Positions 1-64,000 of a stretch of DNA of 64,000 nt are shown piece by piece. The notes under the pieces were generated by a model. The model was not told the DNA's origin. It ran no database searches and saw only the letters and a program-made list of their open reading frames with translations. The stretch comes from Candidatus Omnitrophota bacterium. Lineage in GTDB: Bacteria > Omnitrophota > Gorgyraeia > Zapsychrales > JBAZNR01. The stretch covers positions 257,766 through 321,765 of the forward strand of contig JBAZNR010000002.1 of NCBI GenBank assembly GCA_041649175.1, read 5' to 3'. Position 1 is the first letter of the stretch. The number at the start of each line of letters is the position of its first letter. The position numbers and the translations under genes were made by a program.

Positions 1-123
1 TACAACTGGTTGAGCCAAAGGAAAATTTCCGGAATAAAGATCGGCGGGGTTTGGCGTTTTGACAAGCGCGAAGTTGACAAGTGGTTAAAAGCCCAATCAC
101 GAAAGGTCCGGCATGGCGAATAA
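1..123 (+). CDS. 3' end of upstream gene; C-terminus resembles an excisionase-family HTH DNA-binding domain (HTH_17)
   Basis: Frame 1 reads ...IKIGGVWRFDKREVDKWLKAQ... to TAA at 121-123. The G-x-WRF-x-R-x-x-(V/I)D-x-W motif is typical of HTH_17. Partial, so function is uncertain. Confidence 0.3.
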   Translation, partial: YNWLSQRKISGIKIGGVWRFDKREVDKWLKAQSRKVRHGE

Positions 124-1675
124 GAAACAAGTCTGCATATTCTTCGGCCCCAATTCCTTATGTTTTGTGGAAACGCAAAAGAAGGCTATTACGAATTTCT
201 TTGATGTTCCCCATAACCTGCTGGATAATACCCAAAACACCGCTTTACCCAACGACATCAAGCTTACCGCCATTATTCAAAAGTCCTTAAGAGACCGTAA
301 AATTGACACCTCTGAGGTTTACATTTCGCTCGCAAACCAAGACATCATCTTAAGATCATTCTTTATCCCCTGGATGGCCGCTTCCGAAGTTAAAGGCGTT
401 ATTGATTTTGAGGCGCGCCGCTACATTCCATTCAAGCTTGAAGACATCGCTTACACTTACCATTCCGCGCCGATCATTGAAAAAAAGAGCAAGCGCCTGC
501 GCATTTTATTTGTCGGCATTAAAAAAGACGTTTTAGACCGATACTGCTCCGTCCTGGAGCAGGCCGGGCTTAAAACGCTTCTGATCGAACCGGCATCGCT
601 AAGCCTTTTGCGGTTATTATCGCTAAAAAAGCAAGTTAACCCTAATCAGAAAACAGCTATTGTCCAGATGAACAAAGCAGAGGGAACCATCATCATCGTT
701 GATCATGGCATTCCTCAGTTTGTCCGGGATTTCCGGCTGTCCTCCGGGTCGCACGAGCTTACACAGCTCGACCCAACGCTTTTAGGCGAGCGGATCACCA
801 GCGAGATCCGCATTTCCATTGAATACGACCGCCGTCAAAATGCCGGGAACGTTGAAAAAATATTGCTCGTTTCATCCTTTGAGTCAAAAGACTTCGTTCA
901 GCGTTTATCCGAGGAACTTTCGATTGCCAATATTTCAACGATCAACGCGCGGCAATTGCTTGGCGTTGAAGAAGAGGTCAGCTCCGGCGTTCTCAACGCG
1001 CTGGGCGGCAGCTTAAAAGACGCTATTCCTTTTAACTTGAACATCAATCTGATCAAGTCACGCGCGAAGCCCGTTGAGCCGGAAAAAATATTTGAAGCGC
1101 CAAAACTTAATTATAATCTTACGATCAAAATTGCCGCCGCATGCGCTTGTTTAGTCATGGCGCTTTTCGGTTTTCAGCACCTAAAGATAGCTGACTACCA
1201 AAAAAAACTATCCGATCAAATGACCAGGCAGGGAGTTTACGAATCACTTTCCATTGTGGATATTGAAACGAAGCAAAAAGACCTGGATAAAAAAATCAAA
1301 GGTTACGCGAACATACGTTTAAAGAGCAATGTTTCTTTTTTCTTACAGCGCATCCCTCATCTTCTTCCGGAGGGCGCTTGGCTGTCGCGGCTTACCATTG
1401 ATTTTACCAACGCGTCTGATCCGCGGACATTTTCTGGGCGAGCGCAAAAACCCGGCGATGAACCACTAATGAATTCCCGGACATCCCTGGACATGGACGG
1501 TTTTGTTTTTGCCCAAGATCCCAATCAGCAGATCAATCTCGTTAATAAACTGATCGCAAGTTTAAAAAATGATAAGCAATTTTCACAGCCCTTTGAGGCT
1601 ATTTCATTAGTGAACGCACAAAAACAGGACTTGAAAGAGCACACGGTAACTTCTTTTAAGATCATTTGCCGGTAA
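113..1675 (+). CDS. pilM: type IV pilus assembly protein PilM fused to a PilN-like C-terminal segment
   Basis: 520 aa. N-terminal ~340 aa are actin-like PilM (VYISLANQDIILRSFFIPWM..., IDFEARRYIPFKLEDIAYTY). A TM helix (IKIAAACACLVMALFGF) is followed by a ~150-aa periplasmic tail as in PilN. Confidence 0.7.
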   Translation: MANKKQVCIFFGPNSLCFVETQKKAITNFFDVPHNLLDNTQNTALPNDIKLTAIIQKSLRDRKIDTSEVYISLANQDIILRSFFIPWMAASEVKGVIDFEARRYIPFKLEDIAYTYHSAPIIEKKSKRLRILFVGIKKDVLDRYCSVLEQAGLKTLLIEPASLSLLRLLSLKKQVNPNQKTAIVQMNKAEGTIIIVDHGIPQFVRDFRLSSGSHELTQLDPTLLGERITSEIRISIEYDRRQNAGNVEKILLVSSFESKDFVQRLSEELSIANISTINARQLLGVEEEVSSGVLNALGGSLKDAIPFNLNINLIKSRAKPVEPEKIFEAPKLNYNLTIKIAAACACLVMALFGFQHLKIADYQKKLSDQMTRQGVYESLSIVDIETKQKDLDKKIKGYANIRLKSNVSFFLQRIPHLLPEGAWLSRLTIDFTNASDPRTFSGRAQKPGDEPLMNSRTSLDMDGFVFAQDPNQQINLVNKLIASLKNDKQFSQPFEAISLVNAQKQDLKEHTVTSFKIICR

Positions 1676-2283
1676 AACATATGGACATACAAAACATAGG
1701 CCGAGAACTTTCGCAAATTGACATTGCCAAGATTGACGTTGGAAAACTCAGTCAATCGCTAAAGCAACGCAAAGATATCCTTTTAAACATCGCGATCGTT
1801 GTGGCCACATTCCTTCTGGCGGGAAATATTTTTGAAAATCTTAAAGTGCAGGAAGCTAAGCTTCGCTCCGACATCAGCGGCTTTGCGACAAAAAATGACG
1901 CGATCAAGAATTACGAGAAATCACGAAAGAACCTAGACGATCTTTTAGCGTCGTTTCCTTCGGGATTTTCTGACGCGGGGCAGATGATGGACAAAATTAA
2001 TGAGTTTGCGATCCTTCATAGCATTCAGATCTCCTCATTTACGCCCAAAGACGGACAGCAAACAGATTTCTACGACACGGTCGGGATCCAGTTAAGCGCT
2101 TCAGCCGCATCCTATGAAAACATCGCGTTTTTTATTCGCGACATTGAGAATTCGCCCTACGGGCTGCGCATTGAACATTGGGCGACGGAACTTGATTCTC
2201 GCTACACAACGAACACCGGCGACAGCGAACCGGGATCAGTTAAGATCAGCATAACCATTGAATCCGTTAAATTAAGAAAATGA
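1666..2283 (+). CDS. pilO: PilO-like bitopic pilus assembly protein
   Basis: 205 aa with one N-terminal TM helix (LLNIAIVVATFLLAGNIF) and a coiled-coil stretch. Position between pilM/N and pilP/Q. Overlaps pilM stop (translational coupling). Confidence 0.55.
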   Translation: MPVKHMDIQNIGRELSQIDIAKIDVGKLSQSLKQRKDILLNIAIVVATFLLAGNIFENLKVQEAKLRSDISGFATKNDAIKNYEKSRKNLDDLLASFPSGFSDAGQMMDKINEFAILHSIQISSFTPKDGQQTDFYDTVGIQLSASAASYENIAFFIRDIENSPYGLRIEHWATELDSRYTTNTGDSEPGSVKISITIESVKLRK

Positions 2284-2714
2284 AAAAAATCTTACTTCCG
2301 ATTTGTTTAGTTTTTCTTCTGGCTTCATCCGCCTCAGGCGAGGATGAGCAAATTCTGCCTATCGCCGATGACGCGCAGGCATTTTTAAATCCTTTTGTTC
2401 CCGCTTTGCCAAAACCAGCTGTTGTAGAGCCTGTCGCTGTTGACAGCCCCATCGCCATCGTCGAACCGCAAGAGCAATTCATAGCTCAACCCATGATGGA
2501 ACTTCCTAATCTACTGATCAACGGGCTCATCTGGAATACTAATCGGCCTCAGGCGATCGTTAACAATAAGATCGTCGGGCTAGGTGATACGGTGGACGGT
2601 GTTGAGATCGTTGCCATTGACCGCTCAGGCATCGAGATAGTTTTTCAGCAGCGCCATTATGAAGTCGGCCCGGATTCTAGCCCAAAAGAAATAATTAAAG
2701 AACAGCTGTTCTAA
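2280..2714 (+). CDS. PilP-like secreted pilus assembly protein
   Basis: 144 aa with a signal peptide (MKKILLPICLVFLLASSASG). C-terminal beta-rich segment (AIVNNKIVGLGDTVDGVEIVAIDRSGIEIVF) resembles the PilP domain. Sits immediately upstream of the secretin. Confidence 0.45.
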   Translation: MKKILLPICLVFLLASSASGEDEQILPIADDAQAFLNPFVPALPKPAVVEPVAVDSPIAIVEPQEQFIAQPMMELPNLLINGLIWNTNRPQAIVNNKIVGLGDTVDGVEIVAIDRSGIEIVFQQRHYEVGPDSSPKEIIKEQLF

Positions 2715-2759
2715 AATTTTTGGAGTGATAAAATAGCAGTATATAAAAGAGAGGGGCTC

Positions 2760-4280
2760 ATGATCACAAGAAAAAACGTATCTATTTTTTCATTCCTTGG
2801 TTTCCTGGGATTATTTCTTTTCTTTTCTTCCGGCGCATCCGCGCAGTCTTTATCTTTAGAAGACAGGTTTTTCTTAAACCCTCAAACCTCAAAAACAATT
2901 TCCATGGATTTTAAAGACGCGGCACTTAACGATGTCTTAAAAATATTTTCCCAACAATCGGGCTTGAATTTTATCGCCGAACAAGAAGTCATCGAAAAAA
3001 AGATCACCTTATTTTTAGACAAAGTTCCCGTTGAGCAAGCCTTAGAAAAGATCCTCAGCGCCAACAATCTGACCTACGAGATCCAGGCTGACAGCAATAT
3101 TTTCATCGTTAAATCATTAGGGGCCCCGGTTAAAGAGCTAGTCACGCGGGTTTACTACCTAAAAAATGCGACGGTGCAATCATCGAAATTCAACGCAACC
3201 ATAAACATCGAAGACGAAGAAGATAGCGAAGGCACCAGCAATCAAAACACAATGTTCGGCTCGACAGGCCAGGCCGAAAATGGCGTTGCGTCAGCCCTTA
3301 AAACGATCTTAAGCGAATCCGGAAAGATCGTTGAAGACCCTCGCACCAATAGCATTATTGTAACGGATATTCCCAGCCAATTTCCTTTGATTGAGCAAAC
3401 GATCGCGCGCTTAGATGTTCCGGTGTCGCAAATCCTCATTGAAACAGAAATGCTCGATGTTTCCAAGGATAACGCGGATAAACTCGGTATTAAATTTGGC
3501 GATACACCTTTGACATTCACCGGCGGAGAACGTGACCACGTTTATCCGTGGAACCAAAATAACCTTTTGCGAAAAGGCTTTGCCTTTGAAGAAGCGGAAT
3601 ATCGGGTGGGGACAATAAGCGCGGCCGGGCTATCGGCAACGTTGCAATTTTTGCGTACGCAGACCGACACGAAAAATCTTGCCCGTCCAAGAATTTTAAC
3701 GCTCAATAATCAAACGGCGCAAATTAAAATTTCGACAAATGAAGCCATCGGAGTTCAGACAGTCACAGACTCCGCGCAATCCAACGCAACGACAACCGTA
3801 GAAGCCGAACGTGTGCAAACCGGCGTTTTTTTAACCGTAACGCCGCAGGCCAATTTAACAACCCGCGAAATCACGATGGCGATCGCGCCGCGCGTTATTC
3901 AGGCGCGCTCCGGCGCGACATTCGAGGGAAAAACTTTTAAAGATCCGGAAGAGCGGGGAACAAAATCGATCTTGCGCGTTCAAGACGGCGACACAATTAT
4001 CTTAGGCGGGCTTTTGCGAACAGACTTAACAAATACGACCACAAAAGTTCCGGTCTTGGGAGATATTCCTATTGTCGGCGCGGCTTTTCGCCATAAAGAC
4101 AAAAGCGACATCGAACGAGAACTGATCATTTTTATTACGCCGCACATCGTCAGCGACGCAACAACCGCAAAACTCGCATTAACCACAAATCCTCAGGACA
4201 TCGTGCGCGAACAAGATGTTCCCGAATCGCGTCGCCAGCAAATAACCGATACGCTAAAGCGGATAGAAAATCAAAGGTAA
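2760..4280 (+). CDS. pilQ: type IV pilus / T2SS secretin (PilQ/GspD family)
   Basis: 506 aa with a signal peptide. Secretin hallmarks: IIVTDIPSQFPLIEQTIARLDVPVSQILIETEMLDVS and ...ILGGLLRTDLTNTTTKVPVLGDIPIVGAAFRHKDKSDIERELIIFITPHIV. Confidence 0.8.
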   Translation: MITRKNVSIFSFLGFLGLFLFFSSGASAQSLSLEDRFFLNPQTSKTISMDFKDAALNDVLKIFSQQSGLNFIAEQEVIEKKITLFLDKVPVEQALEKILSANNLTYEIQADSNIFIVKSLGAPVKELVTRVYYLKNATVQSSKFNATINIEDEEDSEGTSNQNTMFGSTGQAENGVASALKTILSESGKIVEDPRTNSIIVTDIPSQFPLIEQTIARLDVPVSQILIETEMLDVSKDNADKLGIKFGDTPLTFTGGERDHVYPWNQNNLLRKGFAFEEAEYRVGTISAAGLSATLQFLRTQTDTKNLARPRILTLNNQTAQIKISTNEAIGVQTVTDSAQSNATTTVEAERVQTGVFLTVTPQANLTTREITMAIAPRVIQARSGATFEGKTFKDPEERGTKSILRVQDGDTIILGGLLRTDLTNTTTKVPVLGDIPIVGAAFRHKDKSDIERELIIFITPHIVSDATTAKLALTTNPQDIVREQDVPESRRQQITDTLKRIENQR

Positions 4281-4286
4281 ATCCAC

Positions 4287-6026
4287 ATGACCTATCGCAA
4301 GCTCGGCGAAATACTCGTCCAGCAAGGCTTAATTAGCGCTAATCAACTTGGCCAAGCGATCGCTGTTCAGAAAAAAGACGGCGGCCGCATTGGTGAAATT
4401 TTAGTTAAGCTTGGCATCATCAAAGAAGAAGAGATGGTTGCCGCCTTAGGTAAACAACTTCTTTTGCCCTACGCGTCGCGCAGTTCAGGGTTACTTCATC
4501 CGCAAAAAGAGCAGGGCTTGCAAGACCTCATTCCGAAGGAATTCGCTCAAAAAAATCTGGTCTTACCTTTATCACGCAACTTAAATTCCTTAACCTGCGC
4601 CGTCTTCGATCCTTTGGATCTGCTCATGATCGATAATTTACGCAAAATGACATCTTGCGAGATCAACCTTGTCATCGCCGGAAGAACCGACATCATCAAA
4701 GCCATTGATGATTTTTATAGCAGCTTGCCTGCGTCAACTTCACAAACATCGATGTTGGGGGAAGCGGTTCAAGATACCTATACGCCTAGCGCCCGGCAAA
4801 CCAGCGAAGCGAATCAGATCCTTCCGTCGGATGATGAAGAAACAGAATTAAGCCTTGATAAATTGATCGCCCGCGCCGAAGAAGCCCCTGTCGTTAAGCT
4901 TGTTGACCTTATTATCCGTCAAGCTATTGATGAGCGCGCCAGTGATATTCATATTGAACCGTATAAAGACAAGATCAATTTGCGCTATCGCATTGACGGC
5001 ATCCTTTATGAAATTCCGCCGCCGGCGAGGCATTTACATCTTCCCATTATTTCCCGTATTAAAATTTTAGCGAAACTTGATATCGCCGAAAAAAGGCTTC
5101 CGCAAGACGGAGCGATCGTCGTTAAGCTTGAAGATCGTGTGGTTGACTTAAGAATTTCTACCATCCCCACCATCTGGGGCGAAAAAATCGTCATGCGAAT
5201 TTTAGATAAAAACGCTGTTCCGCTCGATCTCTCTTATTTAGGGTTTGAACAAAAACAACTGGACCTGATCCGTAAAGCCATTCATTCACCTTATGGCTTA
5301 GTTTTTGTCACCGGGCCGACGGGAAGCGGGAAGTCAACATCGCTTTACGCCGCGCTTCGCGAATGTGCGGACCCTAAGAAAAATATCATTACCGTTGAAG
5401 ACCCCGTGGAATTTCGCCTCGACGGGATCAATCAAGTCAATGTCAAGCCGGATATCGGATTAACATTTGCTTCAGCCCTTAGAGCATTTCTACGCCAAGA
5501 CCCGGATGTTATGATGGTGGGAGAAGTCCGCGATCTTGAAACCGCACAAATTTGCGTCCGAGCCGCTTTAACCGGACATTTTGTTTTAAGCACGCTTCAT
5601 ACCAACGATTCCGCATCCGCCGTCACAAGGCTTTTAGATATTGGTATTGAGCCATATTTGCTTATGCCTTCGCTTATTTTAGTCATCGCCCAAAGATTAG
5701 GCCGAAAACTTTGCCCCAAATGTAAAGAAGCTTATGAACCGACGCCGGAACAACTCGGCGGCATAAAGATCAAGGCCGATCTAATTTACCGCGCCAAGGG
5801 TTGCGAAGAATGCAATCAAACAGGATACAAAGGACGCATCGCTCTTGGCGAGATCATGCCGATCGACGAAGAAATTCGAAAGCTCATTGCCGGCCACGCG
5901 TCCTATATGCAGATCAAAGATGTCGCCCGGAAAAACGGAATGGACACATTGTTTGAATCTGGAATAAAAAAAGTTGAAGCAGGATTAACCAGCTTGGAAG
6001 AAATTCTTAGTGTCGCCCTAAGCTAA
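4287..6026 (+). CDS. pilB: type IV pilus assembly ATPase PilB/GspE
   Basis: 579 aa. N-terminal GspE_N-type domains. Walker A VTGPTGSGKSTSLYAAL. C-terminal tetra-Cys motif CPKC...CEEC. Confidence 0.85.
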   Translation: MTYRKLGEILVQQGLISANQLGQAIAVQKKDGGRIGEILVKLGIIKEEEMVAALGKQLLLPYASRSSGLLHPQKEQGLQDLIPKEFAQKNLVLPLSRNLNSLTCAVFDPLDLLMIDNLRKMTSCEINLVIAGRTDIIKAIDDFYSSLPASTSQTSMLGEAVQDTYTPSARQTSEANQILPSDDEETELSLDKLIARAEEAPVVKLVDLIIRQAIDERASDIHIEPYKDKINLRYRIDGILYEIPPPARHLHLPIISRIKILAKLDIAEKRLPQDGAIVVKLEDRVVDLRISTIPTIWGEKIVMRILDKNAVPLDLSYLGFEQKQLDLIRKAIHSPYGLVFVTGPTGSGKSTSLYAALRECADPKKNIITVEDPVEFRLDGINQVNVKPDIGLTFASALRAFLRQDPDVMMVGEVRDLETAQICVRAALTGHFVLSTLHTNDSASAVTRLLDIGIEPYLLMPSLILVIAQRLGRKLCPKCKEAYEPTPEQLGGIKIKADLIYRAKGCEECNQTGYKGRIALGEIMPIDEEIRKLIAGHASYMQIKDVARKNGMDTLFESGIKKVEAGLTSLEEILSVALS

Positions 6027-6037
6027 AGGAGAGTTTC

Positions 6038-7273
6038 GTGCCGCGTTTTTCTTATACCGCTAAAGATATTAACGGAAAGACCGTAAGCGCAACAGATGAC
6101 GCGCCGGATCAAGGCGCACTAGTCTCGCGACTTCAAGCGCAAGGTTATTTTATTGTCAGTGTTGCGCCCTTTAAACCAACCGCAGGAAAAAGATCTGACG
6201 GCAGGCCGGTCGTCAAGGGAACATTCACCCATAATAAAGTCAATTTAGATGATCTCTTGATGTTCTGTCATCAGCTTTCTACTATGCTTAATTCCGGGGT
6301 TACGCTCACACGAAGCCTTGATGTCATTTCTATGCAGGTGGAAAGCAAACAACTCTCCGAAACATTAATTGAAGTTAAAAAAGATGTTGAGCACGGTGGA
6401 TCTTTAAGCGCTAGCCTTGCCAAGCATCCAAAAGTTTTTAACCAATTTTGGGTCAGCCTTATCGAAGTCGGCGAGGCCTCCGGAACCATGCCAACCGTCT
6501 TAGAAAAGCTCGCGACCTATATGGAACAAGAGTCTGCTTTCCAGGCTTCCATTATTTCAGCCATCATTTATCCTGCCATTCTTATGCTCGTTGCTACAGG
6601 TGCCATTGTCTTTTTTGCCTTGGTCATCGGGCCAAAATTTAAGACGATCTTTGACCAATTTCACGTTCAATTGCCCCCTTTGACCAGCGCGCTTTTAGTT
6701 GTTTTTGACTTTATAAAAGAGAAATTCCTCGTGTTGATAGGCGCCATTTGTGCTATATTTATACTAATAAAGAAGTACATCGCAACGCCGAAAGGGCAAT
6801 TACAATTTGAAGGATTTTTATTCAAGATCCCCAAATTCGGCTACGTTATGAAAACAATTGTGGTGGAACGATTTACCTCACAATTGTCCATTTTAGTAGA
6901 TAGCGGTGTCCCGATCCTGTACGCTTTAGACATCGCTCAGCGCATGGTGGGAAACAGAACTTGCGCTAATGTTATTGGTGAAATAAAAAATAATGTCAGG
7001 GAAGGAAAGCTTGTCGCGGAACCGATGATGAAAAGCGGATTCTTTCCTCCCATGGCCGTTCAAATGATCTTGATCGGCGAAGAGACCGGAGAACTCGGCA
7101 AAATGCTTAGAAGCGTTGCCGAGTTTTATCAAAATTACGTCCAAACGTTTATGAAGCGTTTTGGAACGATCTTTGAGCCCGTGATGCTGGTTTTTATGGG
7201 CGCTGTCATCGGAACTATTGTTATCGCGATGTTTATGCCAATATTTAACCTCGCCCAGATAGGCGGCGGATAA
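6038..7273 (+). CDS. pilC: type IV pilus platform protein PilC/GspF
   Basis: 411 aa polytopic membrane protein with the duplicated GspF domains (…LSTMLNSGVTLTRSLDV… and …FTSQLSILVDSGVPILYALDI…). Confidence 0.85.
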   Translation: MPRFSYTAKDINGKTVSATDDAPDQGALVSRLQAQGYFIVSVAPFKPTAGKRSDGRPVVKGTFTHNKVNLDDLLMFCHQLSTMLNSGVTLTRSLDVISMQVESKQLSETLIEVKKDVEHGGSLSASLAKHPKVFNQFWVSLIEVGEASGTMPTVLEKLATYMEQESAFQASIISAIIYPAILMLVATGAIVFFALVIGPKFKTIFDQFHVQLPPLTSALLVVFDFIKEKFLVLIGAICAIFILIKKYIATPKGQLQFEGFLFKIPKFGYVMKTIVVERFTSQLSILVDSGVPILYALDIAQRMVGNRTCANVIGEIKNNVREGKLVAEPMMKSGFFPPMAVQMILIGEETGELGKMLRSVAEFYQNYVQTFMKRFGTIFEPVMLVFMGAVIGTIVIAMFMPIFNLAQIGGG

Positions 7274-7378
7274 TTTTTCTCAGAATACAGGAGGTGGTAA
7301 ATACCAAATTACGAAAAGCTGTTTTTCGATAAAAATATACAGTCATCATACTTTTCAAACAAACAAAAGGAGGGGGAA

Positions 7379-7783
7379 ATGAACAGGAGACTACGTAACA
7401 AAAGCGGTTTTACACTGCTTGAAATCATCATCGTCATCATCATCATCGCCATTCTCGCCAGTTTAGCCATGCCTAGGTTCTTGCGCACATCACAATATTC
7501 TTACTCAGCGGAGGCTTTGGCAAATTTATCAGCCCTACGTCAAGCCATGAATCGTTGCTATCTGTTCTCAAGCAGCTACGCGCCTTGTGATACGTTTGAC
7601 GATCTCGACACCGGTGATCCGGGCTTAGAACCTAACGCACATTTTACTTACGGAATCGGCGGCTTAGCTGCTGGAACGTTTAACATCACGGCAACAGGCA
7701 GCGTTGCCGTTCCTACGGACATCATCTGGATTGATCAAACCGGCGCAAAGGGCGGTAACGGTATTTTCTCGGGAATTAGATAG
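7379..7783 (+). CDS. prepilin; probable major pilin/pseudopilin
   Basis: 134 aa. Class III signal MNRRLRNKSG|FTLLEIIIVIIIIAILASLA with Glu at +5. Two Cys (C-x8-C) in the body. First pilin gene after pilC, strong RBS, followed by a 16-bp perfect stem-loop. Confidence 0.75.
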   Translation: MNRRLRNKSGFTLLEIIIVIIIIAILASLAMPRFLRTSQYSYSAEALANLSALRQAMNRCYLFSSSYAPCDTFDDLDTGDPGLEPNAHFTYGIGGLAAGTFNITATGSVAVPTDIIWIDQTGAKGGNGIFSGIR

Positions 7784-7790
7784 TCTTATA

Positions 7791-7826
7791 TTTTCATGAC
7801 GGTGCTGAAAAGCACCGTCATGAAAA
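7791..7826 (+). terminator. perfect 16-bp inverted repeat with GAAA tetraloop downstream of the first pilin gene (attenuator or terminator hairpin)
   Basis: ttttcatgacggtgct-gaaa-agcaccgtcatgaaaa. There is no clean U-tract after the hairpin, so this is probably a partial terminator or RNA stabiliser, as often seen after major pilin genes. Confidence 0.45.
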
Positions 7827-7839
7827 CAAGGCGGTTAAC

Positions 7840-8277
7840 GTGCAGAAAGCAGTGTCAAAAAACAATCAAAGCGCTTTTACTTTGATGGAATTGGTGGTGG
7901 TCACCATTGTTATCGCCATTCTTGCCGGCATTGCTTTACCGCACTTTACCGCCGCCCTGGAACGCAACAGGGCGGTGGAAGGTGTGAATATTTTAGGGGC
8001 GATTCGCAGCGCGCAAGAGCGCTTTGCCTTAGCTAATGGCGGCGCGTACACGACCAACATCCTTGACATTGACGTTGATATTCCTGTTCCTTTAAATTAT
8101 TTTGAAACACCGGAAATTTGCGCGGGGGGGGGAGCTGTTCCTTTGGCTCGGATTCGCGACATTCCTCGACGATATCGGCTTCTCATTTACGATAATGGCG
8201 ATATTGAATGTCACGGAAATGTTCTCTGTCAACGCATGGGATTTACCCAGATCGCGGCATTGCCAAATTGCCCATAA
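7840..8277 (+). CDS. prepilin-type pseudopilin, paralog 1 of 4
   Basis: 145 aa. N-terminal QSAFTLMELVVVTIVIAILAGIALPHF. Shares the ERxxAxEGxxxLxxIRxAQxRF core with the next three genes. Confidence 0.7.
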   Translation: MQKAVSKNNQSAFTLMELVVVTIVIAILAGIALPHFTAALERNRAVEGVNILGAIRSAQERFALANGGAYTTNILDIDVDIPVPLNYFETPEICAGGGAVPLARIRDIPRRYRLLIYDNGDIECHGNVLCQRMGFTQIAALPNCP

Positions 8278-8284
8278 GGAAAAC

Positions 8285-8722
8285 ATGCTGAGTCGTCATA
8301 CAAAAAAGGCTTTTACGTTAACTGAGCTTGTCGTGGTTGTTATTGCGATCGGCATTTTGGCCGGGCTTGCGATCCCAAAGTACACGACGATTGTTGAGCG
8401 GCAAATTGCTTCCGAAGGCGTTCAAATATTATCTACTATTCGCGCCGCACAGCATCGTTTCGCCTTGCGTAACGGCGGTAATTTTGACTTGGATGCCTCA
8501 GGAAATTTGACCAATCTTGACATCACGATCCCTGCATCTCAAAATTTTGACAGTTATCTGGCTTGTCGCACTACGTACATAGCTCAGGTTCGCAACATTC
8601 GTTTAAACTATTGGCTTTATATGGCTACCGATGGAACAATTGATTGCTGTGACGGAGCAGGCTTTGATTGCGCACGATTAGGAATAGCCACTGATGTCGG
8701 CGCGTGCATGGCGTGCAATTAG
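8285..8722 (+). CDS. prepilin-type pseudopilin, paralog 2 of 4 (Cys-rich C-terminus)
   Basis: Start taken at the ATG giving MLSRHTKKAFTLTELVVVVIAIGILAGLAIPKY with a GGAAAAC RBS. The longer ORF starting at 8102 is upstream read-through in frame. C-terminus has CCDGAGFDCARLGIATDVGACMACN (6 Cys). Confidence 0.65.
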   Translation: MLSRHTKKAFTLTELVVVVIAIGILAGLAIPKYTTIVERQIASEGVQILSTIRAAQHRFALRNGGNFDLDASGNLTNLDITIPASQNFDSYLACRTTYIAQVRNIRLNYWLYMATDGTIDCCDGAGFDCARLGIATDVGACMACN

Positions 8723-8734
8723 AAAGAGGCTTTT

Positions 8735-9178
8735 ATGTTTTCATCAAATCAAAAAAGGGCATTTACGTTAATGGAGCTTTTGACGGTTGTTATCATTGTC
8801 GGAATTCTCGCCGCCTTTGCCGTTCCTAATTACATCAACACAATTGAAACTCAAATTTCCGCGGAAGGAATTAGCACATTAACCGCTATTCGCGCCTCTC
8901 AAGAGCGCCACAGAATTGAGACGGGCGCCTATGCGAATTCTGCGGCTGATTTGGATATCGGTGTTGGCCCGTCCACAAATTTTTCTGCTCCTTCGGCAAG
9001 CGCCAACGTCAATGAAGTTGGCGCAATTTCCCGTATGCAAGGCGCAACAAGGCTTTACACTATACACATCAGCAATGCGGGAACAGTTGTTTGTTGCGAC
9101 CGTCTTGCGGATAATATCACCTGTGCAAAACTTGGTATTCCGGCCGGAGCATCATGTCCGGCTTTTATGATTCCGTAG
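8735..9178 (+). CDS. prepilin-type pseudopilin, paralog 3 of 4 (Cys-rich C-terminus)
   Basis: 147 aa. N-terminal KRAFTLMELLTVVIIVGILAAFAVPNY. C-terminal VVCCDRLADNITCAKLGIPAGASCP. Confidence 0.7.
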   Translation: MFSSNQKRAFTLMELLTVVIIVGILAAFAVPNYINTIETQISAEGISTLTAIRASQERHRIETGAYANSAADLDIGVGPSTNFSAPSASANVNEVGAISRMQGATRLYTIHISNAGTVVCCDRLADNITCAKLGIPAGASCPAFMIP

Positions 9179-9181
9179 AGG

Positions 9182-9643
9182 ATGAAAACTATGCTTTTAC
9201 TCAAGTCGCGAAAATCGTTTACCTTAATGGAGCTTTTGACCGTCGCTATCATTATCGGCGTCACGGCGGCAGTCGCTATTCCAAATTACAATGTTGCGGT
9301 GCAACGCTCTCAAGAGCGAAGCGCGGCCATGAACCTTCTGGCAGCCAAATCAGCTCAAGAAATATACCGCAGTGAACACGGAGAATTTTGGCCAACCCTT
9401 GCTTACGTCTGTAGCTCCGGCTGCAACGCACAAGAAATCAATCAAAATCTTCGCCTTTCTTTGCCAACGATCGGAAGCACAGCTTATACTTGCTTCGATA
9501 TGAATGGTGGCCCGTATTGGTGCGAAGCAACATCCGCCGCTCCGGCTTGGACGCTGCAAAGCCGCGGCAATATTAATGCAGGTTGGCCGCGCTGTTCGGC
9601 CGGAACGTGCGAATTATGCCAACCGAATTGCCCAACGCCATAA
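9182..9643 (+). CDS. prepilin-type pseudopilin, paralog 4 of 4 (Cys-rich)
   Basis: 153 aa. N-terminal KSFTLMELLTVAIIIGVTAAVAIPNY. Ten Cys, including the C-terminal CSAGTCELCQPNCPTP. Confidence 0.7.
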   Translation: MKTMLLLKSRKSFTLMELLTVAIIIGVTAAVAIPNYNVAVQRSQERSAAMNLLAAKSAQEIYRSEHGEFWPTLAYVCSSGCNAQEINQNLRLSLPTIGSTAYTCFDMNGGPYWCEATSAAPAWTLQSRGNINAGWPRCSAGTCELCQPNCPTP

Positions 9644-9646
9644 TCC

Positions 9647-10054
9647 ATGAACAAATACAAAAACAATAAGGGTTTTTCTCTTATTGAAGTTCTCGTCGCC
9701 TCGGTTATTTTCACCATCGCAGCCGTTGGATTGTTCGCTACCGTCTCAAGCCTGCGCGGTGGCTCCGATAAGGCAGAGCGCCGGTTAGAAGTAACAAATA
9801 TCGGCCGGCAACTTTTAGAAGAATTACGCTCAAAGATCGGACAAGCTGCTTGGCCACTCACTTGCGATGGAAATCCCCAACCTTGGCCTAACACGCTTTT
9901 ACCAGCTGCCGGAACAAATCCAACGTATGATCGTTTATCAGCCAACCCTTTCAATTTGCAGTTTCAATATATTTGTGATGACGTAGATACAAACGGTGAT
10001 GCAGCTCGAGTCCTATACAAAGTTGACCAAACAATAACTTACGATGAACCTTAA
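9647..10054 (+). CDS. minor pseudopilin (PilV/GspI-like)
   Basis: 135 aa. N-terminal KGFSLIEVLVASVIFTIAAVGLFATV matches the GspI/PilV N-terminal signature. Confidence 0.6.
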   Translation: MNKYKNNKGFSLIEVLVASVIFTIAAVGLFATVSSLRGGSDKAERRLEVTNIGRQLLEELRSKIGQAAWPLTCDGNPQPWPNTLLPAAGTNPTYDRLSANPFNLQFQYICDDVDTNGDAARVLYKVDQTITYDEP

Positions 10055-10640
10055 GACAAAAAAATCTCTCACGCTAGCAGAGCTTTTAACCGCAACTGTT
10101 GTCACCGGGCTTATCATGGCGGCCGTTGCTTCCATGGATTTTGCCATTCGCCAATCCGGGCAGGGAACAACGCGCAATGCCATCGTTACCATGCGCACAA
10201 CCGCCACCATGGCTGACATCATTAAAAACGCATCGCTTGCCATTGGTAACGGCACGACGCTACCAAGCACAGGAATTGACCCCACAGCAAGTCACTTTTG
10301 CATTCGTCAAGATGCTGGACCGCCGCCCGGAACACCAGGGAACTACAACGACGATCGCTGGGTTTGTTATACTCTCCCCGCCGCATCAACAACGCTTTAC
10401 AAGTGCATCGACGATATTCCCCCCATTGATCCCTTTGATTGCGGGCCAGCAGTACCTGGTAATGAAATCATAGGAAGTGTTGATGTTTTTGACTACAGTC
10501 TGCAGCAAGACCCCGTGCTTATGGAAAATTATATTGAGATAACTTTAAAAAGCCGCATGGATCCAACCCAACCAGCAAGTGTCACCAATCCGGAATATAC
10601 ACTTACCTCCCGCGTGCGCCCCGACAGCCATAGCTTCTAA
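10044..10640 (+). CDS. minor pseudopilin (PilW/GspJ-like)
   Basis: 198 aa. N-terminal KKSLTLAELLTATVVTGLIMAAVASMDFAI. Larger body typical of GspJ/PilW. Confidence 0.55.
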   Translation: MNLKTKKSLTLAELLTATVVTGLIMAAVASMDFAIRQSGQGTTRNAIVTMRTTATMADIIKNASLAIGNGTTLPSTGIDPTASHFCIRQDAGPPPGTPGNYNDDRWVCYTLPAASTTLYKCIDDIPPIDPFDCGPAVPGNEIIGSVDVFDYSLQQDPVLMENYIEITLKSRMDPTQPASVTNPEYTLTSRVRPDSHSF

Positions 10641-10770
10641 TTTTTGTGAAGATAAAAACTTGTCACAAGCCCCTTGTTTTGCTAAGATACCTCTTCACGT
10701 AGACCGTTCAATTAAAAAGATTCCGCGTTTGAATTAAAAGATTACTATTAAAAGATCATAACTTTTCGAT

Positions 10771-10843
10771 GGGCCGATAGCTCAGCTGGGAGAGTGCCTG
10801 GTTCGCAATCAGGAGGTCGGGGGTTCGATCCCCCCTCGGTCCA
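10771..10843 (+). tRNA. tRNA-Ala (anticodon CGC)
   Basis: Hand-folded cloverleaf. Acceptor GGGCCGA/TCGGTCC with the G3:U70 alanine identity pair. Anticodon loop TTCGCAA. D-loop has GG, T-loop TTCGATC. Discriminator A. CCA is not encoded. Confidence 0.8.
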
Positions 10844-10851
10844 CTTAAACT

Positions 10852-10916
10852 TTCAGACTTCAGCCTTCAGCTTTCAGCACAAAAAGCTGAAGGCTGACAG
10901 CTGACAGCTGAAAGCT
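10852..10916 (+). repeat. inverted arrays of tandem heptamers (TTCAGNN)x4 - ACAAAAA - (GCTGANN)x4 forming a long imperfect hairpin
   Basis: Sequence ttcagac ttcagcc ttcagct ttcagca c aaaaa gctgaag gctgaca gctgaca gctgaaa gct. Lies directly 3' of tRNA-Ala and 5' of rsmE. No U-tract follows. Confidence 0.5.
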
Positions 10917-10921
10917 AAAAC

Positions 10922-11662
10922 ATGCATCGATTTTTCTGCCCGCAAGAAAATTTCATTCAAACAACCCTCACCATCACAGACCAAAAAGAAATCCATCATT
11001 TAAAAAATGTTCTACGCCTAAAGGAGGGTGACAGAATCGTCCTTTTTAACGGACAGGGAAAAGAAGCGGACGCAACGATCACTTCGATTGCCGAGAACGC
11101 CATTGAGGTCTCCCTAAGCGACATCCGACAAGACGAAAAGAAAAATTTCACGATCATCTTGGCCTGCGCCATTCCTAAAAAAGCAAAGTTCGAATCTATC
11201 ATAGAAAAATGTACCGAGCTCGGCGTTGATGAAATTATTCCTCTTAAAACGCAAAGAACCGAAGTTATCTTTTCAAAAGAAAAAATGCCGGATAAGGTTA
11301 AACGCTTTCAAACCGTTGCCATTAATGCCTCCAAACAATCCAACCGAAAAACAATTCCCGCTATCCATCCGGTTTTAAGCTTGTCAGAGGCGCTTAAGCA
11401 TATTGATAATTCCACACTCGCCTTGATCCCGCATCTCTCCGGAAAAAGGAAATCGCTTCATGAGATCATGAGTCAAAATCCGCATGCCAAAAAAATCATG
11501 TTTTTTATCGGCCCTGAGGGTGATTTTACTCCCGAAGAAATCGCTTTAGCCATTAAATCCGGATCCATTGCCGTTTCTCTGGGCGAAACAACGCTTAAAG
11601 TTGACACCGCCGCTATTTCTGTCGTCGCCTTTGCACAATTACTTTTGGCAGATGAAAAATAA
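10922..11662 (+). CDS. rsmE: 16S rRNA (uracil1498-N3)-methyltransferase RsmE
   Basis: 246 aa. RsmE family N-terminal PUA-like and SPOUT features (LKNVLRLKEGDRIVLFNGQGKEADATI... GPEGDFTPEEI). Confidence 0.8.
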   Translation: MHRFFCPQENFIQTTLTITDQKEIHHLKNVLRLKEGDRIVLFNGQGKEADATITSIAENAIEVSLSDIRQDEKKNFTIILACAIPKKAKFESIIEKCTELGVDEIIPLKTQRTEVIFSKEKMPDKVKRFQTVAINASKQSNRKTIPAIHPVLSLSEALKHIDNSTLALIPHLSGKRKSLHEIMSQNPHAKKIMFFIGPEGDFTPEEIALAIKSGSIAVSLGETTLKVDTAAISVVAFAQLLLADEK

Positions 11663-13442
11663 AAGAGAAATCCTCTGCCTTGCCGCCATTTTCTTTTTCG
11701 CGTTAGCCTTACGCCTCGCCTACATGTTTTTCCTCAAGAAAGAATACCTTTTCTATGATCACCCGGCAGACGATGTTTTGTATTACCAAGAGTGGGCCGG
11801 AGAAATTGCCGCAGGGGACTGGATAGGCAAAAGAGCTTTTTGGGGGATGCCGCTTTATCCTTACTTTCTGGCGATCCTCATGCCATTTTCTTTCGGAAGC
11901 ACTGAAGTGCTTCGCATTTTTCATCTTATCCTGGGAAGCGCCAACGTCCTTTTGGTTTATTTTATTGCCAAGCAGATCTTTTCAAGGCCGACAGCTTGGC
12001 TGGCCGCTTTTTTTACCGCAACAAATTTTATTTTAATCTACTACGATTGGCTCATGATGCCGGTCACACTCATCATTACGCTAAGTTTGATCCTTGTTTA
12101 CGGGTTTTTAACGCTTAGCCCTTCGTCGAAAAGATCTGAATGGTTCATCCTGGGAATTGTTTTTGGTTTAAGCACATTATCCGATGGAAAATTCCTGATA
12201 TTCTTTGCTTTCACGCTTATTTATCTTGCCTGGCAATATCGCCCTCCGGGCAAAAAAACTTTTATAAAAGTTTTTTTGCCCCTGATCGCCGGCGCGCTCA
12301 TCATTATTCTTGGCGTTGCCATACGAAACCGCGTAATCGGTAAAGATTGGGTTTTAACCAGCGCTCACGGCGGGATCAACTTCTATATCGGCAATAATCC
12401 GAAAGCCAGCGGAGTTTTTGACAATCCTCAATTTATCCGCCCGGACCATAACGGATTTGAAACCGACACGCGCATTATCGCCGAGCAAGCCTTAAAAAGA
12501 AGTCTTCGCCCATCGGAGGTTTCACAGTTCTGGATGGATCAGGGAATCGAATTCATCCGGAAAAATCCCGGGCAATACTTGAGCCTCTTAGGAAAGAAAA
12601 TTGCGGCATTTTTTCAAGATACCGAACGGTCCTATGATATTGACCTGGTTTTTCAAATTCCGTATAAAAATAAATTTGACTTCAACTCATTGCGCATTAT
12701 TTTTCCGCTGGCAATCACCGGATTCATTTTTGCTTTCGTGAATTCTAGAAAATTTGCTTTTCCCGCGCTACTCATCGCCAGCCAGCTTATCTTTACGCTT
12801 TGTTTTTTTCTAATTACCCGGCATCGCGCGACGATCTTGCCGTTTTTGATCATATTCCAATCTTTTTGTATTATCTGGGCTATTAATCAAATCAAAGAGA
12901 AAAAATGGAATATGCTCATCATAGCGGCTCTTATTTCTCTCGGGATGTTCTTAATTTTAAAACCGGTATCCATTGATCCTAAAATCGTGTCATTTTTAAG
13001 ATCAAGCAAGGCCGGCCCTCTTTTAGCCGAGCAAAAACGCTTCGATGAAGCCCGTAGGGAATACTTATCAGCTCTTAAATTGCAGCCCTTCGACGTAAAC
13101 TCCATCTACAATCTTGCCAATACCTATGTCGCCGAAAATAATTTTAAAGATGCGATTTCCTGGTACGAACGCGCCTTGCAGATCAATCCCCGGGATGTTG
13201 ATGCGCTTTATAATTTAGCTTATTGCCAGGAGCAAAATAAGAATACAAATACCGCCATCAAACTTTACGAGGAATTGTTGCGTCTTTCTCCGGAAAGCTT
13301 AGACGGCCATTACCGTTTGGGAAATATTTATCTATCGCAATCACAGTGCGAAAAAGCAAAAACTCATTTCAACATCATCGCTCAGAGCAATCCTTCTGTT
13401 CAAGATGAGTTAAAAAATGCCTTGGATTCATGCCGCCCTTGA
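11652..13442 (+). CDS. polytopic membrane protein with GT-C (ArnT/PMT-like) glycosyltransferase N-terminal region and C-terminal TPR repeats
   Basis: Start chosen at the ATG giving MKNKREILCLAAIFFFALALRLAYMF. About 11 TM helices are followed by TPR-like repeats (YNLANTYVAENNFKDAISWYERALQINPRDVDALYNLAYC...). Confidence 0.55.
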   Translation: MKNKREILCLAAIFFFALALRLAYMFFLKKEYLFYDHPADDVLYYQEWAGEIAAGDWIGKRAFWGMPLYPYFLAILMPFSFGSTEVLRIFHLILGSANVLLVYFIAKQIFSRPTAWLAAFFTATNFILIYYDWLMMPVTLIITLSLILVYGFLTLSPSSKRSEWFILGIVFGLSTLSDGKFLIFFAFTLIYLAWQYRPPGKKTFIKVFLPLIAGALIIILGVAIRNRVIGKDWVLTSAHGGINFYIGNNPKASGVFDNPQFIRPDHNGFETDTRIIAEQALKRSLRPSEVSQFWMDQGIEFIRKNPGQYLSLLGKKIAAFFQDTERSYDIDLVFQIPYKNKFDFNSLRIIFPLAITGFIFAFVNSRKFAFPALLIASQLIFTLCFFLITRHRATILPFLIIFQSFCIIWAINQIKEKKWNMLIIAALISLGMFLILKPVSIDPKIVSFLRSSKAGPLLAEQKRFDEARREYLSALKLQPFDVNSIYNLANTYVAENNFKDAISWYERALQINPRDVDALYNLAYCQEQNKNTNTAIKLYEELLRLSPESLDGHYRLGNIYLSQSQCEKAKTHFNIIAQSNPSVQDELKNALDSCRP

Positions 13443-13532
13443 ACTTTTCTAACAATAACAATAGTTTTTCTTCTTAATCTATAACTTGTTCTATCGCAAC
13501 GGTTTATTCTTGTTTTCCGTCTATCGAAAATG

Positions 13533-13561
13533 TTGACAACCCAATAACACTCGTGTATAAT
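13533..13561 (+). promoter_or_regulatory. consensus sigma70-type promoter upstream of recA (TTGACA-N17-TATAAT)
   Basis: ttgaca acccaataacactcgtg tataat sits 39 nt upstream of the recA ATG. Confidence 0.55.
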
Positions 13562-13599
13562 TTCACTCTCTTAATTAAATTTTAGAAAGGAAGTGGTTC

Positions 13600-14652
13600 A
13601 TGGCTGAACAGAAAAAATCAGTTGAAAAGGCTGCCGAAAAAGACAAGGGAGCCGAAACTGCCCACAGGCAAAAAGCACTCGAACTTGCCTTAATCCAAAT
13701 CGAAAAACAATTCGGAAAAGGTTCTATTATGAAGCTGGATAGCACCGTCAATATGGATATTGCGGCTATCCCGACAGGATCTTTGTCCTTAGACCTTGCC
13801 TTAGGCATCGGTGGTGTCCCTCGCGGAAGAGTCATCGAGATTTATGGACCGGAATCATCCGGAAAAACAACGCTCACCTTAAGCATCATTTCCCAAATAC
13901 AAAAAATGGGCGGTGTGGCGGCTTTTATCGACGCGGAACACGCTTTTGATTCAAATTACGCCAAAACCGTCGGCGTAACACTCGAAGACCTTTTGATCTC
14001 GCAACCTGATACCGGTGAACAAGCCCTCGAGATCGCCGAAACGCTGGTACGCTCAAATGCCGTCGACCTCGTGGTCATTGACTCCGTCGCCGCCTTAACA
14101 CCAAAGGCTGAAATTGAAGGCGACATGGGTGATTCACATATGGGGCTTCAGGCGCGTTTAATGTCACAAGCGCTCAGGAAACTAACCGCCGCCATCAGCA
14201 AATCAAAAACATGCGTTATCTTCATTAATCAGATCCGCATGAAGATCGGCGTTATGTTCGGCTCTCCGGAAACAACGACCGGCGGCCGAGCGCTCAAATT
14301 CTACGCCTCCGTTCGTATCGACCTTCGTAAAATTGAGTCTCTCAAAAATGGCGAAGAATTTGTCGGTAACCGAGTTAAAGCAAAAATTGTTAAAAATAAA
14401 GTCGCCGCTCCGTTTCGTGACGCCGAATTTGAGATCATGTTCAAAGAAGGGATCTCTTATGTAAGCGATATTCTTGATCTGGGAATTGCGCATGAGATCA
14501 TTCAAAAGTCCGGCGCCTGGCTTTCGTATGAGAATGAAAAGATCGGGCAAGGACGCGAAAGCGCGCGCCAATATTTAAAAGAAAATCCGAAAATTCTTCA
14601 AAAGATCGAAAAGCAAATTCGCGAGAAACTAGGGATCAAAAAACAGTCGTAA
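13600..14652 (+). CDS. recA: recombinase RecA
   Basis: 350 aa. Canonical RecA sequence (GSIMKL..., Walker [22 protein letters not shown]). Confidence 0.95.
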
Positions 14653-14692
14653 GCTAGTTGAACAAAATCATTAGACAAGGGGGGAGGGCGCG

Positions 14693-16222
14693 ATGAAATT
14701 CCGTATGAAAATCGCAGGTGTTCTTATCTTGTTTGCAGGAATTATTTTAGGGTTCACTATTGCCGCGCGCATTAATGTATCGCCCGAGGCAATAGCGCAA
14801 CCAATATCGGACAGCGTGAATTTTTCTGACGCGATCGAGAATGTTTCCGAACAAGTCGGCCCAACGGTCGTTTCGATCCAAACGGAAAAGATTGCGAAAC
14901 CACGCGTCCAACAGCGCCGTTATTACGCGAGTCCTTTTGGCGGCGGCTCAGAAAGCCCTTTTGAAGACGATCTTTTTAACCGGTTCTTTGAAGATTTTTT
15001 TGGCGAAATGCCGGATTTTGAACAAAAGCGTTCCGGATTAGGTTCCGGCGTCATCATTGACAAAGACGGCTATATTTTAACGAATGAACACGTTGTCAGT
15101 GATGCCGACATTATTACCGTAACATTATCCGACGGAAGAGAATTTAAAGGAACCTTAAAAGGGACCGATCCGCGTTCCGACCTGGCAGTTATAAAAATTA
15201 GCGCGCCCAATCTTCCCGTAGCGAAATTGGGACAATCCGACAATATCAAGATCGGACAATGGGTTGTCGCTATCGGCAATCCGTTCGGATATCTTTTGTC
15301 AAATTCCGAACCAACCGTTACCGCCGGGGTTGTCAGCGCTTTACATCGCTCACTTCCCAGGACTTCGTGGCGTGATAGTGACTATACCGACCTGATCCAA
15401 ACAGATGCCGCGATCAATCCCGGAAATTCCGGCGGGCCTTTAGTTAATTTACGGGGTGAAGTTATCGGGATCAACGTTGCCATATTTACCACGTCCGGCG
15501 GGTATCAGGGCATCGGATTTGCAATTCCTATTGATACAGCCAAGCGCATCGTACAAAGCCTGATCGAAGGCAAAAAAGTTGAATACGGATGGATCGGTGT
15601 CAACATTCAAGAAATTGATGAGAAATTAGCCAAGTATTTTTCTCTATCCGGGCCGCAAACGGGAGCATTGGTTTCTCAGATCCTAGAAGACAGCCCGGCG
15701 CAAAAAGCCGGAGTAAGAAACGGCGATATCATTGTCGCCGTTAACGACCAACTCGTCAGAAAGCCGGCACATCTTATTAAGGTGATCGGAAATACTCCGG
15801 TTGGACAAAAGATCAAGTTAAAAGTTTTACGTGATAAAAAGCCGCTGGATATCACCGTTGAGGTTGCGAAAAGGCCCGAGTTCGACCAGGAAGGAAAGAT
15901 AATCACGCAACAAACAGAAAATGATGATGCGATCGAAGATGACGGACATGTTTCTTGGCGCGGCATGGATGTTCAATCATTAACGCCGGAGCTGGCGAGC
16001 CGTTTGCGTTTAGAAAACAATACCGGCGTCATCGTCGATAGTGTAGAGCCCACAAGCCAAGCGGACCAAGCAGGATTACAACGAGGCATTGTCATCACCG
16101 AGATCAATAAAAAACCGATCAAGAATATCAAAGATTTTAAGGATGCGGTAAAAAATGAGAGCGGCGATTGCCTGATCCAAACAAATCACGGCTATCTCGT
16201 CATTAAGTTCGCAAAGGAATGA
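14693..16222 (+). CDS. htrA: periplasmic serine endoprotease HtrA/DegP/DegQ family (trypsin domain plus 2 PDZ)
   Basis: 509 aa. Signal/TM anchor. Catalytic-triad context (…TNEHVV…, DLAVIK, GNSGGPL). Two PDZ-like segments. Confidence 0.85.
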   Translation: MKFRMKIAGVLILFAGIILGFTIAARINVSPEAIAQPISDSVNFSDAIENVSEQVGPTVVSIQTEKIAKPRVQQRRYYASPFGGGSESPFEDDLFNRFFEDFFGEMPDFEQKRSGLGSGVIIDKDGYILTNEHVVSDADIITVTLSDGREFKGTLKGTDPRSDLAVIKISAPNLPVAKLGQSDNIKIGQWVVAIGNPFGYLLSNSEPTVTAGVVSALHRSLPRTSWRDSDYTDLIQTDAAINPGNSGGPLVNLRGEVIGINVAIFTTSGGYQGIGFAIPIDTAKRIVQSLIEGKKVEYGWIGVNIQEIDEKLAKYFSLSGPQTGALVSQILEDSPAQKAGVRNGDIIVAVNDQLVRKPAHLIKVIGNTPVGQKIKLKVLRDKKPLDITVEVAKRPEFDQEGKIITQQTENDDAIEDDGHVSWRGMDVQSLTPELASRLRLENNTGVIVDSVEPTSQADQAGLQRGIVITEINKKPIKNIKDFKDAVKNESGDCLIQTNHGYLVIKFAKE

Positions 16223-16695
16223 ACCCCGAAGACGTAACGCCGGAATTCTCAAAAGCAAAAGCGGCCGCTTTTAGGCTGATCAAGGTACGAAATCGAAGCA
16301 CCAAAGAGCTCATTGATCGATTAACAAGAAAAAGGTTTTCAAAAAGTATTATTGACAGCATTCTTCAATACCTTCAGAAAACACAACTCGTCGATGATGC
16401 GCAATTCACCAAAGATTGGATTCGTGCCCGCCTTCATAAGCCCTACGGCTTAAGACGCATAGCTTATGAACTGAAAGAAAAGGGAATTAGCGATTCCTTG
16501 GCGAAAAATGCCATCGCGCAAGTGAAAGCCGATTACCCCGAAGAAGCGATCGTTTCTGAATTAATAAAAAAACGTGTCGAGCGTTACAAGAATTTAGAGA
16601 AAACAAAAATAAAACAGCGATTATTCAATTATTTGGCAAACCGCGGATTTAATATAGACACCATCGAGCGAGTACTGAATAAATATGACGGCTAA
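16219..16695 (+). CDS. recX: RecA regulator RecX
   Basis: 158 aa. RecX-like three-repeat helical protein (…LIDRLTRKRFSKSIIDSILQYLQKTQLVDDAQF…). Lies between recA and alaS as in E. coli. Confidence 0.75.
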   Translation: MNPEDVTPEFSKAKAAAFRLIKVRNRSTKELIDRLTRKRFSKSIIDSILQYLQKTQLVDDAQFTKDWIRARLHKPYGLRRIAYELKEKGISDSLAKNAIAQVKADYPEEAIVSELIKKRVERYKNLEKTKIKQRLFNYLANRGFNIDTIERVLNKYDG

Positions 16696-19300
16696 TGAAA
16701 TAAGAGCAAAGTTTTTGGACTTTTTTGCCTCCAAAGGGCACAAGATCGTGGAGAGCGATTCGGTCGTTCCCAAGGATGACCCGACGGTCCTTTTTACCAC
16801 CGCCGGGATGCAACAGTTCAAAAAACAATTTTTAGGCTACGTTGAAGGCTACACAAAGGCGGCCACATCGCAAAAATGCCTTCGCACGGACGATCTGGAC
16901 AAGGTCGGCAAGACCGCCTTTCATCATACCTTTTTTGAAATGCTGGGAAATTTTTCCTTCGGCGATTATTTCAAGAAAGAAGCGATCACTTGGGCGTGGG
17001 AATTTTTAACGCATGCGTTAAAAATTCCCAGCGAAAAGCTCTGGGTTTCGGTGTACAAAGACGACGACGAGGCATACGATATTTGGCTAAATAACATCAA
17101 AATCAAAAAAGAGCGTATTGTCAAGTTGGGCGATAAAAGCAATTTCTGGCCGTCGGAAGCTAAAGAAAAAGGCCCCAATGGTCCTTGCGGCCCGTGTTCT
17201 GAAATTTTCTATGATTACGGTGTAAACCCGAATTGTCCCAACGGAAGCAAGTGTGATCCCGATTGCAGCTGCGGACGTTTTTCGGAGGTTTGGAATCTGG
17301 TCTTTACACAATTTAACCGTAAGGAAGGCGGCGTTCTAGAACCGCTTCCCAATAAAAATATTGATACCGGAATGGGTTTAGAACGCCTAGTCGCGGTTGT
17401 TCAAGGCAAAAAAAACAATTATGAAACCGATTTGTTTGAGCCGATTATTTCCGCCATTACGCAAGAAACAGAAAAAGAAAATTGCAAATTGGAAAGAGTC
17501 GAGAAACTTATCATTGCCGACCACTTGCGCGCCATCGTTTTTGGAATTTGCGACGGCGTTATTCCGTCTAATGAAGGCCGCGGCTATATCGTTAAGAAGC
17601 TTATTATTGACAGCACCGATTTGATTTTACAAAAAGGAGTGGAAAAACCGATTGTTTATAAGCTTATTCCAAGCGTTATTCATGCAATGAAAAACCCTTA
17701 TCCCGAAATTGCAGAAAAACTCAGCGATGTTGCAACAGTTATCAAGAAAATAGAAGAAGGGTATATAAAGCTTGAGAAAGAGCGAATTCCTGAAATTAAA
17801 AAACTTGTTACCGATGCATATGCAAAAAATCAAAGTCTACAAGAAAAGCGACACGAACTCGTAGAAATTATGTTTAAATACCGCGACACTTTCGGGCTAA
17901 CATTGGCGGCAATTAGCAAAGCAATTTTGGAAACCTCAATCGGTAAAGACGAGTTGCAAGAAGGTATCAATCGTTTTCCAAGCAAAATGGACGAGCAAAA
18001 AGAACGTTCCCGCGCCTCCAGTAAAATGACCGGTGATGTTTTCGCGGAAGCCGGAATTAATCTCAACGTTCCCAAAACCGAATTTTTAGGCTATCAGAAA
18101 AATGAAGCTGGCGTGAAAATCCTAAAACTGCTTATTGAAAATAAAGAAGTCGCGGAAGCTAAAAAAGGCGATTCCATAAAAATCATCTTAGATAAAACGC
18201 CCTTTTACGCAGAATCCGGTGGACAAGTAGGCGACAGCGGAACAATTTCTAAAAGCGGCTCTGTTATTAAAGTTACAGACACGCAAAAATTTGCCGACAT
18301 TTTTATTCATACCGCAACAGTCGAAAGCGGCTCATTTAAAGAAGCTGACGCCGTAACCGCAAAAATTGACGAACCGCGCCGGCTTTCTATTATGCGCAAT
18401 CATACCGCCACACATCTTTTGCAGGCCGCTTTAAGAAAAGTTCTAGGCGCGCATGTTCAACAGCAAGGATCACTCGTCGCGCCCGAACGATTGCGTTTTG
18501 ATTTTACGCACCCGCAAGGCGTAACTAAGGACCAGCTTGCCCAGATCGAAACGCTCATTAACGGCTTTATTGCGGCGAATGACCAAATCGAAAAACACGT
18601 GATGCCCATTGCCGAAGCGAAAAAAAGCGGCGCCTTGGCCTTCTTCGCCGAGAAATATGGCGAAACGGTGCGCGTTGTTTCCATTGACGGTTATTCCAAA
18701 GAATTTTGCGGCGGAACACATTTGAATAAAACCGGCGAGATCATTTCTCTTAAAATTACCGGCGAAGGCGCCATCGCTCAAGGAATACGCCGCATTGAAG
18801 CCGTGACCGGAACTTATGTGCAAGATTGGCAAAAAGAAAAAGAATCCCAGGAACAGCTCCTGCGGCAATCACAACAGCTCAAGGAACAGGAAAAGCAAGA
18901 AAGCGAACAAAACTTTACGAACATCAAAAACTCAATTGATGCTATTATTAAAGAATCGACAATGATCGCCGATGCAACCATCGTCCGCCGACATTTTAAA
19001 GATATTGATCCGGGATTATTGCGCAGGGTTTCAGACTTGATCAAACAAAAGGTGAGATCAGCGGTCATCATTTTAACCTGTGAAAAAAGCGGCAATGCTC
19101 ATATTTTGATCGCCGTCACTGAAGACCTGATCAAAAAAGATATTAAAGCCGATGAGATCGTTTCAAGGATAGCCCCAATCATTGACGGTAGCGGCGGCGG
19201 CCGGGCGCAAATGGCTCAAGCCGGAAGCAAAAACCCCGCAAAATTACCGGAAGCACTTAAAAAAACTGAATCCATCTTGAAAGAGTTGATCGAAAAATGA
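16685..19300 (+). CDS. alaS: alanine--tRNA ligase
   Basis: 871 aa. Class II aaRS motifs and the AlaRS editing-domain metal ligands (HTATHLL…, CGGTH). Confidence 0.95.
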   Translation: MTANEIRAKFLDFFASKGHKIVESDSVVPKDDPTVLFTTAGMQQFKKQFLGYVEGYTKAATSQKCLRTDDLDKVGKTAFHHTFFEMLGNFSFGDYFKKEAITWAWEFLTHALKIPSEKLWVSVYKDDDEAYDIWLNNIKIKKERIVKLGDKSNFWPSEAKEKGPNGPCGPCSEIFYDYGVNPNCPNGSKCDPDCSCGRFSEVWNLVFTQFNRKEGGVLEPLPNKNIDTGMGLERLVAVVQGKKNNYETDLFEPIISAITQETEKENCKLERVEKLIIADHLRAIVFGICDGVIPSNEGRGYIVKKLIIDSTDLILQKGVEKPIVYKLIPSVIHAMKNPYPEIAEKLSDVATVIKKIEEGYIKLEKERIPEIKKLVTDAYAKNQSLQEKRHELVEIMFKYRDTFGLTLAAISKAILETSIGKDELQEGINRFPSKMDEQKERSRASSKMTGDVFAEAGINLNVPKTEFLGYQKNEAGVKILKLLIENKEVAEAKKGDSIKIILDKTPFYAESGGQVGDSGTISKSGSVIKVTDTQKFADIFIHTATVESGSFKEADAVTAKIDEPRRLSIMRNHTATHLLQAALRKVLGAHVQQQGSLVAPERLRFDFTHPQGVTKDQLAQIETLINGFIAANDQIEKHVMPIAEAKKSGALAFFAEKYGETVRVVSIDGYSKEFCGGTHLNKTGEIISLKITGEGAIAQGIRRIEAVTGTYVQDWQKEKESQEQLLRQSQQLKEQEKQESEQNFTNIKNSIDAIIKESTMIADATIVRRHFKDIDPGLLRRVSDLIKQKVRSAVIILTCEKSGNAHILIAVTEDLIKKDIKADEIVSRIAPIIDGSGGGRAQMAQAGSKNPAKLPEALKKTESILKELIEK

Positions 19301-20520
19301 AAATCTTAAAACAGGGAAGCGCAGGCTTAGAGAAAATTTACGACCGGAATTTGTATATCCGCAAAAAACGCATTGAAGAACGCGTGGCGCAGATCATTGC
19401 CGATGTAAAACTTAATGGTGATGATGCTCTGCTCAAATACACCAAGCGTTTTGACAAGGTCAAACTGACTCAAAAGCAATTAAAAGTTGCTGAAAACGAG
19501 ATCAGCGGCGCTTTTCAAAATATTACCAGCGATTTTATTTCCGCTTTAAAGATCATCATTAACAATGTTTCATTTTTCTATAAAAAGCAGCTAAAGAAAC
19601 CTTGCCGCGTCAAAGACGGCGACGGCGTCGCTTTAAAAGAGATCATTCAGCCGCTGGATTCCGTCGGGATTTATATCCCGGCCGGAACGGCGCCTTTGGT
19701 TTCTACCGTCTATATGACGGTTGTTCCGGCTAAAGTCGCCGGCGTTAAACGCATTGTGATCGCGACGCCTCCTGATAAAAACGGCCACATCAATCCTTAC
19801 ATCTTGGCGGTGGCAAATTTGCTTAAAGTTAATGAGATCTATCGCATTGGCGGCGCGCAGGCGATCGCCGCACTTGCTTTGGGAACAAAAACAATTCCCA
19901 AGGTCGATAAAATTATCGGCCCTGGAAATATGTATGTTACCGAAGCTAAACGCCAGCTTTTTGGATATGTGGATATTGATATGCTCGCCGGCCCCACAGA
20001 ACTCGTGGTCATCGCAAACCGATATAGCAATCCTGATTTTGTTTTAGCCGACCTTGAAGCACAAGCCGAACATTTAGGTGGGCTTGTTATTCTGATCACC
20101 ACATCACGGGCGCTTCTTAAATTAGCGCAAAAGAAAATGTCCAAAGGTTATGCCGTTTTTGCTAAGAATATCGAGGAAGCCATTGAGATCTCTAATAGGA
20201 TCGCGCCCGAACATTTGCAGATCCTCACCAACAATCCGCAAAGTGTCGCGAAAAAGATCCAAAACGTCGGCGCCATATTCTTAGGCCCGTATAGCCCGGC
20301 TGCCATCGGAGATTACGTCGCCGGCCCGAGCCATGTGTTACCAACGCTGGGTACCGCCAGATTTTTCTCCGGACTTTGTTTGTCCGATTTCACCCGGACC
20401 AGCCATATTATTGCTTATTCAAAGAAAGCGCTTGAAAAAGCGCGTGATCCTTTAGAAAAAGTCGCCACCATTGAAGGGTTAATAAAACATTACGAATCCG
20501 TTAAGGTCAGATTTCAATAG
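19297..20520 (+). CDS. hisD: histidinol dehydrogenase
   Basis: 407 aa. Conserved HisD motifs (…IPAGTAPLVSTVYMTVVPAKVAGV…, GPSHVLPT). Confidence 0.9.
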   Translation: MKILKQGSAGLEKIYDRNLYIRKKRIEERVAQIIADVKLNGDDALLKYTKRFDKVKLTQKQLKVAENEISGAFQNITSDFISALKIIINNVSFFYKKQLKKPCRVKDGDGVALKEIIQPLDSVGIYIPAGTAPLVSTVYMTVVPAKVAGVKRIVIATPPDKNGHINPYILAVANLLKVNEIYRIGGAQAIAALALGTKTIPKVDKIIGPGNMYVTEAKRQLFGYVDIDMLAGPTELVVIANRYSNPDFVLADLEAQAEHLGGLVILITTSRALLKLAQKKMSKGYAVFAKNIEEAIEISNRIAPEHLQILTNNPQSVAKKIQNVGAIFLGPYSPAAIGDYVAGPSHVLPTLGTARFFSGLCLSDFTRTSHIIAYSKKALEKARDPLEKVATIEGLIKHYESVKVRFQ

Positions 20521-20540
20521 TTCAATAGAAAGGAAATTGT

Positions 20541-21158
20541 ATGAAACAGCGTAAGGCACTGGAAAAACGCAAAAGCACCGAAACAGAAATAGAAGTCAAG
20601 CTTAGCCTTGACGGTAAGGGAGAAACAAAAATAAAAACCCAGATCGGCATTCTTGATCATATGCTGCACCTCTTTGCTTTTCACGGATTTTTTGACCTGG
20701 AATTGATCGTCAAAAAAGCCGATACTAATATTGACATTCACCACACCAACGAAGACATCGGCATTGTTCTAGGAAAAGCTTTTAAGGCAGCCTTGGGCGA
20801 AAAAGAAGGTATTCGCCGTTTTGGCCTAGCCGCCGCGCCGATGGAGTCTACCATCGGAACATGTGTTATTGATATCAGCGGCCGCGGGCATTTTAAGCTG
20901 AACATTGCCGGAAACCAAACAACTCATCCGGCATCGAAAGAGCAAGACGGATACGCCATAACATACTTGGAGCACTTTATGGAATCATTCGCGAAAAGCT
21001 TGAGCGCGACCATCGGCATCACCATTCAAAACCCCAGCGATGATTTGCACACGAATCTAGAAACTGTTTTTAAATCCTTAGGGATCGCTTTAGACCGGGC
21101 GACACAGATCGATCCTCGTCGAAAAGGTGTTCCGTCCACAAAAGGAATCATTGATTAA
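20541..21158 (+). CDS. hisB: imidazoleglycerol-phosphate dehydratase (monofunctional)
   Basis: 205 aa. IGPD motifs (DHHTNEDIGIVLG…, HHxxE repeats). Confidence 0.9.
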   Translation: MKQRKALEKRKSTETEIEVKLSLDGKGETKIKTQIGILDHMLHLFAFHGFFDLELIVKKADTNIDIHHTNEDIGIVLGKAFKAALGEKEGIRRFGLAAAPMESTIGTCVIDISGRGHFKLNIAGNQTTHPASKEQDGYAITYLEHFMESFAKSLSATIGITIQNPSDDLHTNLETVFKSLGIALDRATQIDPRRKGVPSTKGIID

Positions 21159-21763
21159 TGATCGCCATTATTGACTACGGAATGGGAAATTTGCGCAGCG
21201 TGCAGAAGGCTTTTGAAAAAGTCGGCGCGCTGGCAACTATTACCCAAGACCCCAAAGACTTAGAATCAGCCGAAAAAATTGTCCTGCCGGGAGTGGGGGC
21301 GATGAAGCCGGCCATGGAAAAACTATCTTCACTCAACCTTGTCACGGCCATCAAGAAGTCCATCAAAGACAAAAAACCTTTTTTGGGAATTTGCTTAGGG
21401 CTGCAGCTTCTTTTTGACGAAAGCGATGAGGGAGGCAAGGTCAACGGATTAGGGATCTTAAAGGGGAGTGTTATTCGCTTTACACAACTCAAAGTTCCGC
21501 ACATGGGCTGGAATCAGATCAATATTAAAAATCTCTCGTGTCCGCTTTTTTCCGGAATTGAAAATTTAACGTCCGTTTACTTTTGTCACTCTTATTTTCC
21601 AAAACCGGAAGACACAAATATCATAGCCACAACCACAGATTACGGCATAGATTTTTCATCGTCCGTCTGGCAGGAAAATGTCTACGGTGTTCAGTTCCAC
21701 CCCGAGAAAAGCCAAGCGGCGGGGCTTAAAATCTTGAGAAATTTTGCGGAACTTAAATCATGA
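21158..21763 (+). CDS. hisH: imidazole glycerol phosphate synthase, glutaminase subunit HisH
   Basis: 201 aa. Class I GATase (GICLGLQLL…, HMGWN…, FHPEKS). Confidence 0.9.
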   Translation: MIAIIDYGMGNLRSVQKAFEKVGALATITQDPKDLESAEKIVLPGVGAMKPAMEKLSSLNLVTAIKKSIKDKKPFLGICLGLQLLFDESDEGGKVNGLGILKGSVIRFTQLKVPHMGWNQINIKNLSCPLFSGIENLTSVYFCHSYFPKPEDTNIIATTTDYGIDFSSSVWQENVYGVQFHPEKSQAAGLKILRNFAELKS

Positions 21764-22488
21764 TCATTATCCCGGCCATTGACATCAAAGACGGAAAAGT
21801 CGTACGCCTTTCCCAGGGACGGTTTCAGGAGATAACGATCTATTCATCCGACCCGGTCGCGTTCGCGAAAAAATGGGAAACGGCCGGCGCGAGCCTCATC
21901 CATATCGTCGATCTCGACGGCGCTGAAAAAGGCGAGATGAAGAATTTCGATGCCATCGCAAAGATCTCCAAGGCTGTTAAAGTTCCCCTGGAAGTCGGCG
22001 GCGGAATAAGAAAACGCGATGACATCTTACGCGTTTTAGGACAAGGGATCTCTCGTGTTGTTTTGGGAACGCGCGTTGTCGAAGACCGCGCATTTCTTAA
22101 AGAGATCCTGAAAGATTGGAAAGAACGTATTGTGGTGAGCCTAGATTGCTCGCATGGCATTGTCACACAAAAAGGATGGACATCCGTTTCAAATTTGAAA
22201 GCAACCGACTTTGCAAAAGAACTGCAAGACATGGGCCTGACACAATTGATCTACACCGATATTGCCCGCGACGGAACCTTGCGCGGCCCAAATCTAACCA
22301 GCATCAAAGAGATCTTAGATTCGGTCACGATCCCGGTGATCGCCTCCGGCGGTGTTTCAAATCTTGAAGACATTAAAAGCCTTAAGAAATTAGGAAGCCA
22401 CCTTTGGGGAGCCATTGTCGGTAAAGCGCTTTATGAAGGAAATTTTGAATTGAAAGATGCCATAAGCTTATGCTCACAAAAAGAATAA
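21760..22488 (+). CDS. hisA: ProFAR isomerase HisA
   Basis: 242 aa. (beta/alpha)8 HisA signature ([15 protein letters not shown]…, [12 protein letters not shown]). Confidence 0.9.
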
Positions 22489-23225
22489 TTCCGTGCTTGG
22501 ATGTTAAAGACGGGCGTGTTGTTAAGGGTGTCAAGTTCATCGGGTTGCGTGACGCGGGAGACCCCGTTGAGATCGCTAAAGTTTACGACACCAGCGGCGC
22601 CGATGAATTGGTTTTTTTGGACATTACCGCCAGCCATGAAAAACGAAAGATCATCCTTAACATTGTTCAAAAAACAGCGGAACAAGTTTTTATGCCGTTA
22701 ACCGTTGGCGGCGGAATTAAAGACATTTCGGATATTCGCGACCTGTTGAACGCCGGCGCCGATAAAGTATCTATTAACACATCAGCGGTCCAAGATCCGT
22801 CGATCATTACCGACGCGGCAAAACGCTTCGGAAGCCAATGCATTGTGGTCGCCATTGACGCAAAGAAAGACGAAGAGGGATGGGAAGTTTATATTCACGG
22901 CGGGCGCACGCCCACCGGAAAAGATGTTATCCTTTGGGCCAAAGAGGCTCAAAAATTAGGCGCGGGAGAGATTCTTTTAACCAGCATGGATTGTGATGGG
23001 ACCAAAGACGGATTTGATATTCCGCTTACAAGGTCCGTCGCCGACGCTGTCGAGATCCCGGTGATCGCCTCCGGCGGCGCGGGAACCGTGAAACATTTTT
23101 CTGATGTCTTTACAAAAACATCTGCCAGTGCGGCATTGGCGGCATCTATTTTTCATTACGGAGAAATTTCTATTAAAGAGGTTAAGGAATATCTTAATAA
23201 AAAATCAATCGAGGCGCGCGTATGA
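22470..23225 (+). CDS. hisF: imidazole glycerol phosphate synthase, cyclase subunit HisF
   Basis: 251 aa. [16 protein letters not shown]…, VIASGGAG…. Confidence 0.9.
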
Positions 23226-23575
23226 GCTCAATGGAAAAAATTATTTTAACGCCTAAAACGTTAAATAAATTAAAGTTTAACGATCAGAAACTTATTCCGG
23301 CTATTATTCAAGACTACAAGACAAAAGATGTCTTGATGCTGGCGTATATGAATTTGGAATCGATCCGCCGCACGATCAAACTTAAGAAAACATGTTTCTG
23401 GTCACGTTCCCGCAAAGAATATTGGATCAAAGGAATGACTTCGGGGCACATTCAACATGTTAAAGGAATTTATTATGATTGTGACTGCGACACACTGCTC
23501 ATTAAAGTCCGGCAGATCGGCGGCGCATGCCACACCAATCAATACAGTTGTTTTTACCGAAAAGTGAAAGTATAA
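23222..23575 (+). CDS. hisI: phosphoribosyl-AMP cyclohydrolase HisI
   Basis: 117 aa. LIPAIIQD…DVLMLAYMN…[11 protein letters not shown]…CDCD metal motif. No fused HisE. Confidence 0.8.
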
Positions 23576-25078
23576 ATGTACTATCCGTCAAAAAAAGAAT
23601 TTATTGCCTTAACGCAAAAAGGGAATCTTATTCCGGTTTACCGCGAGATCTTAGGCGATCTGGAAACACCCGTTTCCACCTACCTAAAGATCGCGGCGAA
23701 GGCAAAATATTCTTGTTTGCTCGAATCCGTCGAAGGCCAAGAAAAAATAGCGCGGTATTCCTTTTTAGCCAAAGACCCCGAGCTTGTTTTCCAAAGCAAG
23801 GGACGAACGGCCGAAATTATCCAGTTTAAAAACGGCCGCATACAAAAAAACAGTCTTAAGGTTTTAGATACGCCGCTGTCTTTCATTCGCGAAATTATGG
23901 CACGCTATAAATTTGTTGAAGTGGCCAATCTTCCCAGATTCTGCGGAGGGCTCATCGGATATATGGGTTACGATCTTGTCCGTTATTTTGAAACCATTCC
24001 GGAAAAAACCAAAGATGATCTGCATCTGCCGGATATGATCTTTATGCTCTTTAAGAACATGGTGATCTTTGATCATATGACGCACAAGATCAAGATCATT
24101 TCCTGTGCCCATGCTGACTCTAAGGCAAGTAACCATGAAAAACTCAGCGCGTATGAAAACGCATTAACCGCCGTTGACCGCATTGTCGAAGAACTTAACC
24201 TGGCAACGCTCGATCAAAAACAAATTGAAGATACGCAGTTCCAGAAGCTTCAGCTCAAATCCAACATGACCGAAACACAATTCAAAAATTCCGTCCGAAA
24301 AGCCAAAGAGCGGATCACCGCCGGAGACATCATTCAAGTCGTCCTTTCTCAGCGGTTTGAAACACAGATCCAAGCGCATCCTTTTAGGATCTATAGAGAA
24401 CTGCGCTCGGTCAACCCATCGCCGTATATGTATTATTTAAAACTTGATAACGTTGCTCTGGTTGGTTCATCGCCGGAACTTTTGGTGCGCTGTGAAGACG
24501 GCATTGTAGAAACGCGGCCCATTGCCGGAACCAGAAAACGGGGAAAAACAGATAAAGACGACGCTTCTCTTCAAAAAGAACTTCTTTCTGACCCTAAAGA
24601 ACGCGCCGAACACACCATGCTGGTCGACCTTGGACGCAACGACCTTGGCCGCGTCTGCATTCAGGGAACCGTCAAATTATCCGAATTTATGAGCATTGAA
24701 AAATATTCACACGTCATGCATATCGTCAGTAATGTTAAAGGAAAACTACGCCCTGATAAAGATATTTTTGATGTCTTGCAAGCCGCTTTTCCGGCCGGGA
24801 CAGTTTCGGGGGCGCCGAAGATCCGCGCGATGGAGATCATTGAAGACTTAGAGCCGACAAAACGAGGGCCTTATGCCGGTTGCATCGGGTATTTTAGCTT
24901 CTCCGGAAATCTGGATACCTGTATCACCATCCGCACCATCGTTATTAAAGATGAAAAGGCTTACATTCAAGCAGGAGCAGGGATCGTTGCCGACTCGCAA
25001 CCACAGCATGAATATTTAGAAACGATCAATAAAGCAAAAGCACAGTTGATGGCCATCGAAATGGCTCATCAGGAATAA
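23576..25078 (+). CDS. trpE: anthranilate synthase component I (chorismate-binding enzyme; TrpE, less likely PabB)
   Basis: 500 aa. N-terminal LLESVEG feedback motif. C-terminal chorismate-binding core (…GAPKIRAMEIIEDLEPTKRGPYAGCIGY…AGAGIVADS). Confidence 0.7.
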   Translation: MYYPSKKEFIALTQKGNLIPVYREILGDLETPVSTYLKIAAKAKYSCLLESVEGQEKIARYSFLAKDPELVFQSKGRTAEIIQFKNGRIQKNSLKVLDTPLSFIREIMARYKFVEVANLPRFCGGLIGYMGYDLVRYFETIPEKTKDDLHLPDMIFMLFKNMVIFDHMTHKIKIISCAHADSKASNHEKLSAYENALTAVDRIVEELNLATLDQKQIEDTQFQKLQLKSNMTETQFKNSVRKAKERITAGDIIQVVLSQRFETQIQAHPFRIYRELRSVNPSPYMYYLKLDNVALVGSSPELLVRCEDGIVETRPIAGTRKRGKTDKDDASLQKELLSDPKERAEHTMLVDLGRNDLGRVCIQGTVKLSEFMSIEKYSHVMHIVSNVKGKLRPDKDIFDVLQAAFPAGTVSGAPKIRAMEIIEDLEPTKRGPYAGCIGYFSFSGNLDTCITIRTIVIKDEKAYIQAGAGIVADSQPQHEYLETINKAKAQLMAIEMAHQE

Positions 25079-25135
25079 TACGGAATAACACATAAGATTA
25101 TTTCGTCAACAAACCAAAGTTAAGGAGAAACAGTT

Positions 25136-25378
25136 ATGGAAGTTCGTATCAGATTGCAAAAATCAAGCAAAGGTGCTAATCGCAGCACAAATTACCGTAT
25201 TGTCGCTATCAGCCGCACGGTGACACGCGACGGCCGACGGTTAGAAATTCTAGGGTATTACGATCCGTCTAAAAAACCGGCGCTGCTTTCGGTGAACAAA
25301 GAAAAGCTAGATGCGTGGGTCAAAAAAGGCGCTCGCATGAGCGACACCATTAAAAGCCTTGTTGCGAAATTAAAATAG
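25136..25378 (+). CDS. rpsP: 30S ribosomal protein S16
   Basis: 80 aa. MEVRIRLQKSSKGANRSTNYRIVAISRTVTRDGRRLEILGYYDP matches S16. Confidence 0.85.
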   Translation: MEVRIRLQKSSKGANRSTNYRIVAISRTVTRDGRRLEILGYYDPSKKPALLSVNKEKLDAWVKKGARMSDTIKSLVAKLK

Positions 25379-25415
25379 CTTAATAACTCGTTTTTGTTTT
25401 AGCGAAAGGATTTCT

Positions 25416-25706
25416 ATGCCTACGGACCAAGTCTCAAACCCGTTTTTATCGTCTTTGATGATCCCTTATATTCTTATTATCGCTATTTTTTACTTTCTCG
25501 TGATCAAGCCGCAAAAGGATCGCCAAAAACAGCATAAGCTAATGCTAGAAAATTTAAAAAAGAACGACGAGATCGTCACCACCGGAGGAATTCACGCCAC
25601 CATTATTAATGTTAAAGACAAAACGGTGATCATCCGCATCGACGACAATGTTAAAATGGAGATCGATAAAGAGGCCATCGCCGTCGTTACAAAATCAGCA
25701 AACTAA
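25416..25706 (+). CDS. yajC: preprotein translocase subunit YajC
   Basis: 96 aa. Single TM then IVTTGGIHATIINVKDKTVIIRIDDNVKMEIDKEAI. Confidence 0.8.
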   Translation: MPTDQVSNPFLSSLMIPYILIIAIFYFLVIKPQKDRQKQHKLMLENLKKNDEIVTTGGIHATIINVKDKTVIIRIDDNVKMEIDKEAIAVVTKSAN

Positions 25707-25720
25707 ACAAAGGGACTTTC

Positions 25721-27916
25721 ATGGATAAAAACCTACAAGGACGTATTCTTCTTATTTGCGCCGTTATCGCGGCATGCCTGTATTGCATTTTTCCCATACA
25801 AAAAAGGATCAATCTTGGGCTCGACTTAAAAGGCGGGATGCACGTTGTCTTAAAAGTTGAAACTGAAAAATTGCCAGAAGCCTCCCGCAACGACGCGGTT
25901 TTACGCGCCATCGAGATCTTGCGTAATCGTATCGACAGCTTAGGCTCCGGAGAAACGCTTTTACAGCGTCAAGGTGAAGACGAGATCATTGTTCAATTGC
26001 CCGGTGTTACCGACCGCGACGCGGCCCTGGCCATGATCGGAAAAGTCGCGCAATTGGAATTTAAACTTGTTTCTCCTGATCCAAATAAGCTTAAAGAAGC
26101 TTTAAGCGGGACTGTTCCGGAAGGATACGAACTTAAGTTTATCAAGAAAGAAAAGGATGAACCGGTTCTTGTTGAGCAAAAAGTTACCCTAAGCGGCGAT
26201 GCCATTACGGATGCAAAGGTAGATTTTAATCAATCTAGCTTTGGCGCTCCGGAAATTGCCTTTTCTCTTAATTCGGCCGGCGCAAAGATCTTTGCGGACG
26301 TCACCAAGGCCCACATCGGCGACAGGCTCGCCATTGTTTTAGACGGGGAAGTTATTTCCGCGCCAAACATTAATTCGGAAATTCCCAGCGGCAGCGGCGT
26401 TATTACCGGGATGTTCACATTTGATGAAGCTTCGCTTTTAGCGCTGGCGCTTCGTTCCGGCGCGCTGCCTGCGCCTATGCACATTGAAGAAGAAAGAACC
26501 ATCGGGCCGCTTTTAGGAAAAGACTCAATTCGATCCGGAATTAACGCGACCGTTTTGGGCGCCGCGTTGGTTTTTATTTTTATGCTCATCTATTATCACA
26601 TCGCAGGGATCACCGCCAACATCGCTCTTTTTTTAAACCTTTTGATGATCTTAGGAACCATGGGATTTTTAAATATTATGCTTCCCGGTTCTCAAACAAC
26701 CCTGACATTACCAGGTATTGCCGGTATTATTTTAACGCTCGGAATGGCGGTTGATGCTAACGTTCTGATCAACGAACGCATCCGAGAGGAGCTATCCTCG
26801 GGCCGGCCGCTTCAATCCGCCGTCAACAACGGGTATCACCGGGCTTTTTCCGCTATCTTTGATTCGAACATTACAACACTCATTGCCGCATTTATGCTGT
26901 TTCAATTCGGCTCCGGCCCCATCAAAGGCTTTGCGGTCACTTTAGCTATCGGTATCAGCTCCAGTTTATTTACCGCGCTAACCGTAACAAAAACTATTTT
27001 TGATACTCTTATTCGTACACGCCTTATTAAAACCGTTAGCATGTTCCAACTATTCAAGCAGACTAAAATTGATTTCATTAGCAAACGATATATTTTCTAT
27101 GCAATTTCGATCGTGGTCATCGTTGCCGGCCTTACATCCATCATTTCCAAAAAAGAGGCCGCCTACGGAATTGATTTTTCCGGAGGGCAATTACAAGAAT
27201 ACCGCTTTAACAAAGCTGTCAATGTTGAGATCTTGAGAACATCGCTCAAAGAAGTCGGATTAGGTGATGTGGCTATTCAGCAATTCGAAAAAGATCCGCA
27301 AACGATCATCATCCGCACCGATCAAGACACCTTTGATTCGGTCAAAAAAGTTCTTACCGAAAAAATGTCCGACAATCCCTACGACATTTTGCGCATTGAA
27401 AAAGTCGGGCCGGTCGTCGGAAAAGCACTGCGTACCCGTGCCATTTTAGCCATTCTCTTTGCCTTAGGAGCGATCCTTATTTATGTCGGATTTCGCTTCA
27501 AGCATTTTGACTTTGCCTTTGCGGGTGTCGTCGCGCTTTTACATGACGTTGTGGTTGCCGCCGGAGTCTTGGTCATGATGGGTCATCAGATCGACTTATT
27601 GGTTGTCACGGCACTTTTAACAATTGCCGGTTTTTCCATCAATGACACGATCGTTATTTATGACAGGGTACGGGAAAACATGGCCAGCATGCGAAAGCTA
27701 AGCTTGCGAGAGGTGATCAACTTAAGCGTTAATCAAACATTAAGCAGAACCATTCTCACATCCAGCGCGACGCTTTTAACCGTTATCGCTTTGTACTTAT
27801 TCGGTGGGGAAGTTTTAAGATCTTTTTCGCTTTGCCTTTTGATCGGTTTTGTTTCCGGTGTTTATTCAACCGTTTACATCGCGTCACCTTTGGTCTTGGC
27901 TTGGCATAAAAAGTAA
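25721..27916 (+). CDS. secDF: protein translocase SecD-SecF fusion
   Basis: 731 aa. SecD periplasmic domain plus 6 TM, then SecF-like second 6-TM module (…RTSLKEVGLGDVAIQQF…). Follows yajC. Confidence 0.85.
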   Translation: MDKNLQGRILLICAVIAACLYCIFPIQKRINLGLDLKGGMHVVLKVETEKLPEASRNDAVLRAIEILRNRIDSLGSGETLLQRQGEDEIIVQLPGVTDRDAALAMIGKVAQLEFKLVSPDPNKLKEALSGTVPEGYELKFIKKEKDEPVLVEQKVTLSGDAITDAKVDFNQSSFGAPEIAFSLNSAGAKIFADVTKAHIGDRLAIVLDGEVISAPNINSEIPSGSGVITGMFTFDEASLLALALRSGALPAPMHIEEERTIGPLLGKDSIRSGINATVLGAALVFIFMLIYYHIAGITANIALFLNLLMILGTMGFLNIMLPGSQTTLTLPGIAGIILTLGMAVDANVLINERIREELSSGRPLQSAVNNGYHRAFSAIFDSNITTLIAAFMLFQFGSGPIKGFAVTLAIGISSSLFTALTVTKTIFDTLIRTRLIKTVSMFQLFKQTKIDFISKRYIFYAISIVVIVAGLTSIISKKEAAYGIDFSGGQLQEYRFNKAVNVEILRTSLKEVGLGDVAIQQFEKDPQTIIIRTDQDTFDSVKKVLTEKMSDNPYDILRIEKVGPVVGKALRTRAILAILFALGAILIYVGFRFKHFDFAFAGVVALLHDVVVAAGVLVMMGHQIDLLVVTALLTIAGFSINDTIVIYDRVRENMASMRKLSLREVINLSVNQTLSRTILTSSATLLTVIALYLFGGEVLRSFSLCLLIGFVSGVYSTVYIASPLVLAWHKK

Positions 27917-27919
27917 CTT

Positions 27920-29821
27920 ATGTTTAAGGCGCTTAAACTTTTTGTCGCCCAAACCGTTGATATCGATCATATCGCCGCCCAACTGGTCACTTTCGGCTAT
28001 CGCTGGGCTTCGGCCGTTTCCAACGAAGGGGATTTTAGCCGGCGCGGCGGTATTATTGATATTTTCCCATCCAATTTTGACTCTCCCGTCCGCCTGGATT
28101 TCGACGGAGACATCATCCGCTCTATCCAAAGCATTGATCTTCTGACAGGCAGATCGACCTGGCAACACAATATCGTTTTTATCCTTCCCAAAAAGATCCC
28201 AAAAGAAAACTTATTTACCGCCGATACGCCTCTTAATCATTTTGTGGATATTAAAGAAGGGGATTATGTTGTCCACAATACGCATGGGGTCGGAAAATTC
28301 TTAGGCGCCACCGAGATCAGTAAGGATAAGAAATTAAGCGAGCATCTGATCATCGAGTACGAAGGCGGCGATCGATTATTCGTTCCAAAGCATGATATTC
28401 ATCTCATTCAAAAATATCTAGGATTTACCAAAAAGCCTCCTCGTCTTTTCAAATTGGGCTCCAAAGAGTGGGACGCGGTCAAAGGGCGCATCCAAAAAAG
28501 GATACAACAATTCGCGGTTGAACTCCTTCATCTTCAAGCGCTGCGTGCCAGCCTCGGTGGATACGCTTTTTCTAAAGATGCGCCCTGGCAAAAACAATTT
28601 GAGAATACTTTTCCCTTTGAAGAGACCCCCGACCAAATTCGCGCGGCCGAAGATGTTAAATCGGATATGGAATCGTCTTTTCCCATGGACAGGCTTTTAT
28701 GCGGCGATGTCGGTTACGGAAAAACGGAAGTCGCTCTTCGCGCGGCGTTTAAAGCCGTTATGGACAATAAACAGGCTGCTATCCTTGTTCCGACGACGAT
28801 TTTAGCAGAACAGCACTATTTTAATTTTAGCCAGCGGCTTAAAGAGTTTCCCGTGCGTGTTGATATGCTCAGCCGTTTTAAAACGCGCCGGCAGCAATCG
28901 GAAATCGTTAAAGAACTTAAACTTGGAAAAATCGATATTATTATTGGAACGCACCGACTTCTGTCGAAAGATATTCAATTTAAAGAATTAGGGCTTATCG
29001 TCATTGACGAGGAACAGCGTTTTGGCGTGCGCTCCAAGGAAAAATTAAAGCACGTGCGCCTTTTGGCCGACGTACTTACATTGACCGCAACGCCCATTCC
29101 GCGCACATTGTATATGGCTTTAGCCGGCGCCAGAGATATGTCGGTCATCAACACGCCGCCTAAAAATCGTATTCCGGTTTCAACGCATTTAATTGAGCTC
29201 GATGAAGATCTGATCCGTGACGCCATTGATAAGGAATTGCGCCGCAAAGGGCAGGTTTTCTTTTTGCATAATCGCGTTGAGAATATTGAAAAGATCGCAA
29301 GCCTCGTAAAACGCCTGGCTCCCCATGCCCGTATCGCGATCGCTCACGGACAAATGCCTCCCAAAACTCTGGAAAAGATCATGCTCGATTTTTTGGGGAA
29401 TAATATCGACGTTCTTGTTTGCACCACCATCATTGAATCAGGCATTGATGTCCCCAATGCCAACACGCTGATCGTTAATAATGCGCATCACTTTGGGCTG
29501 GCGGATCTGCATCAATTACGCGGCCGGGTAGGACGCTTTACACAAAAGGCTTACGCCTATTTTATTATTCCGCCTCAAGAACGGTTGTCTTCGCTCGCTA
29601 AAAGCCGTCTGAAAGCTTTAGAGCAATTTAGCGATCTGGGCTCAGGATTTAACATTGCTTTTGAAGATTTGCAAATCCGCGGCGCCGGAAATCTTCTCGG
29701 CGCTCAACAGCACGGATACATCTCCAGCATCGGTTTTGACCTCTACTGTCGTTTATTAAAAGAATCCATAGAAAATATTAAAAAACACGCTAAAATAGGT
29801 ACCTATGAAAAGACATCTTAA
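27920..29821 (+). CDS. mfd: transcription-repair coupling factor Mfd, compact form (UvrB-homology D2, RNAP-interacting domain, SF2 helicase; no D1a/D3/D7)
   Basis: 633 aa. GGIIDIFP…PVRLDFDGDIIRSI (D2). GDYVVHNTHGVGKF…EYEGGDRLFVPKHDIHLIQKY (RID). LCGDVGYGKTEVALRAAF…DEEQRFGV (helicase). Ends just after the GAGNLLGAQQHGYISSIGFDLYCRLL block; the next gene overlaps its stop. Confidence 0.7.
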   Translation: MFKALKLFVAQTVDIDHIAAQLVTFGYRWASAVSNEGDFSRRGGIIDIFPSNFDSPVRLDFDGDIIRSIQSIDLLTGRSTWQHNIVFILPKKIPKENLFTADTPLNHFVDIKEGDYVVHNTHGVGKFLGATEISKDKKLSEHLIIEYEGGDRLFVPKHDIHLIQKYLGFTKKPPRLFKLGSKEWDAVKGRIQKRIQQFAVELLHLQALRASLGGYAFSKDAPWQKQFENTFPFEETPDQIRAAEDVKSDMESSFPMDRLLCGDVGYGKTEVALRAAFKAVMDNKQAAILVPTTILAEQHYFNFSQRLKEFPVRVDMLSRFKTRRQQSEIVKELKLGKIDIIIGTHRLLSKDIQFKELGLIVIDEEQRFGVRSKEKLKHVRLLADVLTLTATPIPRTLYMALAGARDMSVINTPPKNRIPVSTHLIELDEDLIRDAIDKELRRKGQVFFLHNRVENIEKIASLVKRLAPHARIAIAHGQMPPKTLEKIMLDFLGNNIDVLVCTTIIESGIDVPNANTLIVNNAHHFGLADLHQLRGRVGRFTQKAYAYFIIPPQERLSSLAKSRLKALEQFSDLGSGFNIAFEDLQIRGAGNLLGAQQHGYISSIGFDLYCRLLKESIENIKKHAKIGTYEKTS

Positions 29822-30746
29822 GCTTTTATTGATTTTTGCCTTGCTTGGCATTTTCTCCACCTTAACGCCTTTAAGCTTTGCCGCGGATAACACCATCATC
29901 GCCGTTGTTAATGATGAGCTCATCGCGCTTAAAGACCTTCAGGATTACCTTACCGCTATTGCGATGCAACTAGAAGCCGAAGGCAAAAGCCCCGAGGAAA
30001 TAAACAAGGCTATGGAAAGCTATCAACAGCGGGGATTAGAACGTTTGATCGAAGATAAGTTGCTCGTCATTGAAGCTGACCGTAAGCAAATGGTTTTTCG
30101 GAATAACGCTGTTGAAGATAAACTCAACGAGCTTAAGCGCCGTTACGCGTCACCCCATGATTTTGAACAAGACTTGCTGGCCGCCGGCCTGACGATCAGC
30201 GATCTTAAAAAGAAGATCCTCGATCAGCTAAAAAGCAAATACATCGTTGAAATGGAAGTAAAGGCAAAGGTCTTTGTTAATCCGCAAGAGGTCACAGATT
30301 ATTATCAAAAAAATCCCCAGAACTTTCTCTGGCCGGAACAAGCCAAGGTGCAATCTATTTTTATTCCGTATGAAAACGATAAAAAGCTCGCGAACCAAAA
30401 AGCCAAAGAAGCGCTTCATCGCCTGAAAAAAGGCGAAGATTTTATCGTCCTGGAAAAAGAATATTCCAAACTGCCTTCCATTGGCATGGTTTTAAAAGGA
30501 CAGCTTTTACCGGCTTTGGAAGACGCGATTTTCTCTCTCAATGCCAATGAACTATCACCCGCGATTGAAGTAGAAAACGGCATTTATATTTTTAAACTCA
30601 TTGAAAAGATCCCGCCGCAACAAGCCTCTTTGGAAGATGCCAAAAACTCTATTCGTAATCAACTTTTCCAGGAAAAATTTCAGGAGCGCCTGCGTCGGTG
30701 GCTGGATGAATTAAAGAAAAAGGCGTACATTGAGATCAAGAAATAA
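29805..30746 (+). CDS. surA: SurA-like periplasmic chaperone / parvulin-type peptidyl-prolyl isomerase
   Basis: 313 aa. Signal peptide, SurA_N-like helical domain, then a PpiC-type segment (…DFIVLEKEYSK…GQLLPALEDAIFSLNANELSPAIEVENGIYIFKL). Synteny surA-pdxA-ksgA. Confidence 0.6.
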   Translation: MKRHLKLLLIFALLGIFSTLTPLSFAADNTIIAVVNDELIALKDLQDYLTAIAMQLEAEGKSPEEINKAMESYQQRGLERLIEDKLLVIEADRKQMVFRNNAVEDKLNELKRRYASPHDFEQDLLAAGLTISDLKKKILDQLKSKYIVEMEVKAKVFVNPQEVTDYYQKNPQNFLWPEQAKVQSIFIPYENDKKLANQKAKEALHRLKKGEDFIVLEKEYSKLPSIGMVLKGQLLPALEDAIFSLNANELSPAIEVENGIYIFKLIEKIPPQQASLEDAKNSIRNQLFQEKFQERLRRWLDELKKKAYIEIKK

Positions 30747-31671
30747 GACAATTCTGATCACCACCGGAGACCCCGGCGGCATCGGCCCGGAAATAATCTT
30801 AAGGTCACTTCGTGATCCCGCCATCAGCCGGCTCGCGCGCTTTATCATTATCGGCGATCAGAAAAACTATCCGGCTTCGCTCAAAGACCTGCCTGCGCCT
30901 CATGAATTTCTCGATCTCGCGCATTCCTTTGCTCATCGCATTGTCATCGGAGACACCAACCCATTTAACGCGCGCGCGTCTTTAGCCTATTTGAACAAAG
31001 CGATCTCGCTATTAAAAGAGAACAAAGCCGCCGGACTTGTCACGGCTCCCATTTGTAAAGAATCCATTTGTTCTCTTGGGAAAAAATTTTCCGGACACAC
31101 CGAATATCTCGCCCAGGCATTTCATGTTAAGAAATTCGATATGATGTTCGTCGCCGGAAAGTTGAAAGTCGTCACCGCAACCCGTCATATTCCCATCAAT
31201 AAACTACACTCCGCCATCACAAAAGAACGTGTTTTAGCGAGTATTGTTCTTCCAACACAAATATTAAAGAAGCATTTCAAGATCCATAAACCAAAAATCG
31301 CTGTTTGTGGGTTAAACCCTCATGCCGGAGAAAAGGGAACTATCGGCAGAGAAGAAATTGACGAGATCATTCCGGCAATTAAGAAAGCGCAAAAATTAGG
31401 GATAAATGCCTGCGGGCCGTTTTCCGCCGATACATTGTTTTACCCAAAAAACACGGCGCAATATGATTTAATCATTGCCATGTTCCACGACCAAGGCTTG
31501 GCACCTATAAAAGCGTTATATTTTAAAGAATTGGTCAATGTCACTATTGGGCTTCCTATTATTCGAACTTCGCCCGCGCACGGAACCGCTTTTCATCTTG
31601 CCGGAAAAGGGAAAGCCGACGCTTCTTCCATGAAGTCCGCCATTAAACTTGCCGCTCAACTTGTCGGATGA
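30730..31671 (+). CDS. pdxA: 4-hydroxythreonine-4-phosphate dehydrogenase PdxA
   Basis: 313 aa. GDPGGIGPEI…, HTEYL…, NPHAGEKG…, MFHDQGL…SPAHGTAF. Confidence 0.85.
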   Translation: MRSRNKTILITTGDPGGIGPEIILRSLRDPAISRLARFIIIGDQKNYPASLKDLPAPHEFLDLAHSFAHRIVIGDTNPFNARASLAYLNKAISLLKENKAAGLVTAPICKESICSLGKKFSGHTEYLAQAFHVKKFDMMFVAGKLKVVTATRHIPINKLHSAITKERVLASIVLPTQILKKHFKIHKPKIAVCGLNPHAGEKGTIGREEIDEIIPAIKKAQKLGINACGPFSADTLFYPKNTAQYDLIIAMFHDQGLAPIKALYFKELVNVTIGLPIIRTSPAHGTAFHLAGKGKADASSMKSAIKLAAQLVG

Positions 31672-32456
31672 ATTTATCTAATATAAAACCAAAGTACCGC
31701 TTAGGACAAAATTTTCTCATCGACAATAATGTCCTCAATCGCATTGTCACATCATGCGGATTTGAAAAAGATGACCAGGTTTTAGAAATTGGGGCGGGGC
31801 TTGGCGCGCTGACAAGAAATATCGCGCCCATCGTTGGGAAAGTTTTCGCGGTTGAAACCGACCGTCAGCTATGCGAAGAACTTAAAAAAAATTGCCCTCA
31901 AGACAACATTGATATTATTCACGCAGATTTTTTAAAATATAACTTAAGCCTTTTACCTGACGGATTAAAAGCCATCGGAAATCTTCCGTACTACATTTCC
32001 TCACCCATCGTTGGAAAGATCGTTGAATATCGTAAAAAGTTCATTAGCTTATCGATTACCGTTCAGCTTGAATTCGGCAACCGCATGGTGGCATTGCCGT
32101 CTACTAAAGACTACAGCGCCTTTAGCTGTTTTGTTCAATATTACACCGTGCCAAAAATCCTTTTTAAAATTAAAAACTCCTGCTTTAGGCCCAAACCTAA
32201 GGTTGATTCCTGCTTTTTGGATATGCAGATCAGAAAATCTCCGCTTCATCCCGCCAAAAACGAAGAGCTATTATGGAAGATCGTTCACGCCGCCTTCGGG
32301 CAAAGGCGCAAAGTCATTACCAATTCACTTTTGCCTGTCATCCCGAAAGAAAAACTGCTCATTATCCTTGAATCGCTTAAGCTCGCGCCTTCTTTGCGCG
32401 CGGAAAACTTAAGCATCAAAGATTTCGTGGATATAACTAATTTATGTTCTGCTTAG
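31668..32456 (+). CDS. rsmA: 16S rRNA (adenine1518/1519-N6)-dimethyltransferase RsmA/KsgA
   Basis: 262 aa. LGQNFLIDNNVLNRIV…EIGAGLGALT…NLPYYISSPIV. Confidence 0.85.
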   Translation: MNLSNIKPKYRLGQNFLIDNNVLNRIVTSCGFEKDDQVLEIGAGLGALTRNIAPIVGKVFAVETDRQLCEELKKNCPQDNIDIIHADFLKYNLSLLPDGLKAIGNLPYYISSPIVGKIVEYRKKFISLSITVQLEFGNRMVALPSTKDYSAFSCFVQYYTVPKILFKIKNSCFRPKPKVDSCFLDMQIRKSPLHPAKNEELLWKIVHAAFGQRRKVITNSLLPVIPKEKLLIILESLKLAPSLRAENLSIKDFVDITNLCSA

Positions 32457-32460
32457 AGGG

Positions 32461-32886
32461 CTAGATCGAGGGAGAGAACTGCCAGCAATCCTTGAACCAG
32501 CGTTGTTTAAGTTGATCACGCTTATATTCAAAGGCATAATTAAAAACTAGGTCTTGGGATTTTTTACTGATGCGCTCAAACCGAACGCCGAATAAATTTC
32601 CTTTTTCTGATTTGCTCTGCCAAACAACACGGCCCACCGCGTCAATAGGTTCAATATCTTCCGCTAAATAAACAACTAAGTCCAGTTTTTGATCAAGAGA
32701 AATATCATCGTTTGTGTTAAAACACATTCCGGAAGCATTGATATCTTTACTGCAGGCTTGCGCAGGAACTTCATCTTTTTCTTTGCGGTAAAAAAGCTTT
32801 CCTTGTGCTTCCCAGCGCGGTAAGTACCGGCGCTCCGAAGAAGCAAATTTTTGTTCGTTTGAGATTGCGTTTTGAGTGTTCATCAT
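32461..32886 (-). CDS. PilZ-domain (c-di-GMP-binding) protein
   Basis: 141 aa. RRYLPRW (RxxxR) and DINASGMCF (D-x-S-x-x-G) PilZ motifs. Only gene on the minus strand in this region. Confidence 0.6.
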   Translation of the reverse strand: MMNTQNAISNEQKFASSERRYLPRWEAQGKLFYRKEKDEVPAQACSKDINASGMCFNTNDDISLDQKLDLVVYLAEDIEPIDAVGRVVWQSKSEKGNLFGVRFERISKKSQDLVFNYAFEYKRDQLKQRWFKDCWQFSPSI

Positions 32887-32894
32887 TTTCTCCT

Positions 32895-32937
32895 AAAAAA
32901 ATAACCACGTTGTCCCTTTAAAAAAGGGAATCCGTGG
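32895..32937 (-). terminator. intrinsic-terminator-like hairpin plus U-tract inside the 5' leader of the PilZ gene, ending about 8 nt before its RBS (candidate attenuator or riboswitch expression platform)
   Basis: Minus strand reads CCACGGAUUCCCUUUUUUAAAGGGACAACGUGG followed by UUAUUUUUUU, then AGGAGAAAAUGAUG. Confidence 0.4.
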
Positions 32938-33059
32938 CTTTTCTGGTTAGAATATATCACGCAAACCCCAAATGCGCAAGAAACTAATTTTTAAGCCTTT
33001 TATCACTTGACACTGCCCGGGGCAAGTGATACACATAATATAACTATTTTGGTTCTCTT

Positions 33060-33494
33060 ATGAAAAAATATCAAGCGCTTCACATCTTATTGATAACTAT
33101 TGGGTTATGCCTATCTTTTTCCGGCCTTCACACAGTGATCGCGGGAGAAGAAAAAACAACGGCCTATCAGCTGGCTTTACTTCACACTAAGGCACTTTTC
33201 CCCGAAGAAGCAATGATGAATCCGTCTCTTCGTCCGGAAAATGCCGTTATCACAGAATTTCAGTGGCTTTTGGATAGCTTGAGCACGCGCTGTATAAATT
33301 CCCAACCAGAAATTGTTAGCATTATCATCTCTGCCTGGAAACTTGTACGAAGCCGGCACTATGATATCTCGCTTTTAGACGCGACGCGCGGACTGACAAG
33401 AAACGCTTTAAATAAAAGTAAATTCGGGAATACAAAAGTTGATTTTCAAAAAACAAGCGGAATGTGGACTTCGCAATACAAGCCAAAAAAATAA
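33060..33494 (+). CDS. hypothetical secreted protein
   Basis: 144 aa, N-terminal signal/TM (LHILLITIGLCLSFSGL). No recognisable domain. Transcribed divergently from the PilZ gene. Confidence 0.35.
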   Translation: MKKYQALHILLITIGLCLSFSGLHTVIAGEEKTTAYQLALLHTKALFPEEAMMNPSLRPENAVITEFQWLLDSLSTRCINSQPEIVSIIISAWKLVRSRHYDISLLDATRGLTRNALNKSKFGNTKVDFQKTSGMWTSQYKPKK

Positions 33495-33509
33495 GAAAGG
33501 CAAAATAAG

Positions 33510-33893
33510 ATGGAGAAACGCATATTCTTTCATGATACCGATTCAGGTGGCATTGTTTATTACGGAAATTATTTGAAATATCTCGAGGAAGCACGTACCG
33601 AATTTTTGGAAAAAAAAGGCTTAAGTGTCGCCGAGTTTTACGCGCGCGGGCTTTTGTACGCGGTAAGCCAATGCACGATTTTTTATCGCAGTCCGGCCCG
33701 CTACGGTGAAGTGCTTTTGTGTGATGCCAAATTAACAAAAGCAACGGCCGTAAAATTAGTTTTTGACCAAACCATCCATGAGAAAAAGACCGGGCGTTTA
33801 GTCGCGGAAGCCGAAGTAACGCTCGTTTGCCTGAACAAAGAATTCCGCCCGACCGCTATGCCGGATGACCTAAAAGAGATCCTTGAGCGCTGA
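33510..33893 (+). CDS. acyl-CoA thioesterase, hotdog fold (YbgC/4HBT family)
   Basis: 127 aa. MEKRIFFHDTDSGGIVYYGNYLKYLEEARTEFL is the typical YbgC N-terminus. Confidence 0.7.
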   Translation: MEKRIFFHDTDSGGIVYYGNYLKYLEEARTEFLEKKGLSVAEFYARGLLYAVSQCTIFYRSPARYGEVLLCDAKLTKATAVKLVFDQTIHEKKTGRLVAEAEVTLVCLNKEFRPTAMPDDLKEILER

Positions 33894-34030
33894 TCTGCGC
33901 CAATTTTTCACGGTCATTTAAGAGGAAAAGTTGCGGTTTTAATCTTGTCACGCCTATTCTTTGATGGTAGTATATAACTTCACTAAACCATTAAATGCTT
34001 CACATTTCACTGTAATTAGGGAAGGTTACT

Positions 34031-34315
34031 ATGCTTTCAAAAGACGAAGTCCGCTCCATCGCACACTTATCGCGCGTCCATTTACAAGACGATGAGATCC
34101 AAAAACTAACCAAAGATCTCGAGCAGATCCTTCATTATATTGATCAGTTAAGCCAAGTTGACGTCTCAAAAGTTGAACCAACCAGTCATGTCTTACCGCT
34201 AAAAAATGTTTTCCGCGAAGATATTGTTAAGCCGTCGCTGGCACAAAGCGAGGCATTAAAGATTTCCGTATCGCAACACAATGGCTCATTTAAAGTCCCG
34301 CAGGTAATCGAATGA
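34031..34315 (+). CDS. gatC: Asp/Glu-tRNA amidotransferase subunit C
   Basis: 94 aa. GatC-like. Upstream of gatA and gatB. Confidence 0.8.
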   Translation: MLSKDEVRSIAHLSRVHLQDDEIQKLTKDLEQILHYIDQLSQVDVSKVEPTSHVLPLKNVFREDIVKPSLAQSEALKISVSQHNGSFKVPQVIE

Positions 34316-35751
34316 ACCTCAATGAACTAACCGCTCATGAGCTTCTAGAGCTTTTAAAAGCGAAAAAAACGAACGCCCAAGAGATCTTTTCATCGTTTAG
34401 GCAACAGATCCAAAAAGTTGACGGAAGAGTGAAAGCCTTTGTGCGGCTTCACGAGCAGGACAATAAAGAAAATTCTACGAATGGAAAGTTAGCCGGAATT
34501 CCTATCGCCATCAAAGATAATATTTGCATCAACGGTGCCGAGACAACCTGCGCTTCACATATCCTTAAAGGTTTTAAACCGCCGTACGATGCCACCGTTA
34601 TTGAAAAACTTAAAAAATCCGGAACAAACTTTTTAGGCCAAGTGAACATGGACGAATTTGCGTTCGGCTCTTCAACCGAAAATTCTCATTATGGCCCGAC
34701 GCACAATCCCTGGAATCTTGATCATGTTCCTGGCGGCTCCAGCGGCGGCTCCGCCGCCGCCGTCGCCGCCCACGAAACTCCGTGGGCTTTAGGCTCCGAT
34801 ACCGGAGGCTCTATCCGTCAACCGGCATCTTTTTGCGGCGTGGTCGGTTTAAAACCAACGTACGGACGCGTTTCGCGTTACGGACTTATCGCGTTTGCAT
34901 CCAGCCTTGATCAAATCGGGCCGATCACCAAAGACGTTTACGACTGCGCTTTATTGTTAAATATTATTTCCGGGCATGATGAAAAAGATTCCACCTCCGC
35001 CGAAATCCCAGTTACAGATTTCACCGCAAAACTTGACGGAAATGTTAAGGGCCTTCGTATTGGAATTCCCAAAGAATATTTTATTGAAGGGCTTGATAAA
35101 GAAGTCCATGGTGCCACCACCGCCGCCATTGAACAGTTAAAGAAAATGGGCGCAAGCTTCAAAGAAGTTTCCTTGCCGCACACCTCATTCGCGGTTGCAA
35201 CGTATTATATTGTAGCAACGGCCGAAGCAAGCTCGAATTTAGCGCGTTTTGACGGCGTACAATACGGATTGCGCCAGCAACCTAAAGCCACGCGGCGGTC
35301 AGCTTTGATCGACATGTATGAAGAAACAAGGGACGCTGGGTTTGGCGCGGAAGCAAAACGGCGCATTATGCTGGGAACATATTCGCTTTCCGCCGGATAT
35401 TATGACGCTTATTATCTGCGCGGGCAAAAAGTAAGAACGCTTATCAAAAATGATTTTGATAAAGTTTTTACGGAATTTGACGCGGTTATTTCACCCACAT
35501 CGCCGACAACGGCCTTCCGCATCGGAGAAAAATCGTCCGACCCATTATCCATGTATCTTTCGGATATTTATACCATCTCGGCTAATTTAGCCGGTATTCC
35601 GGCAATTTCTATTCCGTGCGGATTTGGGAAAAATAATTTACCCATCGGATTACAGCTAATGACAAAACCTTTTGACGAAGAAACATTATTGCGCATCGCT
35701 TTTTCTTATGAGCAAAATACAAATTGGCACAAACAAAAAGTATCGTTATGA
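34312..35751 (+). CDS. gatA: Asp/Glu-tRNA amidotransferase subunit A
   Basis: 479 aa. Amidase signature (GGSSGGSAAAVAA…GSDTGGSIRQPASFCG). Confidence 0.9.
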   Translation: MNLNELTAHELLELLKAKKTNAQEIFSSFRQQIQKVDGRVKAFVRLHEQDNKENSTNGKLAGIPIAIKDNICINGAETTCASHILKGFKPPYDATVIEKLKKSGTNFLGQVNMDEFAFGSSTENSHYGPTHNPWNLDHVPGGSSGGSAAAVAAHETPWALGSDTGGSIRQPASFCGVVGLKPTYGRVSRYGLIAFASSLDQIGPITKDVYDCALLLNIISGHDEKDSTSAEIPVTDFTAKLDGNVKGLRIGIPKEYFIEGLDKEVHGATTAAIEQLKKMGASFKEVSLPHTSFAVATYYIVATAEASSNLARFDGVQYGLRQQPKATRRSALIDMYEETRDAGFGAEAKRRIMLGTYSLSAGYYDAYYLRGQKVRTLIKNDFDKVFTEFDAVISPTSPTTAFRIGEKSSDPLSMYLSDIYTISANLAGIPAISIPCGFGKNNLPIGLQLMTKPFDEETLLRIAFSYEQNTNWHKQKVSL

Positions 35752-37184
35752 CCGAATTTGAAACAGTAATAGGGCTAGAGGTCCACTTGCAATTTAACAC
35801 CGCCACAAAAATATTTTGCGGCTGTGCTAATCAATTCGGGCAAGCTCCTAATTCTCAAACCTGTCCGGTTTGCCTCGGGCTTCCCGGGACTTTGCCCGTG
35901 TTTAATAAAAAAGCCTTAGATTATGCCATCAAAGTCGCTCTGGCCTTAAATTGCTCCATTAATCCTTACATTAAATTCGACCGGAAGAATTATTATTATC
36001 CCGATCTCCCCAAAGGCTATCAAATATCGCAATACGATCTGCCGATCGCCAATCACGGATTTTTGATGGTTAAAACCGGGAACGAGCTTAAAAAGATCAA
36101 TATCAAGCGCGCGCACTTGGAAGAAGACGCCGGAAAGCTTATTCACGACGCGTCGAATAACTGTAGCCTCGTGGATTATAACCGCACCGGAACACCTCTC
36201 ATGGAGATCGTCAGCGATCCGGATATGCGCACGCCCCAAGAAGCTTACGATTACTTAACAACGCTCAAACTTACGCTGCAATATTTAGACGTGTCCGATT
36301 GCGATATGGAAAAGGGAAGCTTGCGCTGCGACGCCAATGTCTCTCTTCGAAAAAAAGGTGATAAAGAGCTCGGCGTTAAAACAGAGATCAAAAATCTCAA
36401 TTCCTTCAAAGCCGTTAAAGCGGCTCTGGAATTTGAGGAAAAGCGTCAAGAAAAAATGATCTTAGCCGGGGAGCGCATCATTCAGGAAACCCGCCTTTGG
36501 GACGACGCCAAGGAGATGACCAATTCCATGCGCAGTAAAGAAGAAGCGCATGATTACCGTTATTTTCCGGAACCGGACTTGGTTCCGTTTATCGCCGGAC
36601 AAAACGTGATCGACACTATTAAGAATTCCATGCCGGAACTTCCTCCGCAAAAATTTGACCGTTTTGTCAAACAGTACGGCTTATCCGAATACGACGCCAA
36701 TGTCCTTATTCAAGATAAAAAGTTGTCCGCGTTCTTTGAGAAATGCGCCGCAAAATCTAATTTAACAAAAAAAGTCTGCAACTGGATCATCGGCCCATTA
36801 ATGAGTGAACTGAATTCCAGAAAAAAAGACATCAACGCGATCAGCTTAACTCCCGAAAACCTTATTTCTCTTATCGAGAAAGTAGAAGACGCCACCATCA
36901 GCAATTTAACCGCTAAAGATATTTTACCGCTTTTGATCGATTCGGGAAAAACGGCCGAGCAAATTATCCAAGAAAAAGGATTAGCACAAGTTTCAGACGA
37001 CAGCGCCTTAGAAAAAATTGTCGATGAAGTTATTTCAGAGAACGCGTCCATTGTTCAACAGATCAAACAGGGAAAAGAAAGCGCCATGGGTTTTCTGGTC
37101 GGCCAATCAATGAAAAAAACCGCCGGAAAAGCCAACCCTAAAAAGATCGGTGATATCATTAAAAGGAGGCTTACCAATGTTTAA
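35748..37184 (+). CDS. gatB: Asp/Glu-tRNA amidotransferase subunit B
   Basis: Start at ATG giving MTEFETVIGLEVHLQ, overlapping the gatA stop (ATGA). GatB core and C-terminal GatB/YqeY domain. Confidence 0.9.
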   Translation: MTEFETVIGLEVHLQFNTATKIFCGCANQFGQAPNSQTCPVCLGLPGTLPVFNKKALDYAIKVALALNCSINPYIKFDRKNYYYPDLPKGYQISQYDLPIANHGFLMVKTGNELKKINIKRAHLEEDAGKLIHDASNNCSLVDYNRTGTPLMEIVSDPDMRTPQEAYDYLTTLKLTLQYLDVSDCDMEKGSLRCDANVSLRKKGDKELGVKTEIKNLNSFKAVKAALEFEEKRQEKMILAGERIIQETRLWDDAKEMTNSMRSKEEAHDYRYFPEPDLVPFIAGQNVIDTIKNSMPELPPQKFDRFVKQYGLSEYDANVLIQDKKLSAFFEKCAAKSNLTKKVCNWIIGPLMSELNSRKKDINAISLTPENLISLIEKVEDATISNLTAKDILPLLIDSGKTAEQIIQEKGLAQVSDDSALEKIVDEVISENASIVQQIKQGKESAMGFLVGQSMKKTAGKANPKKIGDIIKRRLTNV

Positions 37185-38541
37185 GCGGTTTTCCGTTATT
37201 CCACTCTCGATTCTTCTTTTGGCCATTTTGATCGGCCCGGCCATTTGCCAAATTGACCAAAAAGCCAAAGACGACCTTTACCAACAAGTTGAGCTTTTTA
37301 GTTATGCCCTCACAACCGTTCAATCGGAATATGCCGAAGAGCCTGCCGCCAAAGACCTTATTTACGGATCTTTAAAGGGAATGCTGGCCTCACTTGATCC
37401 GCACAGCCAATTTCTTTCTCCGGATGATTACAAAGAACTCAAAACAGAAACCGAAGGGAAATTCGGCGGGCTGGGCATTGAAATATCTGTGCGCGACGGG
37501 CTTTTAACCGTTATCACGCCACTAGAAGACACCCCGGCGTGGAAAGTCGGATTAAAACCGGGAGATAAGATCGTTAAAATAGAAGACGAATTAACCCGCG
37601 ACATGACGCTCGATGATGCTGTTAAGAAATTACGCGGCAAACCTGGAACCGATGTCAATATAACGATCTTGCGCGAATCCGAATTCAAAATTCACGAATT
37701 CAAGATCACCCGCGAGATCATCCATGTCCAAGACGTCAAAGACCCCATGATCTTAGAAGACACCATCGGCTACGTGCGATTGGCCGAATTCAGAGAAGAT
37801 TCCGCCAAAGATTTTCATAAAGCCCTAATGCAAATAAAAGACCAGGGAGCCGACAGCCTCATTTTGGATCTGCGCAATAATCCCGGTGGGCTTTTGAATG
37901 TCGCCATTGACATTACCCAAGAATTTTTACCGGAAGGAATGGTTGTCGTTTCCACCAAAGGCCGCCATCCATCCTTGAATACTGAAACAAAATCAACGAA
38001 CAAAAGCACCGACTTTACCACGCTTCCGATCGTGGTTTTGATCAATGAGGGAAGCGCTTCGGGAAGCGAGATCTTGGCAGGAGCTTTAAAAGATAATAAG
38101 CGCGCCATTATTTTGGGCGAGAAATCATTCGGAAAAGGGTCCGTTCAATCAGTCGTCCCACTGCCTGACGGCTCGGCACTTCGTTTAACGACCAGCAAAT
38201 ATTTTACGCCATCGGGAGTTTCGATCCATAATGTCGGGATCATCCCGGATATCGTCGTTGCTAAGATCTTTAAAGACGAGACGGAAGGATCTCCCGAAAA
38301 AAGCCTTAAAGAAAACGTCGATAAAATATTTAACAACATTGAAGAGAACGGCGCGCAAGAAAAATCAAAAGAGCCTGAAGGCGCCACGGTTCAAGAAGGC
38401 GACAAGCCTGCCGAAACAAAAGAAGCAAAAGAAGTAAAAGAACCGGAAGCCAAGAAAAAGCTTTTAGAGGATAATCAGGTGCAAAGCGCTATCAGCGTTC
38501 TTAAAGGCATCAAAGTTTATACAAAACTTAAAAACCCGTAA
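37177..38541 (+). CDS. ctpA: carboxyl-terminal processing protease (S41 family) with PDZ domain
   Basis: Start at the ATG after the AGGAGG RBS (MFKRFSVIPLSILLL…). PDZ (…GLKPGDKIVKIEDE…). S41 catalytic region (…NNPGGLL…, GSASGSEIL…GEKSFGKGSVQ). Confidence 0.8.
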   Translation: MFKRFSVIPLSILLLAILIGPAICQIDQKAKDDLYQQVELFSYALTTVQSEYAEEPAAKDLIYGSLKGMLASLDPHSQFLSPDDYKELKTETEGKFGGLGIEISVRDGLLTVITPLEDTPAWKVGLKPGDKIVKIEDELTRDMTLDDAVKKLRGKPGTDVNITILRESEFKIHEFKITREIIHVQDVKDPMILEDTIGYVRLAEFREDSAKDFHKALMQIKDQGADSLILDLRNNPGGLLNVAIDITQEFLPEGMVVVSTKGRHPSLNTETKSTNKSTDFTTLPIVVLINEGSASGSEILAGALKDNKRAIILGEKSFGKGSVQSVVPLPDGSALRLTTSKYFTPSGVSIHNVGIIPDIVVAKIFKDETEGSPEKSLKENVDKIFNNIEENGAQEKSKEPEGATVQEGDKPAETKEAKEVKEPEAKKKLLEDNQVQSAISVLKGIKVYTKLKNP

Positions 38542-38546
38542 AACTT

Positions 38547-39389
38547 ATGGCGCCACTTTCACGCGGACCAAACATCAAAGATGTCATTATCGGAGTTCTG
38601 CTTTTCGTCATTGCTCTCCAGGGGTTTTTGCTTTTTTCCACACAAAAGAAAAAGGCTCCTCATAAGAAAAGGCCCGCTATCACCAAGCCTTTAGCCGCAA
38701 AGCCAAAACCTCAGAAAACAATCGGGAATATCGTCATTATCATTGACGACTGGGGATACAGCATCGACCGCTGTTCTCATTTGCGAAAGATAAAATCGCC
38801 GGTGACCGTATCTATTCTTCCTAATCTTGAGTACAGCACCGAAATAGCCGCCTGCGCGCACCATAACGGCAAAGAAGTCATGCTGCATCTTCCCATGGAA
38901 CCGCATAAATTTTTTGAACAATATCCAAAAGGCTATCTGATCTCCTCAAATATGAGCAAGGCGCAAGTGGAATCCATTATCAGCAGAGCGCTCGACAATG
39001 TTCCGTATGTTTCCGGTGTCAATAACCATATGGGCTCACGGATCACAGAGAGCAAGCGCATTATGCCTATTGTCTTTGACGCTTTGAAAAAGAAGAATTT
39101 GTTTTTTGTCGATAGCTTTGTCACCGCAAAGTCCGTTTGCGCGAAAATAGCCGCGGAAATGAAAATGCCGTTCGCGCAACGAAACATCTTCCTCGACAAC
39201 GAGAACAAACGCGAATATATCGAAGGGCAATTCGCCCAGCTCGCCCAAGAAGCGCGAGAAAAAGGATCTGCTATCGCCATAGGGCACGACAGGGAATTGT
39301 CACTAGAAATTATCGCGGAACAAACCGAACTTTTAGAAAAACAAGGTTTTAAATTTATCACGGTCGCCGAATACCTTAGCTTAAGATGA
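38547..39389 (+). CDS. divergent polysaccharide deacetylase family protein (YibQ-like)
   Basis: 280 aa. N-terminal TM then IVIIIDDWGYSIDRCSHLRKIKSPVTVSILP…HLPMEP, typical of the YibQ family. Confidence 0.6.
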   Translation: MAPLSRGPNIKDVIIGVLLFVIALQGFLLFSTQKKKAPHKKRPAITKPLAAKPKPQKTIGNIVIIIDDWGYSIDRCSHLRKIKSPVTVSILPNLEYSTEIAACAHHNGKEVMLHLPMEPHKFFEQYPKGYLISSNMSKAQVESIISRALDNVPYVSGVNNHMGSRITESKRIMPIVFDALKKKNLFFVDSFVTAKSVCAKIAAEMKMPFAQRNIFLDNENKREYIEGQFAQLAQEAREKGSAIAIGHDRELSLEIIAEQTELLEKQGFKFITVAEYLSLR

Positions 39390-40363
39390 ATATCTTAGGA
39401 ATAGAAACATCGTGTGATGAAACCGCCGCCGCCATTGTTTCCAACGGCCGCAAAATCCTCTCCAATATTGTCACCTCAAGCTTGAAGGAACATAAGAAAT
39501 ACGGCGGCATTATCCCTGAGATCGCCTCTCGACGGCAGATCGAGCTCATCAATTTGGTTGTTCAACGCGCTTTAGATCAAGCAAAACTGACTTTAAATAA
39601 CGTTAATGCCATTGCCGTCACCACAAAACCCGGCTTGATCGGTTCGCTTTTAGTCGGAATTTCTTTTGCCCGGGCATTATCCTTTGCGGCAAAAAAACCT
39701 CTTATTGAAGTGGATCATATCAAGGCTCATCTTTACGCCAATTTTCTTGAAGGAATAAACGCTTTGAGTGAAAACGCGCCGCTCAACAAACAACGGCCCA
39801 AATTACCGGCTTTAGGATTAGTTGTTTCCGGCGGTCATTCCAGCCTTTTTCATATCAGATCATTTAAAGACTATCGTCTTTTAGGAGAAACGCGTGACGA
39901 TGCAGTGGGGGAAACATTCGACAAAGTTGCGCGTATGATGGAGCTAGGTTATCCGGGAGGCCCGGTGATCGACCGGTTGGCGAGGACAGGAGAAAATACC
40001 GAGATCCATTTTTCCTGTGCTGACCTTCCAAAAACTTTGGATTTTAGTTTTAGCGGAATTAAGACAGCTGTGCTATATTATGTTCGCGACCACAAAATGA
40101 AGAAAGATTTTTCTCCTGAGAAGATCGCATTCGCGTTTCAAGATAGCGTAACAACCGTACTGGTGAATAAATCTTTACGGCTGTGCAAAGAGATGAAAAT
40201 ACCCACTCTTCTCATCGGGGGAGGCGTCGCGGCAAACTCCATGTTACGAAAAAAACTTTCAGTCGAAAGCAAAAAACAGAATATCCGCGTTTTTTTACCG
40301 TCGCTGGGTCTTTGCATGGACAACGCGGCCATGATCGCCGGTTTAGGATACCATCTTATTTAG
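39386..40363 (+). CDS. tsaD: tRNA N6-adenosine threonylcarbamoyltransferase TsaD
   Basis: 325 aa. MNILGIETSCDETAAAIV…, GGVAANS…. Confidence 0.9.
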   Translation: MNILGIETSCDETAAAIVSNGRKILSNIVTSSLKEHKKYGGIIPEIASRRQIELINLVVQRALDQAKLTLNNVNAIAVTTKPGLIGSLLVGISFARALSFAAKKPLIEVDHIKAHLYANFLEGINALSENAPLNKQRPKLPALGLVVSGGHSSLFHIRSFKDYRLLGETRDDAVGETFDKVARMMELGYPGGPVIDRLARTGENTEIHFSCADLPKTLDFSFSGIKTAVLYYVRDHKMKKDFSPEKIAFAFQDSVTTVLVNKSLRLCKEMKIPTLLIGGGVAANSMLRKKLSVESKKQNIRVFLPSLGLCMDNAAMIAGLGYHLI

Positions 40364-40378
40364 AAAGGAGACATCACG

Positions 40379-40825
40379 TTGACAGGAGAAATTCTTGACA
40401 CACTTATTAAAATCGTTTTAAGCGTTGTCTTGTCGGGCTTTATCGGGGCAGAGCGCGAAATACGGCATAAAGGCGCCGGCCTTCGAACCCATATCTTAGT
40501 TGGCGTCGGTTCAACGTTGATCGTCCTAACATCCTTTCACGTTTCGGATATGTATAAAGATATTATTTTCGTCGATCCCTCGCGCATGATCGCGGGTGTA
40601 GTTACCGGCATCGGATTTTTATGCGCCGGAACGATCTTTCGTAGCGAAGCGCAGATCACAGGGCTAACAACTTCCGCCAGTGTCTGGATCGTTTCCGGGA
40701 TAGGGATCGCGGTCGGCTGCGGCGACTTTAGCGCGGCGATCGTCGTGACCGCGGTTGTCTTTTTAGTTTTGATCGGGCTTCGTTCGCTGGAAAAGAAACT
40801 TCAAAATTTCAATTATTTGATCTAA
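40379..40825 (+). CDS. MgtC/SapB family membrane protein
   Basis: 148 aa. TTG start with AAAGGAG RBS. LSGFIGAEREIRHKGAGLRTHILVG is the MgtC N-terminal signature. 4 TM. Confidence 0.6.
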   Translation: MTGEILDTLIKIVLSVVLSGFIGAEREIRHKGAGLRTHILVGVGSTLIVLTSFHVSDMYKDIIFVDPSRMIAGVVTGIGFLCAGTIFRSEAQITGLTTSASVWIVSGIGIAVGCGDFSAAIVVTAVVFLVLIGLRSLEKKLQNFNYLI

Positions 40826-40850
40826 TTAAATTATTACCAAGGAGGCGGTT

Positions 40851-41360
40851 ATGGCCATGTTAAGAGACAGAAAAGACCAGGGGGAAAGGATCGTTGAGAT
40901 CAGCGCCAAAATGCAAGGGACGCTTTCCTTTAAAGATTCCGTGAATTTAAAAATTACCGGACGTTTTGAAGGAACTCTGGAAACCAGAGGAACGCTCACC
41001 ATCGGCGAAACCGCCTCTGTCGAAGCGCACATCACCGGAGAGAATATTGTCGTTGCCGGAAAGATCAAAGGCGATGTGACCGCCAAGAAAATGCTTGTCT
41101 TAATGCCAACGGCCGTTTTAAACGGGAATATCGCCACGCCAAAGCTTAATATCGTGGAGGGCGCCATTTTCCACGGAAAATGCCAGATGTTCGAAGACTC
41201 CTTAGACGTCGATGAATTGTCAAAATATCTAGAGATCGAGATCAATGCGATCTTAGAGCTCGCCAATTCCGGAAAGATCCCCGCCATGAAAAACGGCAAT
41301 GCCTGGCGGTTTGAACGCACCAAGATCGACGAGTGGGCCGCCTCGGAAAGAGTAAAATAA
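40851..41360 (+). CDS. bactofilin domain protein with C-terminal excisionase-type HTH (HTH_17) DNA-binding domain
   Basis: 169 aa. Residues ~20-115 are a bactofilin beta-helix with repeating xGxIxGxV windings (LSFKDSVNLKITGRFEGTLETRGTLTIGETASVEAHITGENIVVAGKIKGDVTA…). C-terminus LDVDELSKYLEIEINAILELANSGKIPAMKNGNAWRFERTKIDEWAAS matches HTH_17. Confidence 0.6.
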   Translation: MAMLRDRKDQGERIVEISAKMQGTLSFKDSVNLKITGRFEGTLETRGTLTIGETASVEAHITGENIVVAGKIKGDVTAKKMLVLMPTAVLNGNIATPKLNIVEGAIFHGKCQMFEDSLDVDELSKYLEIEINAILELANSGKIPAMKNGNAWRFERTKIDEWAASERVK

Positions 41361-41361
41361 A

Positions 41362-41664
41362 ATGTCCGATCAATTTATCTCGGTTCGTGAAACAGCCCAG
41401 CTTTTAGGCACCACCGAGAAAAAAATCATGGATCTGGTGGAAAAAAACGAACTGCAGGCTTACCGAATTGCCGGCCAGTTTTTGCGCCTTAAAAAAAGCG
41501 AAATCTTGGCTTTAAAAAGCAAGGGGACCGTTGCGGTTGAAACAGCGCAAATTGCGTACACTCCGGCCGAGCGCCTGCGTGATTTTATTTATTTTAATGA
41601 TTTTTACATCTTAGCGGTCGCCGTTATTTTAATCCTTCTCTATATCATCTTCTATGTGGTCTAA
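41362..41664 (+). CDS. excisionase-type HTH (HTH_17) DNA-binding protein with C-terminal TM anchor
   Basis: 100 aa. ISVRETAQLLGTTEKKIMDLVEKNELQAYRIAGQFLRLKKSEI (HTH_17), then hydrophobic C-terminal helix FYILAVAVILILLYIIFYVV. Start is 1 nt after the bactofilin-HTH stop. Confidence 0.5.
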   Translation: MSDQFISVRETAQLLGTTEKKIMDLVEKNELQAYRIAGQFLRLKKSEILALKSKGTVAVETAQIAYTPAERLRDFIYFNDFYILAVAVILILLYIIFYVV

Positions 41665-42019
41665 TTTTAGAAAATACAATTTTGTTATTAGCATCTTTAC
41701 CGGAGTATTTTTCCTGGCCGGCTGTGCTATGTTCCAGCCTAGCGCTAAGGCCGATAAAAGGCGGGCGGAAATAGAAACTCGCCAGAAGAATTATGAAGCA
41801 CTACATACGGCTGTCCGCGCGAATACCCTTACGATCGACACGAGTGACTCGGCAATCCGCGATCTGTACGGAGAACCGGGGCAAGTCTTTAGCTCCGGGT
41901 CTTCCTCGGGGATGTTCCAAATTTGGACCTACGAAAAAATTCTCTCGACCGGCAAACCGGAATGGGAAACCATACGCCTTTACTTTAACAATGGCAAGCT
42001 GGTCAGCTGGAGTTATTAA
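41654..42019 (+). CDS. small lipoprotein, BamE (SmpA/OmlA)-like candidate
   Basis: 121 aa. Lipobox FFLAGC. C-terminal …IRDLYGEPGQVF…WTYEKI…IRLYFNNGKLVSWSY resembles the BamE fold. Confidence 0.35.
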   Translation: MWSNFRKYNFVISIFTGVFFLAGCAMFQPSAKADKRRAEIETRQKNYEALHTAVRANTLTIDTSDSAIRDLYGEPGQVFSSGSSSGMFQIWTYEKILSTGKPEWETIRLYFNNGKLVSWSY

Positions 42020-42067
42020 GCAAAAGGTCCCGCCGCATTTTAGGCCACGCGCAAGCAGAGAAAAGTC

Positions 42068-42096
42068 TTGATATTTTATATTCTTTCACGTAGAAT
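42068..42096 (+). promoter_or_regulatory. sigma70-like promoter upstream of tRNA-Met (TTGATA-N17-TAGAAT)
   Basis: ttgata ttttatattctttcacg tagaat sits 30 nt upstream of the tRNA 5' end. Contains the TTCACGTAGA decamer also present upstream of tRNA-Ala. Confidence 0.45.
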
Positions 42097-42125
42097 TTAA
42101 AAAATTCGACGGAACACACTTTATT

Positions 42126-42202
42126 GGCGGGGTAGCTCAGCCCGATAGAGCACTCGGTTCATACCCGATTGGTCGAGAGTTTAAATCTCTCCCCCGCCAC
42201 CA
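42126..42202 (+). tRNA. tRNA-Met family (anticodon CAU; elongator Met or lysidine-modified Ile2), CCA encoded
   Basis: Hand-folded: acceptor GGCGGGG/CCCCGCC with G1:C72 paired (not an initiator). Anticodon loop TTCATAC. Variable loop 5 nt. D-loop AGCCCGATA and T-loop TTTAAAT are atypical. Confidence 0.75.
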
Positions 42203-42217
42203 TTTAGGAAAAATAAA

Positions 42218-42760
42218 ATGAAAAAAAATAATATCCTTACCATTGTCTTCATCACCGTCTTGTCTATTGTCCCTCTCGCAGCCTTTGCTCAAGAAAGCTT
42301 AAATCCTTTGATCGAAAAATCCGCGCCAGTGCAGTGGCTCAAAGTAGACAGAGTAAGGTCGACCGATACGCTGGTTTTAGACAATGGTCAAAAAGTGCAG
42401 TTGATCGGGCTCAATGCGATCGACGTTCCCCAAAGAAAAGACGTTAAGCGAAATTCCTATAACATCATCATTGAAGAAGTCGACCCCGTGGCAACCCTAG
42501 AAGAGCAAGGTATGGATTTTGTTAATTCACTTTTGACCGGGGAAAAAGTCCGCATCGAGCTAGACGCGCAAACCAGAAATGATGACGGAATAATGTTAGC
42601 GTATGTTTTCTTAGAAGACGGCACCTTTGTTAATGAAAAAATACTTAGCGAAGGATACGCCGCGTTCAAGACGATCCCACCGAACACAAAGTATGAAGAT
42701 GTTTTACGCCGCGCGTATCAACAAGCCCGCAGTGAAAAGCGGGGAATACACGGCGAATAA
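42218..42760 (+). CDS. secreted thermonuclease (staphylococcal nuclease-like, SNc) family protein
   Basis: 180 aa. Signal peptide. OB-fold nuclease core (…TLVLDNGQKVQLIGLNAIDVP…EKVRIELDAQTRNDDGIMLAYVFLEDGTFVNEKILSEGYA). Confidence 0.6.
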   Translation: MKKNNILTIVFITVLSIVPLAAFAQESLNPLIEKSAPVQWLKVDRVRSTDTLVLDNGQKVQLIGLNAIDVPQRKDVKRNSYNIIIEEVDPVATLEEQGMDFVNSLLTGEKVRIELDAQTRNDDGIMLAYVFLEDGTFVNEKILSEGYAAFKTIPPNTKYEDVLRRAYQQARSEKRGIHGE

Positions 42761-42897
42761 TTTTCTGCTTAAAACAAATTTGGCTGTCACGCTATGCCGC
42801 TGATCAAGATCTTTCTGGTTCTATTTATTTCCATTCTCCTATCAAGTGTCATTGCCTATTATGGCGCCCGCTGGTTTAACAAATTCTAATCTCTTGT

Positions 42898-43875
42898 ATG
42901 GATATTTTTATTCAAAAAGTTAAAGAGTCGGCTTTGCACAACAAGCTTTTTTCAAACGGCGACAGGGCCCTCGTTGCTGTTTCCGGAGGGCCGGATTCGG
43001 TCGCGCTGTTACACGCCCTTTCTCAACTGCGTTACGCGCTCGGCATTCAGCTTGTGGTTGGACACGTCGATCACCATTTACGTGCGACATCCTCAAAAGA
43101 CGCGAGCTTCGTTAAAAAACTATCTAAAGAATTGAATATTCCCTGCGAGGTCGTTTCCGTGAAAATTCAAAAGTCTTGGCGCGCCAGTTCCGTTGAGGAA
43201 CTGGCGCGCCAGGCGCGTTTTAACGCCTTGGTTCGCCTAGCAAAGAAGCATAAAATGAACACGATCGCCTTAGGACACACCCAAAATGACCTGGCCGAAA
43301 CGGTTTTAATGCGCATTTTACGCGGCAGCGGGCTTTTAGGCATGCAAAGCATTTTACCCAAACGCGTTCTTTACAATACGGTCTTTGTCCGCCCGCTTTT
43401 GCATATGACCCGGGCTGAAATTGACAAATTCTTACAGAAAAACCGCTACGCTTTTCGCCTGGACCCCACAAACAAGCAAAAACTATTTTTCCGCAATAAG
43501 ATCCGCCTGGAACTTTTGCCGCTTCTTCAAAAAAAGTTTAATCCCGGAATCCAAAAAACGTTAACCGGATTAGCCGAAACAAGCGCAATCGATTACAGCT
43601 ATTTAGAAGAACAGGCGCAAAAAGAATTGAGAAAAATTTCCGGGGAAGATCCCAAAAAAATTCCTTTAGAAAAATTTAACAAGCTCCATCTAAGCCTGCA
43701 GCGTATGATCATCCGCCTTTGCATCCAACAAAAAGCCGGAAATACCCGGCAGATCACCCTTGACCATATTAGGGAAGTGGAAAAGCTGATCGCCTCACGC
43801 GGTAAAAACGCGCGGATCCGTTTTCCCAACGGCCTTCGCGTTACCAAAGAGGGCGCTTTTCTTGTTTTTAAATAA
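42898..43875 (+). CDS. tilS: tRNA(Ile)-lysidine synthetase TilS
   Basis: 325 aa. PP-loop SGGPDS. TilS substrate-binding C-terminal region. Confidence 0.8.
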   Translation: MDIFIQKVKESALHNKLFSNGDRALVAVSGGPDSVALLHALSQLRYALGIQLVVGHVDHHLRATSSKDASFVKKLSKELNIPCEVVSVKIQKSWRASSVEELARQARFNALVRLAKKHKMNTIALGHTQNDLAETVLMRILRGSGLLGMQSILPKRVLYNTVFVRPLLHMTRAEIDKFLQKNRYAFRLDPTNKQKLFFRNKIRLELLPLLQKKFNPGIQKTLTGLAETSAIDYSYLEEQAQKELRKISGEDPKKIPLEKFNKLHLSLQRMIIRLCIQQKAGNTRQITLDHIREVEKLIASRGKNARIRFPNGLRVTKEGAFLVFK

Positions 43876-43911
43876 GAAACTCTTGATTAAATCAACAAAT
43901 ACGATATAATT

Positions 43912-45855
43912 GTGGCGCTCATGAATAAATCAAATTCAAAAACTCCGAAAAAGCCTTCCTTCAGGCTAAATCCTAAAAATCGTTTGCCGCAAAACGGCCA
44001 AAGCGGTTTGTGGCTGTGGGTCATTTTGATCTTTGTCTTCTTTTTAATGTTCAGCCAAACCAATGTCAGCACCGTAACCCTTCCGCAAGAAATGACTTAT
44101 GGAGAATTTTATTCCATCGTCAAAGATAATACCGCAACGCAAAAAATAAAATCATTAGCATTAACTGAAAACCTCTTGCAGGGAACTTTAAGTGACGGAA
44201 AGAAGTTCACCGTCTATCTTCCTACCGACGACAAAGTGATCCTGGACTTGATCCGCACCAATGTCAGCGATTTTAACGTTACTCCGGCTAAAACATTTTG
44301 GAGCAATTTATTGTTTTCACTGGGGCCCATGGTCCTTTTGATCTTATTTTTCTGGTTCGTCTCTTATCGCGGCGCCCAGATGGGAAATAAGGTCTGGTCA
44401 TTCGGAAAATCCCGCGCGAAGGTTAGCGGTGACGGAAAAAATAAATTCACCTTTGAAGATGTGGCCGGCGTTGATGAAGCCAAAGAAGAATTGCAAGAGA
44501 TCATTGAATTTCTAAAAGACCCTAAAAAGTTTCAGCGTTTGGGGGGAAAAATTCCAAAAGGCGTTCTTTTAGTTGGGCCTCCGGGAACCGGAAAAACCCT
44601 TCTCGCCAAAGCTGTTGCCGGCGAGGCAGGCGTTCCATTCTTCTCGTTAAGCGGATCGGATTTTGTGGAAATGTTCGTCGGTGTCGGCGCCTCGCGCGTC
44701 CGTGACCTTTTTGAACAAGGCCGAAAGGCTTCCAAAACCTCCGGTAAAGGAGCCATCATTTTCATCGATGAGATCGACGCGGTAGGGCGTTTACGATTTT
44801 CAGGGATCGGCGGCGGACACGACGAGCGTGAGCAGACATTAAACGCGCTTTTAGTGGAAATGGATGGCTTTGATACGCACGCCGGGCTTATCCTGATCGC
44901 CGCGACCAATCGTCCTGACACTCTCGACCCGGCATTACTGCGCCCGGGGCGCTTCGACCGTCAGATCGTTGTTTCTTTGCCCGACATTCTCGGACGAGAA
45001 GCTATCTTAAAAGTACACACGCGAAATTTAAAACTTTCTCCAACGCTTGACCTTAAGGCCATCGCGCGTCAAACCGTTTATTTTTCCGGAGCTGACCTGG
45101 CGAATGTCTGCAACGAAGCCGCGCTTTTAGCCGCGCGCCACAACAAAGAGGCCATCGGCCAAGAAGAACTTTTAGCGGCCGTTGAACGCGTCACCATGGG
45201 CCCGGAAAAAAAGAGCCGTGTGACATCGAAAAAAGAAAAAGAGATCACCGCCTATCACGAAGCAGGGCACGCACTTTTATCACTTTTGATCGAAGAAGTT
45301 GACCCCTTTACAAAAGTTTCCATTATTCCGCGCGGCATGGCCGGCGGATATACCATCACACCACCAAGTGAAGACCGCCATTATTGGGGCAAGAGAGAAT
45401 TAAACGGAAAGATCGTCGTCGCCTTAGGCGGACGAGCCGCGGAAGAAATATGTTTAAATGAAATTACCACCGGCGCGCAAAGTGACCTTCAATTCGCCAC
45501 CGAGGTCGCCCGAAAAATGATCTGCGAATACGGCATGAGCGAAAAACTCGGGACCTTAACGCTGGGGCGTCACAATCATCAGGTTTTCTTAGGCCGCGAT
45601 ATGATGGAGCAAAAAGATTACAGCGAAGAAACCGCCCGAGCCATTGACAATGAAATTCGCCAGATCATTGACGCCGCGTATACAAAAGCACAAAAATTAC
45701 TGACCCAGCATCGTGACCGATTAGATATCCTGGCAAAACGCTTAATTGAAAAAGAAGTGCTGGACGTTGAAGAAACACGCATTCTTTTAGGATTGAGCCT
45801 TCCGTCATCGGAACAAAATTCATCACAACCAGATCCATCTTCCAATAAGTCTTGA
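43912..45855 (+). CDS. ftsH: ATP-dependent zinc metalloprotease FtsH
   Basis: 647 aa (GTG at 43912; an in-frame ATG at 43921 is an alternative start). Two TM helices. AAA+ Walker [17 protein letters not shown] zinc motif. Confidence 0.9.
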
Positions 45856-45974
45856 AATTATTTACCCCAACACCCCGAACACCCTTTAAACACTGCGCCT
45901 CGCATAACTTTCGTCCCCAATTTACCGTCCGCGCGAGAAATATCTCTTTACCTCTCGGAAAAAAAACAAAGATC

Positions 45975-46775
45975 ATGGGGATCTTAAATCTCACGCCGGA
46001 TTCTTTTAGCGGCGATGGATTCTTAACAAAAAACTACAGCCCCGCGCTTGGGCTAGAGCTCGCGCAAAAACTCATCCAAGACGGTGCTGACATTATTGAC
46101 GTCGGGGGAGAATCCACCCGGCCCAGCGCCCGTTTCATCAGCGCCAAAGAGGAAATAAGACGCATTATTCCCACCATCAAACTTCTCACTAAGAAAATAA
46201 AAAAACCTATTTCCGTCGATACTTATAAAGAGCCCGTCGCGAAAGCCGCGCTTGATTGCGGCGCGGCGATCGTTAACAATATCAAAGGAACCTCTCTTGA
46301 TAAAAGTTTAATTAAAACCATCAAAAGCTACCGCGCCGCCATTGTCCTGATGCACATCCGGGGAAACCCAAAAACAATGCAAAAAAATATCCGCTATCAA
46401 AACGTGATCGCGGAAATAATTTCAGAGCTGAAAGAATCGATAGAAAAATGCTTGGAGTTTGGACTATCATCAGATAAAATCATTGTAGACCCCGGTATCG
46501 GGTTTGGAAAAACCGTCGATCAGAATTTTGAGATCATCCGGAGATTATCGGAATTTAAGACGCTGGGATTTCCTATTCTTGTCGGAACATCCCGAAAATC
46601 TTTTATCGGTAAAGCGCTGAACAAAGAAGCACATCAGCGTCTCTGGGGAACAGCGGCCAGTGTCGCCGCCGCCATTTTAAACGGCGCGCACATCGTGCGC
46701 GTTCACGACGTTAAAGAAATGCGCGACGTCGTTAAAGTGACCGACGCGATCCTTAACGCAAAAAATAAAAACTAA
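45975..46775 (+). CDS. folP: dihydropteroate synthase
   Basis: Start at the ATG giving MGILNLTPDSFSGDG (canonical DHPS N-terminus). An in-frame TTG 41 codons upstream is a possible alternative. …DVGGESTRP…, …DPGIGFGK…. Confidence 0.85.
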   Translation: MGILNLTPDSFSGDGFLTKNYSPALGLELAQKLIQDGADIIDVGGESTRPSARFISAKEEIRRIIPTIKLLTKKIKKPISVDTYKEPVAKAALDCGAAIVNNIKGTSLDKSLIKTIKSYRAAIVLMHIRGNPKTMQKNIRYQNVIAEIISELKESIEKCLEFGLSSDKIIVDPGIGFGKTVDQNFEIIRRLSEFKTLGFPILVGTSRKSFIGKALNKEAHQRLWGTAASVAAAILNGAHIVRVHDVKEMRDVVKVTDAILNAKNKN

Positions 46776-46778
46776 AAA

Positions 46779-47537
46779 ATGCTCGAGACCATCATATCTT
46801 TCTCTAAACCCGCCGCCGAGATCATCATCCTCTGGGTCGTTCTTTACCGCATTCTCGTTTTTTTTGAAGGCACGCGCGCCATTCACGTATTTAAAGGGAT
46901 CTTTTATCTTTTGGCGCTTTTTGTTATTTGCCAGCTCTTTGCGCTCGGAACGCTCAATTGGCTGCTCACCAAGATCTTCGGGATCTCCGTTATCGCTTTT
47001 TTTATCATCTTTCAGCCCGAGCTTCGCCACGGATTAGCCCGATTAGGACAGCCTCATTTATTTACCATTGATCTCGCAGAACCGGAACTTATCATGATCA
47101 TTGACGCGCTCACCTCCGCCGTTTACAAGCTTTCCGCAAAAAAAATAGGCTGCATCGTCGCCATTGAACGCCAGGCAAAACTTAATACCTGCATCGAAAG
47201 CGGCATTAAGATCGACAGCCATGTTTCGACGGAGCTTTTGCAAAGCATCTTCACACCGCCATCGCCTTTACACGACGGAGGTGTGGTGATCCGCGCCGAA
47301 CGCATCATTGCCGCGTCGTGCCTTTTTCCGCTTTCGGAAAATCAAAATTTCAGCAAACTCATCGGAACACGCCATCGCGCGGCCTTAGGAATTACCGAAC
47401 AAACCGACGCCATCGTTATTCTCTCATCGGAAGAAACAGGAGAGATCTCCATCGCAGTGGACGGAAAGTTTATCCCTGTCACCAATAAAGAACGATTTGT
47501 TAACATTCTAAAAGAACTCTTGATAGGAAAAAAATGA
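46779..47537 (+). CDS. cdaA: diadenylate cyclase CdaA (DacA)
   Basis: 252 aa. Three N-terminal TM helices plus DAC domain (…GALII…, TRHRAALGITEQTDAIVILSSEETGEISIAVDGK). Confidence 0.85.
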   Translation: MLETIISFSKPAAEIIILWVVLYRILVFFEGTRAIHVFKGIFYLLALFVICQLFALGTLNWLLTKIFGISVIAFFIIFQPELRHGLARLGQPHLFTIDLAEPELIMIIDALTSAVYKLSAKKIGCIVAIERQAKLNTCIESGIKIDSHVSTELLQSIFTPPSPLHDGGVVIRAERIIAASCLFPLSENQNFSKLIGTRHRAALGITEQTDAIVILSSEETGEISIAVDGKFIPVTNKERFVNILKELLIGKK

Positions 47538-47644
47538 TAACGCGCTGGTTTACTCATAACCTTGCCTTAAAAATTATTTCTCTAGGACTTGCCATTGTCA
47601 TTTGGATCTATGCCAATAGCGAGCTCTTAAAATCTCTGCGATGA
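47534..47644 (+). pseudogene. 36-codon ORF resembling only the N-terminal TM segment of CdaR/YbbR (remnant or minimal form)
   Basis: MITRWFTHNLALKIISLGLAIVIWIYANSELLKSLR* overlaps the cdaA stop (ATGA) and mimics the start of YbbR-domain proteins. No YbbR repeats follow; pdxJ starts 4 nt later. Confidence 0.35.
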
Positions 47645-47647
47645 TCT

Positions 47648-48364
47648 ATGCCTAAACTCGGTGTTAATATTGACCACGTGGCTACCTTGCGCCAGGCCCG
47701 GCGGGAATTCGAACCGGACCCGATCGCCGCGGCTCGTCTTTGCGAAAAAGCGGGCGCGGAGAGCATTGTGGCGCATTTGCGTGAAGACCGACGGCATATC
47801 AACGATAAAGATATTATCGCGCTAAAAAAATCCGTAAAAACGCGTTTTAATTTAGAGATGTCCGTTAACGAAGGAATCGTTAATATCGCTTTAAAGATTA
47901 AACCCGACCAGGCAACTCTTGTTCCCGAACGCCGCCAAGAAGTTACCACTGAAGGGGGACTTGATGTTTCGAAAAATTTTAGCAAAATCAAAAACGTTGT
48001 CGCGCGTTTAGAAAAAAAGGGGATCACCGCAAGCCTTTTTATTGACCCCGATAAAGCTCAAATAAAAAAATCTTTTGAAGCCGGCGCGCGCATGATAGAG
48101 CTTCATACGGGCTGTTATGCGCGCGCCAAAACAAGATCCGCTATCAAGCGCGAACTTTTCAAATTAAAAGACGCAACAAAGTTCGCGCAAAATTTAGGAA
48201 TAACGGTTAACGCCGGACATGGGCTTAATTATAAAAACGTTACGGCAGTCGCCCAAATTAAAGGAGTGGAAGAGCTTAATATCGGACATTCGATCATCTC
48301 CGAATCTGTTTTTTGTGGACTAGAGAAAGCTGTTCAAGAAATGATCAGGAAAATAAAGAAATGA
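47648..48364 (+). CDS. pdxJ: pyridoxine 5'-phosphate synthase
   Basis: 238 aa. MPKLGVNIDHVATLRQARR…EPDP…HLREDRRHI. Confidence 0.9.
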   Translation: MPKLGVNIDHVATLRQARREFEPDPIAAARLCEKAGAESIVAHLREDRRHINDKDIIALKKSVKTRFNLEMSVNEGIVNIALKIKPDQATLVPERRQEVTTEGGLDVSKNFSKIKNVVARLEKKGITASLFIDPDKAQIKKSFEAGARMIELHTGCYARAKTRSAIKRELFKLKDATKFAQNLGITVNAGHGLNYKNVTAVAQIKGVEELNIGHSIISESVFCGLEKAVQEMIRKIKK

Positions 48365-48711
48365 TCCTCGGTACCGGAATAGACATTATCGAAATTGACC
48401 GTGTAGAGGCGGCTATTAAACGTTGGGGAGATAGCTTTTTGCGTTATATCTTTACCGACGACGAAATTGCCTACGCCAAAAAACACAAATACCCAACCCA
48501 GCATTTCGCGGCGCGCTTTGCCGCTAAAGAAGCTGTTCTAAAGGCCATCGGTGATAATAGTGTTTTGCATTGGAAAGATATTCAGATCACCAACGATAAA
48601 AACGGAAAACCCGTTTGCCGCTACAATAAAAAAAGCTTCAAGAAAAAGATCCTGATCTCGCTTTCGCACACCAAAAATTATGCGGTTGCCAGCGCCATTA
48701 TTACGGACTAA
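48361..48711 (+). CDS. acpS: holo-[acyl-carrier-protein] synthase
   Basis: Start at the ATG overlapping the pdxJ stop. MILGTGIDIIEIDRV…FAAKEAVLKA is the AcpS signature. Confidence 0.8.
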   Translation: MILGTGIDIIEIDRVEAAIKRWGDSFLRYIFTDDEIAYAKKHKYPTQHFAARFAAKEAVLKAIGDNSVLHWKDIQITNDKNGKPVCRYNKKSFKKKILISLSHTKNYAVASAIITD

Positions 48712-49534
48712 AAGAAACGTCCACAAGAATGATTTCGGCCATGTGCTTATTTTAGCCGGATCAAAGCAGATGCTGGGCGCGGCGGCCCTTTGCGCTTTAT
48801 CGGCTATGCGCGCCGGAGCAGGGCTTGCAACGATCGGAATTCCAAAAAGCCTGAATTTAACTCTTCAGAAGAAAATCTCTCCCGTCATTATGACTTGGTC
48901 GCTTCCGGAAACAAAAGAGCAAACACTCTCATTCAAGGCTTATCCGGCTATCAAAAAAAGGCTGAACTCATTTGATTGTGTCGCCATCGGGCCCGGTTTA
49001 TCGACAAACACGCAAACACAAAAACTCATCCGAAAAATTATCACAACTGCCGATAAGCCTTTAGTTATTGATGCCGACGCGTTAAACGCGCTCGCCAAAG
49101 ATCTCAAGGTGCTTTTAAAAAATCCTTCCGAGAAAGTTTTAACACCGCACCCGGGTGAAATGGCGCGATTAACCGGGCTTTCCAAAAAAATGATCGAGAA
49201 CTCTGGGCTGAAAATTGCGCAGCAATTTTCCGCCCAATATCACTGCATCCTCCTATTAAAGGGAAGCCGCACCATTGTTGCCGCGCCAAACGGAAAAACT
49301 TATATCAATAAAACCGGAAATCCCGGTATGGCAACAGCCGGAAGCGGAGATGTCTTGACCGGAATGATCGCCGCGTTTTTGGCGCAGGGAATTCCGGCAT
49401 TTGACGCGGCCAAGCTTGGCGCTTATCTGCATGGCAAAGCGGGAGATATCGCGGCACGAAAAAAAACCCGCCTTGCGCTTATTGCCACGGATATCATTGA
49501 TGAAATTCCTAAGGTCATAAAATTCTCTTCGTAG
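48680..49534 (+). CDS. nnrD: ADP-dependent NAD(P)H-hydrate dehydratase (YjeF C-terminal / Nnr2 domain)
   Basis: 284 aa. …DFGHVLILAGS…, GPGL…, TPHPGEMARL, GNPGMATAGSGDVLTG. Confidence 0.75.
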   Translation: MRLPAPLLRTKRNVHKNDFGHVLILAGSKQMLGAAALCALSAMRAGAGLATIGIPKSLNLTLQKKISPVIMTWSLPETKEQTLSFKAYPAIKKRLNSFDCVAIGPGLSTNTQTQKLIRKIITTADKPLVIDADALNALAKDLKVLLKNPSEKVLTPHPGEMARLTGLSKKMIENSGLKIAQQFSAQYHCILLLKGSRTIVAAPNGKTYINKTGNPGMATAGSGDVLTGMIAAFLAQGIPAFDAAKLGAYLHGKAGDIAARKKTRLALIATDIIDEIPKVIKFSS

Positions 49535-49715
49535 GAATTGGCCATTTGGCATTTATTTGACATTAGTAATTTGGAATTCAAATTAGGCAGCCTTGTTTTT
49601 ATTATTGCCCTTAACGTCGTCGCCTGTTATACTTAACCCGTCTTAAACGTATTTGAAAAAACGACTCCTGACTTCACTTTGCCTACTCGTTTAATTTTTA
49701 AGCTTCCTATCATTC

Positions 49716-52700
49716 ATGCTTAAAAAAATCATTCTCTTAAGCCTTCTCCTTCTAACACTCGTTAGCTCTCCTCTCTTTGCCGATACCATTATTTCTTCCA
49801 ATATTGCCGGAAATACAACTTGGACGCTAGCCAATAGCCCTTATATTGTTACAGGAGATATTCAAGTCGCCTACGAAGGCCCCTGGTATTGGGGTGCCCG
49901 AGCCGTCCTCACAATACAACCAGGTGTTCTGGTCAAATTTGAACCAGGTGCCGGTCTGGTCATCGGAAACGGAGCGGCAGGTGGCCTTCAAGCGGTGGGT
50001 ACAACCGAGCAACCTATCACGTTTACTTCCAATGCCGCTACTCCCGCACCAGGAGATTGGAAAGGGATTTATTTTCACAACAATACCGTCCAAACCAATC
50101 TTGATCATACAATAGTCGAATATGGCGGCCATACCAACAACGCCAATCTCTACTTTGAAGGAACGTCTCCTCCTGTTATCAATTCGACTATCCGCTTTAG
50201 TAGCGGTGACGGTATTTATGCCAACGACACCTCTGTTCCTGCTTTAAGCAATCTCGCCATTAACGATAATACGTTTTATCCCGTCAATATTCATGCCACG
50301 ACTGTTGACAGTCTTGGCCTGTTAAGCGCTTCCGGAAATGGGCAGGGAGATATAGTGAAGTTACGAAGCACTGGCACAATAGGCGCAAGTACCGCTTGGC
50401 CATACACATCAATTCCTTATCTTGTCGCCTCCGACATTGAAGTCGCTTACATAGGTCCGTGGTATAACGGCGCCAGGGCTGTCCTGACAATACAACCCGG
50501 CGTCACCGTAAAGTTTGACCCCGGTGCCGGCTTGTTTATGGGGATCAACAATGCGGGAGGGCTTCAGGCTGTGGGTACAACCGAGCAGCCTATCACGTTT
50601 ACTTCCAATGCCGCTACTCCAACTCCCGGAGACTGGAAGGGGCTTTATTTTGGGACCGGCACCGTGCAGACCAATCTTGACCATACGATAGTTGAATACG
50701 GCGGCAATACCAATAACGCCAATGTGTATTTTAACGGCACCTCTCCTTTGATGACAAACTCGACGATCCGCTCGGGCAGTGGTGACGGTATTTATGCCAA
50801 CGACACCTCTGTTCCTGCTTTAAGCAATCTTACCATTAACGACAATGCGTTTTATCCCGTCAATATTCATGCCACGACTGTTGATAGTCTTGGCCTGTTA
50901 AGCGCTTCCGGGAATGGACAGGGAGATATAGTGAAGTTACGAAGCGCTGGCACAATAGGCGCCAGCACCCCTTGGCCTTACACATCAATTCCATATCTTG
51001 TCACCTCCGACATTGAAGTCGCTTACATAGGTCCGTGGTATAACGGCGCCAGAGCTGTCCTGACAATACAACCAGGTGTTACCGTAAAGTTTGATCCCGG
51101 TGCCGGTTTATTCATAGGAGGCGGCCACGATGGCGGACTTCAAGCGGTGGGCACAGCCGAGCAACCTATCACATTTACGTCCAATGCCGTAACCCCCGCG
51201 CCAGGAGACTGGAAGGGAATTTATTTTCAAAGCAACACTGTCCAGACCAATCTCGATCATACGATAATTGAATACGGCGGCAATACAAATAACGCCAACA
51301 TCTATCTTAATGGTACTTTTTTTGCTATTACTAATTCGGTCATCCGTCTTGGCAGCGGTGACGGTATTTACGCCAGCGACGGTTCCGTTCCTGCTTTAAG
51401 CAATCTTACCATTGATGATAACGCGCTTTACCCTGTCAATATTCACGCCTCGAACGTTGACAGCCTTGGTCTGTTAAGCGCTTCCGGAAATGGGCAGGGA
51501 GATATGATAACGTTACGTAGTGCGGGCGCAATAGGCTCCAGTACCCTTTGGCCATACACATCAATTCCTTATCTTGTCACCTCCGACATTGAAGTCGCGT
51601 ACACAGGTCAGTGGTATTGGGGTGCCAGAGCCGTTCTCACAGTCCAACCGGGTATTACCGTTAAATTTGATCCGGGTGCCGGCCTGTTCATAGGAGTCAA
51701 CCATGATGGCGGGCTTCAGGCTATGGGCACAACCGAGCAGCCTATTACGTTTACTTCCAATGCCGCTACTCCCGCGCCGGGAGATTGGAAGGGGATTTAT
51801 TTTGGAACCGGCACCGTTGAGGCTAATCTTGTCCATGCGATAATTGAATACGGCGGCAATACCAACAACGCTAATCTCTACTTTAATGGCACATCTTTTC
51901 CTGTTGTCAACTCGACCATCCAATACAGCAGTGGTTATGGCATTTATCTCAATAACGCATCCTTGAACCTGAGCGCACTGACAATTCGCAATGGTTTAAA
52001 TGACGGAATTCATTTGAGCGGCGCCTCGGCTTTATCTCTTACCAATAGTGCTATTGAGAATAATTCAGGTGACGGCATTGAGCTAAATGAAACTTCAAGC
52101 CTGGCGCTGATGCATAGCGCAGTACAAAATAATTCCGGTTACGCCCTGAATTCCGCAAGCTCCCAATCCCTTAGCGCAAATTATTTGAATATCGCTTCCA
52201 ATGGCGGTGGCATAAATGCAACTGCTGGCAATATCAACGCTTCTTATGTTTGGTGGGAAGATGTCTTCGGCCCATCCGGCGCGGGACCGGGGACAGGGCA
52301 ATCGGTAAGTACCAACGTTACTTACGAGCCCTGGTGTGCCGAACCGGTCAATGACACTTTTTATTTTTCCAATGTCGCGCCATCTTTGCCACAGTTTAAT
52401 CAAAACAGTGACATCACAGTTTTACATGCACAGTTGGCCCAAAACGCGAATTGGCAAGCCACGATTAGAAATAGCGATTTGCAGGCAGTGAAGAATTTTT
52501 CCGGCGCAGGCAGCATCATTGACCAGCCTTGGGGCGGAGACGATAGCAATGATCAGCCGCTTCCCAACGGTACTTATTTTTATATGATTTCTGCGCAAAG
52601 CACGCAAAATCCCGAAACGACCACCTCTGTTGCCGGACGCATAACGCTTGATGACAGCCTGCCGCTTCATATCCTCAATAATTCAGTCTCGCAGCGGTTT

Positions 52701-53558
52701 TTCAAGCCGCGTCTTCACACCACGACATCCATTCAATACACTCTTCGGTTTAATGCCAATACCACCATTCAAATTAATAATTCGTCCGGAAACATTGTGC
52801 GCACACTGATCAACAGTGAACTTCGTTCAGCCGGAGATTACGCAGAAAACTGGAACGGCACCGATGACAACGGACAACTTTTACCCGATGGGATTTACAC
52901 CTACACCATTGATGCGCAGGCGATTATCGGAGGAGAGGCTCAATACAGCCCGCCACCCACCAGCGAGCATGTGCCCCTGACCAGCGTCACCTTCGCGCCT
53001 GAGCCGTTTTCGCCCGAGCGAGGAGAACGCCTGGCTATTAGCTATAATGTTGCAGTACCAGCAAAAGTAAAGTTTGGCATTAATTTCTGGGCATTTGCGT
53101 CGGACAAGCCCAGTGAAGGAACCGGCAATATCGTTTATTGGAACGGCCGCAACGACCAAGGACAATTTTCGGATTCGGTGCAGATCGTATCCCAGAGCTT
53201 ACGACTTCCAGAAAATTTCATCGCGATTGTCGATGACCGCACTCTAGATATTTCCGCGCTCACCACCGATCCCTATTTGATCAAACCAGTTTACAATGAA
53301 GTTACAACCATTACCTATACGATCAATGAGCCGGCGAGTGTCACGACAAAGATCATAAGTCAAAATGGAAGTCAAATCATAAGGGTTGCGGAAGAAAACG
53401 TTCAAAGAGAAGCCGGAACTTATTCGGTCATCTGGGACGGCAGGAGCACGTCAGGAGAAACTGTTACAACGCCGGCAGATTATCGGGTTCGCGTAGAAGC
53501 GATAGACAATTACGGAAAAATTACTATTCGGGATGGCAATATTCGAATTGCTTACTAG
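49716..53558 (+). CDS. large secreted right-handed parallel beta-helix protein with four ~190-aa tandem repeats and C-terminal FlgD-Ig-like domains
   Basis: 1280 aa. Signal peptide. Four near-identical units (…TSIPYLV[AT]SDIEVAYIGPWYNGARAVLTIQPGVTVKFDPGAGLF…QPITFTSNAATPAPGDWKGIYF…NLDHTI[IV]EYGGNTNNAN…). Then PbH1-type repeats (NNSGDGIELN…, NNSGYALNS…) and several ~90-aa Ig-like modules (…NGTYFYMISAQ, …DGIYTYTIDAQ…). Only 18 nt separate its stop from the Rhs start. Confidence 0.8.
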   Translation: MLKKIILLSLLLLTLVSSPLFADTIISSNIAGNTTWTLANSPYIVTGDIQVAYEGPWYWGARAVLTIQPGVLVKFEPGAGLVIGNGAAGGLQAVGTTEQPITFTSNAATPAPGDWKGIYFHNNTVQTNLDHTIVEYGGHTNNANLYFEGTSPPVINSTIRFSSGDGIYANDTSVPALSNLAINDNTFYPVNIHATTVDSLGLLSASGNGQGDIVKLRSTGTIGASTAWPYTSIPYLVASDIEVAYIGPWYNGARAVLTIQPGVTVKFDPGAGLFMGINNAGGLQAVGTTEQPITFTSNAATPTPGDWKGLYFGTGTVQTNLDHTIVEYGGNTNNANVYFNGTSPLMTNSTIRSGSGDGIYANDTSVPALSNLTINDNAFYPVNIHATTVDSLGLLSASGNGQGDIVKLRSAGTIGASTPWPYTSIPYLVTSDIEVAYIGPWYNGARAVLTIQPGVTVKFDPGAGLFIGGGHDGGLQAVGTAEQPITFTSNAVTPAPGDWKGIYFQSNTVQTNLDHTIIEYGGNTNNANIYLNGTFFAITNSVIRLGSGDGIYASDGSVPALSNLTIDDNALYPVNIHASNVDSLGLLSASGNGQGDMITLRSAGAIGSSTLWPYTSIPYLVTSDIEVAYTGQWYWGARAVLTVQPGITVKFDPGAGLFIGVNHDGGLQAMGTTEQPITFTSNAATPAPGDWKGIYFGTGTVEANLVHAIIEYGGNTNNANLYFNGTSFPVVNSTIQYSSGYGIYLNNASLNLSALTIRNGLNDGIHLSGASALSLTNSAIENNSGDGIELNETSSLALMHSAVQNNSGYALNSASSQSLSANYLNIASNGGGINATAGNINASYVWWEDVFGPSGAGPGTGQSVSTNVTYEPWCAEPVNDTFYFSNVAPSLPQFNQNSDITVLHAQLAQNANWQATIRNSDLQAVKNFSGAGSIIDQPWGGDDSNDQPLPNGTYFYMISAQSTQNPETTTSVAGRITLDDSLPLHILNNSVSQRFFKPRLHTTTSIQYTLRFNANTTIQINNSSGNIVRTLINSELRSAGDYAENWNGTDDNGQLLPDGIYTYTIDAQAIIGGEAQYSPPPTSEHVPLTSVTFAPEPFSPERGERLAISYNVAVPAKVKFGINFWAFASDKPSEGTGNIVYWNGRNDQGQFSDSVQIVSQSLRLPENFIAIVDDRTLDISALTTDPYLIKPVYNEVTTITYTINEPASVTTKIISQNGSQIIRVAEENVQREAGTYSVIWDGRSTSGETVTTPADYRVRVEAIDNYGKITIRDGNIRIAY
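49790..52000 (+). repeat. four in-frame tandem direct DNA repeats of about 575-580 bp inside the beta-helix gene
   Basis: Repeat landmarks (…tacttccaatgccgctactcc…, …ccttatcttgtc[gac]cctccgacattgaagtcgc…) recur with period ~580 nt at about 49840, 50415, 50995 and 51575. Copies are nearly identical at the DNA level. Confidence 0.8.
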
Positions 53559-53576
53559 CGCAATAACCAAGAAACC

Positions 53577-56500
53577 ATGAGCAATCTTTTTAAAAATATC
53601 ATTCTCAAATTTTCGCTAATAGTCGCACTGCTTTTCTGTGCCGTTCCGGCCGAGGCTACGAACGGGTTTTGCCACGACATGTGCTTTGGCGGCCCTGTTC
53701 AGCCCTGTGAGGTTGAAAATTGCTGGTGGTGCTGCGAAGTCATCACGACTGAATTTGACAACATCTATGACCCGGTCGACAGATATGGCAACTTGCAAAG
53801 CATGGAAAGCTTAACAGGAGAAACCTGCCCAAATACAAAGCCAGAAACGCCTATAAACCCTATTCATGGCAAAACCGACCCCGTCAACTTATCCAACGGC
53901 CAATTCTATTACAATTGCCACGATACGCAGATCCCGGGACGCGAAATCGACCTTGAAGCAACGCACATCTACAATAGCGGCTCGGCTTACAATGGCCCCT
54001 ACGGCTACGGCTGGACATTCAACTATCATATGCGCCTGCACGAACTCGCTAGCGGCGACGTCGCCATCACCACCGGCAACGGACGTAAACTTTCCTACAC
54101 CTATAATGGCTCGGTCTACGCGCCACCGACGGGGCGTTTTGAAGAATTACTTTCCAATCCCGATGGAAGCTGGACGCTTGTGCAAGCGCACGGCCAAAAA
54201 TATCAATTTGACGCGGATGGAAAACTTGTCCAGATCCAAAACCGCAATGATAATACCATCACATTATCTTATGAAGAAATCCGCCAGCCTATTTTTGGCT
54301 ACAGCCCTTTTGCCTTGGCTGTTGAGATCCAAGTCATGGTCGGCATTGATTGGCGCCTAACGCAAATCACCGATACAACCGGACGCGTTATCACGCTTAA
54401 CTATAACGCGAGCGGACTTTTGGAAACGATCATAGATGGCGCCAGGCAATACACCTTTACCTACGACTCCAACACCAATGATCTTTTAAGCATCACCAAG
54501 CCGGCCACAAACGAATTTCCCGAAGGAGTTACCCAGTCTTTTACCTACGATGCTGAGCACAATCTCGTTTCGATGACCGATGCCCGCGGGCAAGCCTTTG
54601 TTCAAAATATTTATAATACGGATGGGCGCGTGGAAGAACAGATCTTAGGAGGAAATACCATTTCCTTAAGCTACAACGGCAATCAAACCGTCCAAACCGA
54701 CCCCAACGGTAATGAAACCGTTTATACGTTCGACACCAACGGCCTCCTTTTAAGCCGGGAAGAACGCACCCGAGATTTACGCCCCGATGATCCGGATTCG
54801 TTCATAACCGCCTATGCGTATGACGCGTATCAAAACCAGATCGCGCAAACCTTACCCGGCGGTAACGGAGTTAAACTCACCTATGATACGGCCAATCCCA
54901 ATATCCGCTCCAAGGGAAATCTTTTGGAAGTTCGCCGCAAAGAGGATATGAGCCAACCCGATAATAATATCAACGATATCGTCGCCAACTTTAGCTATGA
55001 GCCCAATTTTAATTTTGTTCAAACGGCAACCGATCCTAATGGAAATACAATAAATTACACCTACGATTATCAGCTTTCCCCCGAAGACCCGCGTTACGGG
55101 GAAAACGGAAATTTAGCCGAAGTGGCGTATCCGGAAATTAGTGGCGAAACGCCGCGAGCGGCGTTTCGCCACAACCAATACGGCCAGGTCATTGAGGCGA
55201 CTGACCCTAACGGCAATACAACGCACTATGAATATTTCCCGCAAACCGGATATTTACAGCGCGTCATTGAAGACCCCAATGGCATTAACGCCGTCACCCA
55301 ATTCGCTTATGATGATTTTGGAAATCTATCTTCCGTCACCGATGGCAATAATCACACAACGGGCTTTCTCTATAATGAATTAGGCTGGCTGACGCGAGAA
55401 ACCGATGCGCTCGGGTTTCAAACTAAATATTTTTATGATGAAAACGGAAATTTGATCAGGACAGAAAGACAGACAGATGTGCAGGGAAATCAGTGGCAAA
55501 TCACGCGATCTACCTATGATATTTTAAACCGATTAACATCCATTACTGATCCTTTAAACCGTGTCACAAGTTTTGAATATGATCTAAATGGAAATCGGGC
55601 TTCCGTCACCGACGCGCTGGGACGGATTACCCATTACGATTATGATGAAAGAAACCTGCTTTGGAAGGCGACGGATGCTCAAAACGCGGTAACCGAGTAT
55701 TTTTATAACGCGAACGCAAAGCTATCGCGCATTGATGATGCCAATGACAATTCAACTATTTATGACCATGACGGGTTTGATAGATTAACGCATATGACGT
55801 ATGCGGATAACTCTTTTCATGAATATAGTTATGATAAGAATTCGAATATGACGGAAGATTTGACACCGAGCAATGCGGCGATCAGTTACGAATATGATGT
55901 TCTTAATAGACTGACCGCTAAACGCTATCCCCTAAACCCTAGTGACGATGTGGAATATGATTACGATTTGGGCTCGCGTCTTATTAGCGTACAGCGTATA
56001 GCAAATGGCGTAGCGTATGGATATGACGCGCTAAATAGAATTGTTTCTTCCGAACAAACGCTAAACGCTATACGCTATGCGCTCGGTTATGCGTACGATT
56101 TAGCGGGCAACCGTATAGGCGTTGATTATCCATCCGGACAGAGGATAGGATATGGATATGATGCGTTAAATAGAATCAGCCAAATATTTGATAATGGAAC
56201 TTTGCTGGGAAGTTATGGCTACGATGTGTTGGGCCGCCGTACGAAAAAATCTCTACTCGGAGGCGGCCCTACCGGCATCGGCCCGCAAAAAACCACTTCC
56301 TATTCCTACGATCTTGCCGATCAATTGGTTAAACTGGATAACTCGATACCAACGACAAGCACTGTTCCCGACGCCGGAATTATTTCACAATTAAGTTATG
56401 GATATGACTTGGCGGGGAACCGCACTGCGAAAAAAACACTCTCCGTAAGAACAGATCCGAATGGGACAGGTAATACACCGCATTTTACTTCAACGACGTT

Positions 56501-57791
56501 AAAAGAAATCTACAGCTACGATCCAACCTATCAAATCATTGGCTTTGATATTTCTACGGAAGCTTCCGTCACCCATCACAGCTTTGCTTATGATCTTCTT
56601 GGAAATCGTACTCAAGCGGATGATATTACATATCAATCGAACAGCTTAAATCAATATACGAGTGTTGATGGGGAAGTTTATGCGTATGACGGTAACGGGA
56701 ACTTAACTGATGACGGGAATAATACCTATTCCTATGACAGTGAAAACAGACTTTTGTCTTCAGTCTTTAGTCTTGGGTCTTTGGTCTACGAATATGATGG
56801 TTTAGGCCGCCGGATAAGTAAAAACATCGGCGGCCGTCTCACTTACTTCATTTACGACGGTGACCGTATTATTGAAGAAAGAAGCGATAGCGGTTCTTTA
56901 CTTGCTTCTTATGTTTATGGAAGCGGCCTCGATGAAGTTCTAACAATGAATCGCAATAATCAGAATTATTTCTATTTTCAAGATGGGCTTGGTAGCACCT
57001 CTGAGATCACAAACAGTAATGGACAAGTTCTCGAAAGCTATGCTTATGACGTGTACGGAGCACCTACGATTCGAGATACTGACAACAGAATAGCTCCTTC
57101 CAGTGTTATTGGTAATCCTTTCATGTTTACGGGTCAAGAGTATGACAGCGAAACCGGAAACTATCATTACAATGCCAGGGCTTACCATCCTCTTACCGGA
57201 CGATTCCATCAAAGAGATCCGCTGGGCAATATTGATAGCGAAAACTTGTATACATACGTCCTCAATAATCCAATAAATTTAATTGATCCTTATGGAGAAT
57301 TAACGTTTCCTGGTATCGGATGGGTTGACGTGGGAGAAAAAGCAGGGCGATCAGCATTAAATTATTGGGCGTCTCGGGCTGCTCTTGCTCGTAATCCATT
57401 TGAAGGTGGATTGTATAATACATTGGGCTTCTTTTCGGCACTTTGGACACCATGTACGAGTGATGCTACTTTTACAGTTCTTGGTTTGGCGACTGGAGTG
57501 AATGCTTATGGAAAATCACCAGCTTATTGGCAATATTATCCAAAAGGAAATCCCAAATATGCCTCACCGTGGTTAACAAAAGGTACAAAATTTAGCCCAC
57601 CTTATAAGACAGGAGCAGGGGCTCAAAAAGCATTGAATTTGCCACCGCACAACCCTGGAACCGCTGTAAGACCTATGAGAATTGGGCCAGGGGAGCAAAT
57701 TGCAGGTCCACGAACACCGAGACCACAACCATGGAGAAACCTACCCGGAGAAGGACAAGAATATTACAGAGGTTATAATTTTCCTAATTAA
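53577..57791 (+). CDS. Rhs/YD-repeat polymorphic toxin with Sec signal peptide (WapA-like), Cys-rich N-terminal module and unrecognised C-terminal toxin domain
   Basis: 1404 aa. Signal peptide MSNLFKNIILKFSLIVALLFCAVPAEA. 8 Cys within about 30 aa (CHDMCFGGPVQPCEVENCWWCC). Dozens of YD repeats (YDxxGNL/YDALNRL). Rhs core end motif …YTYVLNNPINLIDPYGE. Then a ~165-aa C-terminal tail with no motif I recognise. Confidence 0.85.
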   Translation: MSNLFKNIILKFSLIVALLFCAVPAEATNGFCHDMCFGGPVQPCEVENCWWCCEVITTEFDNIYDPVDRYGNLQSMESLTGETCPNTKPETPINPIHGKTDPVNLSNGQFYYNCHDTQIPGREIDLEATHIYNSGSAYNGPYGYGWTFNYHMRLHELASGDVAITTGNGRKLSYTYNGSVYAPPTGRFEELLSNPDGSWTLVQAHGQKYQFDADGKLVQIQNRNDNTITLSYEEIRQPIFGYSPFALAVEIQVMVGIDWRLTQITDTTGRVITLNYNASGLLETIIDGARQYTFTYDSNTNDLLSITKPATNEFPEGVTQSFTYDAEHNLVSMTDARGQAFVQNIYNTDGRVEEQILGGNTISLSYNGNQTVQTDPNGNETVYTFDTNGLLLSREERTRDLRPDDPDSFITAYAYDAYQNQIAQTLPGGNGVKLTYDTANPNIRSKGNLLEVRRKEDMSQPDNNINDIVANFSYEPNFNFVQTATDPNGNTINYTYDYQLSPEDPRYGENGNLAEVAYPEISGETPRAAFRHNQYGQVIEATDPNGNTTHYEYFPQTGYLQRVIEDPNGINAVTQFAYDDFGNLSSVTDGNNHTTGFLYNELGWLTRETDALGFQTKYFYDENGNLIRTERQTDVQGNQWQITRSTYDILNRLTSITDPLNRVTSFEYDLNGNRASVTDALGRITHYDYDERNLLWKATDAQNAVTEYFYNANAKLSRIDDANDNSTIYDHDGFDRLTHMTYADNSFHEYSYDKNSNMTEDLTPSNAAISYEYDVLNRLTAKRYPLNPSDDVEYDYDLGSRLISVQRIANGVAYGYDALNRIVSSEQTLNAIRYALGYAYDLAGNRIGVDYPSGQRIGYGYDALNRISQIFDNGTLLGSYGYDVLGRRTKKSLLGGGPTGIGPQKTTSYSYDLADQLVKLDNSIPTTSTVPDAGIISQLSYGYDLAGNRTAKKTLSVRTDPNGTGNTPHFTSTTLKEIYSYDPTYQIIGFDISTEASVTHHSFAYDLLGNRTQADDITYQSNSLNQYTSVDGEVYAYDGNGNLTDDGNNTYSYDSENRLLSSVFSLGSLVYEYDGLGRRISKNIGGRLTYFIYDGDRIIEERSDSGSLLASYVYGSGLDEVLTMNRNNQNYFYFQDGLGSTSEITNSNGQVLESYAYDVYGAPTIRDTDNRIAPSSVIGNPFMFTGQEYDSETGNYHYNARAYHPLTGRFHQRDPLGNIDSENLYTYVLNNPINLIDPYGELTFPGIGWVDVGEKAGRSALNYWASRAALARNPFEGGLYNTLGFFSALWTPCTSDATFTVLGLATGVNAYGKSPAYWQYYPKGNPKYASPWLTKGTKFSPPYKTGAGAQKALNLPPHNPGTAVRPMRIGPGEQIAGPRTPRPQPWRNLPGEGQEYYRGYNFPN

Positions 57792-57803
57792 AGGAGGGAA
57801 CGA

Positions 57804-58031
57804 GTGCTTATAGTAAGAAAATTAAATAATTTTAACAAAGTTGCTAATAAAGTAACTCTGGCTGAACTTAAAAAATACATACTTCCTGATGGCGATTATG
57901 CTGTTGAGCTGTTTGAGGACGAGAAAGTAATACATTTAAATATTCCTCATGGCAATATTTATTCAGAGTGCAACGAGAAAGAATGGAAAGAAGTCTTAGG
58001 GGGTTTAAGAAAATTAGGGTTAGAATTTTAG
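57804..58031 (+). CDS. small protein immediately downstream of the Rhs toxin; candidate cognate immunity protein
   Basis: 75 aa. GTG start 6 nt after an AGGAGGG RBS and 12 nt after the Rhs stop. AT-rich like the toxin C-terminal region. No recognisable domain. Confidence 0.45.
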   Translation: MLIVRKLNNFNKVANKVTLAELKKYILPDGDYAVELFEDEKVIHLNIPHGNIYSECNEKEWKEVLGGLRKLGLEF

Positions 58032-58069
58032 AAAACAGAAAACGGGACAGGTTAGAATTCCAATCATCT

Positions 58070-58111
58070 CATTTGTGTTGTTGGTAAACCAGTTTCCCAA
58101 CAACACAAATG
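58070..58111 (+). terminator. perfect 15-bp inverted repeat (catttgtgttgttgg / ccaacaacacaaatg) with 12-nt loop, downstream of the immunity gene
   Basis: Seen directly. Followed by a T-rich but interrupted tract (ttgcttgttcagttctg). Two further short hairpins follow, at about 58172-58194 and 58201-58220. Confidence 0.4.
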
Positions 58112-58231
58112 TTGCTTGTTCAGTTCTGCCCCTTATCGTACTAAATCCAATAATTAACGGGGCATTGGCTGATTAAAAACCAATCAGCCATCCCGCCAAA
58201 AGCGGCGGGATAACTTTCTTCGAAATTTATT

Positions 58232-58738
58232 ATGAAGTTAGCAGAAATAGATCTTTCACCTGAATCAGGCCGCCCTTTTGCCACAAACGCTAGGTTTTGT
58301 TTCGCTTCAAAAGCAAGCAAAACAAAACCCGCGTGGCTTAGGGTCTTCGACCGCACGAAAAAAAGCCTACTAGGAGGCGGCCCTTCCGGCATCGGTCCCC
58401 AAAAAACCACTTCCTATTCTTATGATCTTGCCGATCAATTAGTTAAACTGGATAACTCGATACCAACGACAAGCACTGTTCCCGACGCCGGAATTATTTC
58501 ACAATTAAGTTATGGATATGACTTGGCTGGAAACCGTGTTGTGAAGAAAACACTCTCCGTAAGAACAGATCCGAATGGGACTGGCAATACACCGCATTTT
58601 ACTTCAACGACGTTAAAAGAAATCTACAGCTACGACCCGACGTATCAAATAACAGATTTTGATATTTCTACGGAAACGTCCGTCACCCATCACAGCTTTG
58701 CTTATGATTTGCTAGGGAATAGAACTCAAGCCTCGTAA
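58232..58738 (+). pseudogene. orphan Rhs fragment: ORF whose last ~130 codons duplicate an internal segment of the upstream Rhs core
   Basis: nt ~58351-58732 align with nt ~56237-56617 at roughly 90% identity (KKSLLGGGP[ST]GIGPQKTTSYSYDLADQLVKLDNSIPTTSTVPDAGIISQLSYGYDLAGNR…TLSVRTDPNGTGNTPHFTSTTLKEIYSYDPTYQI…SVTHHSFAYDLLGNRTQA). The first ~40 codons of the ORF are unrelated. No signal peptide, no core end motif, no toxin domain. Confidence 0.6.
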
Positions 58739-58767
58739 CATTGCTATCATGACATAGCAATTATCTA

Positions 58768-58796
58768 TTGACACCAAATTTTCCATACGTTATATT
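58768..58796 (+). promoter_or_regulatory. near-consensus sigma70 promoter (TTGACA-N17-TATATT) upstream of the 58848 membrane-protein gene
   Basis: ttgaca ccaaattttccatacgt tatatt, about 50 nt upstream of the ATG, which has a GGAGAGAG RBS. Confidence 0.45.
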
Positions 58797-58847
58797 GAAA
58801 ACCTTACTGGATTTGTCCCGACTCGCTAGATATAAGGAGAGAGAATT

Positions 58848-59351
58848 ATGTTAGCACTTGCACTACTTGCCATTGGAGTTATCTCACGACTCATTACTCA
58901 CGCACCGAATTTTAATCCTGTCATCGCCATTGCTTTATTTAGCGGAGTTTACGTGAGCAGGAAATACGCCATTATTTTGCCATTGGCATTAATGGTTTTA
59001 AGCGATGCTGTGATCGGATTTCACGATACAATATTTTTTACATGGGGAAGTGTTGCCCTTATTGCCGCCATAGGAGTTTGGGTGCGCAACCGCAAAAATC
59101 CCGCAACCATCATTGGCTCAACGCTTTTTTCGGCCGTTTTATTTTTTATCATCACCAATTTTGGCGCCTGGCTTTCTTTGTATCCAATGACACAAAAAGG
59201 ATTTATTGATTGCTACACCTTGGCTATTCCATTTTTCAGAACGACTCTTTTAAGCACAGCCGTTTACGCGGCTGTCTTTTTTATTACTTACGAGCTTATT
59301 GCTTTACGGGTTAAAGACACACGCTTTGCCCGCGCTCTTTTAACAACTTAA
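58848..59351 (+). CDS. small polytopic membrane protein (5-6 TM), ECF-transporter S-component-like; function unknown
   Basis: 167 aa, almost entirely hydrophobic helices (…NFNPVIAIALFSGVYVS…, …FFIITNFGAWLSL…). Sits just upstream of the cobalamin riboswitch-btuB unit but outside the riboswitch. Confidence 0.5.
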   Translation: MLALALLAIGVISRLITHAPNFNPVIAIALFSGVYVSRKYAIILPLALMVLSDAVIGFHDTIFFTWGSVALIAAIGVWVRNRKNPATIIGSTLFSAVLFFIITNFGAWLSLYPMTQKGFIDCYTLAIPFFRTTLLSTAVYAAVFFITYELIALRVKDTRFARALLTT

Positions 59352-59414
59352 TTTACTATTGGGTTTTCTGAATATGAAGAACTGATAGTTTTCCATCAGT
59401 TTTTCAGACTTCAG

Positions 59415-59700
59415 GATGGTTAGTTTTCAACTAACCAAGGGAAGTCCGTGAAATTCTTACCATAGGAATTAATTCGGACGCGGTCCCGCCGCTGTAATCC
59501 TTGATTTAAGCCTTTTAGCAAAGTTTGCCACTGTTCATCTGCGGATGAACGGGAAGGCCGCTAAAAGAAAAGGAAAGCCAGAAGACCTGCCTATAGTTAA
59601 CCACAAACCTGCGCGAGACAGGATCGAACACATTTAACCCGGGACTAAGATACAGGGTGCACTCCCAGATGATGATATTCGTCTGGGAGTTTTTTGTTTG
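59415..59700 (+). ncRNA. cobalamin (B12) riboswitch with terminator-type expression platform, in the btuB leader
   Basis: Conserved elements seen: AAGGGAAG…GUGAAAUUC…CGGACGCGGUCCCGCCGCUGUAA (core, with a GCCGCUG variant of GCCACUG), a second GCCACUG, and the classical B12 box AGCCAGAAGACCUGCC (59576-59591). Terminator hairpin cucccaga…ucugggag plus UUUUUUGUUUG at 59662-59699. Confidence 0.7.
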
Positions 59701-59733
59701 ATCTTGCCTTGCCTTCGCCACAAGGAGGGCGCC

Positions 59734-61746
59734 ATGAACAAAAGATTATTAGGATTACTATTGTGCTTTTGCGTTGCCGCAAGCGGCAACGCAAAAGCAC
59801 AAAACGCGGCAGAAACCGAGCTAGACCCTATCGTTATTTCTACCAGCCGCATCGCGCACCACGATTACAAACTGACCGGTAATATTACGGTCATTCAAGG
59901 TGAGGATATTACCGCGTCCACCGCACAAAATATCCCGGAGCTTTTAAACGAAACGCTCGCCATCCACGTGACCGATACCGGCACATCCAAAACATCCACG
60001 CTGGATATCCGCGGCTTTGGCGACACCGCCGCACGCAATATCTTGGTTTTAGTCAATGACCGCATTTTAAATACGGTGGACATTTCGCCGCCGGATCTGA
60101 TGCAAATTCCATTAAGCTCGGTCGAGCGTATTGAAATTATCCGCGGAGCCGGTTCCGTCCTTTATGGCGACCGCGCGGTCGGAGGCGTCATCAACATCAT
60201 CACCAAAAAAGGAAAAGGGAATTTGTCCGGAAAATTTGGTTCGTCCATCGGAAGCTACGATAAACGAGAAACGGATATAGAGCTTTCCGGCTCTAAGGGC
60301 GACTTTGCTTATTTTCTATATTCTCTCTACAAGGACGACCGCGGATACCGGCAAAATAGCGATGTTTTATCCAAAAGTTTTAACACCCGTCTTGATTATG
60401 AATTATCCAATAAATTCGCGGCCGATATTGACCTTAGCCATCATGAAGATAGCTATGGTTTGCCCGGATACTTGACCGGACCTAATTTATCAGCGCTAGG
60501 GCCACGGGCGAGCACTTTCCCGAATGATTTTGCCCGAAGCAAAGATGATAATTTAAAGTTGGGTTTTAACATCACTCCTTGGCCGGAAAATCTTTATTTA
60601 GGAAGCTTAGGCGTAAATCTTTATTATCGCGACCGCAATATTTTTGACAGTTTTGATTTTGGGATGAGTTTGCCGTATAAAACAAATCGCAGTACTCGAA
60701 CAAAAGGGCTTGGCACGAAATACATCTTTGACCACGAGGTTTTTAATAAGGAGCTTCATTTTGTTACGGGAGTTGATCTTTACGATACGGAGAATGACAT
60801 TATCGGCAGCGGATCAAATCCGGATGATGTCACCATCTCCAGGACCGATGTGGGATTATTCGGGCAAGCAGAGTATGAAGCCTTGGACAATATTTTTGTT
60901 AACGCGGGACTGCGTTATGCGAGGGCTGATTACGCCTTTAGCCAAAGAAATAGCGCCGTGGATGAAAAAAGAGACCCCGACGCGCTCGTTTATAACGGCG
61001 GGCTAAAATACGAATACGCCAAAGGGTCGAATGTTTATTTTAGCATTCAAAGGACATTTCGATTTCTCGCGACCGATGAATGGTACAGTTCTTCCACATT
61101 TTTTGGAGCGACCCCGGGGCTTAATTTAAACCTGGATCAGCAAAAGGGAATTCAATACGAGGCGGGCCTTAAACATAATTTAAACAACATCACGACGTTA
61201 AGCTTAACGCCTTATTGGATAGAAAATAGGAATGAAATTTATTTTGACCCCAGCGCCAGCGTAAATTCCAATTACAAGAAAACCACGCGTTATGGCGTAG
61301 AGGTCGGGCAGGAAACCGATATTGCCAAATTAATGAACATTGCTCTTTTGGATAAGCTGTCGCTTTCGACAAGCTATACATTCCAAAGGCCTTTTTTTAG
61401 CGGGGGAGCCAACGACGGGAAAATAATTCCTTTAGTACCGCGCCAGCAATTTACCACCACGCTAGCCGCGCAGTTTTGGGATCATTATAATGTTTCTTTG
61501 ATCACAACTTATGTCGGCGCGCAATTTGCCGTGAACGACGTCACCAATATCGTCCCCAAGGTTGAGCCCTATATCACGCTCGATGAAAAGATCTCTTATC
61601 AAAGAGAGAACTGGGAAATATTTGGCTCCATTAACAATATCTTTAATCAGCGGTATTCGCCGTATGTTTTTTCTTACGGAACGGCTCAGTATTTTTATCC
61701 GGCCCCGGGGCGGAATTTTATTTTCGGGACAAAAATTAAGTTTTAA
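59734..61746 (+). CDS. btuB: TonB-dependent outer-membrane receptor, likely cobalamin transporter BtuB
   Basis: Start at the ATG after the AAGGAGGG RBS (MNKRLLGLLLCFCVAASGNAKAQ signal). TonB box ELDPIVIST. Plug then 22-strand barrel. C-terminal …GTKIKF ending in Phe. B12 riboswitch in the leader. Confidence 0.85.
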   Translation: MNKRLLGLLLCFCVAASGNAKAQNAAETELDPIVISTSRIAHHDYKLTGNITVIQGEDITASTAQNIPELLNETLAIHVTDTGTSKTSTLDIRGFGDTAARNILVLVNDRILNTVDISPPDLMQIPLSSVERIEIIRGAGSVLYGDRAVGGVINIITKKGKGNLSGKFGSSIGSYDKRETDIELSGSKGDFAYFLYSLYKDDRGYRQNSDVLSKSFNTRLDYELSNKFAADIDLSHHEDSYGLPGYLTGPNLSALGPRASTFPNDFARSKDDNLKLGFNITPWPENLYLGSLGVNLYYRDRNIFDSFDFGMSLPYKTNRSTRTKGLGTKYIFDHEVFNKELHFVTGVDLYDTENDIIGSGSNPDDVTISRTDVGLFGQAEYEALDNIFVNAGLRYARADYAFSQRNSAVDEKRDPDALVYNGGLKYEYAKGSNVYFSIQRTFRFLATDEWYSSSTFFGATPGLNLNLDQQKGIQYEAGLKHNLNNITTLSLTPYWIENRNEIYFDPSASVNSNYKKTTRYGVEVGQETDIAKLMNIALLDKLSLSTSYTFQRPFFSGGANDGKIIPLVPRQQFTTTLAAQFWDHYNVSLITTYVGAQFAVNDVTNIVPKVEPYITLDEKISYQRENWEIFGSINNIFNQRYSPYVFSYGTAQYFYPAPGRNFIFGTKIKF

Positions 61747-61778
61747 ATCGCGCGCTTTGCGAGGAGTGATATACTACA

Positions 61779-61816
61779 GGGGCTGTTTGCGGCATGCCGC
61801 AAACAGCCCCATTTTT
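61779..61816 (+). terminator. rho-independent terminator after btuB (perfect 16-bp palindrome ggggctgtttgcggc/gccgcaaacagcccc plus ATTTTT)
   Basis: ggggctgtttgcggcatgccgcaaacagccccattttt. The T-tract abuts the first ATG of the next ORF. Confidence 0.65.
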
Positions 61817-63718
61817 ATGAAATTTCCTTTTATTGTTAATTTCACCGAAAAACTTTCCTTAAAGATCCTTTGGCTTTCCATTGGGCTATATGTTTTCGTT
61901 TTTTCGTCCTATTCTTACTTTAAATTCATATCCTTTTCCTATTTTGATTTCGATCTTGCCGTCCACGCGCAAGCCCTCTGGAACATTATTCACGGCTCCA
62001 GCGAAAGCTCTATTTTAGGGATCAACTTTCTGGGAAATCACGCGCATTTTATTTCTTTTCTCATCGCGCCCATTTACTTCATTGCTCCACATCCTTTAAC
62101 TTTGCTATTTTTACAAACACTGTCTTTGGGCTTAAGCGCTTATCCTATTTATCTGATCGCGCGTAAAGCATTAGATTACCGCTGGGCCACCGCCATCGCC
62201 GTGATCTATCTTTGTTATCCGGCGCTTGGATACGTTAATTTATTCGAATTTCATCCCACCGCATTCGCCACACTTTTCTTAGGGTTCACACTTTATTATT
62301 TTTATACCAAAAACTTTTCCAAATTCCTTATCTTTGCGTTTCTTTCCATGATCTGCCAGGAGAATATCCCGCTTGCCATCATTGCCCTCGGGCTTTACGC
62401 GCTTTTTATCCGCAGAACATTAAAATGGGTTCTTGTCCCGATTGTCGCCGGTACGCTGTATTTCTTGCTTTGCGTCAAAGTGTTTCTGCCGTATTTTAAT
62501 TCAAATACGATCCAATTTTCCATTCTTTATAGTCATCTAGGAAATTCTCCGCAAGAGATCCTTAAAACGATTTTCTTTGATCCGGTAAAAATGCTATTGC
62601 TCATTTTTTCCCCTGAAAAAATCTTTTATTTCTTTGAGGTTTTTGGCCCTCTGGGATTTTTGCCGTTTTTCTCTCCTTTGAGCCTTTTGATCTCCTTACC
62701 ATTTTTCTTGCAGCATTTACTTTCGCAGCGCCCCAATGAAGTCACATTGTATTTTCACTACATGGCGGAAATAATTCCTTTGATCTTCTTTGCCTTCATC
62801 CTTGGGATACAAAAACTGCTTAAAAGGGGAGCATTTCAGGGCCGACAGAAGATCTTGATAGGATCATTGGCGGCCCTTATCCTCTCATTTAATATCTTTT
62901 TAGGGCCGCAAACTCAATCATCCAACGGCCTAAAATACTTACACCAAAGCACGTTTGATCGTCAAAAAGAACAAATACTGAGCTTAATACCTCCCGGCGC
63001 GTCCGTTGCGGCAACGTTCGAATTCTTGCCGCGCCTAACAAGCCGAAAAGAGCTTTATTCGCTTCATCATATTTATGACGCGAAATACACGCTCTCAACA
63101 AAACCTTATGAAATTCCGGGCAATATCCAATATCTGCTTTTAGATGCCGCCGATCAGATGACATTTTCAAGCTTCTACGGGGCAGCCAGCTATCGGAATC
63201 TGCAAAATTTCCTGCAACAAGATCCCTGGGGCGCGATCGAGATAAAAAACACGGTCGTCCTCTGGAAAAAAAACGCGAACAGCGTCTATGATCCGCATTC
63301 TGTTTTGAAAACAGCGCCCGGCCCGCAATATCCGCTTCACGAAAATATCGGTAAAGATCTGATCTTTTTAGGTTATGATGTTAACGATATTGGTGGTGAT
63401 CAAATTTACCTTACGCTCTATTGGCAATGCATCAATAAAATTTCTGATGATATCGATATTATTTTTGATATTGTAGATAGAAACGGCACCATTGATCAAA
63501 GACTGATCCACCCGGCAGGGTATCGTATTTTTCCCACACAGTCCTGGCAACCCGGGCAATGGATCAAAGAAGACCATGTTCTTTTGACTCCTAAGAATTA
63601 CAGACGGGACAAGCTTAGCGTTGAAATAGGATTTTCCTCGTTTTTCAGCAAGAAAAGTTATGATATCAGCGATCACACGTTTGGGCGAATTCCGTTAACC
63701 GGAACAAAGGTAAAATAA
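61817..63718 (+). CDS. large polytopic membrane protein with soluble C-terminal domain (DUF2079-like; possibly GT-C-type glycosyltransferase)
   Basis: First ATG after the btuB terminator gives MKFPFIVNF…. It has no SD and abuts the terminator T-tract, so the true start may be a downstream non-ATG codon. About 12 TM helices, then a ~200-aa hydrophilic tail. The longer track ORF from 61562 overlaps btuB. Confidence 0.5.
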   Translation: MKFPFIVNFTEKLSLKILWLSIGLYVFVFSSYSYFKFISFSYFDFDLAVHAQALWNIIHGSSESSILGINFLGNHAHFISFLIAPIYFIAPHPLTLLFLQTLSLGLSAYPIYLIARKALDYRWATAIAVIYLCYPALGYVNLFEFHPTAFATLFLGFTLYYFYTKNFSKFLIFAFLSMICQENIPLAIIALGLYALFIRRTLKWVLVPIVAGTLYFLLCVKVFLPYFNSNTIQFSILYSHLGNSPQEILKTIFFDPVKMLLLIFSPEKIFYFFEVFGPLGFLPFFSPLSLLISLPFFLQHLLSQRPNEVTLYFHYMAEIIPLIFFAFILGIQKLLKRGAFQGRQKILIGSLAALILSFNIFLGPQTQSSNGLKYLHQSTFDRQKEQILSLIPPGASVAATFEFLPRLTSRKELYSLHHIYDAKYTLSTKPYEIPGNIQYLLLDAADQMTFSSFYGAASYRNLQNFLQQDPWGAIEIKNTVVLWKKNANSVYDPHSVLKTAPGPQYPLHENIGKDLIFLGYDVNDIGGDQIYLTLYWQCINKISDDIDIIFDIVDRNGTIDQRLIHPAGYRIFPTQSWQPGQWIKEDHVLLTPKNYRRDKLSVEIGFSSFFSKKSYDISDHTFGRIPLTGTKVK

Positions 63719-63723
63719 AGCTT

Positions 63724-64000
63724 ATGTCGATCAGCGTTAAATGCAATCTCTGCGGCGGCGATCACTACAGCGTTTTGTATCACGCCCGCGACCCAAAAGA
63801 AAAAAGCGACTCTGTTGCGCCCTACAAAATAACCGATCACGAAATTAATGTCCCGGTGCGCGTGGTTGTGTGTTTGCGCTGCGGACTCACTTACGCCAAC
63901 CCTCAGCCGGACAATAAAACGCTTATTTCCAGTTACGCGGAAATGACCGATGAGCCTTATTTGGAAGAAGAGCAAGGACGGCGCGCGGCCGCGCGCTTAA
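63724..64000 (+). CDS. 5' part of a gene with N-terminal CxxC…CxxC zinc-ribbon, as in zinc-ribbon-fused class I SAM-dependent methyltransferases (truncated by window end)
   Basis: MSISVKCNLCGGDHYSVLYHARDP…VVVCLRCGLTYANPQPDNKTL… has no stop before the window end. Confidence 0.35.
   Translation, partial: MSISVKCNLCGGDHYSVLYHARDPKEKSDSVAPYKITDHEINVPVRVVVCLRCGLTYANPQPDNKTLISSYAEMTDEPYLEEEQGRRAAARL

Follow-up and report, generated by a model that had tools for sequence, protein, structure and literature searches.

A conserved Omnitrophota gene pair encodes a bactofilin fused to an acidic HTH_17 winged helix and a predicted tail-anchored HTH_17 partner

Two adjacent genes in a 64,000-nucleotide stretch of contig JBAZNR010000002.1 from a Candidatus Omnitrophota bacterium (hereafter, the window) encode a 169-aa protein in which a complete bactofilin beta-helix is joined to an acidic HTH_17 winged helix (wHTH) and a 100-aa partner in which a second HTH_17 domain is followed by a single predicted C-terminal transmembrane segment. 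The explanation that we favor, at a rough probability of 0.38, is that the two genes are a chromosomal module, inherited vertically in Omnitrophota, that specifies a membrane-attached bactofilin scaffold. The acidic HTH fused to the filament subunit would be used for docking, and the membrane anchor, together with any DNA binding, would come from the partner.

The coordinates of the pair and of its features are collected in Table 1. Direct reading of the sequence places a single base (41361) between the TAA stop codon of the fusion and the ATG of the partner, exactly the spacing given in the initial annotation of this locus. Since no more than 25 nt separate the stop codon of the upstream MgtC-family gene from the fusion ATG, the fusion gene is probably co-transcribed with the genes upstream of it. 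Scans for promoter-like sites and terminators around the pair gave results at chance level.

Table 1. Features of the bactofilin-HTH_17 locus (positions in the window)
Feature	Position	Strand	Details and basis
MgtC-family membrane protein	40379..40825	+	148 aa; Pfam MgtC 128 bits; frequent, non-obligatory upstream neighbor
Shine-Dalgarno AAGGAGG	40839..40845	+	5 nt before fusion start codon; direct sequence reading
Bactofilin-HTH_17 fusion gene	40851..41360	+	ATG start, 169 aa + stop; ORF list, Pfam, homologs, AF2
Fusion N-terminal tail	40851..40889	+	Residues 1-13; family motif M-(A/G)-(L/F)-R-D-(R/K)-(R/K)-(E/D)
Bactofilin beta-helix	40890..41189	+	Residues 14-113, including invariant F107
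Acidic HTH_17 winged helix	41208..41342	+	Residues 120-164, after ~6-residue linker (114-119); AF2, Foldseek
Partner gene, predicted tail-anchored HTH_17 protein	41362..41664	+	ATG start, 100 aa + stop; ORF list, HTH_17/TIGR01764
Partner winged HTH	41374..41520	+	Residues 5-53; K20-K21 start recognition helix, R42 in wing; AF2
Juxtamembrane motif Y(T/S)xxERxxDFFYFNDFY	41557..41607	+	Partner residues 66-82, near-invariant; alignments of 81 + 66 orthologs
C-terminal transmembrane tail anchor (predicted)	41599..41661	+	Partner residues ~80-100; no extracytoplasmic domain; hydropathy, AF2
Lipoprotein-like ORF	41654..42019	+	121 aa; overlaps partner stop by 11 nt; lipobox-like FLAGC

The fusion protein is composed as the initial annotation had described it, with both domains above their Pfam cutoffs: Bactofilin (PF04519) at residues 16-112 with 87.7 bits (cutoff 27.9), spanning profile positions 4-98 of 98, and HTH_17 (PF12728) at residues 118-166 with 42.1 bits (cutoff 27), accompanied by a match to TIGR01764 ('excise') of 33.7 bits (cutoff 28.8). 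The AF2 model (mean pLDDT 86.5) shows a right-handed beta-helix with strands at residues 14-108 (pLDDT 89-97) followed by a winged helix, and Foldseek aligns the beta-helix with the structures of BacA and TtBac, 2n3d (TMt 0.75) and 6rib (TMt 0.77). At the profile level the fusion matches 2n3d with an E value of 1.8e-9 and 6ria with an E value of 8.9e-9, and these alignments pair F107 with the polymerization-interface phenylalanines F130 of BacA and F105 of TtBac. This residue is invariant across 85 orthologs, and in BacA the F130R substitution abolishes polymerization (PMC12448750). We infer from the fold and from this residue that the fusion is a polymerization-competent bactofilin. The linker that joins the beta-helix to the HTH is short and may have a steric effect on the C-terminal polymerization interface. 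In relatives of this beta-helix subfamily the same C-terminal position holds other modules, for example PilZ or a hydrophobic tail, in keeping with an adaptor role for that position.

At its N-terminus (pLDDT <50 for residues 1-11) the fusion does not conform to the published global consensus of the bactofilin membrane-targeting sequence (MTS), MFSKKKK, in which F2, K4 and K7 are essential (PMC12448750), a consensus that is typical of bactofilins and not universal. The family motif listed in Table 1, derived from position-wise counts over 114 orthologs, has Ala or Gly at position 2 and acidic residues at positions 5 and 8. Because this motif keeps one hydrophobic and three basic residues, the N-terminus may have a membrane affinity of its own that would make an anchoring partner unnecessary. 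A membrane-anchored client is able to bring BacA devoid of its MTS to the membrane in trans (PMC12448750).

The fused HTH has the alpha-alpha-beta-beta-alpha arrangement of MerR-like winged helices, with alpha1 at residues 120-127, alpha2 at 131-139, a hairpin at 146-155 (strands 146-148 and 151-155) and alpha3 at 156-164 in the AF2 model. Foldseek superposes it on BldC (6ama) with an rmsd of 1.8 A over 51 residues, and its further structural neighbors are RdfS, Tn916 Xis, RacA (5i44), Pukovnik Xis, CbpM and pSK1 Par (8csh). The surface of the domain lacks the electropositive character, with basic or hydroxyl residues on recognition helix and wing, of a DNA-binding wHTH. In all 80 loci the last 54 residues have a net negative charge, between -6 and -1, and the C-terminal module of linker plus HTH has a pI of 4.06-4.96 and a net charge of -8 to -2 in the 64 sequences in which it was delimited. 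Conservation reaches 93-100% at the acidic positions D121, E122, E128, E130, E155 and D160, pointing to selection for acidity, and an acidic HTH was seen again in the remote fusion clusters P0130 and P0188. When the recognition-helix DNA contacts of BldC (PMC5859096) are mapped onto the family, K26 is replaced by Pro, Asn or Ser, R30 by Glu or Asp in 71 of 81 orthologs, and K33 by Asn, Ser, Thr or Asp; most orthologs have no basic residue on the recognition helix at all. Because the fused HTH is acidic everywhere and the BldC contact residues are replaced, it is doubtful that the filament protein binds DNA directly.

The partner matches HTH_17 at residues 6-53 with 31.7 bits (cutoff 27) and TIGR01764 with 35.4 bits (cutoff 28.8). 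Its HTH is modeled by AF2 with moderate confidence (pLDDT 60-74) as a strand at residues 5-7, helices at 8-15 and 19-27, strands at 33-36 and 40-44, and a final helix at 45-53. This domain is usually basic, with a median pI of 9.16 and a net positive charge in 69 of 80 loci; the two lysines that open the recognition helix are kept in 76 and 69 of the 80, and the wing arginine in every one. DNA binding by the partner is not assured, because an Asp occupies the position equivalent to BldC R30 in 73 of 80 sequences and the domain is neutral or negative in 11 of 80.

The partner HTH is followed by the juxtamembrane motif, in which Y66, D74 and Y82 are invariant and E70, F75, Y77, N79, D80 and F81 are each conserved at 90% or more across the 81 and 66 aligned orthologs. 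AF2 places a helix at residues 68-78 within it, and even the divergent partner of locus L083 keeps the motif as DLFYFNDFYF. Beyond it lies a conserved hydrophobic segment whose peak 19-residue Kyte-Doolittle hydropathy (median 2.36) begins at about residue 81 (79-83 in nearly all orthologs) and which AF2 models as a helix at residues 80-99, with a mean pLDDT of 86-95 for residues 71-100. The single C-terminal transmembrane helix that had been assigned to the partner from its sequence is thereby upheld, and the protein is predicted to be inserted in the membrane. Neither Pfam nor AF2 gave a coiled coil or DUF536 in either protein, and the linker of the partner is only 14 residues long.

At E <= 1e-3 the fusion has 924 homologs, and the 120 matches listed are all 167-190 aa in length with both Pfam domains; 423 homologs of the partner, each of about 100 aa, were found as well. 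One database entry (P0001), on a 659-kb contig, is 100% identical to the fusion. The architecture is spread over hundreds of contigs, 278 GTDB species representatives encode a relative of the fusion, and wherever the organism is named the carriers are Omnitrophota. The initial annotation had pointed to a frameshift or assembly error joining two genes as the way in which the fusion might prove spurious. The identical architecture in hundreds of independent assemblies and in all of these species representatives, with invariant residues in both halves of the protein, rules out such an artifact; the apparent half-gene matches (P0134, P0140, P0153 and P0260) are contig-edge or adapter-contaminated fragments.

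Pairing with the partner is just as regular: a partner of 97-102 aa lies directly downstream of the fusion in 80 of 80 species-representative loci, overlapping it by 4 nt in 22 and lying within 12 nt of its stop codon in 50. The divergent clade L083/L084 retains the pair despite different neighbors, and the most remote fusion cluster (L085) is without an adjacent partner. Across loci the charges of the fused and partner HTH modules do not co-vary (Spearman rho -0.02).

The surroundings of the pair are conserved in outline, with CtpA in 56 of 57 loci and TsaD in 69 of 70, then TilS and FtsH. In the window the flanking genes are those for CtpA, a deacetylase-like protein, TsaD, MgtC, a lipoprotein, tRNA-Met, SNase, TilS and FtsH, and the pair sits inside a long co-directional housekeeping array. 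Its neighbors other than the partner are variable among loci. MgtC is directly upstream of the fusion in 43 of 76 loci, and also lies upstream in the otherwise different L083/L084 context. The lipoprotein-like ORF has no family match in Pfam or TIGRFAM, and in 21 of 70 loci a homolog of it lies downstream at a distance of up to 1.2 kb. Plasmid positioning, one of the roles initially suggested for the pair, is unlikely because the pair sits in this conserved chromosomal housekeeping block.

In the membrane-attached scaffold that we favor, the usual disordered C-terminal tail of a bactofilin would have been replaced by an acidic winged helix poor in DNA-contact residues, and polymerization of the beta-helices would put a regular array of these domains on display. 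They would act as docking modules, not as DNA readers. The tail-anchored partner would be held to the filament either through contacts between winged helices, such as the head-to-tail ones known from BldC and RdfS, or via its invariant juxtamembrane motif. The partner, made from the same transcript and often by translational coupling, would be the membrane anchor and would expose its usually basic winged helix to the cytoplasm as the element likeliest to hold DNA, while the multivalency of the polymer could turn weak single contacts into stable attachment. So arranged, the whole assembly would be a split analogue of the nucleoid tethers RocS, Par and RacA-DivIVA, each of which brings together a wHTH, an oligomerizer and an anchor. 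Polymerization, membrane insertion, contact between the fusion and its partner and any binding of DNA are predictions.

The initial annotation had gone further, proposing a tether of filament, DNA and membrane. An assembly of all three remains a live model because of the fusion itself, the conserved pair, the tail-anchored partner and the structural neighbors RacA and pSK1 Par; the acidity of the fused HTH and its lack of the BldC contacts weigh against DNA binding by the filament protein itself. In its general form, in which a bactofilin polymer with its own wHTH and a tail-anchored wHTH protein tether or organize the chromosome at the membrane with no nucleotide cofactor, we consider the model doubtful. 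If true, RocS and RacA-DivIVA would have a split counterpart based on the cytoskeleton, and a bacterial cytoskeletal filament would for the first time be known to couple to DNA directly, by built-in HTH domains.

The most literal form of the tether would have both HTH_17 domains bind DNA, the polymer gripping a chromosomal site or array and the partner pinning that DNA, or DNA close to it, to the membrane. Both domains do score above the cutoffs of HTH_17 and TIGR01764, the fold of the fused HTH can be superposed on those of DNA-bound BldC, RacA and pSK1 Par, and K142, K147 and R156 of the fused HTH are conserved and the R153 position is basic in 48 of 81 orthologs, so that backbone or minor-groove contacts by the wing are possible. 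Polymer avidity could offset a weak affinity of the single domain, and the head-to-tail DNA arrays of BldC, RdfS and Xis have a geometry that a filament could mimic. Against these points stand the net negative charge of the fused HTH in every locus, its mostly non-basic recognition helix with Glu or Asp at the R30 equivalent, its conserved acidic surface, and a tandem-repeat search near the locus that found no repeated DNA motif or candidate binding array. We judge direct tethering by both domains unlikely.

The same acidic features fit a scaffold that has nothing to do with DNA, in which both winged helices are purely protein-protein modules and the filament is a platform for envelope, division or pilus-related clients. 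Each HTH bears an acidic residue at the BldC R30 equivalent, and among the structural neighbors is CbpM, a MerR-like protein that binds the J-domain of CbpA. Bactofilins are typically morphogenetic and have membrane clients such as PbpC (PMC12448750), and envelope-related genes (those for the CtpA protease, the deacetylase-like protein, MgtC and the lipoprotein) lie around the pair. However, the high pI, lysine pair and invariant wing arginine of the partner HTH count against it, and the context, variable apart from the partner, offers no identifiable client. A DNA-independent platform is in our estimate improbable.

A further alternative takes its cue from BacR (YhbD, DUF4004) of B. subtilis, a MerR-like HTH protein that binds the bactofilins BacE and BacF, is thereby recruited to the membrane, and cannot hold bactofilin and DNA together since the two compete for it (PMC13649987). 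By analogy, as a cis version of BacR-BacE/BacF, the bactofilin half would oligomerize or sequester an HTH regulator, and polymerization or partner binding would toggle its access to DNA. BacR loses DNA binding once bound to bactofilins and moves between membrane foci and nucleoid (PMC13649987), and Bacilli and Clostridia also show linkage of HTH genes to bactofilin genes. Here, however, there is no operator or promoter space before the pair, given the short gap to MgtC in the window and the chance-level promoter scans, and the pair is embedded in a long run of co-directional genes. The partner is predicted to be permanently tail-anchored, the fused HTH lacks DNA-contact residues, and DUF4004 (PF13171) gave no match at E <= 1 in either protein. 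A transcriptional switch of this kind is quite improbable.

Database names such as 'excisionase family DNA binding protein', weak matches to phage excisionase PHROGs and to MAD1, and the tRNA-Met gene 460 nt downstream of the partner might suggest a mobile-element excisionase, a recombination directionality factor or a MADS MAD1-like anti-phage component, but these origins, along with the artifact already dealt with, are extremely improbable and were rejected on gene context (synteny with CtpA, TsaD, TilS and FtsH across species, and no recombinase, integrase or defense genes nearby) and on sub-threshold scores (43.6 and 20.4 bits for MAD1, whose cutoff is 80; PADLOC none for the fusion or its neighbors and 16.8 bits for the partner).

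Compared with the canonical bactofilins BacA of C. crescentus and TtBac of T. thermophilus, the fusion shares the full beta-helix and the invariant polymerization phenylalanine. It differs from them in its N-terminus, which departs from MFSKKKK, in carrying a folded wHTH about six residues after the last strand instead of a disordered tail, and in the obligate pairing of its gene with that of a tail-anchored HTH protein. The resemblance to BacR-BacE/BacF lies in the genetic linkage of an HTH protein to bactofilins; BacR, however, is a separate soluble protein of ~210 aa with DUF4004 from another phylum, whereas here one HTH is fused to the bactofilin and a second is membrane-anchored. In Myxococcus xanthus the BacNOP scaffold, like the one proposed here, is a bactofilin structure that positions chromosomal DNA, but its link to DNA is indirect, via PadC and ParB/ParA, and the bactofilin neither carries an HTH nor has a tail-anchored partner (PMC5703909).

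With RocS, pSK1 Par and RacA-DivIVA the pair has in common the logic of a MerR-like wHTH combined with an oligomerizer and a membrane or pole anchor (PMC11500499, PMC4914108), although in the Omnitrophota pair the DNA binding is putative. The function of RocS in S. pneumoniae needs oligomerization, a membrane anchor and the wHTH, and its membrane binding needs oligomerization (PMC11500499). The DNA-binding domains of RacA and Par are similar in fold to the fused HTH, but the DNA-contact residues are not conserved in it, and the filament-borne HTH is acidic. The three tethers rely on a coiled coil (DUF536 in RocS and Par), whereas the pair has none and its oligomerizer would be a bactofilin, on a separate polypeptide; in place of an amphipathic helix or DivIVA as the anchor in RocS and RacA, the pair has a C-terminal transmembrane tail on the partner. 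BldC, RdfS and Xis belong to the same fold and Pfam family as the fused HTH and act as multimeric arrays, which a filament would pre-organize (PMC5859096, PMC11963761), but each is a basic protein of 55-90 aa that stands alone, whereas the fused module has a pI of ~4.6 and lacks equivalents of K26, T27, T29, R30 and K33.

The direct fusion of a bactofilin to HTH_17 had been thought undescribed, and in the searchable literature we indeed found no paper that combines bactofilin with HTH_17 or with Omnitrophota, and nothing relevant on the cytoskeleton or nucleoid biology of this phylum. Bactofilins are widespread scaffolds whose clients and modes of membrane attachment are still being worked out, and their links to DNA have so far been indirect (PadC/ParB) or by a separate regulator (BacR). 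In the module described here, a conserved design across Omnitrophota wherever the organism is named, the filament subunit has a wHTH built into it and is accompanied by a membrane-anchored wHTH. Should fusion and partner interact, this would constitute a new way of anchoring bactofilins to the membrane, and possibly also to the nucleoid. It would further be a case of HTH_17 re-used for docking and a first entry point to the cell organization of an uncultured phylum. At 169 and 100 aa the system is small, and its predictions can be checked by heterologous expression, with no need to culture the organism.

Finally, the initial annotation had given the partner the same HTH_17 domain as the fusion, had treated a third HTH_17-like sequence at the start of the window as the C-terminus of a gene, and had suggested on these grounds a possible coupling to DNA uptake. 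The fused and partner HTHs do belong to the same Pfam family, but they give no BLASTP alignment with one another; they are not close paralogs, and paralogy could not be demonstrated for them. The family-specific (narrow) HMMs detected no HTH_17 domain beyond these three in the window or in the flanks of the 80 loci. Nothing ties the third domain to the module or to DNA uptake, because it is encoded 40 kb away by an independent gene that has no counterpart near the pair in the 80 loci, and we rejected it as part of the system. It is indeed an HTH_17 domain just upstream of the pilus gene pilM, but no larger gene ends in it: positions 1-123 are the 3' end of a complete, uncalled stand-alone ORF of 61 aa (L081 5826-6011) that overlaps pilM and whose product is 39% identical to the fused HTH.

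A single 169-residue protein joins a bactofilin and an HTH_17 domain, and the gene that starts one nucleotide past its stop codon encodes a second HTH_17 domain followed by a predicted C-terminal transmembrane helix; Pfam searches agree with the initial annotation on the domains of both proteins. Fusion and partner alike exceed the cutoff of TIGR01764 (excisionase family DNA-binding domain), and the bactofilin and HTH_17 domains are bona fide members of known families. The two genes lie in a co-directional, tightly packed series (CtpA-like protease, deacetylase-like protein, TsaD, MgtC, fusion, partner, 121-aa lipoprotein-like ORF) followed downstream by tRNA-Met, an SNase-like nuclease, TilS and FtsH. 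Scanning the region revealed promoter-like and terminator-like sites around the fusion and partner genes no more often than chance. The 121-aa ORF (41654–42019) overlaps the partner stop by 11 nt and has a lipoprotein-type signal (…FLAGC…) and no Pfam or NCBIfam family match.

Features of the fusion and partner genes and of their products
Feature	Position	Strand	Basis or remark
Fusion ORF, 169 aa	40851–41360	+	AAGGAGG precedes; TAA stop
Disordered N-terminal tail	fusion residues 1–11		AF2
Beta-helix	fusion residues 14–113		AF2
Bactofilin domain (nearly full-length)	fusion residues 16–112		Pfam, 87.7 bits
Short linker	fusion residues 114–119		AF2
HTH_17	fusion residues 118–166		Pfam, 42.1 bits
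Alpha-alpha-beta-beta-alpha winged helix	fusion residues 120–164		AF2
Partner ORF, 100 aa	41362–41664	+	ATG start, one base after fusion TAA
Winged helix	partner residues 5–53		alignment and AF2
HTH_17	partner residues 6–53		Pfam, 31.7 bits
Variable linker	partner residues 54–67
Near-invariant motif Y(T/S)xxERxxDFFYFNDFY, partly helical	partner residues 66–82
C-terminal hydrophobic helix	partner residues 80–99		AF2; mean pLDDT 86–95 across 71–100

A search among 5.8 billion proteins returned 924 matches to the fusion, and the best 120 of these (63–100% identity, 167–190 aa) contain both Pfam domains in every instance. Apparent split-gene versions were rejected as fragments, and the fusion is genuine rather than an assembly or frameshift artefact. 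The apparent bactofilin-only versions P0134 and P0153 are explained by adapter read-through on short contigs, their sequences ending in the typical IGRAHV or IGRASCRERV. Identity averages 68% over the alignment columns, the beta-helix and the HTH each contain invariant residues, and both halves are constrained. When 1.84 billion cluster representatives were searched exhaustively with a HMMER profile, only about 20 were full-length at the 50% identity level, beneath which come fragments and ordinary bactofilins; the divergent representatives keep both domains, with a linker sometimes reaching ~22 residues. With each GTDB species represented by a single genome, 278 of the genomes scanned possess a relative, and the best 80 loci from these are all in Omnitrophota MAGs. 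Where an organism is named, it is Candidatus Omnitrophota among the matches listed and Omnitrophota again among the divergent representatives. Some of the best 80 loci are labelled generically "uncultured Planctomycetales" by the submitter, yet have the same synteny. Because the MAGs so deposited (L002–L005 and many further loci, ENA TPA assemblies) show 60–76% identity and full synteny with Omnitrophota-named MAGs, this submitter taxonomy is probably a placeholder.

In the AF2 model of the fusion (pLDDT 86.5, pTM 0.64), Foldseek matched the first domain to the bactofilins BacA of C. crescentus (2n3d) and TtBac of T. thermophilus (6rib, 6ria), and the second to BldC (6ama; rmsd 1.8 Å over 51 residues); RdfS, Tn916 Xis, RacA, Pukovnik Xis, CbpM and pSK1 Par also matched the HTH. 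Profile alignment places the invariant fusion residue F107 opposite BacA F130 and TtBac F105. In BacA the polymerisation interface is disrupted by F130R (PMC12448750), and 6ria is the structure of the TtBac F105R mutant; the polymerisation determinant accessible to a sequence check is therefore present. The conserved N-terminal motif, M-(A/G)-(L/F)-R-D-(R/K)-(R/K)-(E/D), departs from the global bactofilin membrane-targeting consensus MFSKKKK, where F2, K4 and K7 are indispensable and replacing K by E prevents binding (PMC12448750); we therefore call this N-terminus non-canonical, though it may have some affinity for membranes. In two near relatives of this bactofilin subfamily the HTH is replaced, by a PilZ domain in P0162 (253 aa) and by a hydrophobic, TctB-like tail in P0159 (176 aa), although the latter could be a read-through artefact. 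Such replacement at the same C-terminal position fits the idea, which these sequences suggest, of a subfamily with exchangeable adaptor modules.

Fusion and partner form a two-gene module: a partner homolog (97–102 aa when complete) is the next gene on the same strand in 80 of 80 loci, with a 4-nt overlap between its start and the fusion stop in 22 and a distance of at most 12 nt in 50. The partner family numbers 423 database matches of ~100 aa, from Omnitrophota where named. Upstream, TsaD (69/70 loci) and CtpA (56/57) are almost constant. MgtC directly upstream (43/76), TilS (35/61) and FtsH (28/61) within 5 kb, and the lipoprotein, with a homolog no more than 1.2 kb downstream in 21/70, are variable. 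Around the divergent fusion P0123 (loci L083 and L084) the neighbors are BatD, TPR and MgtC upstream and PDZ/TPR and HAMP proteins downstream, and the gene directly 3′ still encodes the partner, its motif and tail anchor retained. The most remote fusion cluster, P0188/P0290 (locus L085), has no adjoining partner. There (L085 1–4850, on the 12-kb contig JGI 3300009777) the genes ahead of the fusion encode a Volactin-family, actin-like protein, an ATPase of ParA/CbiA type (465 aa) that has an AMPK1_CBM/CBM48 glycan-binding module at its C-terminus, and two proteins of ~216 aa each without known family; an MscS-like gene takes the partner's place 3′. The window's MgtC-only membrane protein (40379–40825) is short, with 148 aa and no C-terminal soluble domain; a short MgtC-only protein is also directly upstream of the divergent fusion (L083/L084 3535–3972), where the other neighbors differ, which hints at a loose three-gene association.

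Because the partner's hydrophobic helix stands at the very C-terminus, with no region beyond it, we predict that the partner is tail-anchored, exposes its HTH to the cytoplasm and has no sensor domain. Its HTH is usually basic, with a median pI of 9.16 and a net positive charge in 69/80 sequences. The fusion module following the beta-helix is acidic in all orthologs compared, with a net charge of −8 to −2 and a pI of 4.06–4.96 (n = 64); its last 54 residues are negative in 80/80 loci, and several acidic positions in the HTH are 93–100% conserved. We mapped the DNA contacts of BldC, namely K26, T27, T29, R30, W31 and K33 of helix alpha2 and H46, R47 and R48 of the wing (PMC5859096), onto the HTH sequences of 81 fusions and 80 partners, using a BldC sequence that agrees with the paper at each of the 20 residues it names. 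The fused HTH has P/N/S/A/D at K26, A/S/T/E at T27, L/I/V/E at T29, E/D at R30 (71/81) and N/S/T/D/A at K33, and the only basic residues left are K142, K147 and in part R153. The partner has K at K26 (76/80) and T27 (69/80), R/K at R41 and R at R48 (80/80 each), and Asp at R30 (73/80). Canonical major-groove reading by the filament-borne HTH is unlikely, because the module is acidic, as it is again in the remote fusion clusters P0130 and P0188, and the BldC contacts are absent. Direct DNA binding by the fused HTH, as initially envisaged, is thus doubtful; the partner is the better candidate, if not an assured one. BLASTP gave no alignment between the two HTHs, so the expected paralogy is not demonstrable beyond common family membership, nor does their charge co-vary across loci (rho −0.02).

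Full-text searches of the literature found no paper combining bactofilins with Omnitrophota and no published bactofilin-HTH_17 fusion, and database annotation of both proteins is automatic only. The covalent combination, the acidic HTH_17 derivative and the obligate tail-anchored partner all appear to be undescribed.

Beyond domain identity, conservation and context, what we say of function is inferred. The most economical model, to which we give a probability of about 0.4, has two proteins forming one scaffold: acidic winged helices, arrayed on the bactofilin polymer, would dock onto the tail-anchored partner, and the partner would supply the membrane anchor and possibly, through its basic winged helix, DNA binding. 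Several published parallels form its background. BacA lacking its membrane-targeting sequence can be recruited to the membrane in trans by a membrane-anchored client, and its polymerisation and membrane binding are mutually reinforcing (PMC12448750). RocS, Par and RacA tether DNA through a MerR-type wHTH combined with an oligomeriser and with an anchor at the membrane or pole, and RocS membrane binding needs oligomerisation (PMC11500499). Head-to-tail protein contacts join wHTH modules in BldC and RdfS (PMC5859096, PMC11963761). BacR, a MerR-like HTH protein whose gene adjoins bactofilins, binds these, which keeps it at the membrane and ends its DNA binding (PMC13649987). The originally proposed tether, with both HTHs on DNA, has the profile matches of both domains in its favour, faces the acidic fused module, and is unlikely. 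A DNA-independent scaffold with both HTHs as protein adaptors, for which the acidic module speaks and the basic partner does not, is equally unlikely. A BacR-like transcriptional switch has its precedent in that bactofilin-bound regulator, has against it a fused HTH lacking DNA-contact residues, and seems less probable still. That the genes belong to a mobile element or a defence system, or that the fusion is an artefact, is highly improbable, with synteny kept across species and the architecture repeated in hundreds of assemblies.

The initial annotation also counted an HTH_17-like C-terminus at window positions 1–123 as the third in the suggested system. The retrieved source contig shows that this is instead the 3′ end of a complete stand-alone 61-aa ORF (L081 5826–6011; GTG start, pI 10.07) missed by gene callers. 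It is basic and shares 39% identity with the fused HTH; we found no link to the fusion/partner pair. It overlaps pilM by 11 nt in the start codon region and opens a type IV pilus cluster (PilM, PilO, a 144-aa ORF, secretin, PilB-like ATPase, PilC, pilin). Its matches to phage excisionase and HTH families are the strongest. It looks like an ordinary small HTH_17 regulator and may regulate the pilus operon. Two proteins from the HMMER profile search, P0187 (479 aa) and P0158 (231 aa), consist of 8 and 3 HTH_17 repeats in tandem (Pfam 321 and 122 bits); they array covalently a module that in BldC, RdfS and Xis assembles without covalent links.

Follow-up and report, generated by a model that had tools for sequence, protein, structure and literature searches.

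How does an Rhs toxin that carries a Sec signal and nothing more reach its target, and then enter it, when the diderm bacterium that makes it has no type VI secretion system (T6SS)? The survey that serves as the reference for polymorphic toxins gives, in its Table 1, no signature neighbour genes for the Sec-only Rhs class (PMC3482391). Here we have looked at one such Rhs gene and at the large gene directly upstream of it, within a 64-kb stretch of DNA (the window, the whole of what was analysed) from a Candidatus Omnitrophota metagenome-assembled genome (MAG). The upstream gene encodes 1280 amino acids and goes at NCBI by the name of “FlgD immunoglobulin-like domain containing protein.” In other words, what is this big neighbour for? 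With moderate confidence, drawn from sequence comparison and structure models, we lean toward the view that it would serve the Sec-exported, DUF6531-type Rhs protein encoded just downstream as a dedicated partner, and that the two may form one cell–cell attack module. The partner is probably a stalk or an adhesin, and the best reading of the paired toxin, as encoded, is that it is Sec-dependent and T6SS-independent.

The upstream protein and its predicted fold

The following features, in coordinates of the window, describe the upstream gene.

49577..49633, + strand: two overlapping weak sigma-70-like promoter matches, 9/12 consensus positions each
49716..53558, + strand: ORF of the beta-helix/Ig protein, 1280 aa
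49716..49781, + strand: Sec-type signal peptide, aa 1-22, by sequence inspection, without lipobox cysteine
49797..50372, + strand: repeat unit 1, 192 aa, about seven beta-helix rungs
50373..50948, + strand: repeat unit 2, nucleotide identity 78.5% to unit 1 and 81.4% to unit 3
50949..51524, + strand: repeat unit 3, a 576-nt tandem unit
51525..52016 (end approximate), + strand: repeat unit 4, truncated, aa 604-767, aligned with unit positions 1-157
51885..52232, + strand: stretch of PbH1 type matched by Beta_helix (PF13229), aa 724-839, at the far end of the rod
52365..53555, + strand: four tandem Ig-like (FlgD_ig-type) beta-sandwich domains, “Cig,” by profile and model

The promoter matches lie in the 181-nt gap 5' of the gene, and they are a resemblance to consensus alone that does not imply function. 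The N-terminal signal (MLKKIILLSLLLLTLVSSPLFA, followed by DT) supplies the sole hydrophobic segment of the chain, a 19-mer; a lipobox, a transmembrane segment and a sortase signal, any of which might have served as a membrane anchor, are all absent. Behind the signal come four in-frame tandem units that start exactly 576 nt (192 codons) apart, in keeping with a preliminary description of this DNA, which spoke of four ~580-bp tandem repeats. The fourth diverges after ~160 aa into the PbH1-type beta-helix stretch, which is followed by a conserved cap motif, WW..GPSGAGPGTGQSVS..V.YEPW.

What shape does such a chain take? In the AlphaFold model, residues 23-900 (pLDDT 93.8, pTM 0.86) are all-beta, with ~21 short strands in each 192-aa unit, and they are predicted to form one continuous right-handed beta-helix rod of ~28 rungs: four units of ~7 rungs each plus the PbH1 end, for a predicted length of ~13-14 nm at 4.8 Å per rung. 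Residues 867-1280 (pLDDT 91.7) are modelled as four beta-sandwiches, at approximately aa 884-978, 987-1077, 1088-1171 and 1179-1278; this Cig region is a marker of the Rhs-linked subfamily, and a conserved Tyr ends every member of the family. Profile searches agree, with Beta_helix PF13229 scoring 56.1 bits (cut-off 25.9), FlgD_ig PF13860 scoring 69.8 bits over two stretches (cut-off 27), and precomputed Beta_helix_4 PF28492 matches spanning the repeat units. Sec signal, profiles and models thus bear out the earlier picture of a secreted beta-helix protein with FlgD-Ig-like modules at its C terminus.

The names given to such proteins are less helpful. Many relatives are called flagellar hook-capping protein FlgD at JGI, an identity that we reject: the best NCBIfam FlgD equivalog reaches 60.1 bits where 230 are required, the Ig part alone aligns while the N-terminal FlgD domain has no match, and the PDB match to FlgD has E = 0.014 over 60 residues. 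A C-terminal sorting domain of the type IX secretion system (T9SS), which had been named among the domains to look for, is not established. TIGR04183 does not match the 1280-aa protein, the best CHU_C stretch (38.8 bits) is internal (aa 1012-1067) and lies beneath a stronger FlgD_ig match, and the 64-kb window of this MAG encodes no T9SS machinery.

Might the rod be catalytic, as a polysaccharide lyase, hydrolase or epimerase, perhaps a tailspike-like depolymerase that clears the target cell's capsule, EPS or S-layer glycans and opens the way for the Rhs protein? We consider this unlikely. Nearly all Foldseek matches of the rod are beta-helix proteins, the adhesins Ag43 and Fap2 among them (the Ig region matches tandem Fn3/MG arrays), and the top matches do include PL6 alginate lyases, AlgE epimerases, the pectate lyase Pel9A and phage tailspikes, but TM-scores stay at or below 0.25 and the best E-value is 4e-4. 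NosD/CASH-type Pfam matches occur in homologues, and in Omnitrophota and the PVC group CASH beta-helices have been tied to glycan degradation (PMC12057145). Against an enzyme, the near-invariant columns of a 61-sequence alignment are W, P, L, T, G, F, A, Y and N, none of them acidic or basic, and interchangeable repeated units, numbering 2-8, are unlike a single active-site groove; the depolymerase-like role once offered for this protein finds no positive support. A rod whose length varies from homologue to homologue is what one expects of a spacer or a stalk.

The Rhs neighbour and how the pair is kept

The second half of the locus reads as follows.

53559..53576, + strand: spacer between the beta-helix and Rhs genes, 18 nt, without hairpin or T-run
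53577..57791, + strand: Rhs toxin gene; its 1404-aa product starts with a signal peptide and a Cys-rich N-terminus
53877-54098, + strand: DUF6531, aa 101-174 of the Rhs protein, followed by the RHS/YD shell
57045-57296, + strand: Rhs core, aa 1157-1240, ending in DPYGE
57297-57788, + strand: Rhs C-terminal region, ~164 aa, after the core
57804..58031, + strand: 75-aa ORF, candidate immunity gene, 12 nt after the Rhs stop
58190..58211, + strand: predicted terminator-like G+C-rich hairpin
58352..58732, + strand: duplicated internal Rhs shell fragment, inside ORF 58232-58738

Between the stop codon of the beta-helix gene (TAG, 53556-53558) and the Rhs ATG at 53577, no terminator-like or promoter-like site is predicted, which confirms the 18-nt, terminator-free junction described before and is consistent, as far as sequence goes, with an operon; the hairpin at 58190..58211 is the probable end of the transcription unit. 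Nearly all genes of the window lie on the + strand, so co-orientation here is weak evidence and the argument rests on comparative data.

The neighbour itself is an Rhs protein by profile (RHS_repeat 246 bits; TIGR03696 75.9 bits at aa 1157-1240, cut-off 32.5), with a DPxG-type core motif that reads ...NLIDPYGE. Neither its C-terminal region nor the 75-aa ORF, which has a strong SD (AAAGGAGGG) and a GC content of 0.316, matched a known family. Among relatives, two Rhs proteins (L4_rhsA and L4_rhsB) have shells that are 71% identical and C-termini that are unrelated, and two others (L3 and L8) have the C-terminal domain in common as well as the small ORF that follows. With its core domain, the unrelated C-termini and the pairing of C-terminal domain and small ORF in relatives, the neighbour seems, by these comparisons, to behave as a polymorphic toxin. 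The shell fragment downstream is a duplicate of 56238-56618 (90% nt and 95% aa identity).

How constant is the pairing? Seven homologues (26-42% identity) had their contigs looked up; in all seven, a DUF6531-Rhs gene follows on the same strand at a distance of 0-3 genes, the gaps run from -8 to 110 nt, and P0118 shows the same beta-helix to Rhs arrangement. At the 80 best genome loci, an Rhs gene is found 17 times, and in 17/17 of these it lies downstream on the + strand; it is seen at 0/36 loci of FCB-group phyla and at 17/44 elsewhere. In two further loci (L023 and L056), the contig breaks off after beta-helix, PD40 and FlgD_ig genes. Order and strand are strictly conserved across at least four phyla at 26-48% identity. 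Nature has even joined the parts: eight loci fuse beta-helix, DUF6531 and Rhs shell in a single ORF of 1915-3748 aa, in which the beta-helix repeats precede DUF6531 and the RHS shell (Pfam-confirmed in L054, L036 and L082). The separate-gene cassette occurs in diderm Omnitrophota, Planctomycetota, Acidobacteriota and Nitrospirota; in Chloroflexota, Actinomycetes, Desulfobacterales and others it is found as one fused polypeptide. Synteny that keeps its direction over at least four phyla, together with these natural fusions, strongly backs the earlier proposal that protein and toxin are one module.

A search from the other side, to see whether Rhs toxins are preceded by such a protein, agrees. 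Upstream of the closest relatives of the Rhs N-terminus (L090-L095 and L097) there are always genes for beta-helix, Cig, PD40 or FlgD_ig; at the 48 more distant DUF6531-Rhs loci these are missing. In line with co-inheritance, the divergence of the Ig array tracks that of the Rhs protein (r = 0.69-0.81), a correlation that may stem from common ancestry alone.

Most of the relatives' cassettes also encode a PD40 propeller and a separate FlgD_ig protein, the latter with a lipoprotein-type signal in two of the cassettes examined. Both genes are absent from the window cassette, which may therefore work differently.

If the two proteins do work together, must the work be done at the target? The 1280-aa protein could instead aid export or assembly of the Rhs cage, for instance as a scaffold or chaperone, in the periplasm or at the outer membrane, that the cage needs in order to move or fold, and take no part in target binding. 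Conserved operon and fusions show functional coupling, which could run in either direction; the lipoprotein signals of the accessory genes and the TolB-like PD40 propeller suggest envelope-associated assembly; and the C-terminal Tyr kept in all family members might be read the same way. We hold this to be quite unlikely: the fused proteins (e.g., L054, from an Actinomycetes MAG) keep the beta-helix in the mature toxin, which fits a presentation domain better, and the Pfam search found no beta-barrel, two-partner secretion (TPS) or secretin-binding domain.

Still less probable, and already disfavoured, is the reading in which we have some common surface adhesin or S-layer-like protein, co-located and co-regulated with the Rhs gene but with no joint function. 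It gains from the 63/80 best beta-helix loci (and P0021) that have no adjoining Rhs gene, which mark the beta-helix itself as a general-purpose module, and from the common strand of nearly all window genes, but such a bystander sits poorly with the conserved order and strand at 26-48% identity, with the fusions and with the agreement of the reverse search.

A possible mechanism and its relatives

We return, then, to the dedicated partner. The rod would hold the Rhs cage off the surface of the producer, or bind the surface of the target cell, or do both; in split systems, the Ig array, PD40 propeller and FlgD_ig protein might stand in for the covalent link, either by docking the Rhs protein or by anchoring the complex. 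After contact, the aspartyl protease of the core would free the C-terminal toxin, which would enter the target, and the 75-aa downstream ORF, the candidate immunity gene, could protect the producer. No outer-membrane route is encoded within the cassette; passage might use a secretin-type system encoded 45 kb upstream.

Several known systems come near this scheme in some of their parts. In Tc (ABC) toxins, too, a separate large partner with Ig-like receptor-binding domains stands beside an Rhs/YD cocoon; this cocoon encloses a C-terminal toxin and cuts it off by autocleavage, and it has a beta-propeller associated with it (PD40 here, in most related cassettes). The window Rhs core matches TccC and YenC chains, with TccC similarity confined to the core. 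Unlike Tc toxins, the window has no TcA-type alpha-helical pore or shell, its partner is a monomer-like beta-helix rod, both of its proteins have Sec signals, and the small ORF downstream of Rhs suggests an antibacterial toxin–immunity logic. A Pfam search for VRP1, TcA and SpvB found none, and we reject membership. CdiA/CdiB (T5SS) systems likewise have a long beta-helical stalk, its length set by repeat number, with a polymorphic C-terminal toxin and a cognate downstream immunity gene; here, in contrast, the helix is of PbH1/Beta_helix_4 type and does not consist of FHA repeats, and an Rhs cage, either separate or fused, houses the toxin. A TPS (Haemagg_act) domain and a CdiB/FhaC barrel are missing by Pfam from the protein and its neighbours, so two-partner secretion/CDI was rejected too.

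The best solved-structure matches of the window Rhs are T6SS Rhs proteins, which have the same DUF6531–RHS–core layout and a delivery partner encoded directly upstream. The window Rhs carries a Sec signal instead of PAAR/prePAAR, however, and with no VgrG, Eag or T6SS genes in the 64-kb window this membership was also rejected. WapA-type Rhs toxins of Gram-positive bacteria are signal-peptide-dependent and have N-terminal surface-attachment or presentation domains, and the fused beta-helix–Rhs proteins of Actinomycetes and Chloroflexota MAGs resemble them; the window organism, unlike theirs, is diderm (TonB-dependent receptor, secretin), and its presentation domain is a separate protein. FCB-group Beta_helix_4/FlgD_ig surface proteins, likely T9SS cargo, belong to the same beta-helix repeat family but have only the beta-helix and a ~70-aa C-terminal domain in common with ours, and none of the 36 adjoins an Rhs gene. 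A giant PVC protein, that of “Ca. Menyafoubacter,” unites domains of the CASH beta-helix and Rhs types in a single chain (PMC12057145).

Teneurins and bacterial teneurin-like proteins combine an Ig-like plug, a beta-propeller, a YD shell and a C-terminal toxin-like domain, a set to which FlgD_ig, PD40 and DUF6531-Rhs of the extended cassette correspond; TEN_YD-shell matches are present, and the window Rhs has teneurin-like matches in the PDB. The cassette differs in that its parts are separate genes and its rod has no teneurin counterpart, and its composition bears on the bacterial ancestry of teneurins.

In the literature that we searched, we found no description of a beta-helix/Rhs partner system, nor of an operon with Ig array, PD40 and FlgD_ig accessory genes, and the pairing suggests an undescribed manner of presenting Rhs toxins. 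A larger claim, which we put forward tentatively and would not be surprised to see fail, is that the cassette (rod plus Ig array, optional PD40/FlgD_ig, Rhs, small immunity gene) is an undescribed apparatus, independent of T6SS, T5SS and Tc, that presents or delivers Rhs toxins. A conserved, directional and sometimes fused cassette at least supplies candidate parts for the question with which we began: a ~13-nm variable rod, an Ig array, a PD40 protein and an accessory protein. It also offers a functional context for several hundred “FlgD Ig-like / parallel beta-helix” proteins whose annotations are vague or wrong, and it adds to the proposed host-attack toolkit of Omnitrophota; if true, it might be a main weapon against host cells in these ultra-small, possibly predatory or epibiotic bacteria.

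The age of the repeats

Are the repeats young? They had been described as almost identical at the nucleotide level, as the product of a very recent expansion or ongoing concerted evolution, and as prone to slippage. We find instead that the units are 60-81% identical in nucleotides and 56-83% in amino acids, that their differences cluster at third codon positions, that dS between them is 0.62-0.93 with dN/dS of 0.15-0.28, and that the longest exact run common to units is 50 nt. The internal repeats are old and diverged; these values contradict near-identity and argue against both a very recent expansion and a strong tendency of the locus to slip. It is extremely improbable that the array is an artefact of collapse or spurious expansion, a worry raised by its source in a metagenome assembly (MEGAHIT-style contig name), because copies that differ at 19-40% of positions, or about every 5 nt, with exact runs far below k=141, give such an assembler no cause for concern, and the reading frame is intact across an array that AF2 folds into a single regular helix.

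A weaker form of the idea about the repeats does stand. In every homologue, the units are far closer to one another than to those found in other proteins, and their number varies between 2 and 8 copies, so lineage-specific expansion or homogenisation is a recurring trait of the family. In the window, a single tract reaches 92.6% identity, against 75-81% for the whole units, and is probably a more recent gene-conversion or duplication tract.

50196..50505, + strand: more similar tract, 92.6% identical to 50772-51081 (+576)

A beta-helix gene and its Rhs neighbour

The partnership of the beta-helix protein with an Rhs protein is real, widespread and apparently undescribed; the preliminary description was right to propose it, and it overstated the likeness of the repeats. 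The window lies on a contig (659 kb) of a MAG assigned to Candidatus Omnitrophota; the features that matter here are as follows.

49797-50372, + strand: repeat unit 1 of the beta-helix protein, in frame
50373-50948, + strand: repeat unit 2, in frame
50949-51524, + strand: repeat unit 3, in frame
51525 to about 52016, + strand: repeat unit 4, keeping to the repeat for about 160 residues, then PbH1-type
53577-57791: Rhs gene, encoding a 1404-aa protein
Rhs protein N-terminus: signal peptide, Cys-rich
Rhs protein aa 101-174: DUF6531, followed by RHS repeats
Rhs protein aa 1157-1240: Rhs core TIGR03696, ending ...IDPYGE
57804-58031: 75-aa ORF, 12 nt after the Rhs gene, with a strong Shine-Dalgarno (SD) sequence and a GC content of 0.316 (window, 0.45)

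A genuine ORF occupies 49716-53558 (+), and its 1280-aa product is secreted as had been thought: on inspection, the N-terminus (MLKKIILLSLLLLTLVSSPLFA, followed by DT) is a typical Sec signal, the sole hydrophobic segment of the protein, and it has no lipobox cysteine. The gene stops at 53556-53558 and the Rhs ATG lies at 53577, and the 18-nt spacer has neither hairpin nor T-run, so the terminator-free gap first described holds; no promoter-like site was found at the junction, and going downstream one meets no terminator-like hairpin on the + strand before 58190-58211. Other local signals say less. Neither gene is preceded by an SD, which is uninformative because only 9 of the 33 window genes carry one (the strong SD of the 75-aa ORF is among these few). 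By GC content (0.485 and 0.451, the window having 0.45) the locus does not stand out as a foreign island, except at the low-GC immunity candidate ORF.

What kind of protein is this? Taken by itself, it belongs to a large family and is unremarkable there. The region of its Ig array (the four C-terminal Ig-like domains) is found in 205 clusters (50% identity, E <= 1e-30) among 1.84 billion representatives and is therefore not a rarity; in NCBI the protein already goes by the name “FlgD immunoglobulin-like domain containing protein.” Pfam matches (Beta_helix, 56 bits; FlgD_ig, 70 bits) and the AlphaFold2 models agree with the proposed beta-helix with FlgD-Ig-like C-terminal modules; in precomputed Pfam the repeat units fall under Beta_helix_4 (PF28492), a CHU_C match is internal and lies beneath that of FlgD_ig, and the NCBIfam model of the T9SS tail, TIGR04183, has no match in the protein. 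Identity with flagellar FlgD is rejected, the NCBIfam FlgD equivalogs scoring far under their cut-offs, and a PDB sequence search gave only a marginal FlgD match. By the same equivalog scores, the JGI name “flagellar hook assembly protein FlgD,” which many relatives carry, looks like a propagated misannotation.

AlphaFold2, given a 61-sequence alignment, models residues 23-900 as unbroken all-beta structure (pLDDT 93.8, pTM 0.86), with ~21 short strands, or ~7 rungs, per unit. A standard beta-helix rises 4.8 Å per rung, and the ~28 rungs that the strand counts imply would add up to a rod length of about 13-14 nm. Every Foldseek match in the PDB is a beta-helix protein, and a distant one (TM-scores <=0.25): PL6 alginate lyases, Ag43, AlgE4, Fap2 and tailspikes. 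Residues 867-1280 are modeled (pLDDT 91.7) as four beta-sandwich domains akin to the Fn3/MG domains that SpyCEP, C5a peptidase and complement proteins carry in tandem arrays. The near-invariant columns of the family alignment are G, W, F, L, T, N, P, A and Y, and no charged residue is invariant in it. All aligned members end in a conserved Tyr (consensus GNIxVxY; GNIRIAY at aa 1274-1280 here), which could be a sorting or assembly signal.

The age of the repeats

Four tandem copies are indeed present, in frame and spaced exactly 576 nt start to start in a direct-repeat search; offset-identity scans place the array at ~49780-51990. Units 1-3 have exactly 192 codons each, with zero indels. Tandem Repeats Finder reported no array because the longest period that it allowed was 500.

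The copies had been called almost identical at the nucleotide level, and a very recent expansion and a slippage-prone locus had been read from this. The likeness is not there, and neither consequence is borne out. Unit against unit, identity is 60-81% in nucleotides and 56-83% in amino acids, with the differences mostly at third codon positions; dS is 0.62-0.93, dN/dS is 0.15-0.28, and the longest exact run common to two units is 50 nt. By these rates the units are old copies held under purifying selection, and they are poor substrates for slippage. One tract, 50196-50505, is 92.6% identical to the sequence 576 nt further on, which points to conversion or duplication at a later time. An assembly artefact can be rejected as the source of the repeats, since units so diverged would not confuse a k=141 assembler.

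Homologues carry from 2 to 8 units. Within a protein, unit identity is 65-83% here and 76-92% and 69-81% in two homologues (L4 and L5), between proteins it is only 30-50%, and in every protein its own units are nearest to each other; unit number and sequence have therefore been reshaped lineage by lineage, by repeated expansion or homogenisation. The latest of these events in the window genome are not recent.

The Rhs partnership across genomes

Are two genes partners because they are neighbors? Almost all window ORFs of >=150 aa lie on the + strand, a strong bias across the 64 kb, and same-strand adjacency is thus uninformative; the decisive evidence must come from other genomes. In 7/7 homologues looked up (26-42% identity), a DUF6531-Rhs gene lies downstream on the same strand, adjacent to the homologue or separated from it by one to three small genes, with gaps of -8 to 110 nt. 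The resulting cassette has these parts, in order.

Part 1 (optional): FlgD_ig protein, ~400 aa
Part 2: beta-helix protein with Ig array
Part 3 (optional): PD40 propeller, ~285 aa
Part 4 (optional): FlgD_ig protein, 245-370 aa, two with lipobox-like signals (LSGC and TTGC)
Part 5: Rhs gene
Part 6: small ORF

The window holds the minimal two-gene form, with no separate PD40 or FlgD_ig gene anywhere in it. Elsewhere, the FlgD_ig accessory proteins at 15676-16788 of locus L003 and 14217-14951 of locus L004 open with lipoprotein-like signals (…VLSGC and …TTTGC) and may anchor the complex in a membrane.

We surveyed one genome per species, with a locus search from a 4-sequence alignment, and took the best 80 loci. 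Rhs genes occur at 17 of these 80, all downstream and on the + strand: 0/36 in the FCB group (Cloacimonadota, Bacteroidota, Latescibacterota and others) vs 17/44 elsewhere. In four FCB loci the C-terminus seems to match, but the likeness is confined to the last ~70 aa; among the non-FCB loci that match across the whole Ig array, 9 have Rhs, and two loci (L023 and L056) run through beta-helix, PD40 and FlgD_ig genes to the contig end. One beta-helix relative (P0118) lacks the Ig array, yet a 2112-aa Rhs gene comes directly after it; another (P0021) adjoins no Rhs gene.

The reverse search, with the N-terminal 420 aa of Rhs as query against a metagenome collection, bears on whether Rhs toxins in relatives are always preceded by such a protein. 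Among the closest Rhs relatives, each of those with sequence upstream of the gene (L090-L095 and L097) shows beta-helix, Ig-array, PD40 or FlgD_ig genes there, whereas 0 of 48 more distant DUF6531-Rhs loci do; the association is thus confined to a single Rhs clade. Divergence of the Ig array is correlated with that of the Rhs N-terminus (r = 0.69) and shell (r = 0.81), which shows co-inheritance, not necessarily contact.

Nature has also joined the two. At eight loci, in Chloroflexota, Anaerolineales, Lentisphaeria, Actinomycetes, Desulfobacterales and Pseudomonadota MAGs, beta-helix repeats, DUF6531 and Rhs shell form a single ORF of 1915-3748 aa, with domains in the order of the operon's genes. 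Pfam confirms three of these fusions (e.g., L054: Beta_helix region, DUF6531 at 796-871, RHS repeats). A Chloroflexota MAG locus (L030) has tandem giant ORFs (3282-10841, 2519 aa; 11102-17953, 2283 aa) in which DUF6531-like and Rhs parts flank the beta-helix repeats, an order unlike that of the other fusions.

A probable variant polymorphic toxin system

The nearest solved relatives of the Rhs protein are T6SS Rhs effectors, teneurin-like proteins and TccC/YenC cores. Its C-terminal ~164 residues match no Pfam or NCBIfam family, and neither does the 75-aa ORF, which is the obvious immunity candidate. On one contig (JBGAJA010000005.1, loci L004/L010 and L022, Omnitrophota MAG), which carries three separate beta-helix or FlgD_ig-to-Rhs cassettes, two Rhs shells are 71% identical and their C-termini unrelated; two relatives, L3 and L8, have in common a C-terminal domain (50%) and the small ORF downstream (36%). 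On these comparisons, the cassette Rhs proteins behave as polymorphic toxins. Past the terminator-like hairpin, 58352-58732 (inside ORF 58232-58738) repeats 56238-56618, a stretch internal to the Rhs shell, at 90% nt and 95% aa identity. The usual orphan rhs C-terminal modules differ from this copy, in which core and toxin are both missing.

We class the module as a variant polymorphic toxin system; by analogy, it would work like those that pair a presentation device with such a toxin: Tc toxins, CdiA stalks, VgrG-Rhs and WapA. However, it lacks TcA and SpvB of Tc toxins, TPS domain and CdiB of CDI, and PAAR and VgrG of T6SS, and it differs from WapA in its split genes and diderm host (a TonB-dependent receptor is encoded downstream, a secretin upstream). 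CASH beta-helix and Rhs-type domains occur inside a single giant PVC protein (PMC12057145), and the polymorphic toxin reference survey gives no signature neighbor genes for Sec-dependent Rhs toxins (PMC3482391, Table 1). Our literature search found no description of a beta-helix/Rhs operon, which does not prove its absence from the literature.

Both proteins carry Sec signals. We propose that the beta-helix rod is a stalk or adhesin, which would hold the Rhs cage out to target cells. Where the genes are split, the Ig array, assisted by the PD40/FlgD_ig accessory proteins, might stand in for the covalent link or anchor the complex. That the rod varies in length and that no catalytic-type residues are conserved weakly favors a structural or binding function rather than an enzymatic one. 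The genes at 113-7273 (PilM-like, secretin with STN, Secretin_N and Secretin, T2SSE/MshEN ATPase and T2SSF; type II secretion or type IV pilus-like) are a candidate outer-membrane route only; nothing ties this cluster to the beta-helix and Rhs proteins. No T6SS, T5SS or T9SS parts lie within the 64-kb window, the remainder of which is housekeeping. Beyond the Rhs module, on its downstream side, lies a separate unit of transcription, marked by a cobalamin riboswitch at 59396-59608 (+; 81 bits vs a gathering score of 31.5); the gene directly after it encodes the TonB-dependent receptor (59698-61746), which has Plug and barrel domains.

Follow-up and report, generated by a model that had tools for sequence, protein, structure and literature searches.

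A tipless internal Rhs core fragment in Candidatus Omnitrophota, probably the stump of a displaced downstream Rhs module

A 381-nt piece of the core of an Rhs gene occurs a second time in Candidatus Omnitrophota, downstream of the intact gene and its candidate immunity gene, within a window (the whole stretch of DNA that was analysed) of 64,000 nucleotides. The piece is probably, with a likelihood of about three in four, a 5' stump without function, left by a downstream (orphan) Rhs module. The initial annotation had taken it for a scar of recombination-driven displacement, which is the best-supported reading on two grounds: the differences between the two copies are biased towards synonymous changes, and an intact version of the arrangement is found in related Omnitrophota loci, here designated by handles such as L117. 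The features of the locus are as follows.

49716..53558, + strand: beta-helix partner gene, 1280 aa (Pfam Beta_helix 4e-15, FlgD_ig 2e-19)
53577..57791, + strand: main Rhs gene, 1404 aa (Pfam RHS_repeat 8.6e-75, DUF6531 4.7e-16, TIGR03696 2.6e-21)
56237..56617, + strand: copy 1 of the direct repeat, covering Rhs aa 888-1014, in a stretch of core with little conservation, where homologues align at only 29-37% identity
57297..57788, + strand: predicted toxin domain, aa 1241-1404 (164 aa), with a conserved LWTPCTSD motif
57804..58031, + strand: candidate immunity gene (75 aa); ribosome-binding site GGAGG, GC 0.32, GC3 0.26
58032..58231, + strand: structured spacer with hairpins at 58070-58111, 58128-58163 (weak), 58166-58190 and 58190-58211
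58232..58350, + strand: 40-codon leader of the orphan ORF, containing the hairpin 58293-58329 and resembling the leader of the L117 downstream copy
58351..58731, + strand: copy 2, the orphan core fragment, 90.6% identical to copy 1 in nucleotides and 95.3% in amino acids
58732..58847, + strand: right breakpoint region, with the end of homology, a stop codon, a small inverted repeat and a promoter-like site
58848..59351, + strand: DUF6580 membrane protein gene (Pfam DUF6580 2.2e-44), the first unrelated gene, which marks the end of the Rhs locus

The main Rhs protein consists of a signal peptide (aa 1-27), a DUF6531 domain (aa 101-174), a shell of YD repeats (RHS_repeat matches in 10 stretches, TIGR01643 at 7e-56), an Rhs_assc_core (aa 1157-1240, nt 57045-57296, the extent of the TIGR03696 match) with a DPxGL-like motif (sequence ...NNPINLIDPYGEL), and a C-terminal toxin. 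The predicted toxin domain has no Pfam or NCBIfam match, and its AlphaFold model (pLDDT 72) has no PDB match at E <= 0.001. It is of the variable kind that is common to unrelated carrier proteins, recurring in 133 cluster representatives with lengths of 52-5095 aa, mostly as their C-terminal domain. Its relatives are 46-65% identical, and with the best of them at just 65% there is no recent donor of the toxin end. The 75-aa ORF that follows (57804-58031) matches no family and is a candidate immunity gene by position. Upstream of the Rhs gene, the beta-helix protein has a FlgD_ig or CHU_C-like C-terminal domain and contains four 576-nt tandem repeats; a similar protein is encoded directly upstream of Rhs in L110, L112, L114, L117, L118 and L119. 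In the ORFs inspected in the vicinity of the Rhs gene, no vgrG and no type VI secretion (T6SS) gene was noticed. GC3 falls along the main gene in two steps, from 0.55 to 0.39 at nt 55305 (a likelihood gain reached by 0 of 500 permutations) and from 0.39 to 0.24 at nt 57264, the core/toxin border, and the toxin together with the immunity gene stands at 0.24-0.26 against a background of 0.478 +/- 0.018. A compositional mosaic of this sort is what acquired 3' parts should produce.

Pairwise alignment bore out the duplicate of about 380 nt at about 90% identity that the initial annotation had described: nt 56237-56617 of the main gene recur at 58351-58731 without a gap, at an offset of 2114 nt, with 345 of 381 positions identical (blastn E = 1.8e-149). 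The stretch of about 100 nt that had seemed almost identical proved to be 104 nt with one mismatch (56310-56413), of which the 86 nt at 56328-56413 are all identical; a further 50 nt, beginning at 56472, also match without exception. The window contains no other long repeat, except the internal repeats of the adjoining beta-helix gene, and no further Rhs-like DNA, either downstream of the fragment or elsewhere in the 64 kb. In translation, aa 888-1014 of the main Rhs protein match 58352-58732 over 127 aa (E = 1.3e-67). As this segment is located 143 aa before the Rhs_assc_core, the orphan is an internal core piece with neither the core end nor a toxin, and the earlier description of it as tipless holds.

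Copy 2 lies in frame inside an ORF of 168 aa (58232-58738), and there is no stop codon or indel in the 128 codons of the core fragment. The homology ends at about 58731-58735 and the stop codon occupies 58736-58738, so that the ORF closes two codons past the equivalent of Rhs aa 1014. A small inverted repeat (58740-58761) follows the stop codon, and a promoter-like site (58768-58796) precedes the next gene. TIGR03696 has no match in the orphan ORF, which includes neither a core end (DPxGL region) nor an alternative C-terminal toxin; nor has it an immunity gene of its own, its stop codon being only 109 nt from the DUF6580 gene.

The two copies differ at 39 nucleotides over 128 codons, 26 of them at codon position 3; 26 differences are synonymous and 13 nonsynonymous. 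By the Nei-Gojobori method, dS is 0.35 and dN is 0.04-0.05 (dN/dS 0.11-0.13). The nonsynonymous share is 33%, as opposed to approximately 63% expected if the downstream copy had decayed neutrally after an in-place duplication, and a count of 13 in 39 has P = 1.4e-4 if one copy evolved neutrally and P = 2e-8 if both did. Because the differences are mostly synonymous, the copies must have been functional alleles for most of their divergence, rather than products of decay in place, and were brought together, or one of them stranded, recently. The mismatches are also clustered, with a perfect run of at least 86 nt arising in 122 of 20000 shuffles of codon columns, which is consistent with a crossover or conversion tract.

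This codon-position pattern is the reason for rejecting a simpler origin, in which a unit of 2114 nt (56237-58350) was duplicated in tandem, most of the second copy was deleted and the remainder has been decaying neutrally. Such an event would account for the gapless repeat at an offset of exactly one unit, and for a fragment that is 95% identical in amino acids to the main gene when the next best protein is only 29-37% identical. It conflicts not only with the substitutions but also with the absence of any stop codon or indel and with the leader of the orphan ORF, which resembles the L117 leader and not the main-gene sequence upstream of 56237; we regard it as very unlikely. Still less probable is an assembly artefact, in which MEGAHIT would have spliced the Rhs core segment of a variant strain into intergenic sequence. 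The source is indeed a single metagenome contig (k141_2245591, 659 kb, ENA ERZ27247363), but both flanks of the fragment are unique and without homology to the flanks of the segment in the main gene, the contig name suggests a k-mer of 141, which exceeds every identical run (at most 86 nt), so that the assembly graph should not branch there, and comparable arrangements of a main gene and a downstream copy are present in independent assemblies from other samples (L110, L117, L119, L120).

The loci chosen for comparison were the eight that encode the best Omnitrophota homologues of the main Rhs protein. Closer material was not found: a search with the orphan ORF protein matched only itself, a search with the full Rhs protein returned nothing above 50% identity, and the 128-aa segment matched only generic YD-repeat proteins (27-48% identity) in metagenome and genome contig collections. 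Half of the eight loci have large truncated Rhs copies downstream of the immunity gene, as listed here by position in the respective locus.

L117, 11347-13431: downstream copy equivalent to aa 686-1196 of its main protein, 80% nucleotide identity
L119, 12205-15000: downstream copy equivalent to main aa 294-1148, 74% nucleotide identity
L120, 5806-8634: downstream copy equivalent to main aa 568-1332, 67% amino acid identity
L110, 17149-19349: downstream copies equivalent to main aa 619-823 and 750-1175, 70-74% nucleotide identity

The points at which the downstream copies start vary over the equivalent of aa 429-774 of the window Rhs protein. The copies of L117, L119 and L120 are long (694-942 aa) and keep an Rhs_assc_core and a toxin, followed by a small candidate immunity ORF. 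Those of L110 are decayed and without a toxin, and include a core-only ORF of 268 aa; L110 also possesses two tip-only orphans together with IS110 and Y1 transposase genes, and a core scrap of 28 aa is found in L114. All of the downstream copies have open frames, with dN/dS of 0.08-0.16 against their own main genes in the comparisons that allowed an estimate of dS (saturation prevented this in one L110 case).

The window resembles these four loci in the Rhs family (44-50% amino acid identity), in the position of the copy behind the immunity gene and in the selection signature; most of them also have the upstream beta-helix partner. The window copy differs from theirs in comprising only 128 core codons and in having no signal peptide. 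In L117 the copy is 98-100% identical to the main gene over approximately 180 nt at its 5' end, and in L119 it is 82-98% identical over approximately 600 nt, dropping further on to 50-75% in both. The window fragment looks like the counterpart of this 5' zone of high identity from which everything beyond has been removed, although its own identity profile has no perfect 5' tract of the kind seen in L117. Besides this gradient, which L117 and L119 have in common, L117 shares with the window a structured spacer and a hairpin motif in the leader.

The first 40 residues of the orphan ORF have no Pfam match. The initial annotation had called this N-terminus unrelated, which probably does not hold. 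The window sequence at 58190-58350 aligns colinearly with the L117 leader at 11300-11592, scoring 31 (z = 4.0) where dinucleotide-shuffled sequences give 19.3 +/- 2.9, one of the 400 doing as well, and control regions gave z from -0.85 to 2.0. The alignment takes in the hairpin just ahead of the core junction, with arms GGTTTTGTTTCGCTT/AAGCAAAACAAAACC in the window and TGTTTTGCTTCGAAAT/ATTTCGAAGCAAAACA in L117, and the 14-mer AAGCAAAACAAAAC is found only in the window and in L117 (11540-11553) among 120 loci. Since this 14-mer is read in different frames in the window and L117 ORFs, its conservation is not at the protein level. No comparable leader hairpin was found in L119, L120 or L110. The downstream copies of L117, L120 and L110 (two ORFs) begin with signal-peptide-like leaders that have positive n-regions and 12-aa hydrophobicity means of 2.07-2.59, and a similar picture is given by the frame that lies upstream of the L119 copy. 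The orphan ORF's leader reaches only 0.43, as against at least 2.07 in the related leaders, and no frame of the window spacer contains a signal-peptide-like hydrophobic segment. Judged by these alignments, the orphan leader is probably not random read-through sequence; it is probably related to the signal-peptide leader of the downstream copy in L117, in a degenerate form that lacks the hydrophobic core. This suggests that the window fragment descends from an L117-like, leader-bearing module minus the signal-peptide core, a lead that comes from two instances.

Between the candidate immunity gene and the leader is a spacer that is unusually rich in secondary structure. The hairpin at 58070-58111 has 20-nt arms with one mismatch, within which lies the perfect inverted repeat of 15 bp that had been noted at the outset; that account counted two more hairpins, and more than two are present. 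They include one of 9 bp at 58166-58190, one of 8 bp at 58190-58211 that is GC-rich and terminator-like, and, in the leader, the hairpin at 58293-58329 with 15-nt arms and one mismatch. The 319-nt stretch 58032-58350 folds with z = -7.7 and -7.9 relative to shuffled sequences, while other intergenic stretches of the window range from -1.7 to +1.3; the L117 spacer is strongly structured too (z = -6.5). No Rfam family matches the spacer at E <= 1, the sole match within 57000-60000 being a cobalamin riboswitch (59396-59608), and a scan of viral contigs for the hairpin pattern gave no match. Apart from the leader motif in L117, no second copy of the spacer was found in the 64-kb window or in 118 fetched loci. 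A hairpin element of the REP/RAYT or IS200/IS605 type was considered for the spacer and rejected, the spacer being single-copy in the 64 kb and no Y1, IS110 or rve transposase homologue being encoded in the window; the inverted repeats that flank the Y1_Tnp gene of L117 differ in sequence from the spacer hairpins. Also set aside was the structured region of L110 at 13803-14322 (z = -4.6), as another hairpin-rich spacer: it directly follows an IS110-family transposase gene, is made of repeated units and probably belongs to the IS110-family element.

The reading that we prefer, a 5' stump of a downstream module, may be laid out as a series of events. The locus may once have comprised the main Rhs gene and its immunity gene, followed by a second, truncated Rhs copy that started inside the core and would have extended past the end of the core to a toxin and an immunity gene of its own, as is seen in related Omnitrophota loci. 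Such an arrangement could have arisen when the resident Rhs gene acquired, by recombination through core homology, a piece made up of 3' core, toxin and immunity gene, which pushed the resident 3' part downstream, that is, by C-terminal displacement according to the circular-intermediate or single-crossover model (Jackson 2009, PMC2935791). A later deletion would have taken out all that lay between 58735 and the DUF6580 promoter region, and the leader would have lost its signal-peptide core. The deletion is an inference: no relative above 50% amino acid identity turned up in the protein database or in the two DNA collections scanned, so that the intact ancestral arrangement of this locus was not seen, and L110, L117, L119 and L120 are comparators at the family level only.

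The remnant probably does nothing today. The orphan ORF lies behind terminator-like hairpins and has no toxin, core end or signal peptide, and we consider it a pseudogene. The missing Shine-Dalgarno site was discarded as a sign that the ORF is silent, as many evident genes of the window are also without one. A contrary possibility is that the 168-aa ORF is maintained, either as a small expressed YD-repeat protein or as a silent homology anchor for the excision and re-acquisition of toxin and immunity genes. Its intact frame, its purifying-selection-like signature and the conserved hairpin and leader in front of it would suit such a role, and the direct repeats would release a 2114-nt circle with the toxin and immunity genes, the first step of the model of Jackson 2009 (PMC2935791). 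However, the only database match of the ORF is itself, it lacks the signal peptide of the related downstream copies, it is without a core end or toxin behind its terminator-like hairpins, and a low dN/dS is equally expected of a recently stranded piece of a functional allele; the prospect that the ORF is maintained is a slim one.

The leaders raise a further alternative. A plain displaced fragment would not bear a signal-peptide-like leader, yet the downstream copies of L117, L120 and L110 do, and these downstream modules may be self-contained short Rhs genes, not silent orphans, that were formed in a way differing from the enterobacterial model. In the window and in L117, one and the same leader and hairpin adjoin the core at different positions, and the Rhs proteins of the two are only approximately 46% identical. 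Such modules could be cassettes consisting of a structured spacer, a conserved hairpin leader (a signal peptide when intact), a variable part of the shell, a toxin and an immunity gene, of which the window fragment would be a decayed example, but we hold this to be doubtful. If it were true, the end of the cassette would be conserved at the DNA level, and could be a site for joining or mobilisation, or else a leader that exports partial Rhs proteins by themselves.

Returning to the stump of a displaced module, its closest parallels are found in the Enterobacteria. Behind intact genes, rhs fragments with core pieces that differ in length have been described and attributed to recombination via proposed circular intermediates (Jackson 2009, PMC2935791), and rhs-CT/rhsI modules of the orphan type were defined by Poole et al. 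2011 (PMC3150448). The window fragment resembles these displaced fragments (PMC2935791; PMC3150448) in being downstream, on the same strand and started by homologous core, with GC falling toward the 3' end, and the related Omnitrophota loci likewise have core pieces of variable length. It differs in having no core end, alternative toxin or immunity gene, in being a piece of the deep core (aa 888-1014 of 1404), and in its host, a metagenome-assembled genome of Candidatus Omnitrophota whose Rhs protein has a Sec-type signal peptide. What it does match is a tipless displaced core fragment: core-only, downstream, and corresponding to an internal part of the core of an intact gene. The initial annotation had presented a tipless piece as a departure from classical Rhs loci, a view that has to be given up, as in E. 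coli clade IV the intact gene at rhs position 4 is followed by core fragments that have no tip (Jackson 2009, Fig. 5 legend, PMC2935791), and the 268-aa ORF of L110 and the scrap in L114 are of the same kind. Internal core without a tip is debris of a known type. The window instance belongs to another phylum and Rhs lineage than that of E. coli, and it is 9.4% diverged, whereas the core regions of associated and dissociated fragments are described as always identical within each E. coli strain (PMC2935791).

The fragment had also been proposed as a substrate for future homologous recombination that could swap or delete the downstream part of the main gene. Deletion, or release of a circle, is possible in principle: RecA-type recombination between the 381-bp repeats, with their perfect tract of 86 bp, could delete or excise the unit of 2114 nt, made up of the remaining shell together with toxin, immunity gene and spacer, and would leave the chromosome with a toxin-less Rhs protein of approximately 1015 aa. 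A swap of toxins is impossible, because the fragment carries no tip. In Salmonella Typhimurium LT2, rhs-main recombines with rhs-CT-orphan through 522 bp at 95% identity, deleting the toxin and immunity genes of rhs-main (Koskiniemi et al. 2014, PMC3967940); the direct repeats of main and downstream core in the window are comparable, at 381 bp and 90.6%. The LT2 recombinant gains the orphan toxin, whereas a window recombinant would stop after its approximately 1015 aa, which would be a loss and not a switch.

The fragment is most likely an ordinary by-product of the exchange of Rhs toxin ends, in an unusual phylum. By itself it adds little, other than that the debris of toxin-end turnover known from Enterobacteria also occurs in Candidatus Omnitrophota, an uncultivated group in which these Rhs proteins have Sec-type signal peptides and a beta-helix partner gene. 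The synonymous-biased divergence (dS 0.35) implies exchange between fairly diverged alleles, and thus that toxin modules are traded among these organisms. The signal-peptide leaders on truncated downstream copies, and the hairpin common to distant loci, could outweigh the fragment in importance if they are confirmed in more genomes.

Behind the main Rhs gene, several related Omnitrophota loci carry second, truncated Rhs ORFs that begin with leaders such as MVQRFFRKTLCLTLSLSILASQVACA and MIKKFALTIFFIFLGSVLFPYPTSAS, which resemble signal peptides on the criteria of charge and hydrophobicity alone:

L117 11347-13431, downstream truncated Rhs ORF
L120 5806-8634, downstream truncated Rhs ORF
L110 17149-17955 and 17979-19349, two downstream truncated Rhs ORFs
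L119, downstream truncated Rhs, frame open from 12034

Mid-core Rhs sequence is joined directly to these leaders, and therefore the downstream ORFs of the related loci may encode exported short Rhs proteins rather than being silent orphans. The leader and hairpin that precede the downstream Rhs copy of the window (58190-58350) resemble those of L117 (11300-11592) at the DNA level, with a colinear alignment of the two leaders (z = 4.0) and a common 14-mer, AAGCAAAACAAAAC, despite the Rhs proteins of the two genomes being only about 46% identical. The core positions abutted by the leader differ between the window and L117.

The main Rhs gene of the window is itself a compositional mosaic, in which GC3 falls from 0.55 to 0.39 at nt 55305, a change point deep within the core, and again at nt 57264, reaching 0.24 in the toxin. 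The toxin domain (57297-57788), for which no match was found in Pfam and no fold match in the PDB, is a member of an unnamed family in which the motif LWTPCTSD is conserved and the motifs YQYYPxGNP and NPGTAVR also occur; it is located mostly at the C-terminus in 133 cluster representatives of up to 5095 aa. Three copies of this domain are present in an array in L110.

The window contains seven perfect palindromes with arms of 15-20 nt, and loops of 0-5 nt, each with a different sequence:

7791-7826, perfect palindrome
12248-12281, perfect palindrome
16997-17030, perfect palindrome
43177-43211, perfect palindrome
55141-55172, perfect palindrome
59761-59802, perfect palindrome of 42 nt, just within the 5' end of a TonB-dependent receptor gene
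61779-61810, perfect palindrome

Several are within ORFs with the frame preserved, including one within the Rhs gene. No comparable perfect palindrome arose when the window was shuffled twenty times, and other Omnitrophota loci, 149 kb in total, yielded three. A cobalamin riboswitch (59396-59608; Rfam RF00174, 81 bits) precedes the TonB-dependent receptor gene.

In L117, the Rhs island as a whole, reaching from the beta-helix gene to a Y1_Tnp gene, lies between the two copies of a direct repeat (1-641 and 15552-16192; at least 641 bp, 99.8% identity) spanning thyA' and folA. Inverted repeats of 31 nt (14473-14503 and 15267-15297) flank the Y1_Tnp gene, and a third copy of them occurs at 13803-13829. 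In L110, a structured region (13803-14322, z = -4.6) with repeated units of about 100 nt follows immediately after the gene of an IS110-family transposase (12417-13802), and may be the non-coding RNA region of the IS110-family element.

Immediately upstream of the DUF6531-Rhs gene lies a gene for a large protein of beta-helix or fn3 type that ends in a C-terminal FlgD_ig domain. The two form a conserved two-gene unit, found in the window (49716-53558 with 53577-57791) and in L110, L112, L114, L117, L118, and L119, the two genes often overlapping by one base. Within the beta-helix gene of the window, a 576-nt repeat occurs in four tandem copies at 49839-52142 (76-81% identity). The two-gene unit is found in neighbourhoods that are otherwise unrelated between loci, which suggests a delivery partner, a mobile unit, or both.
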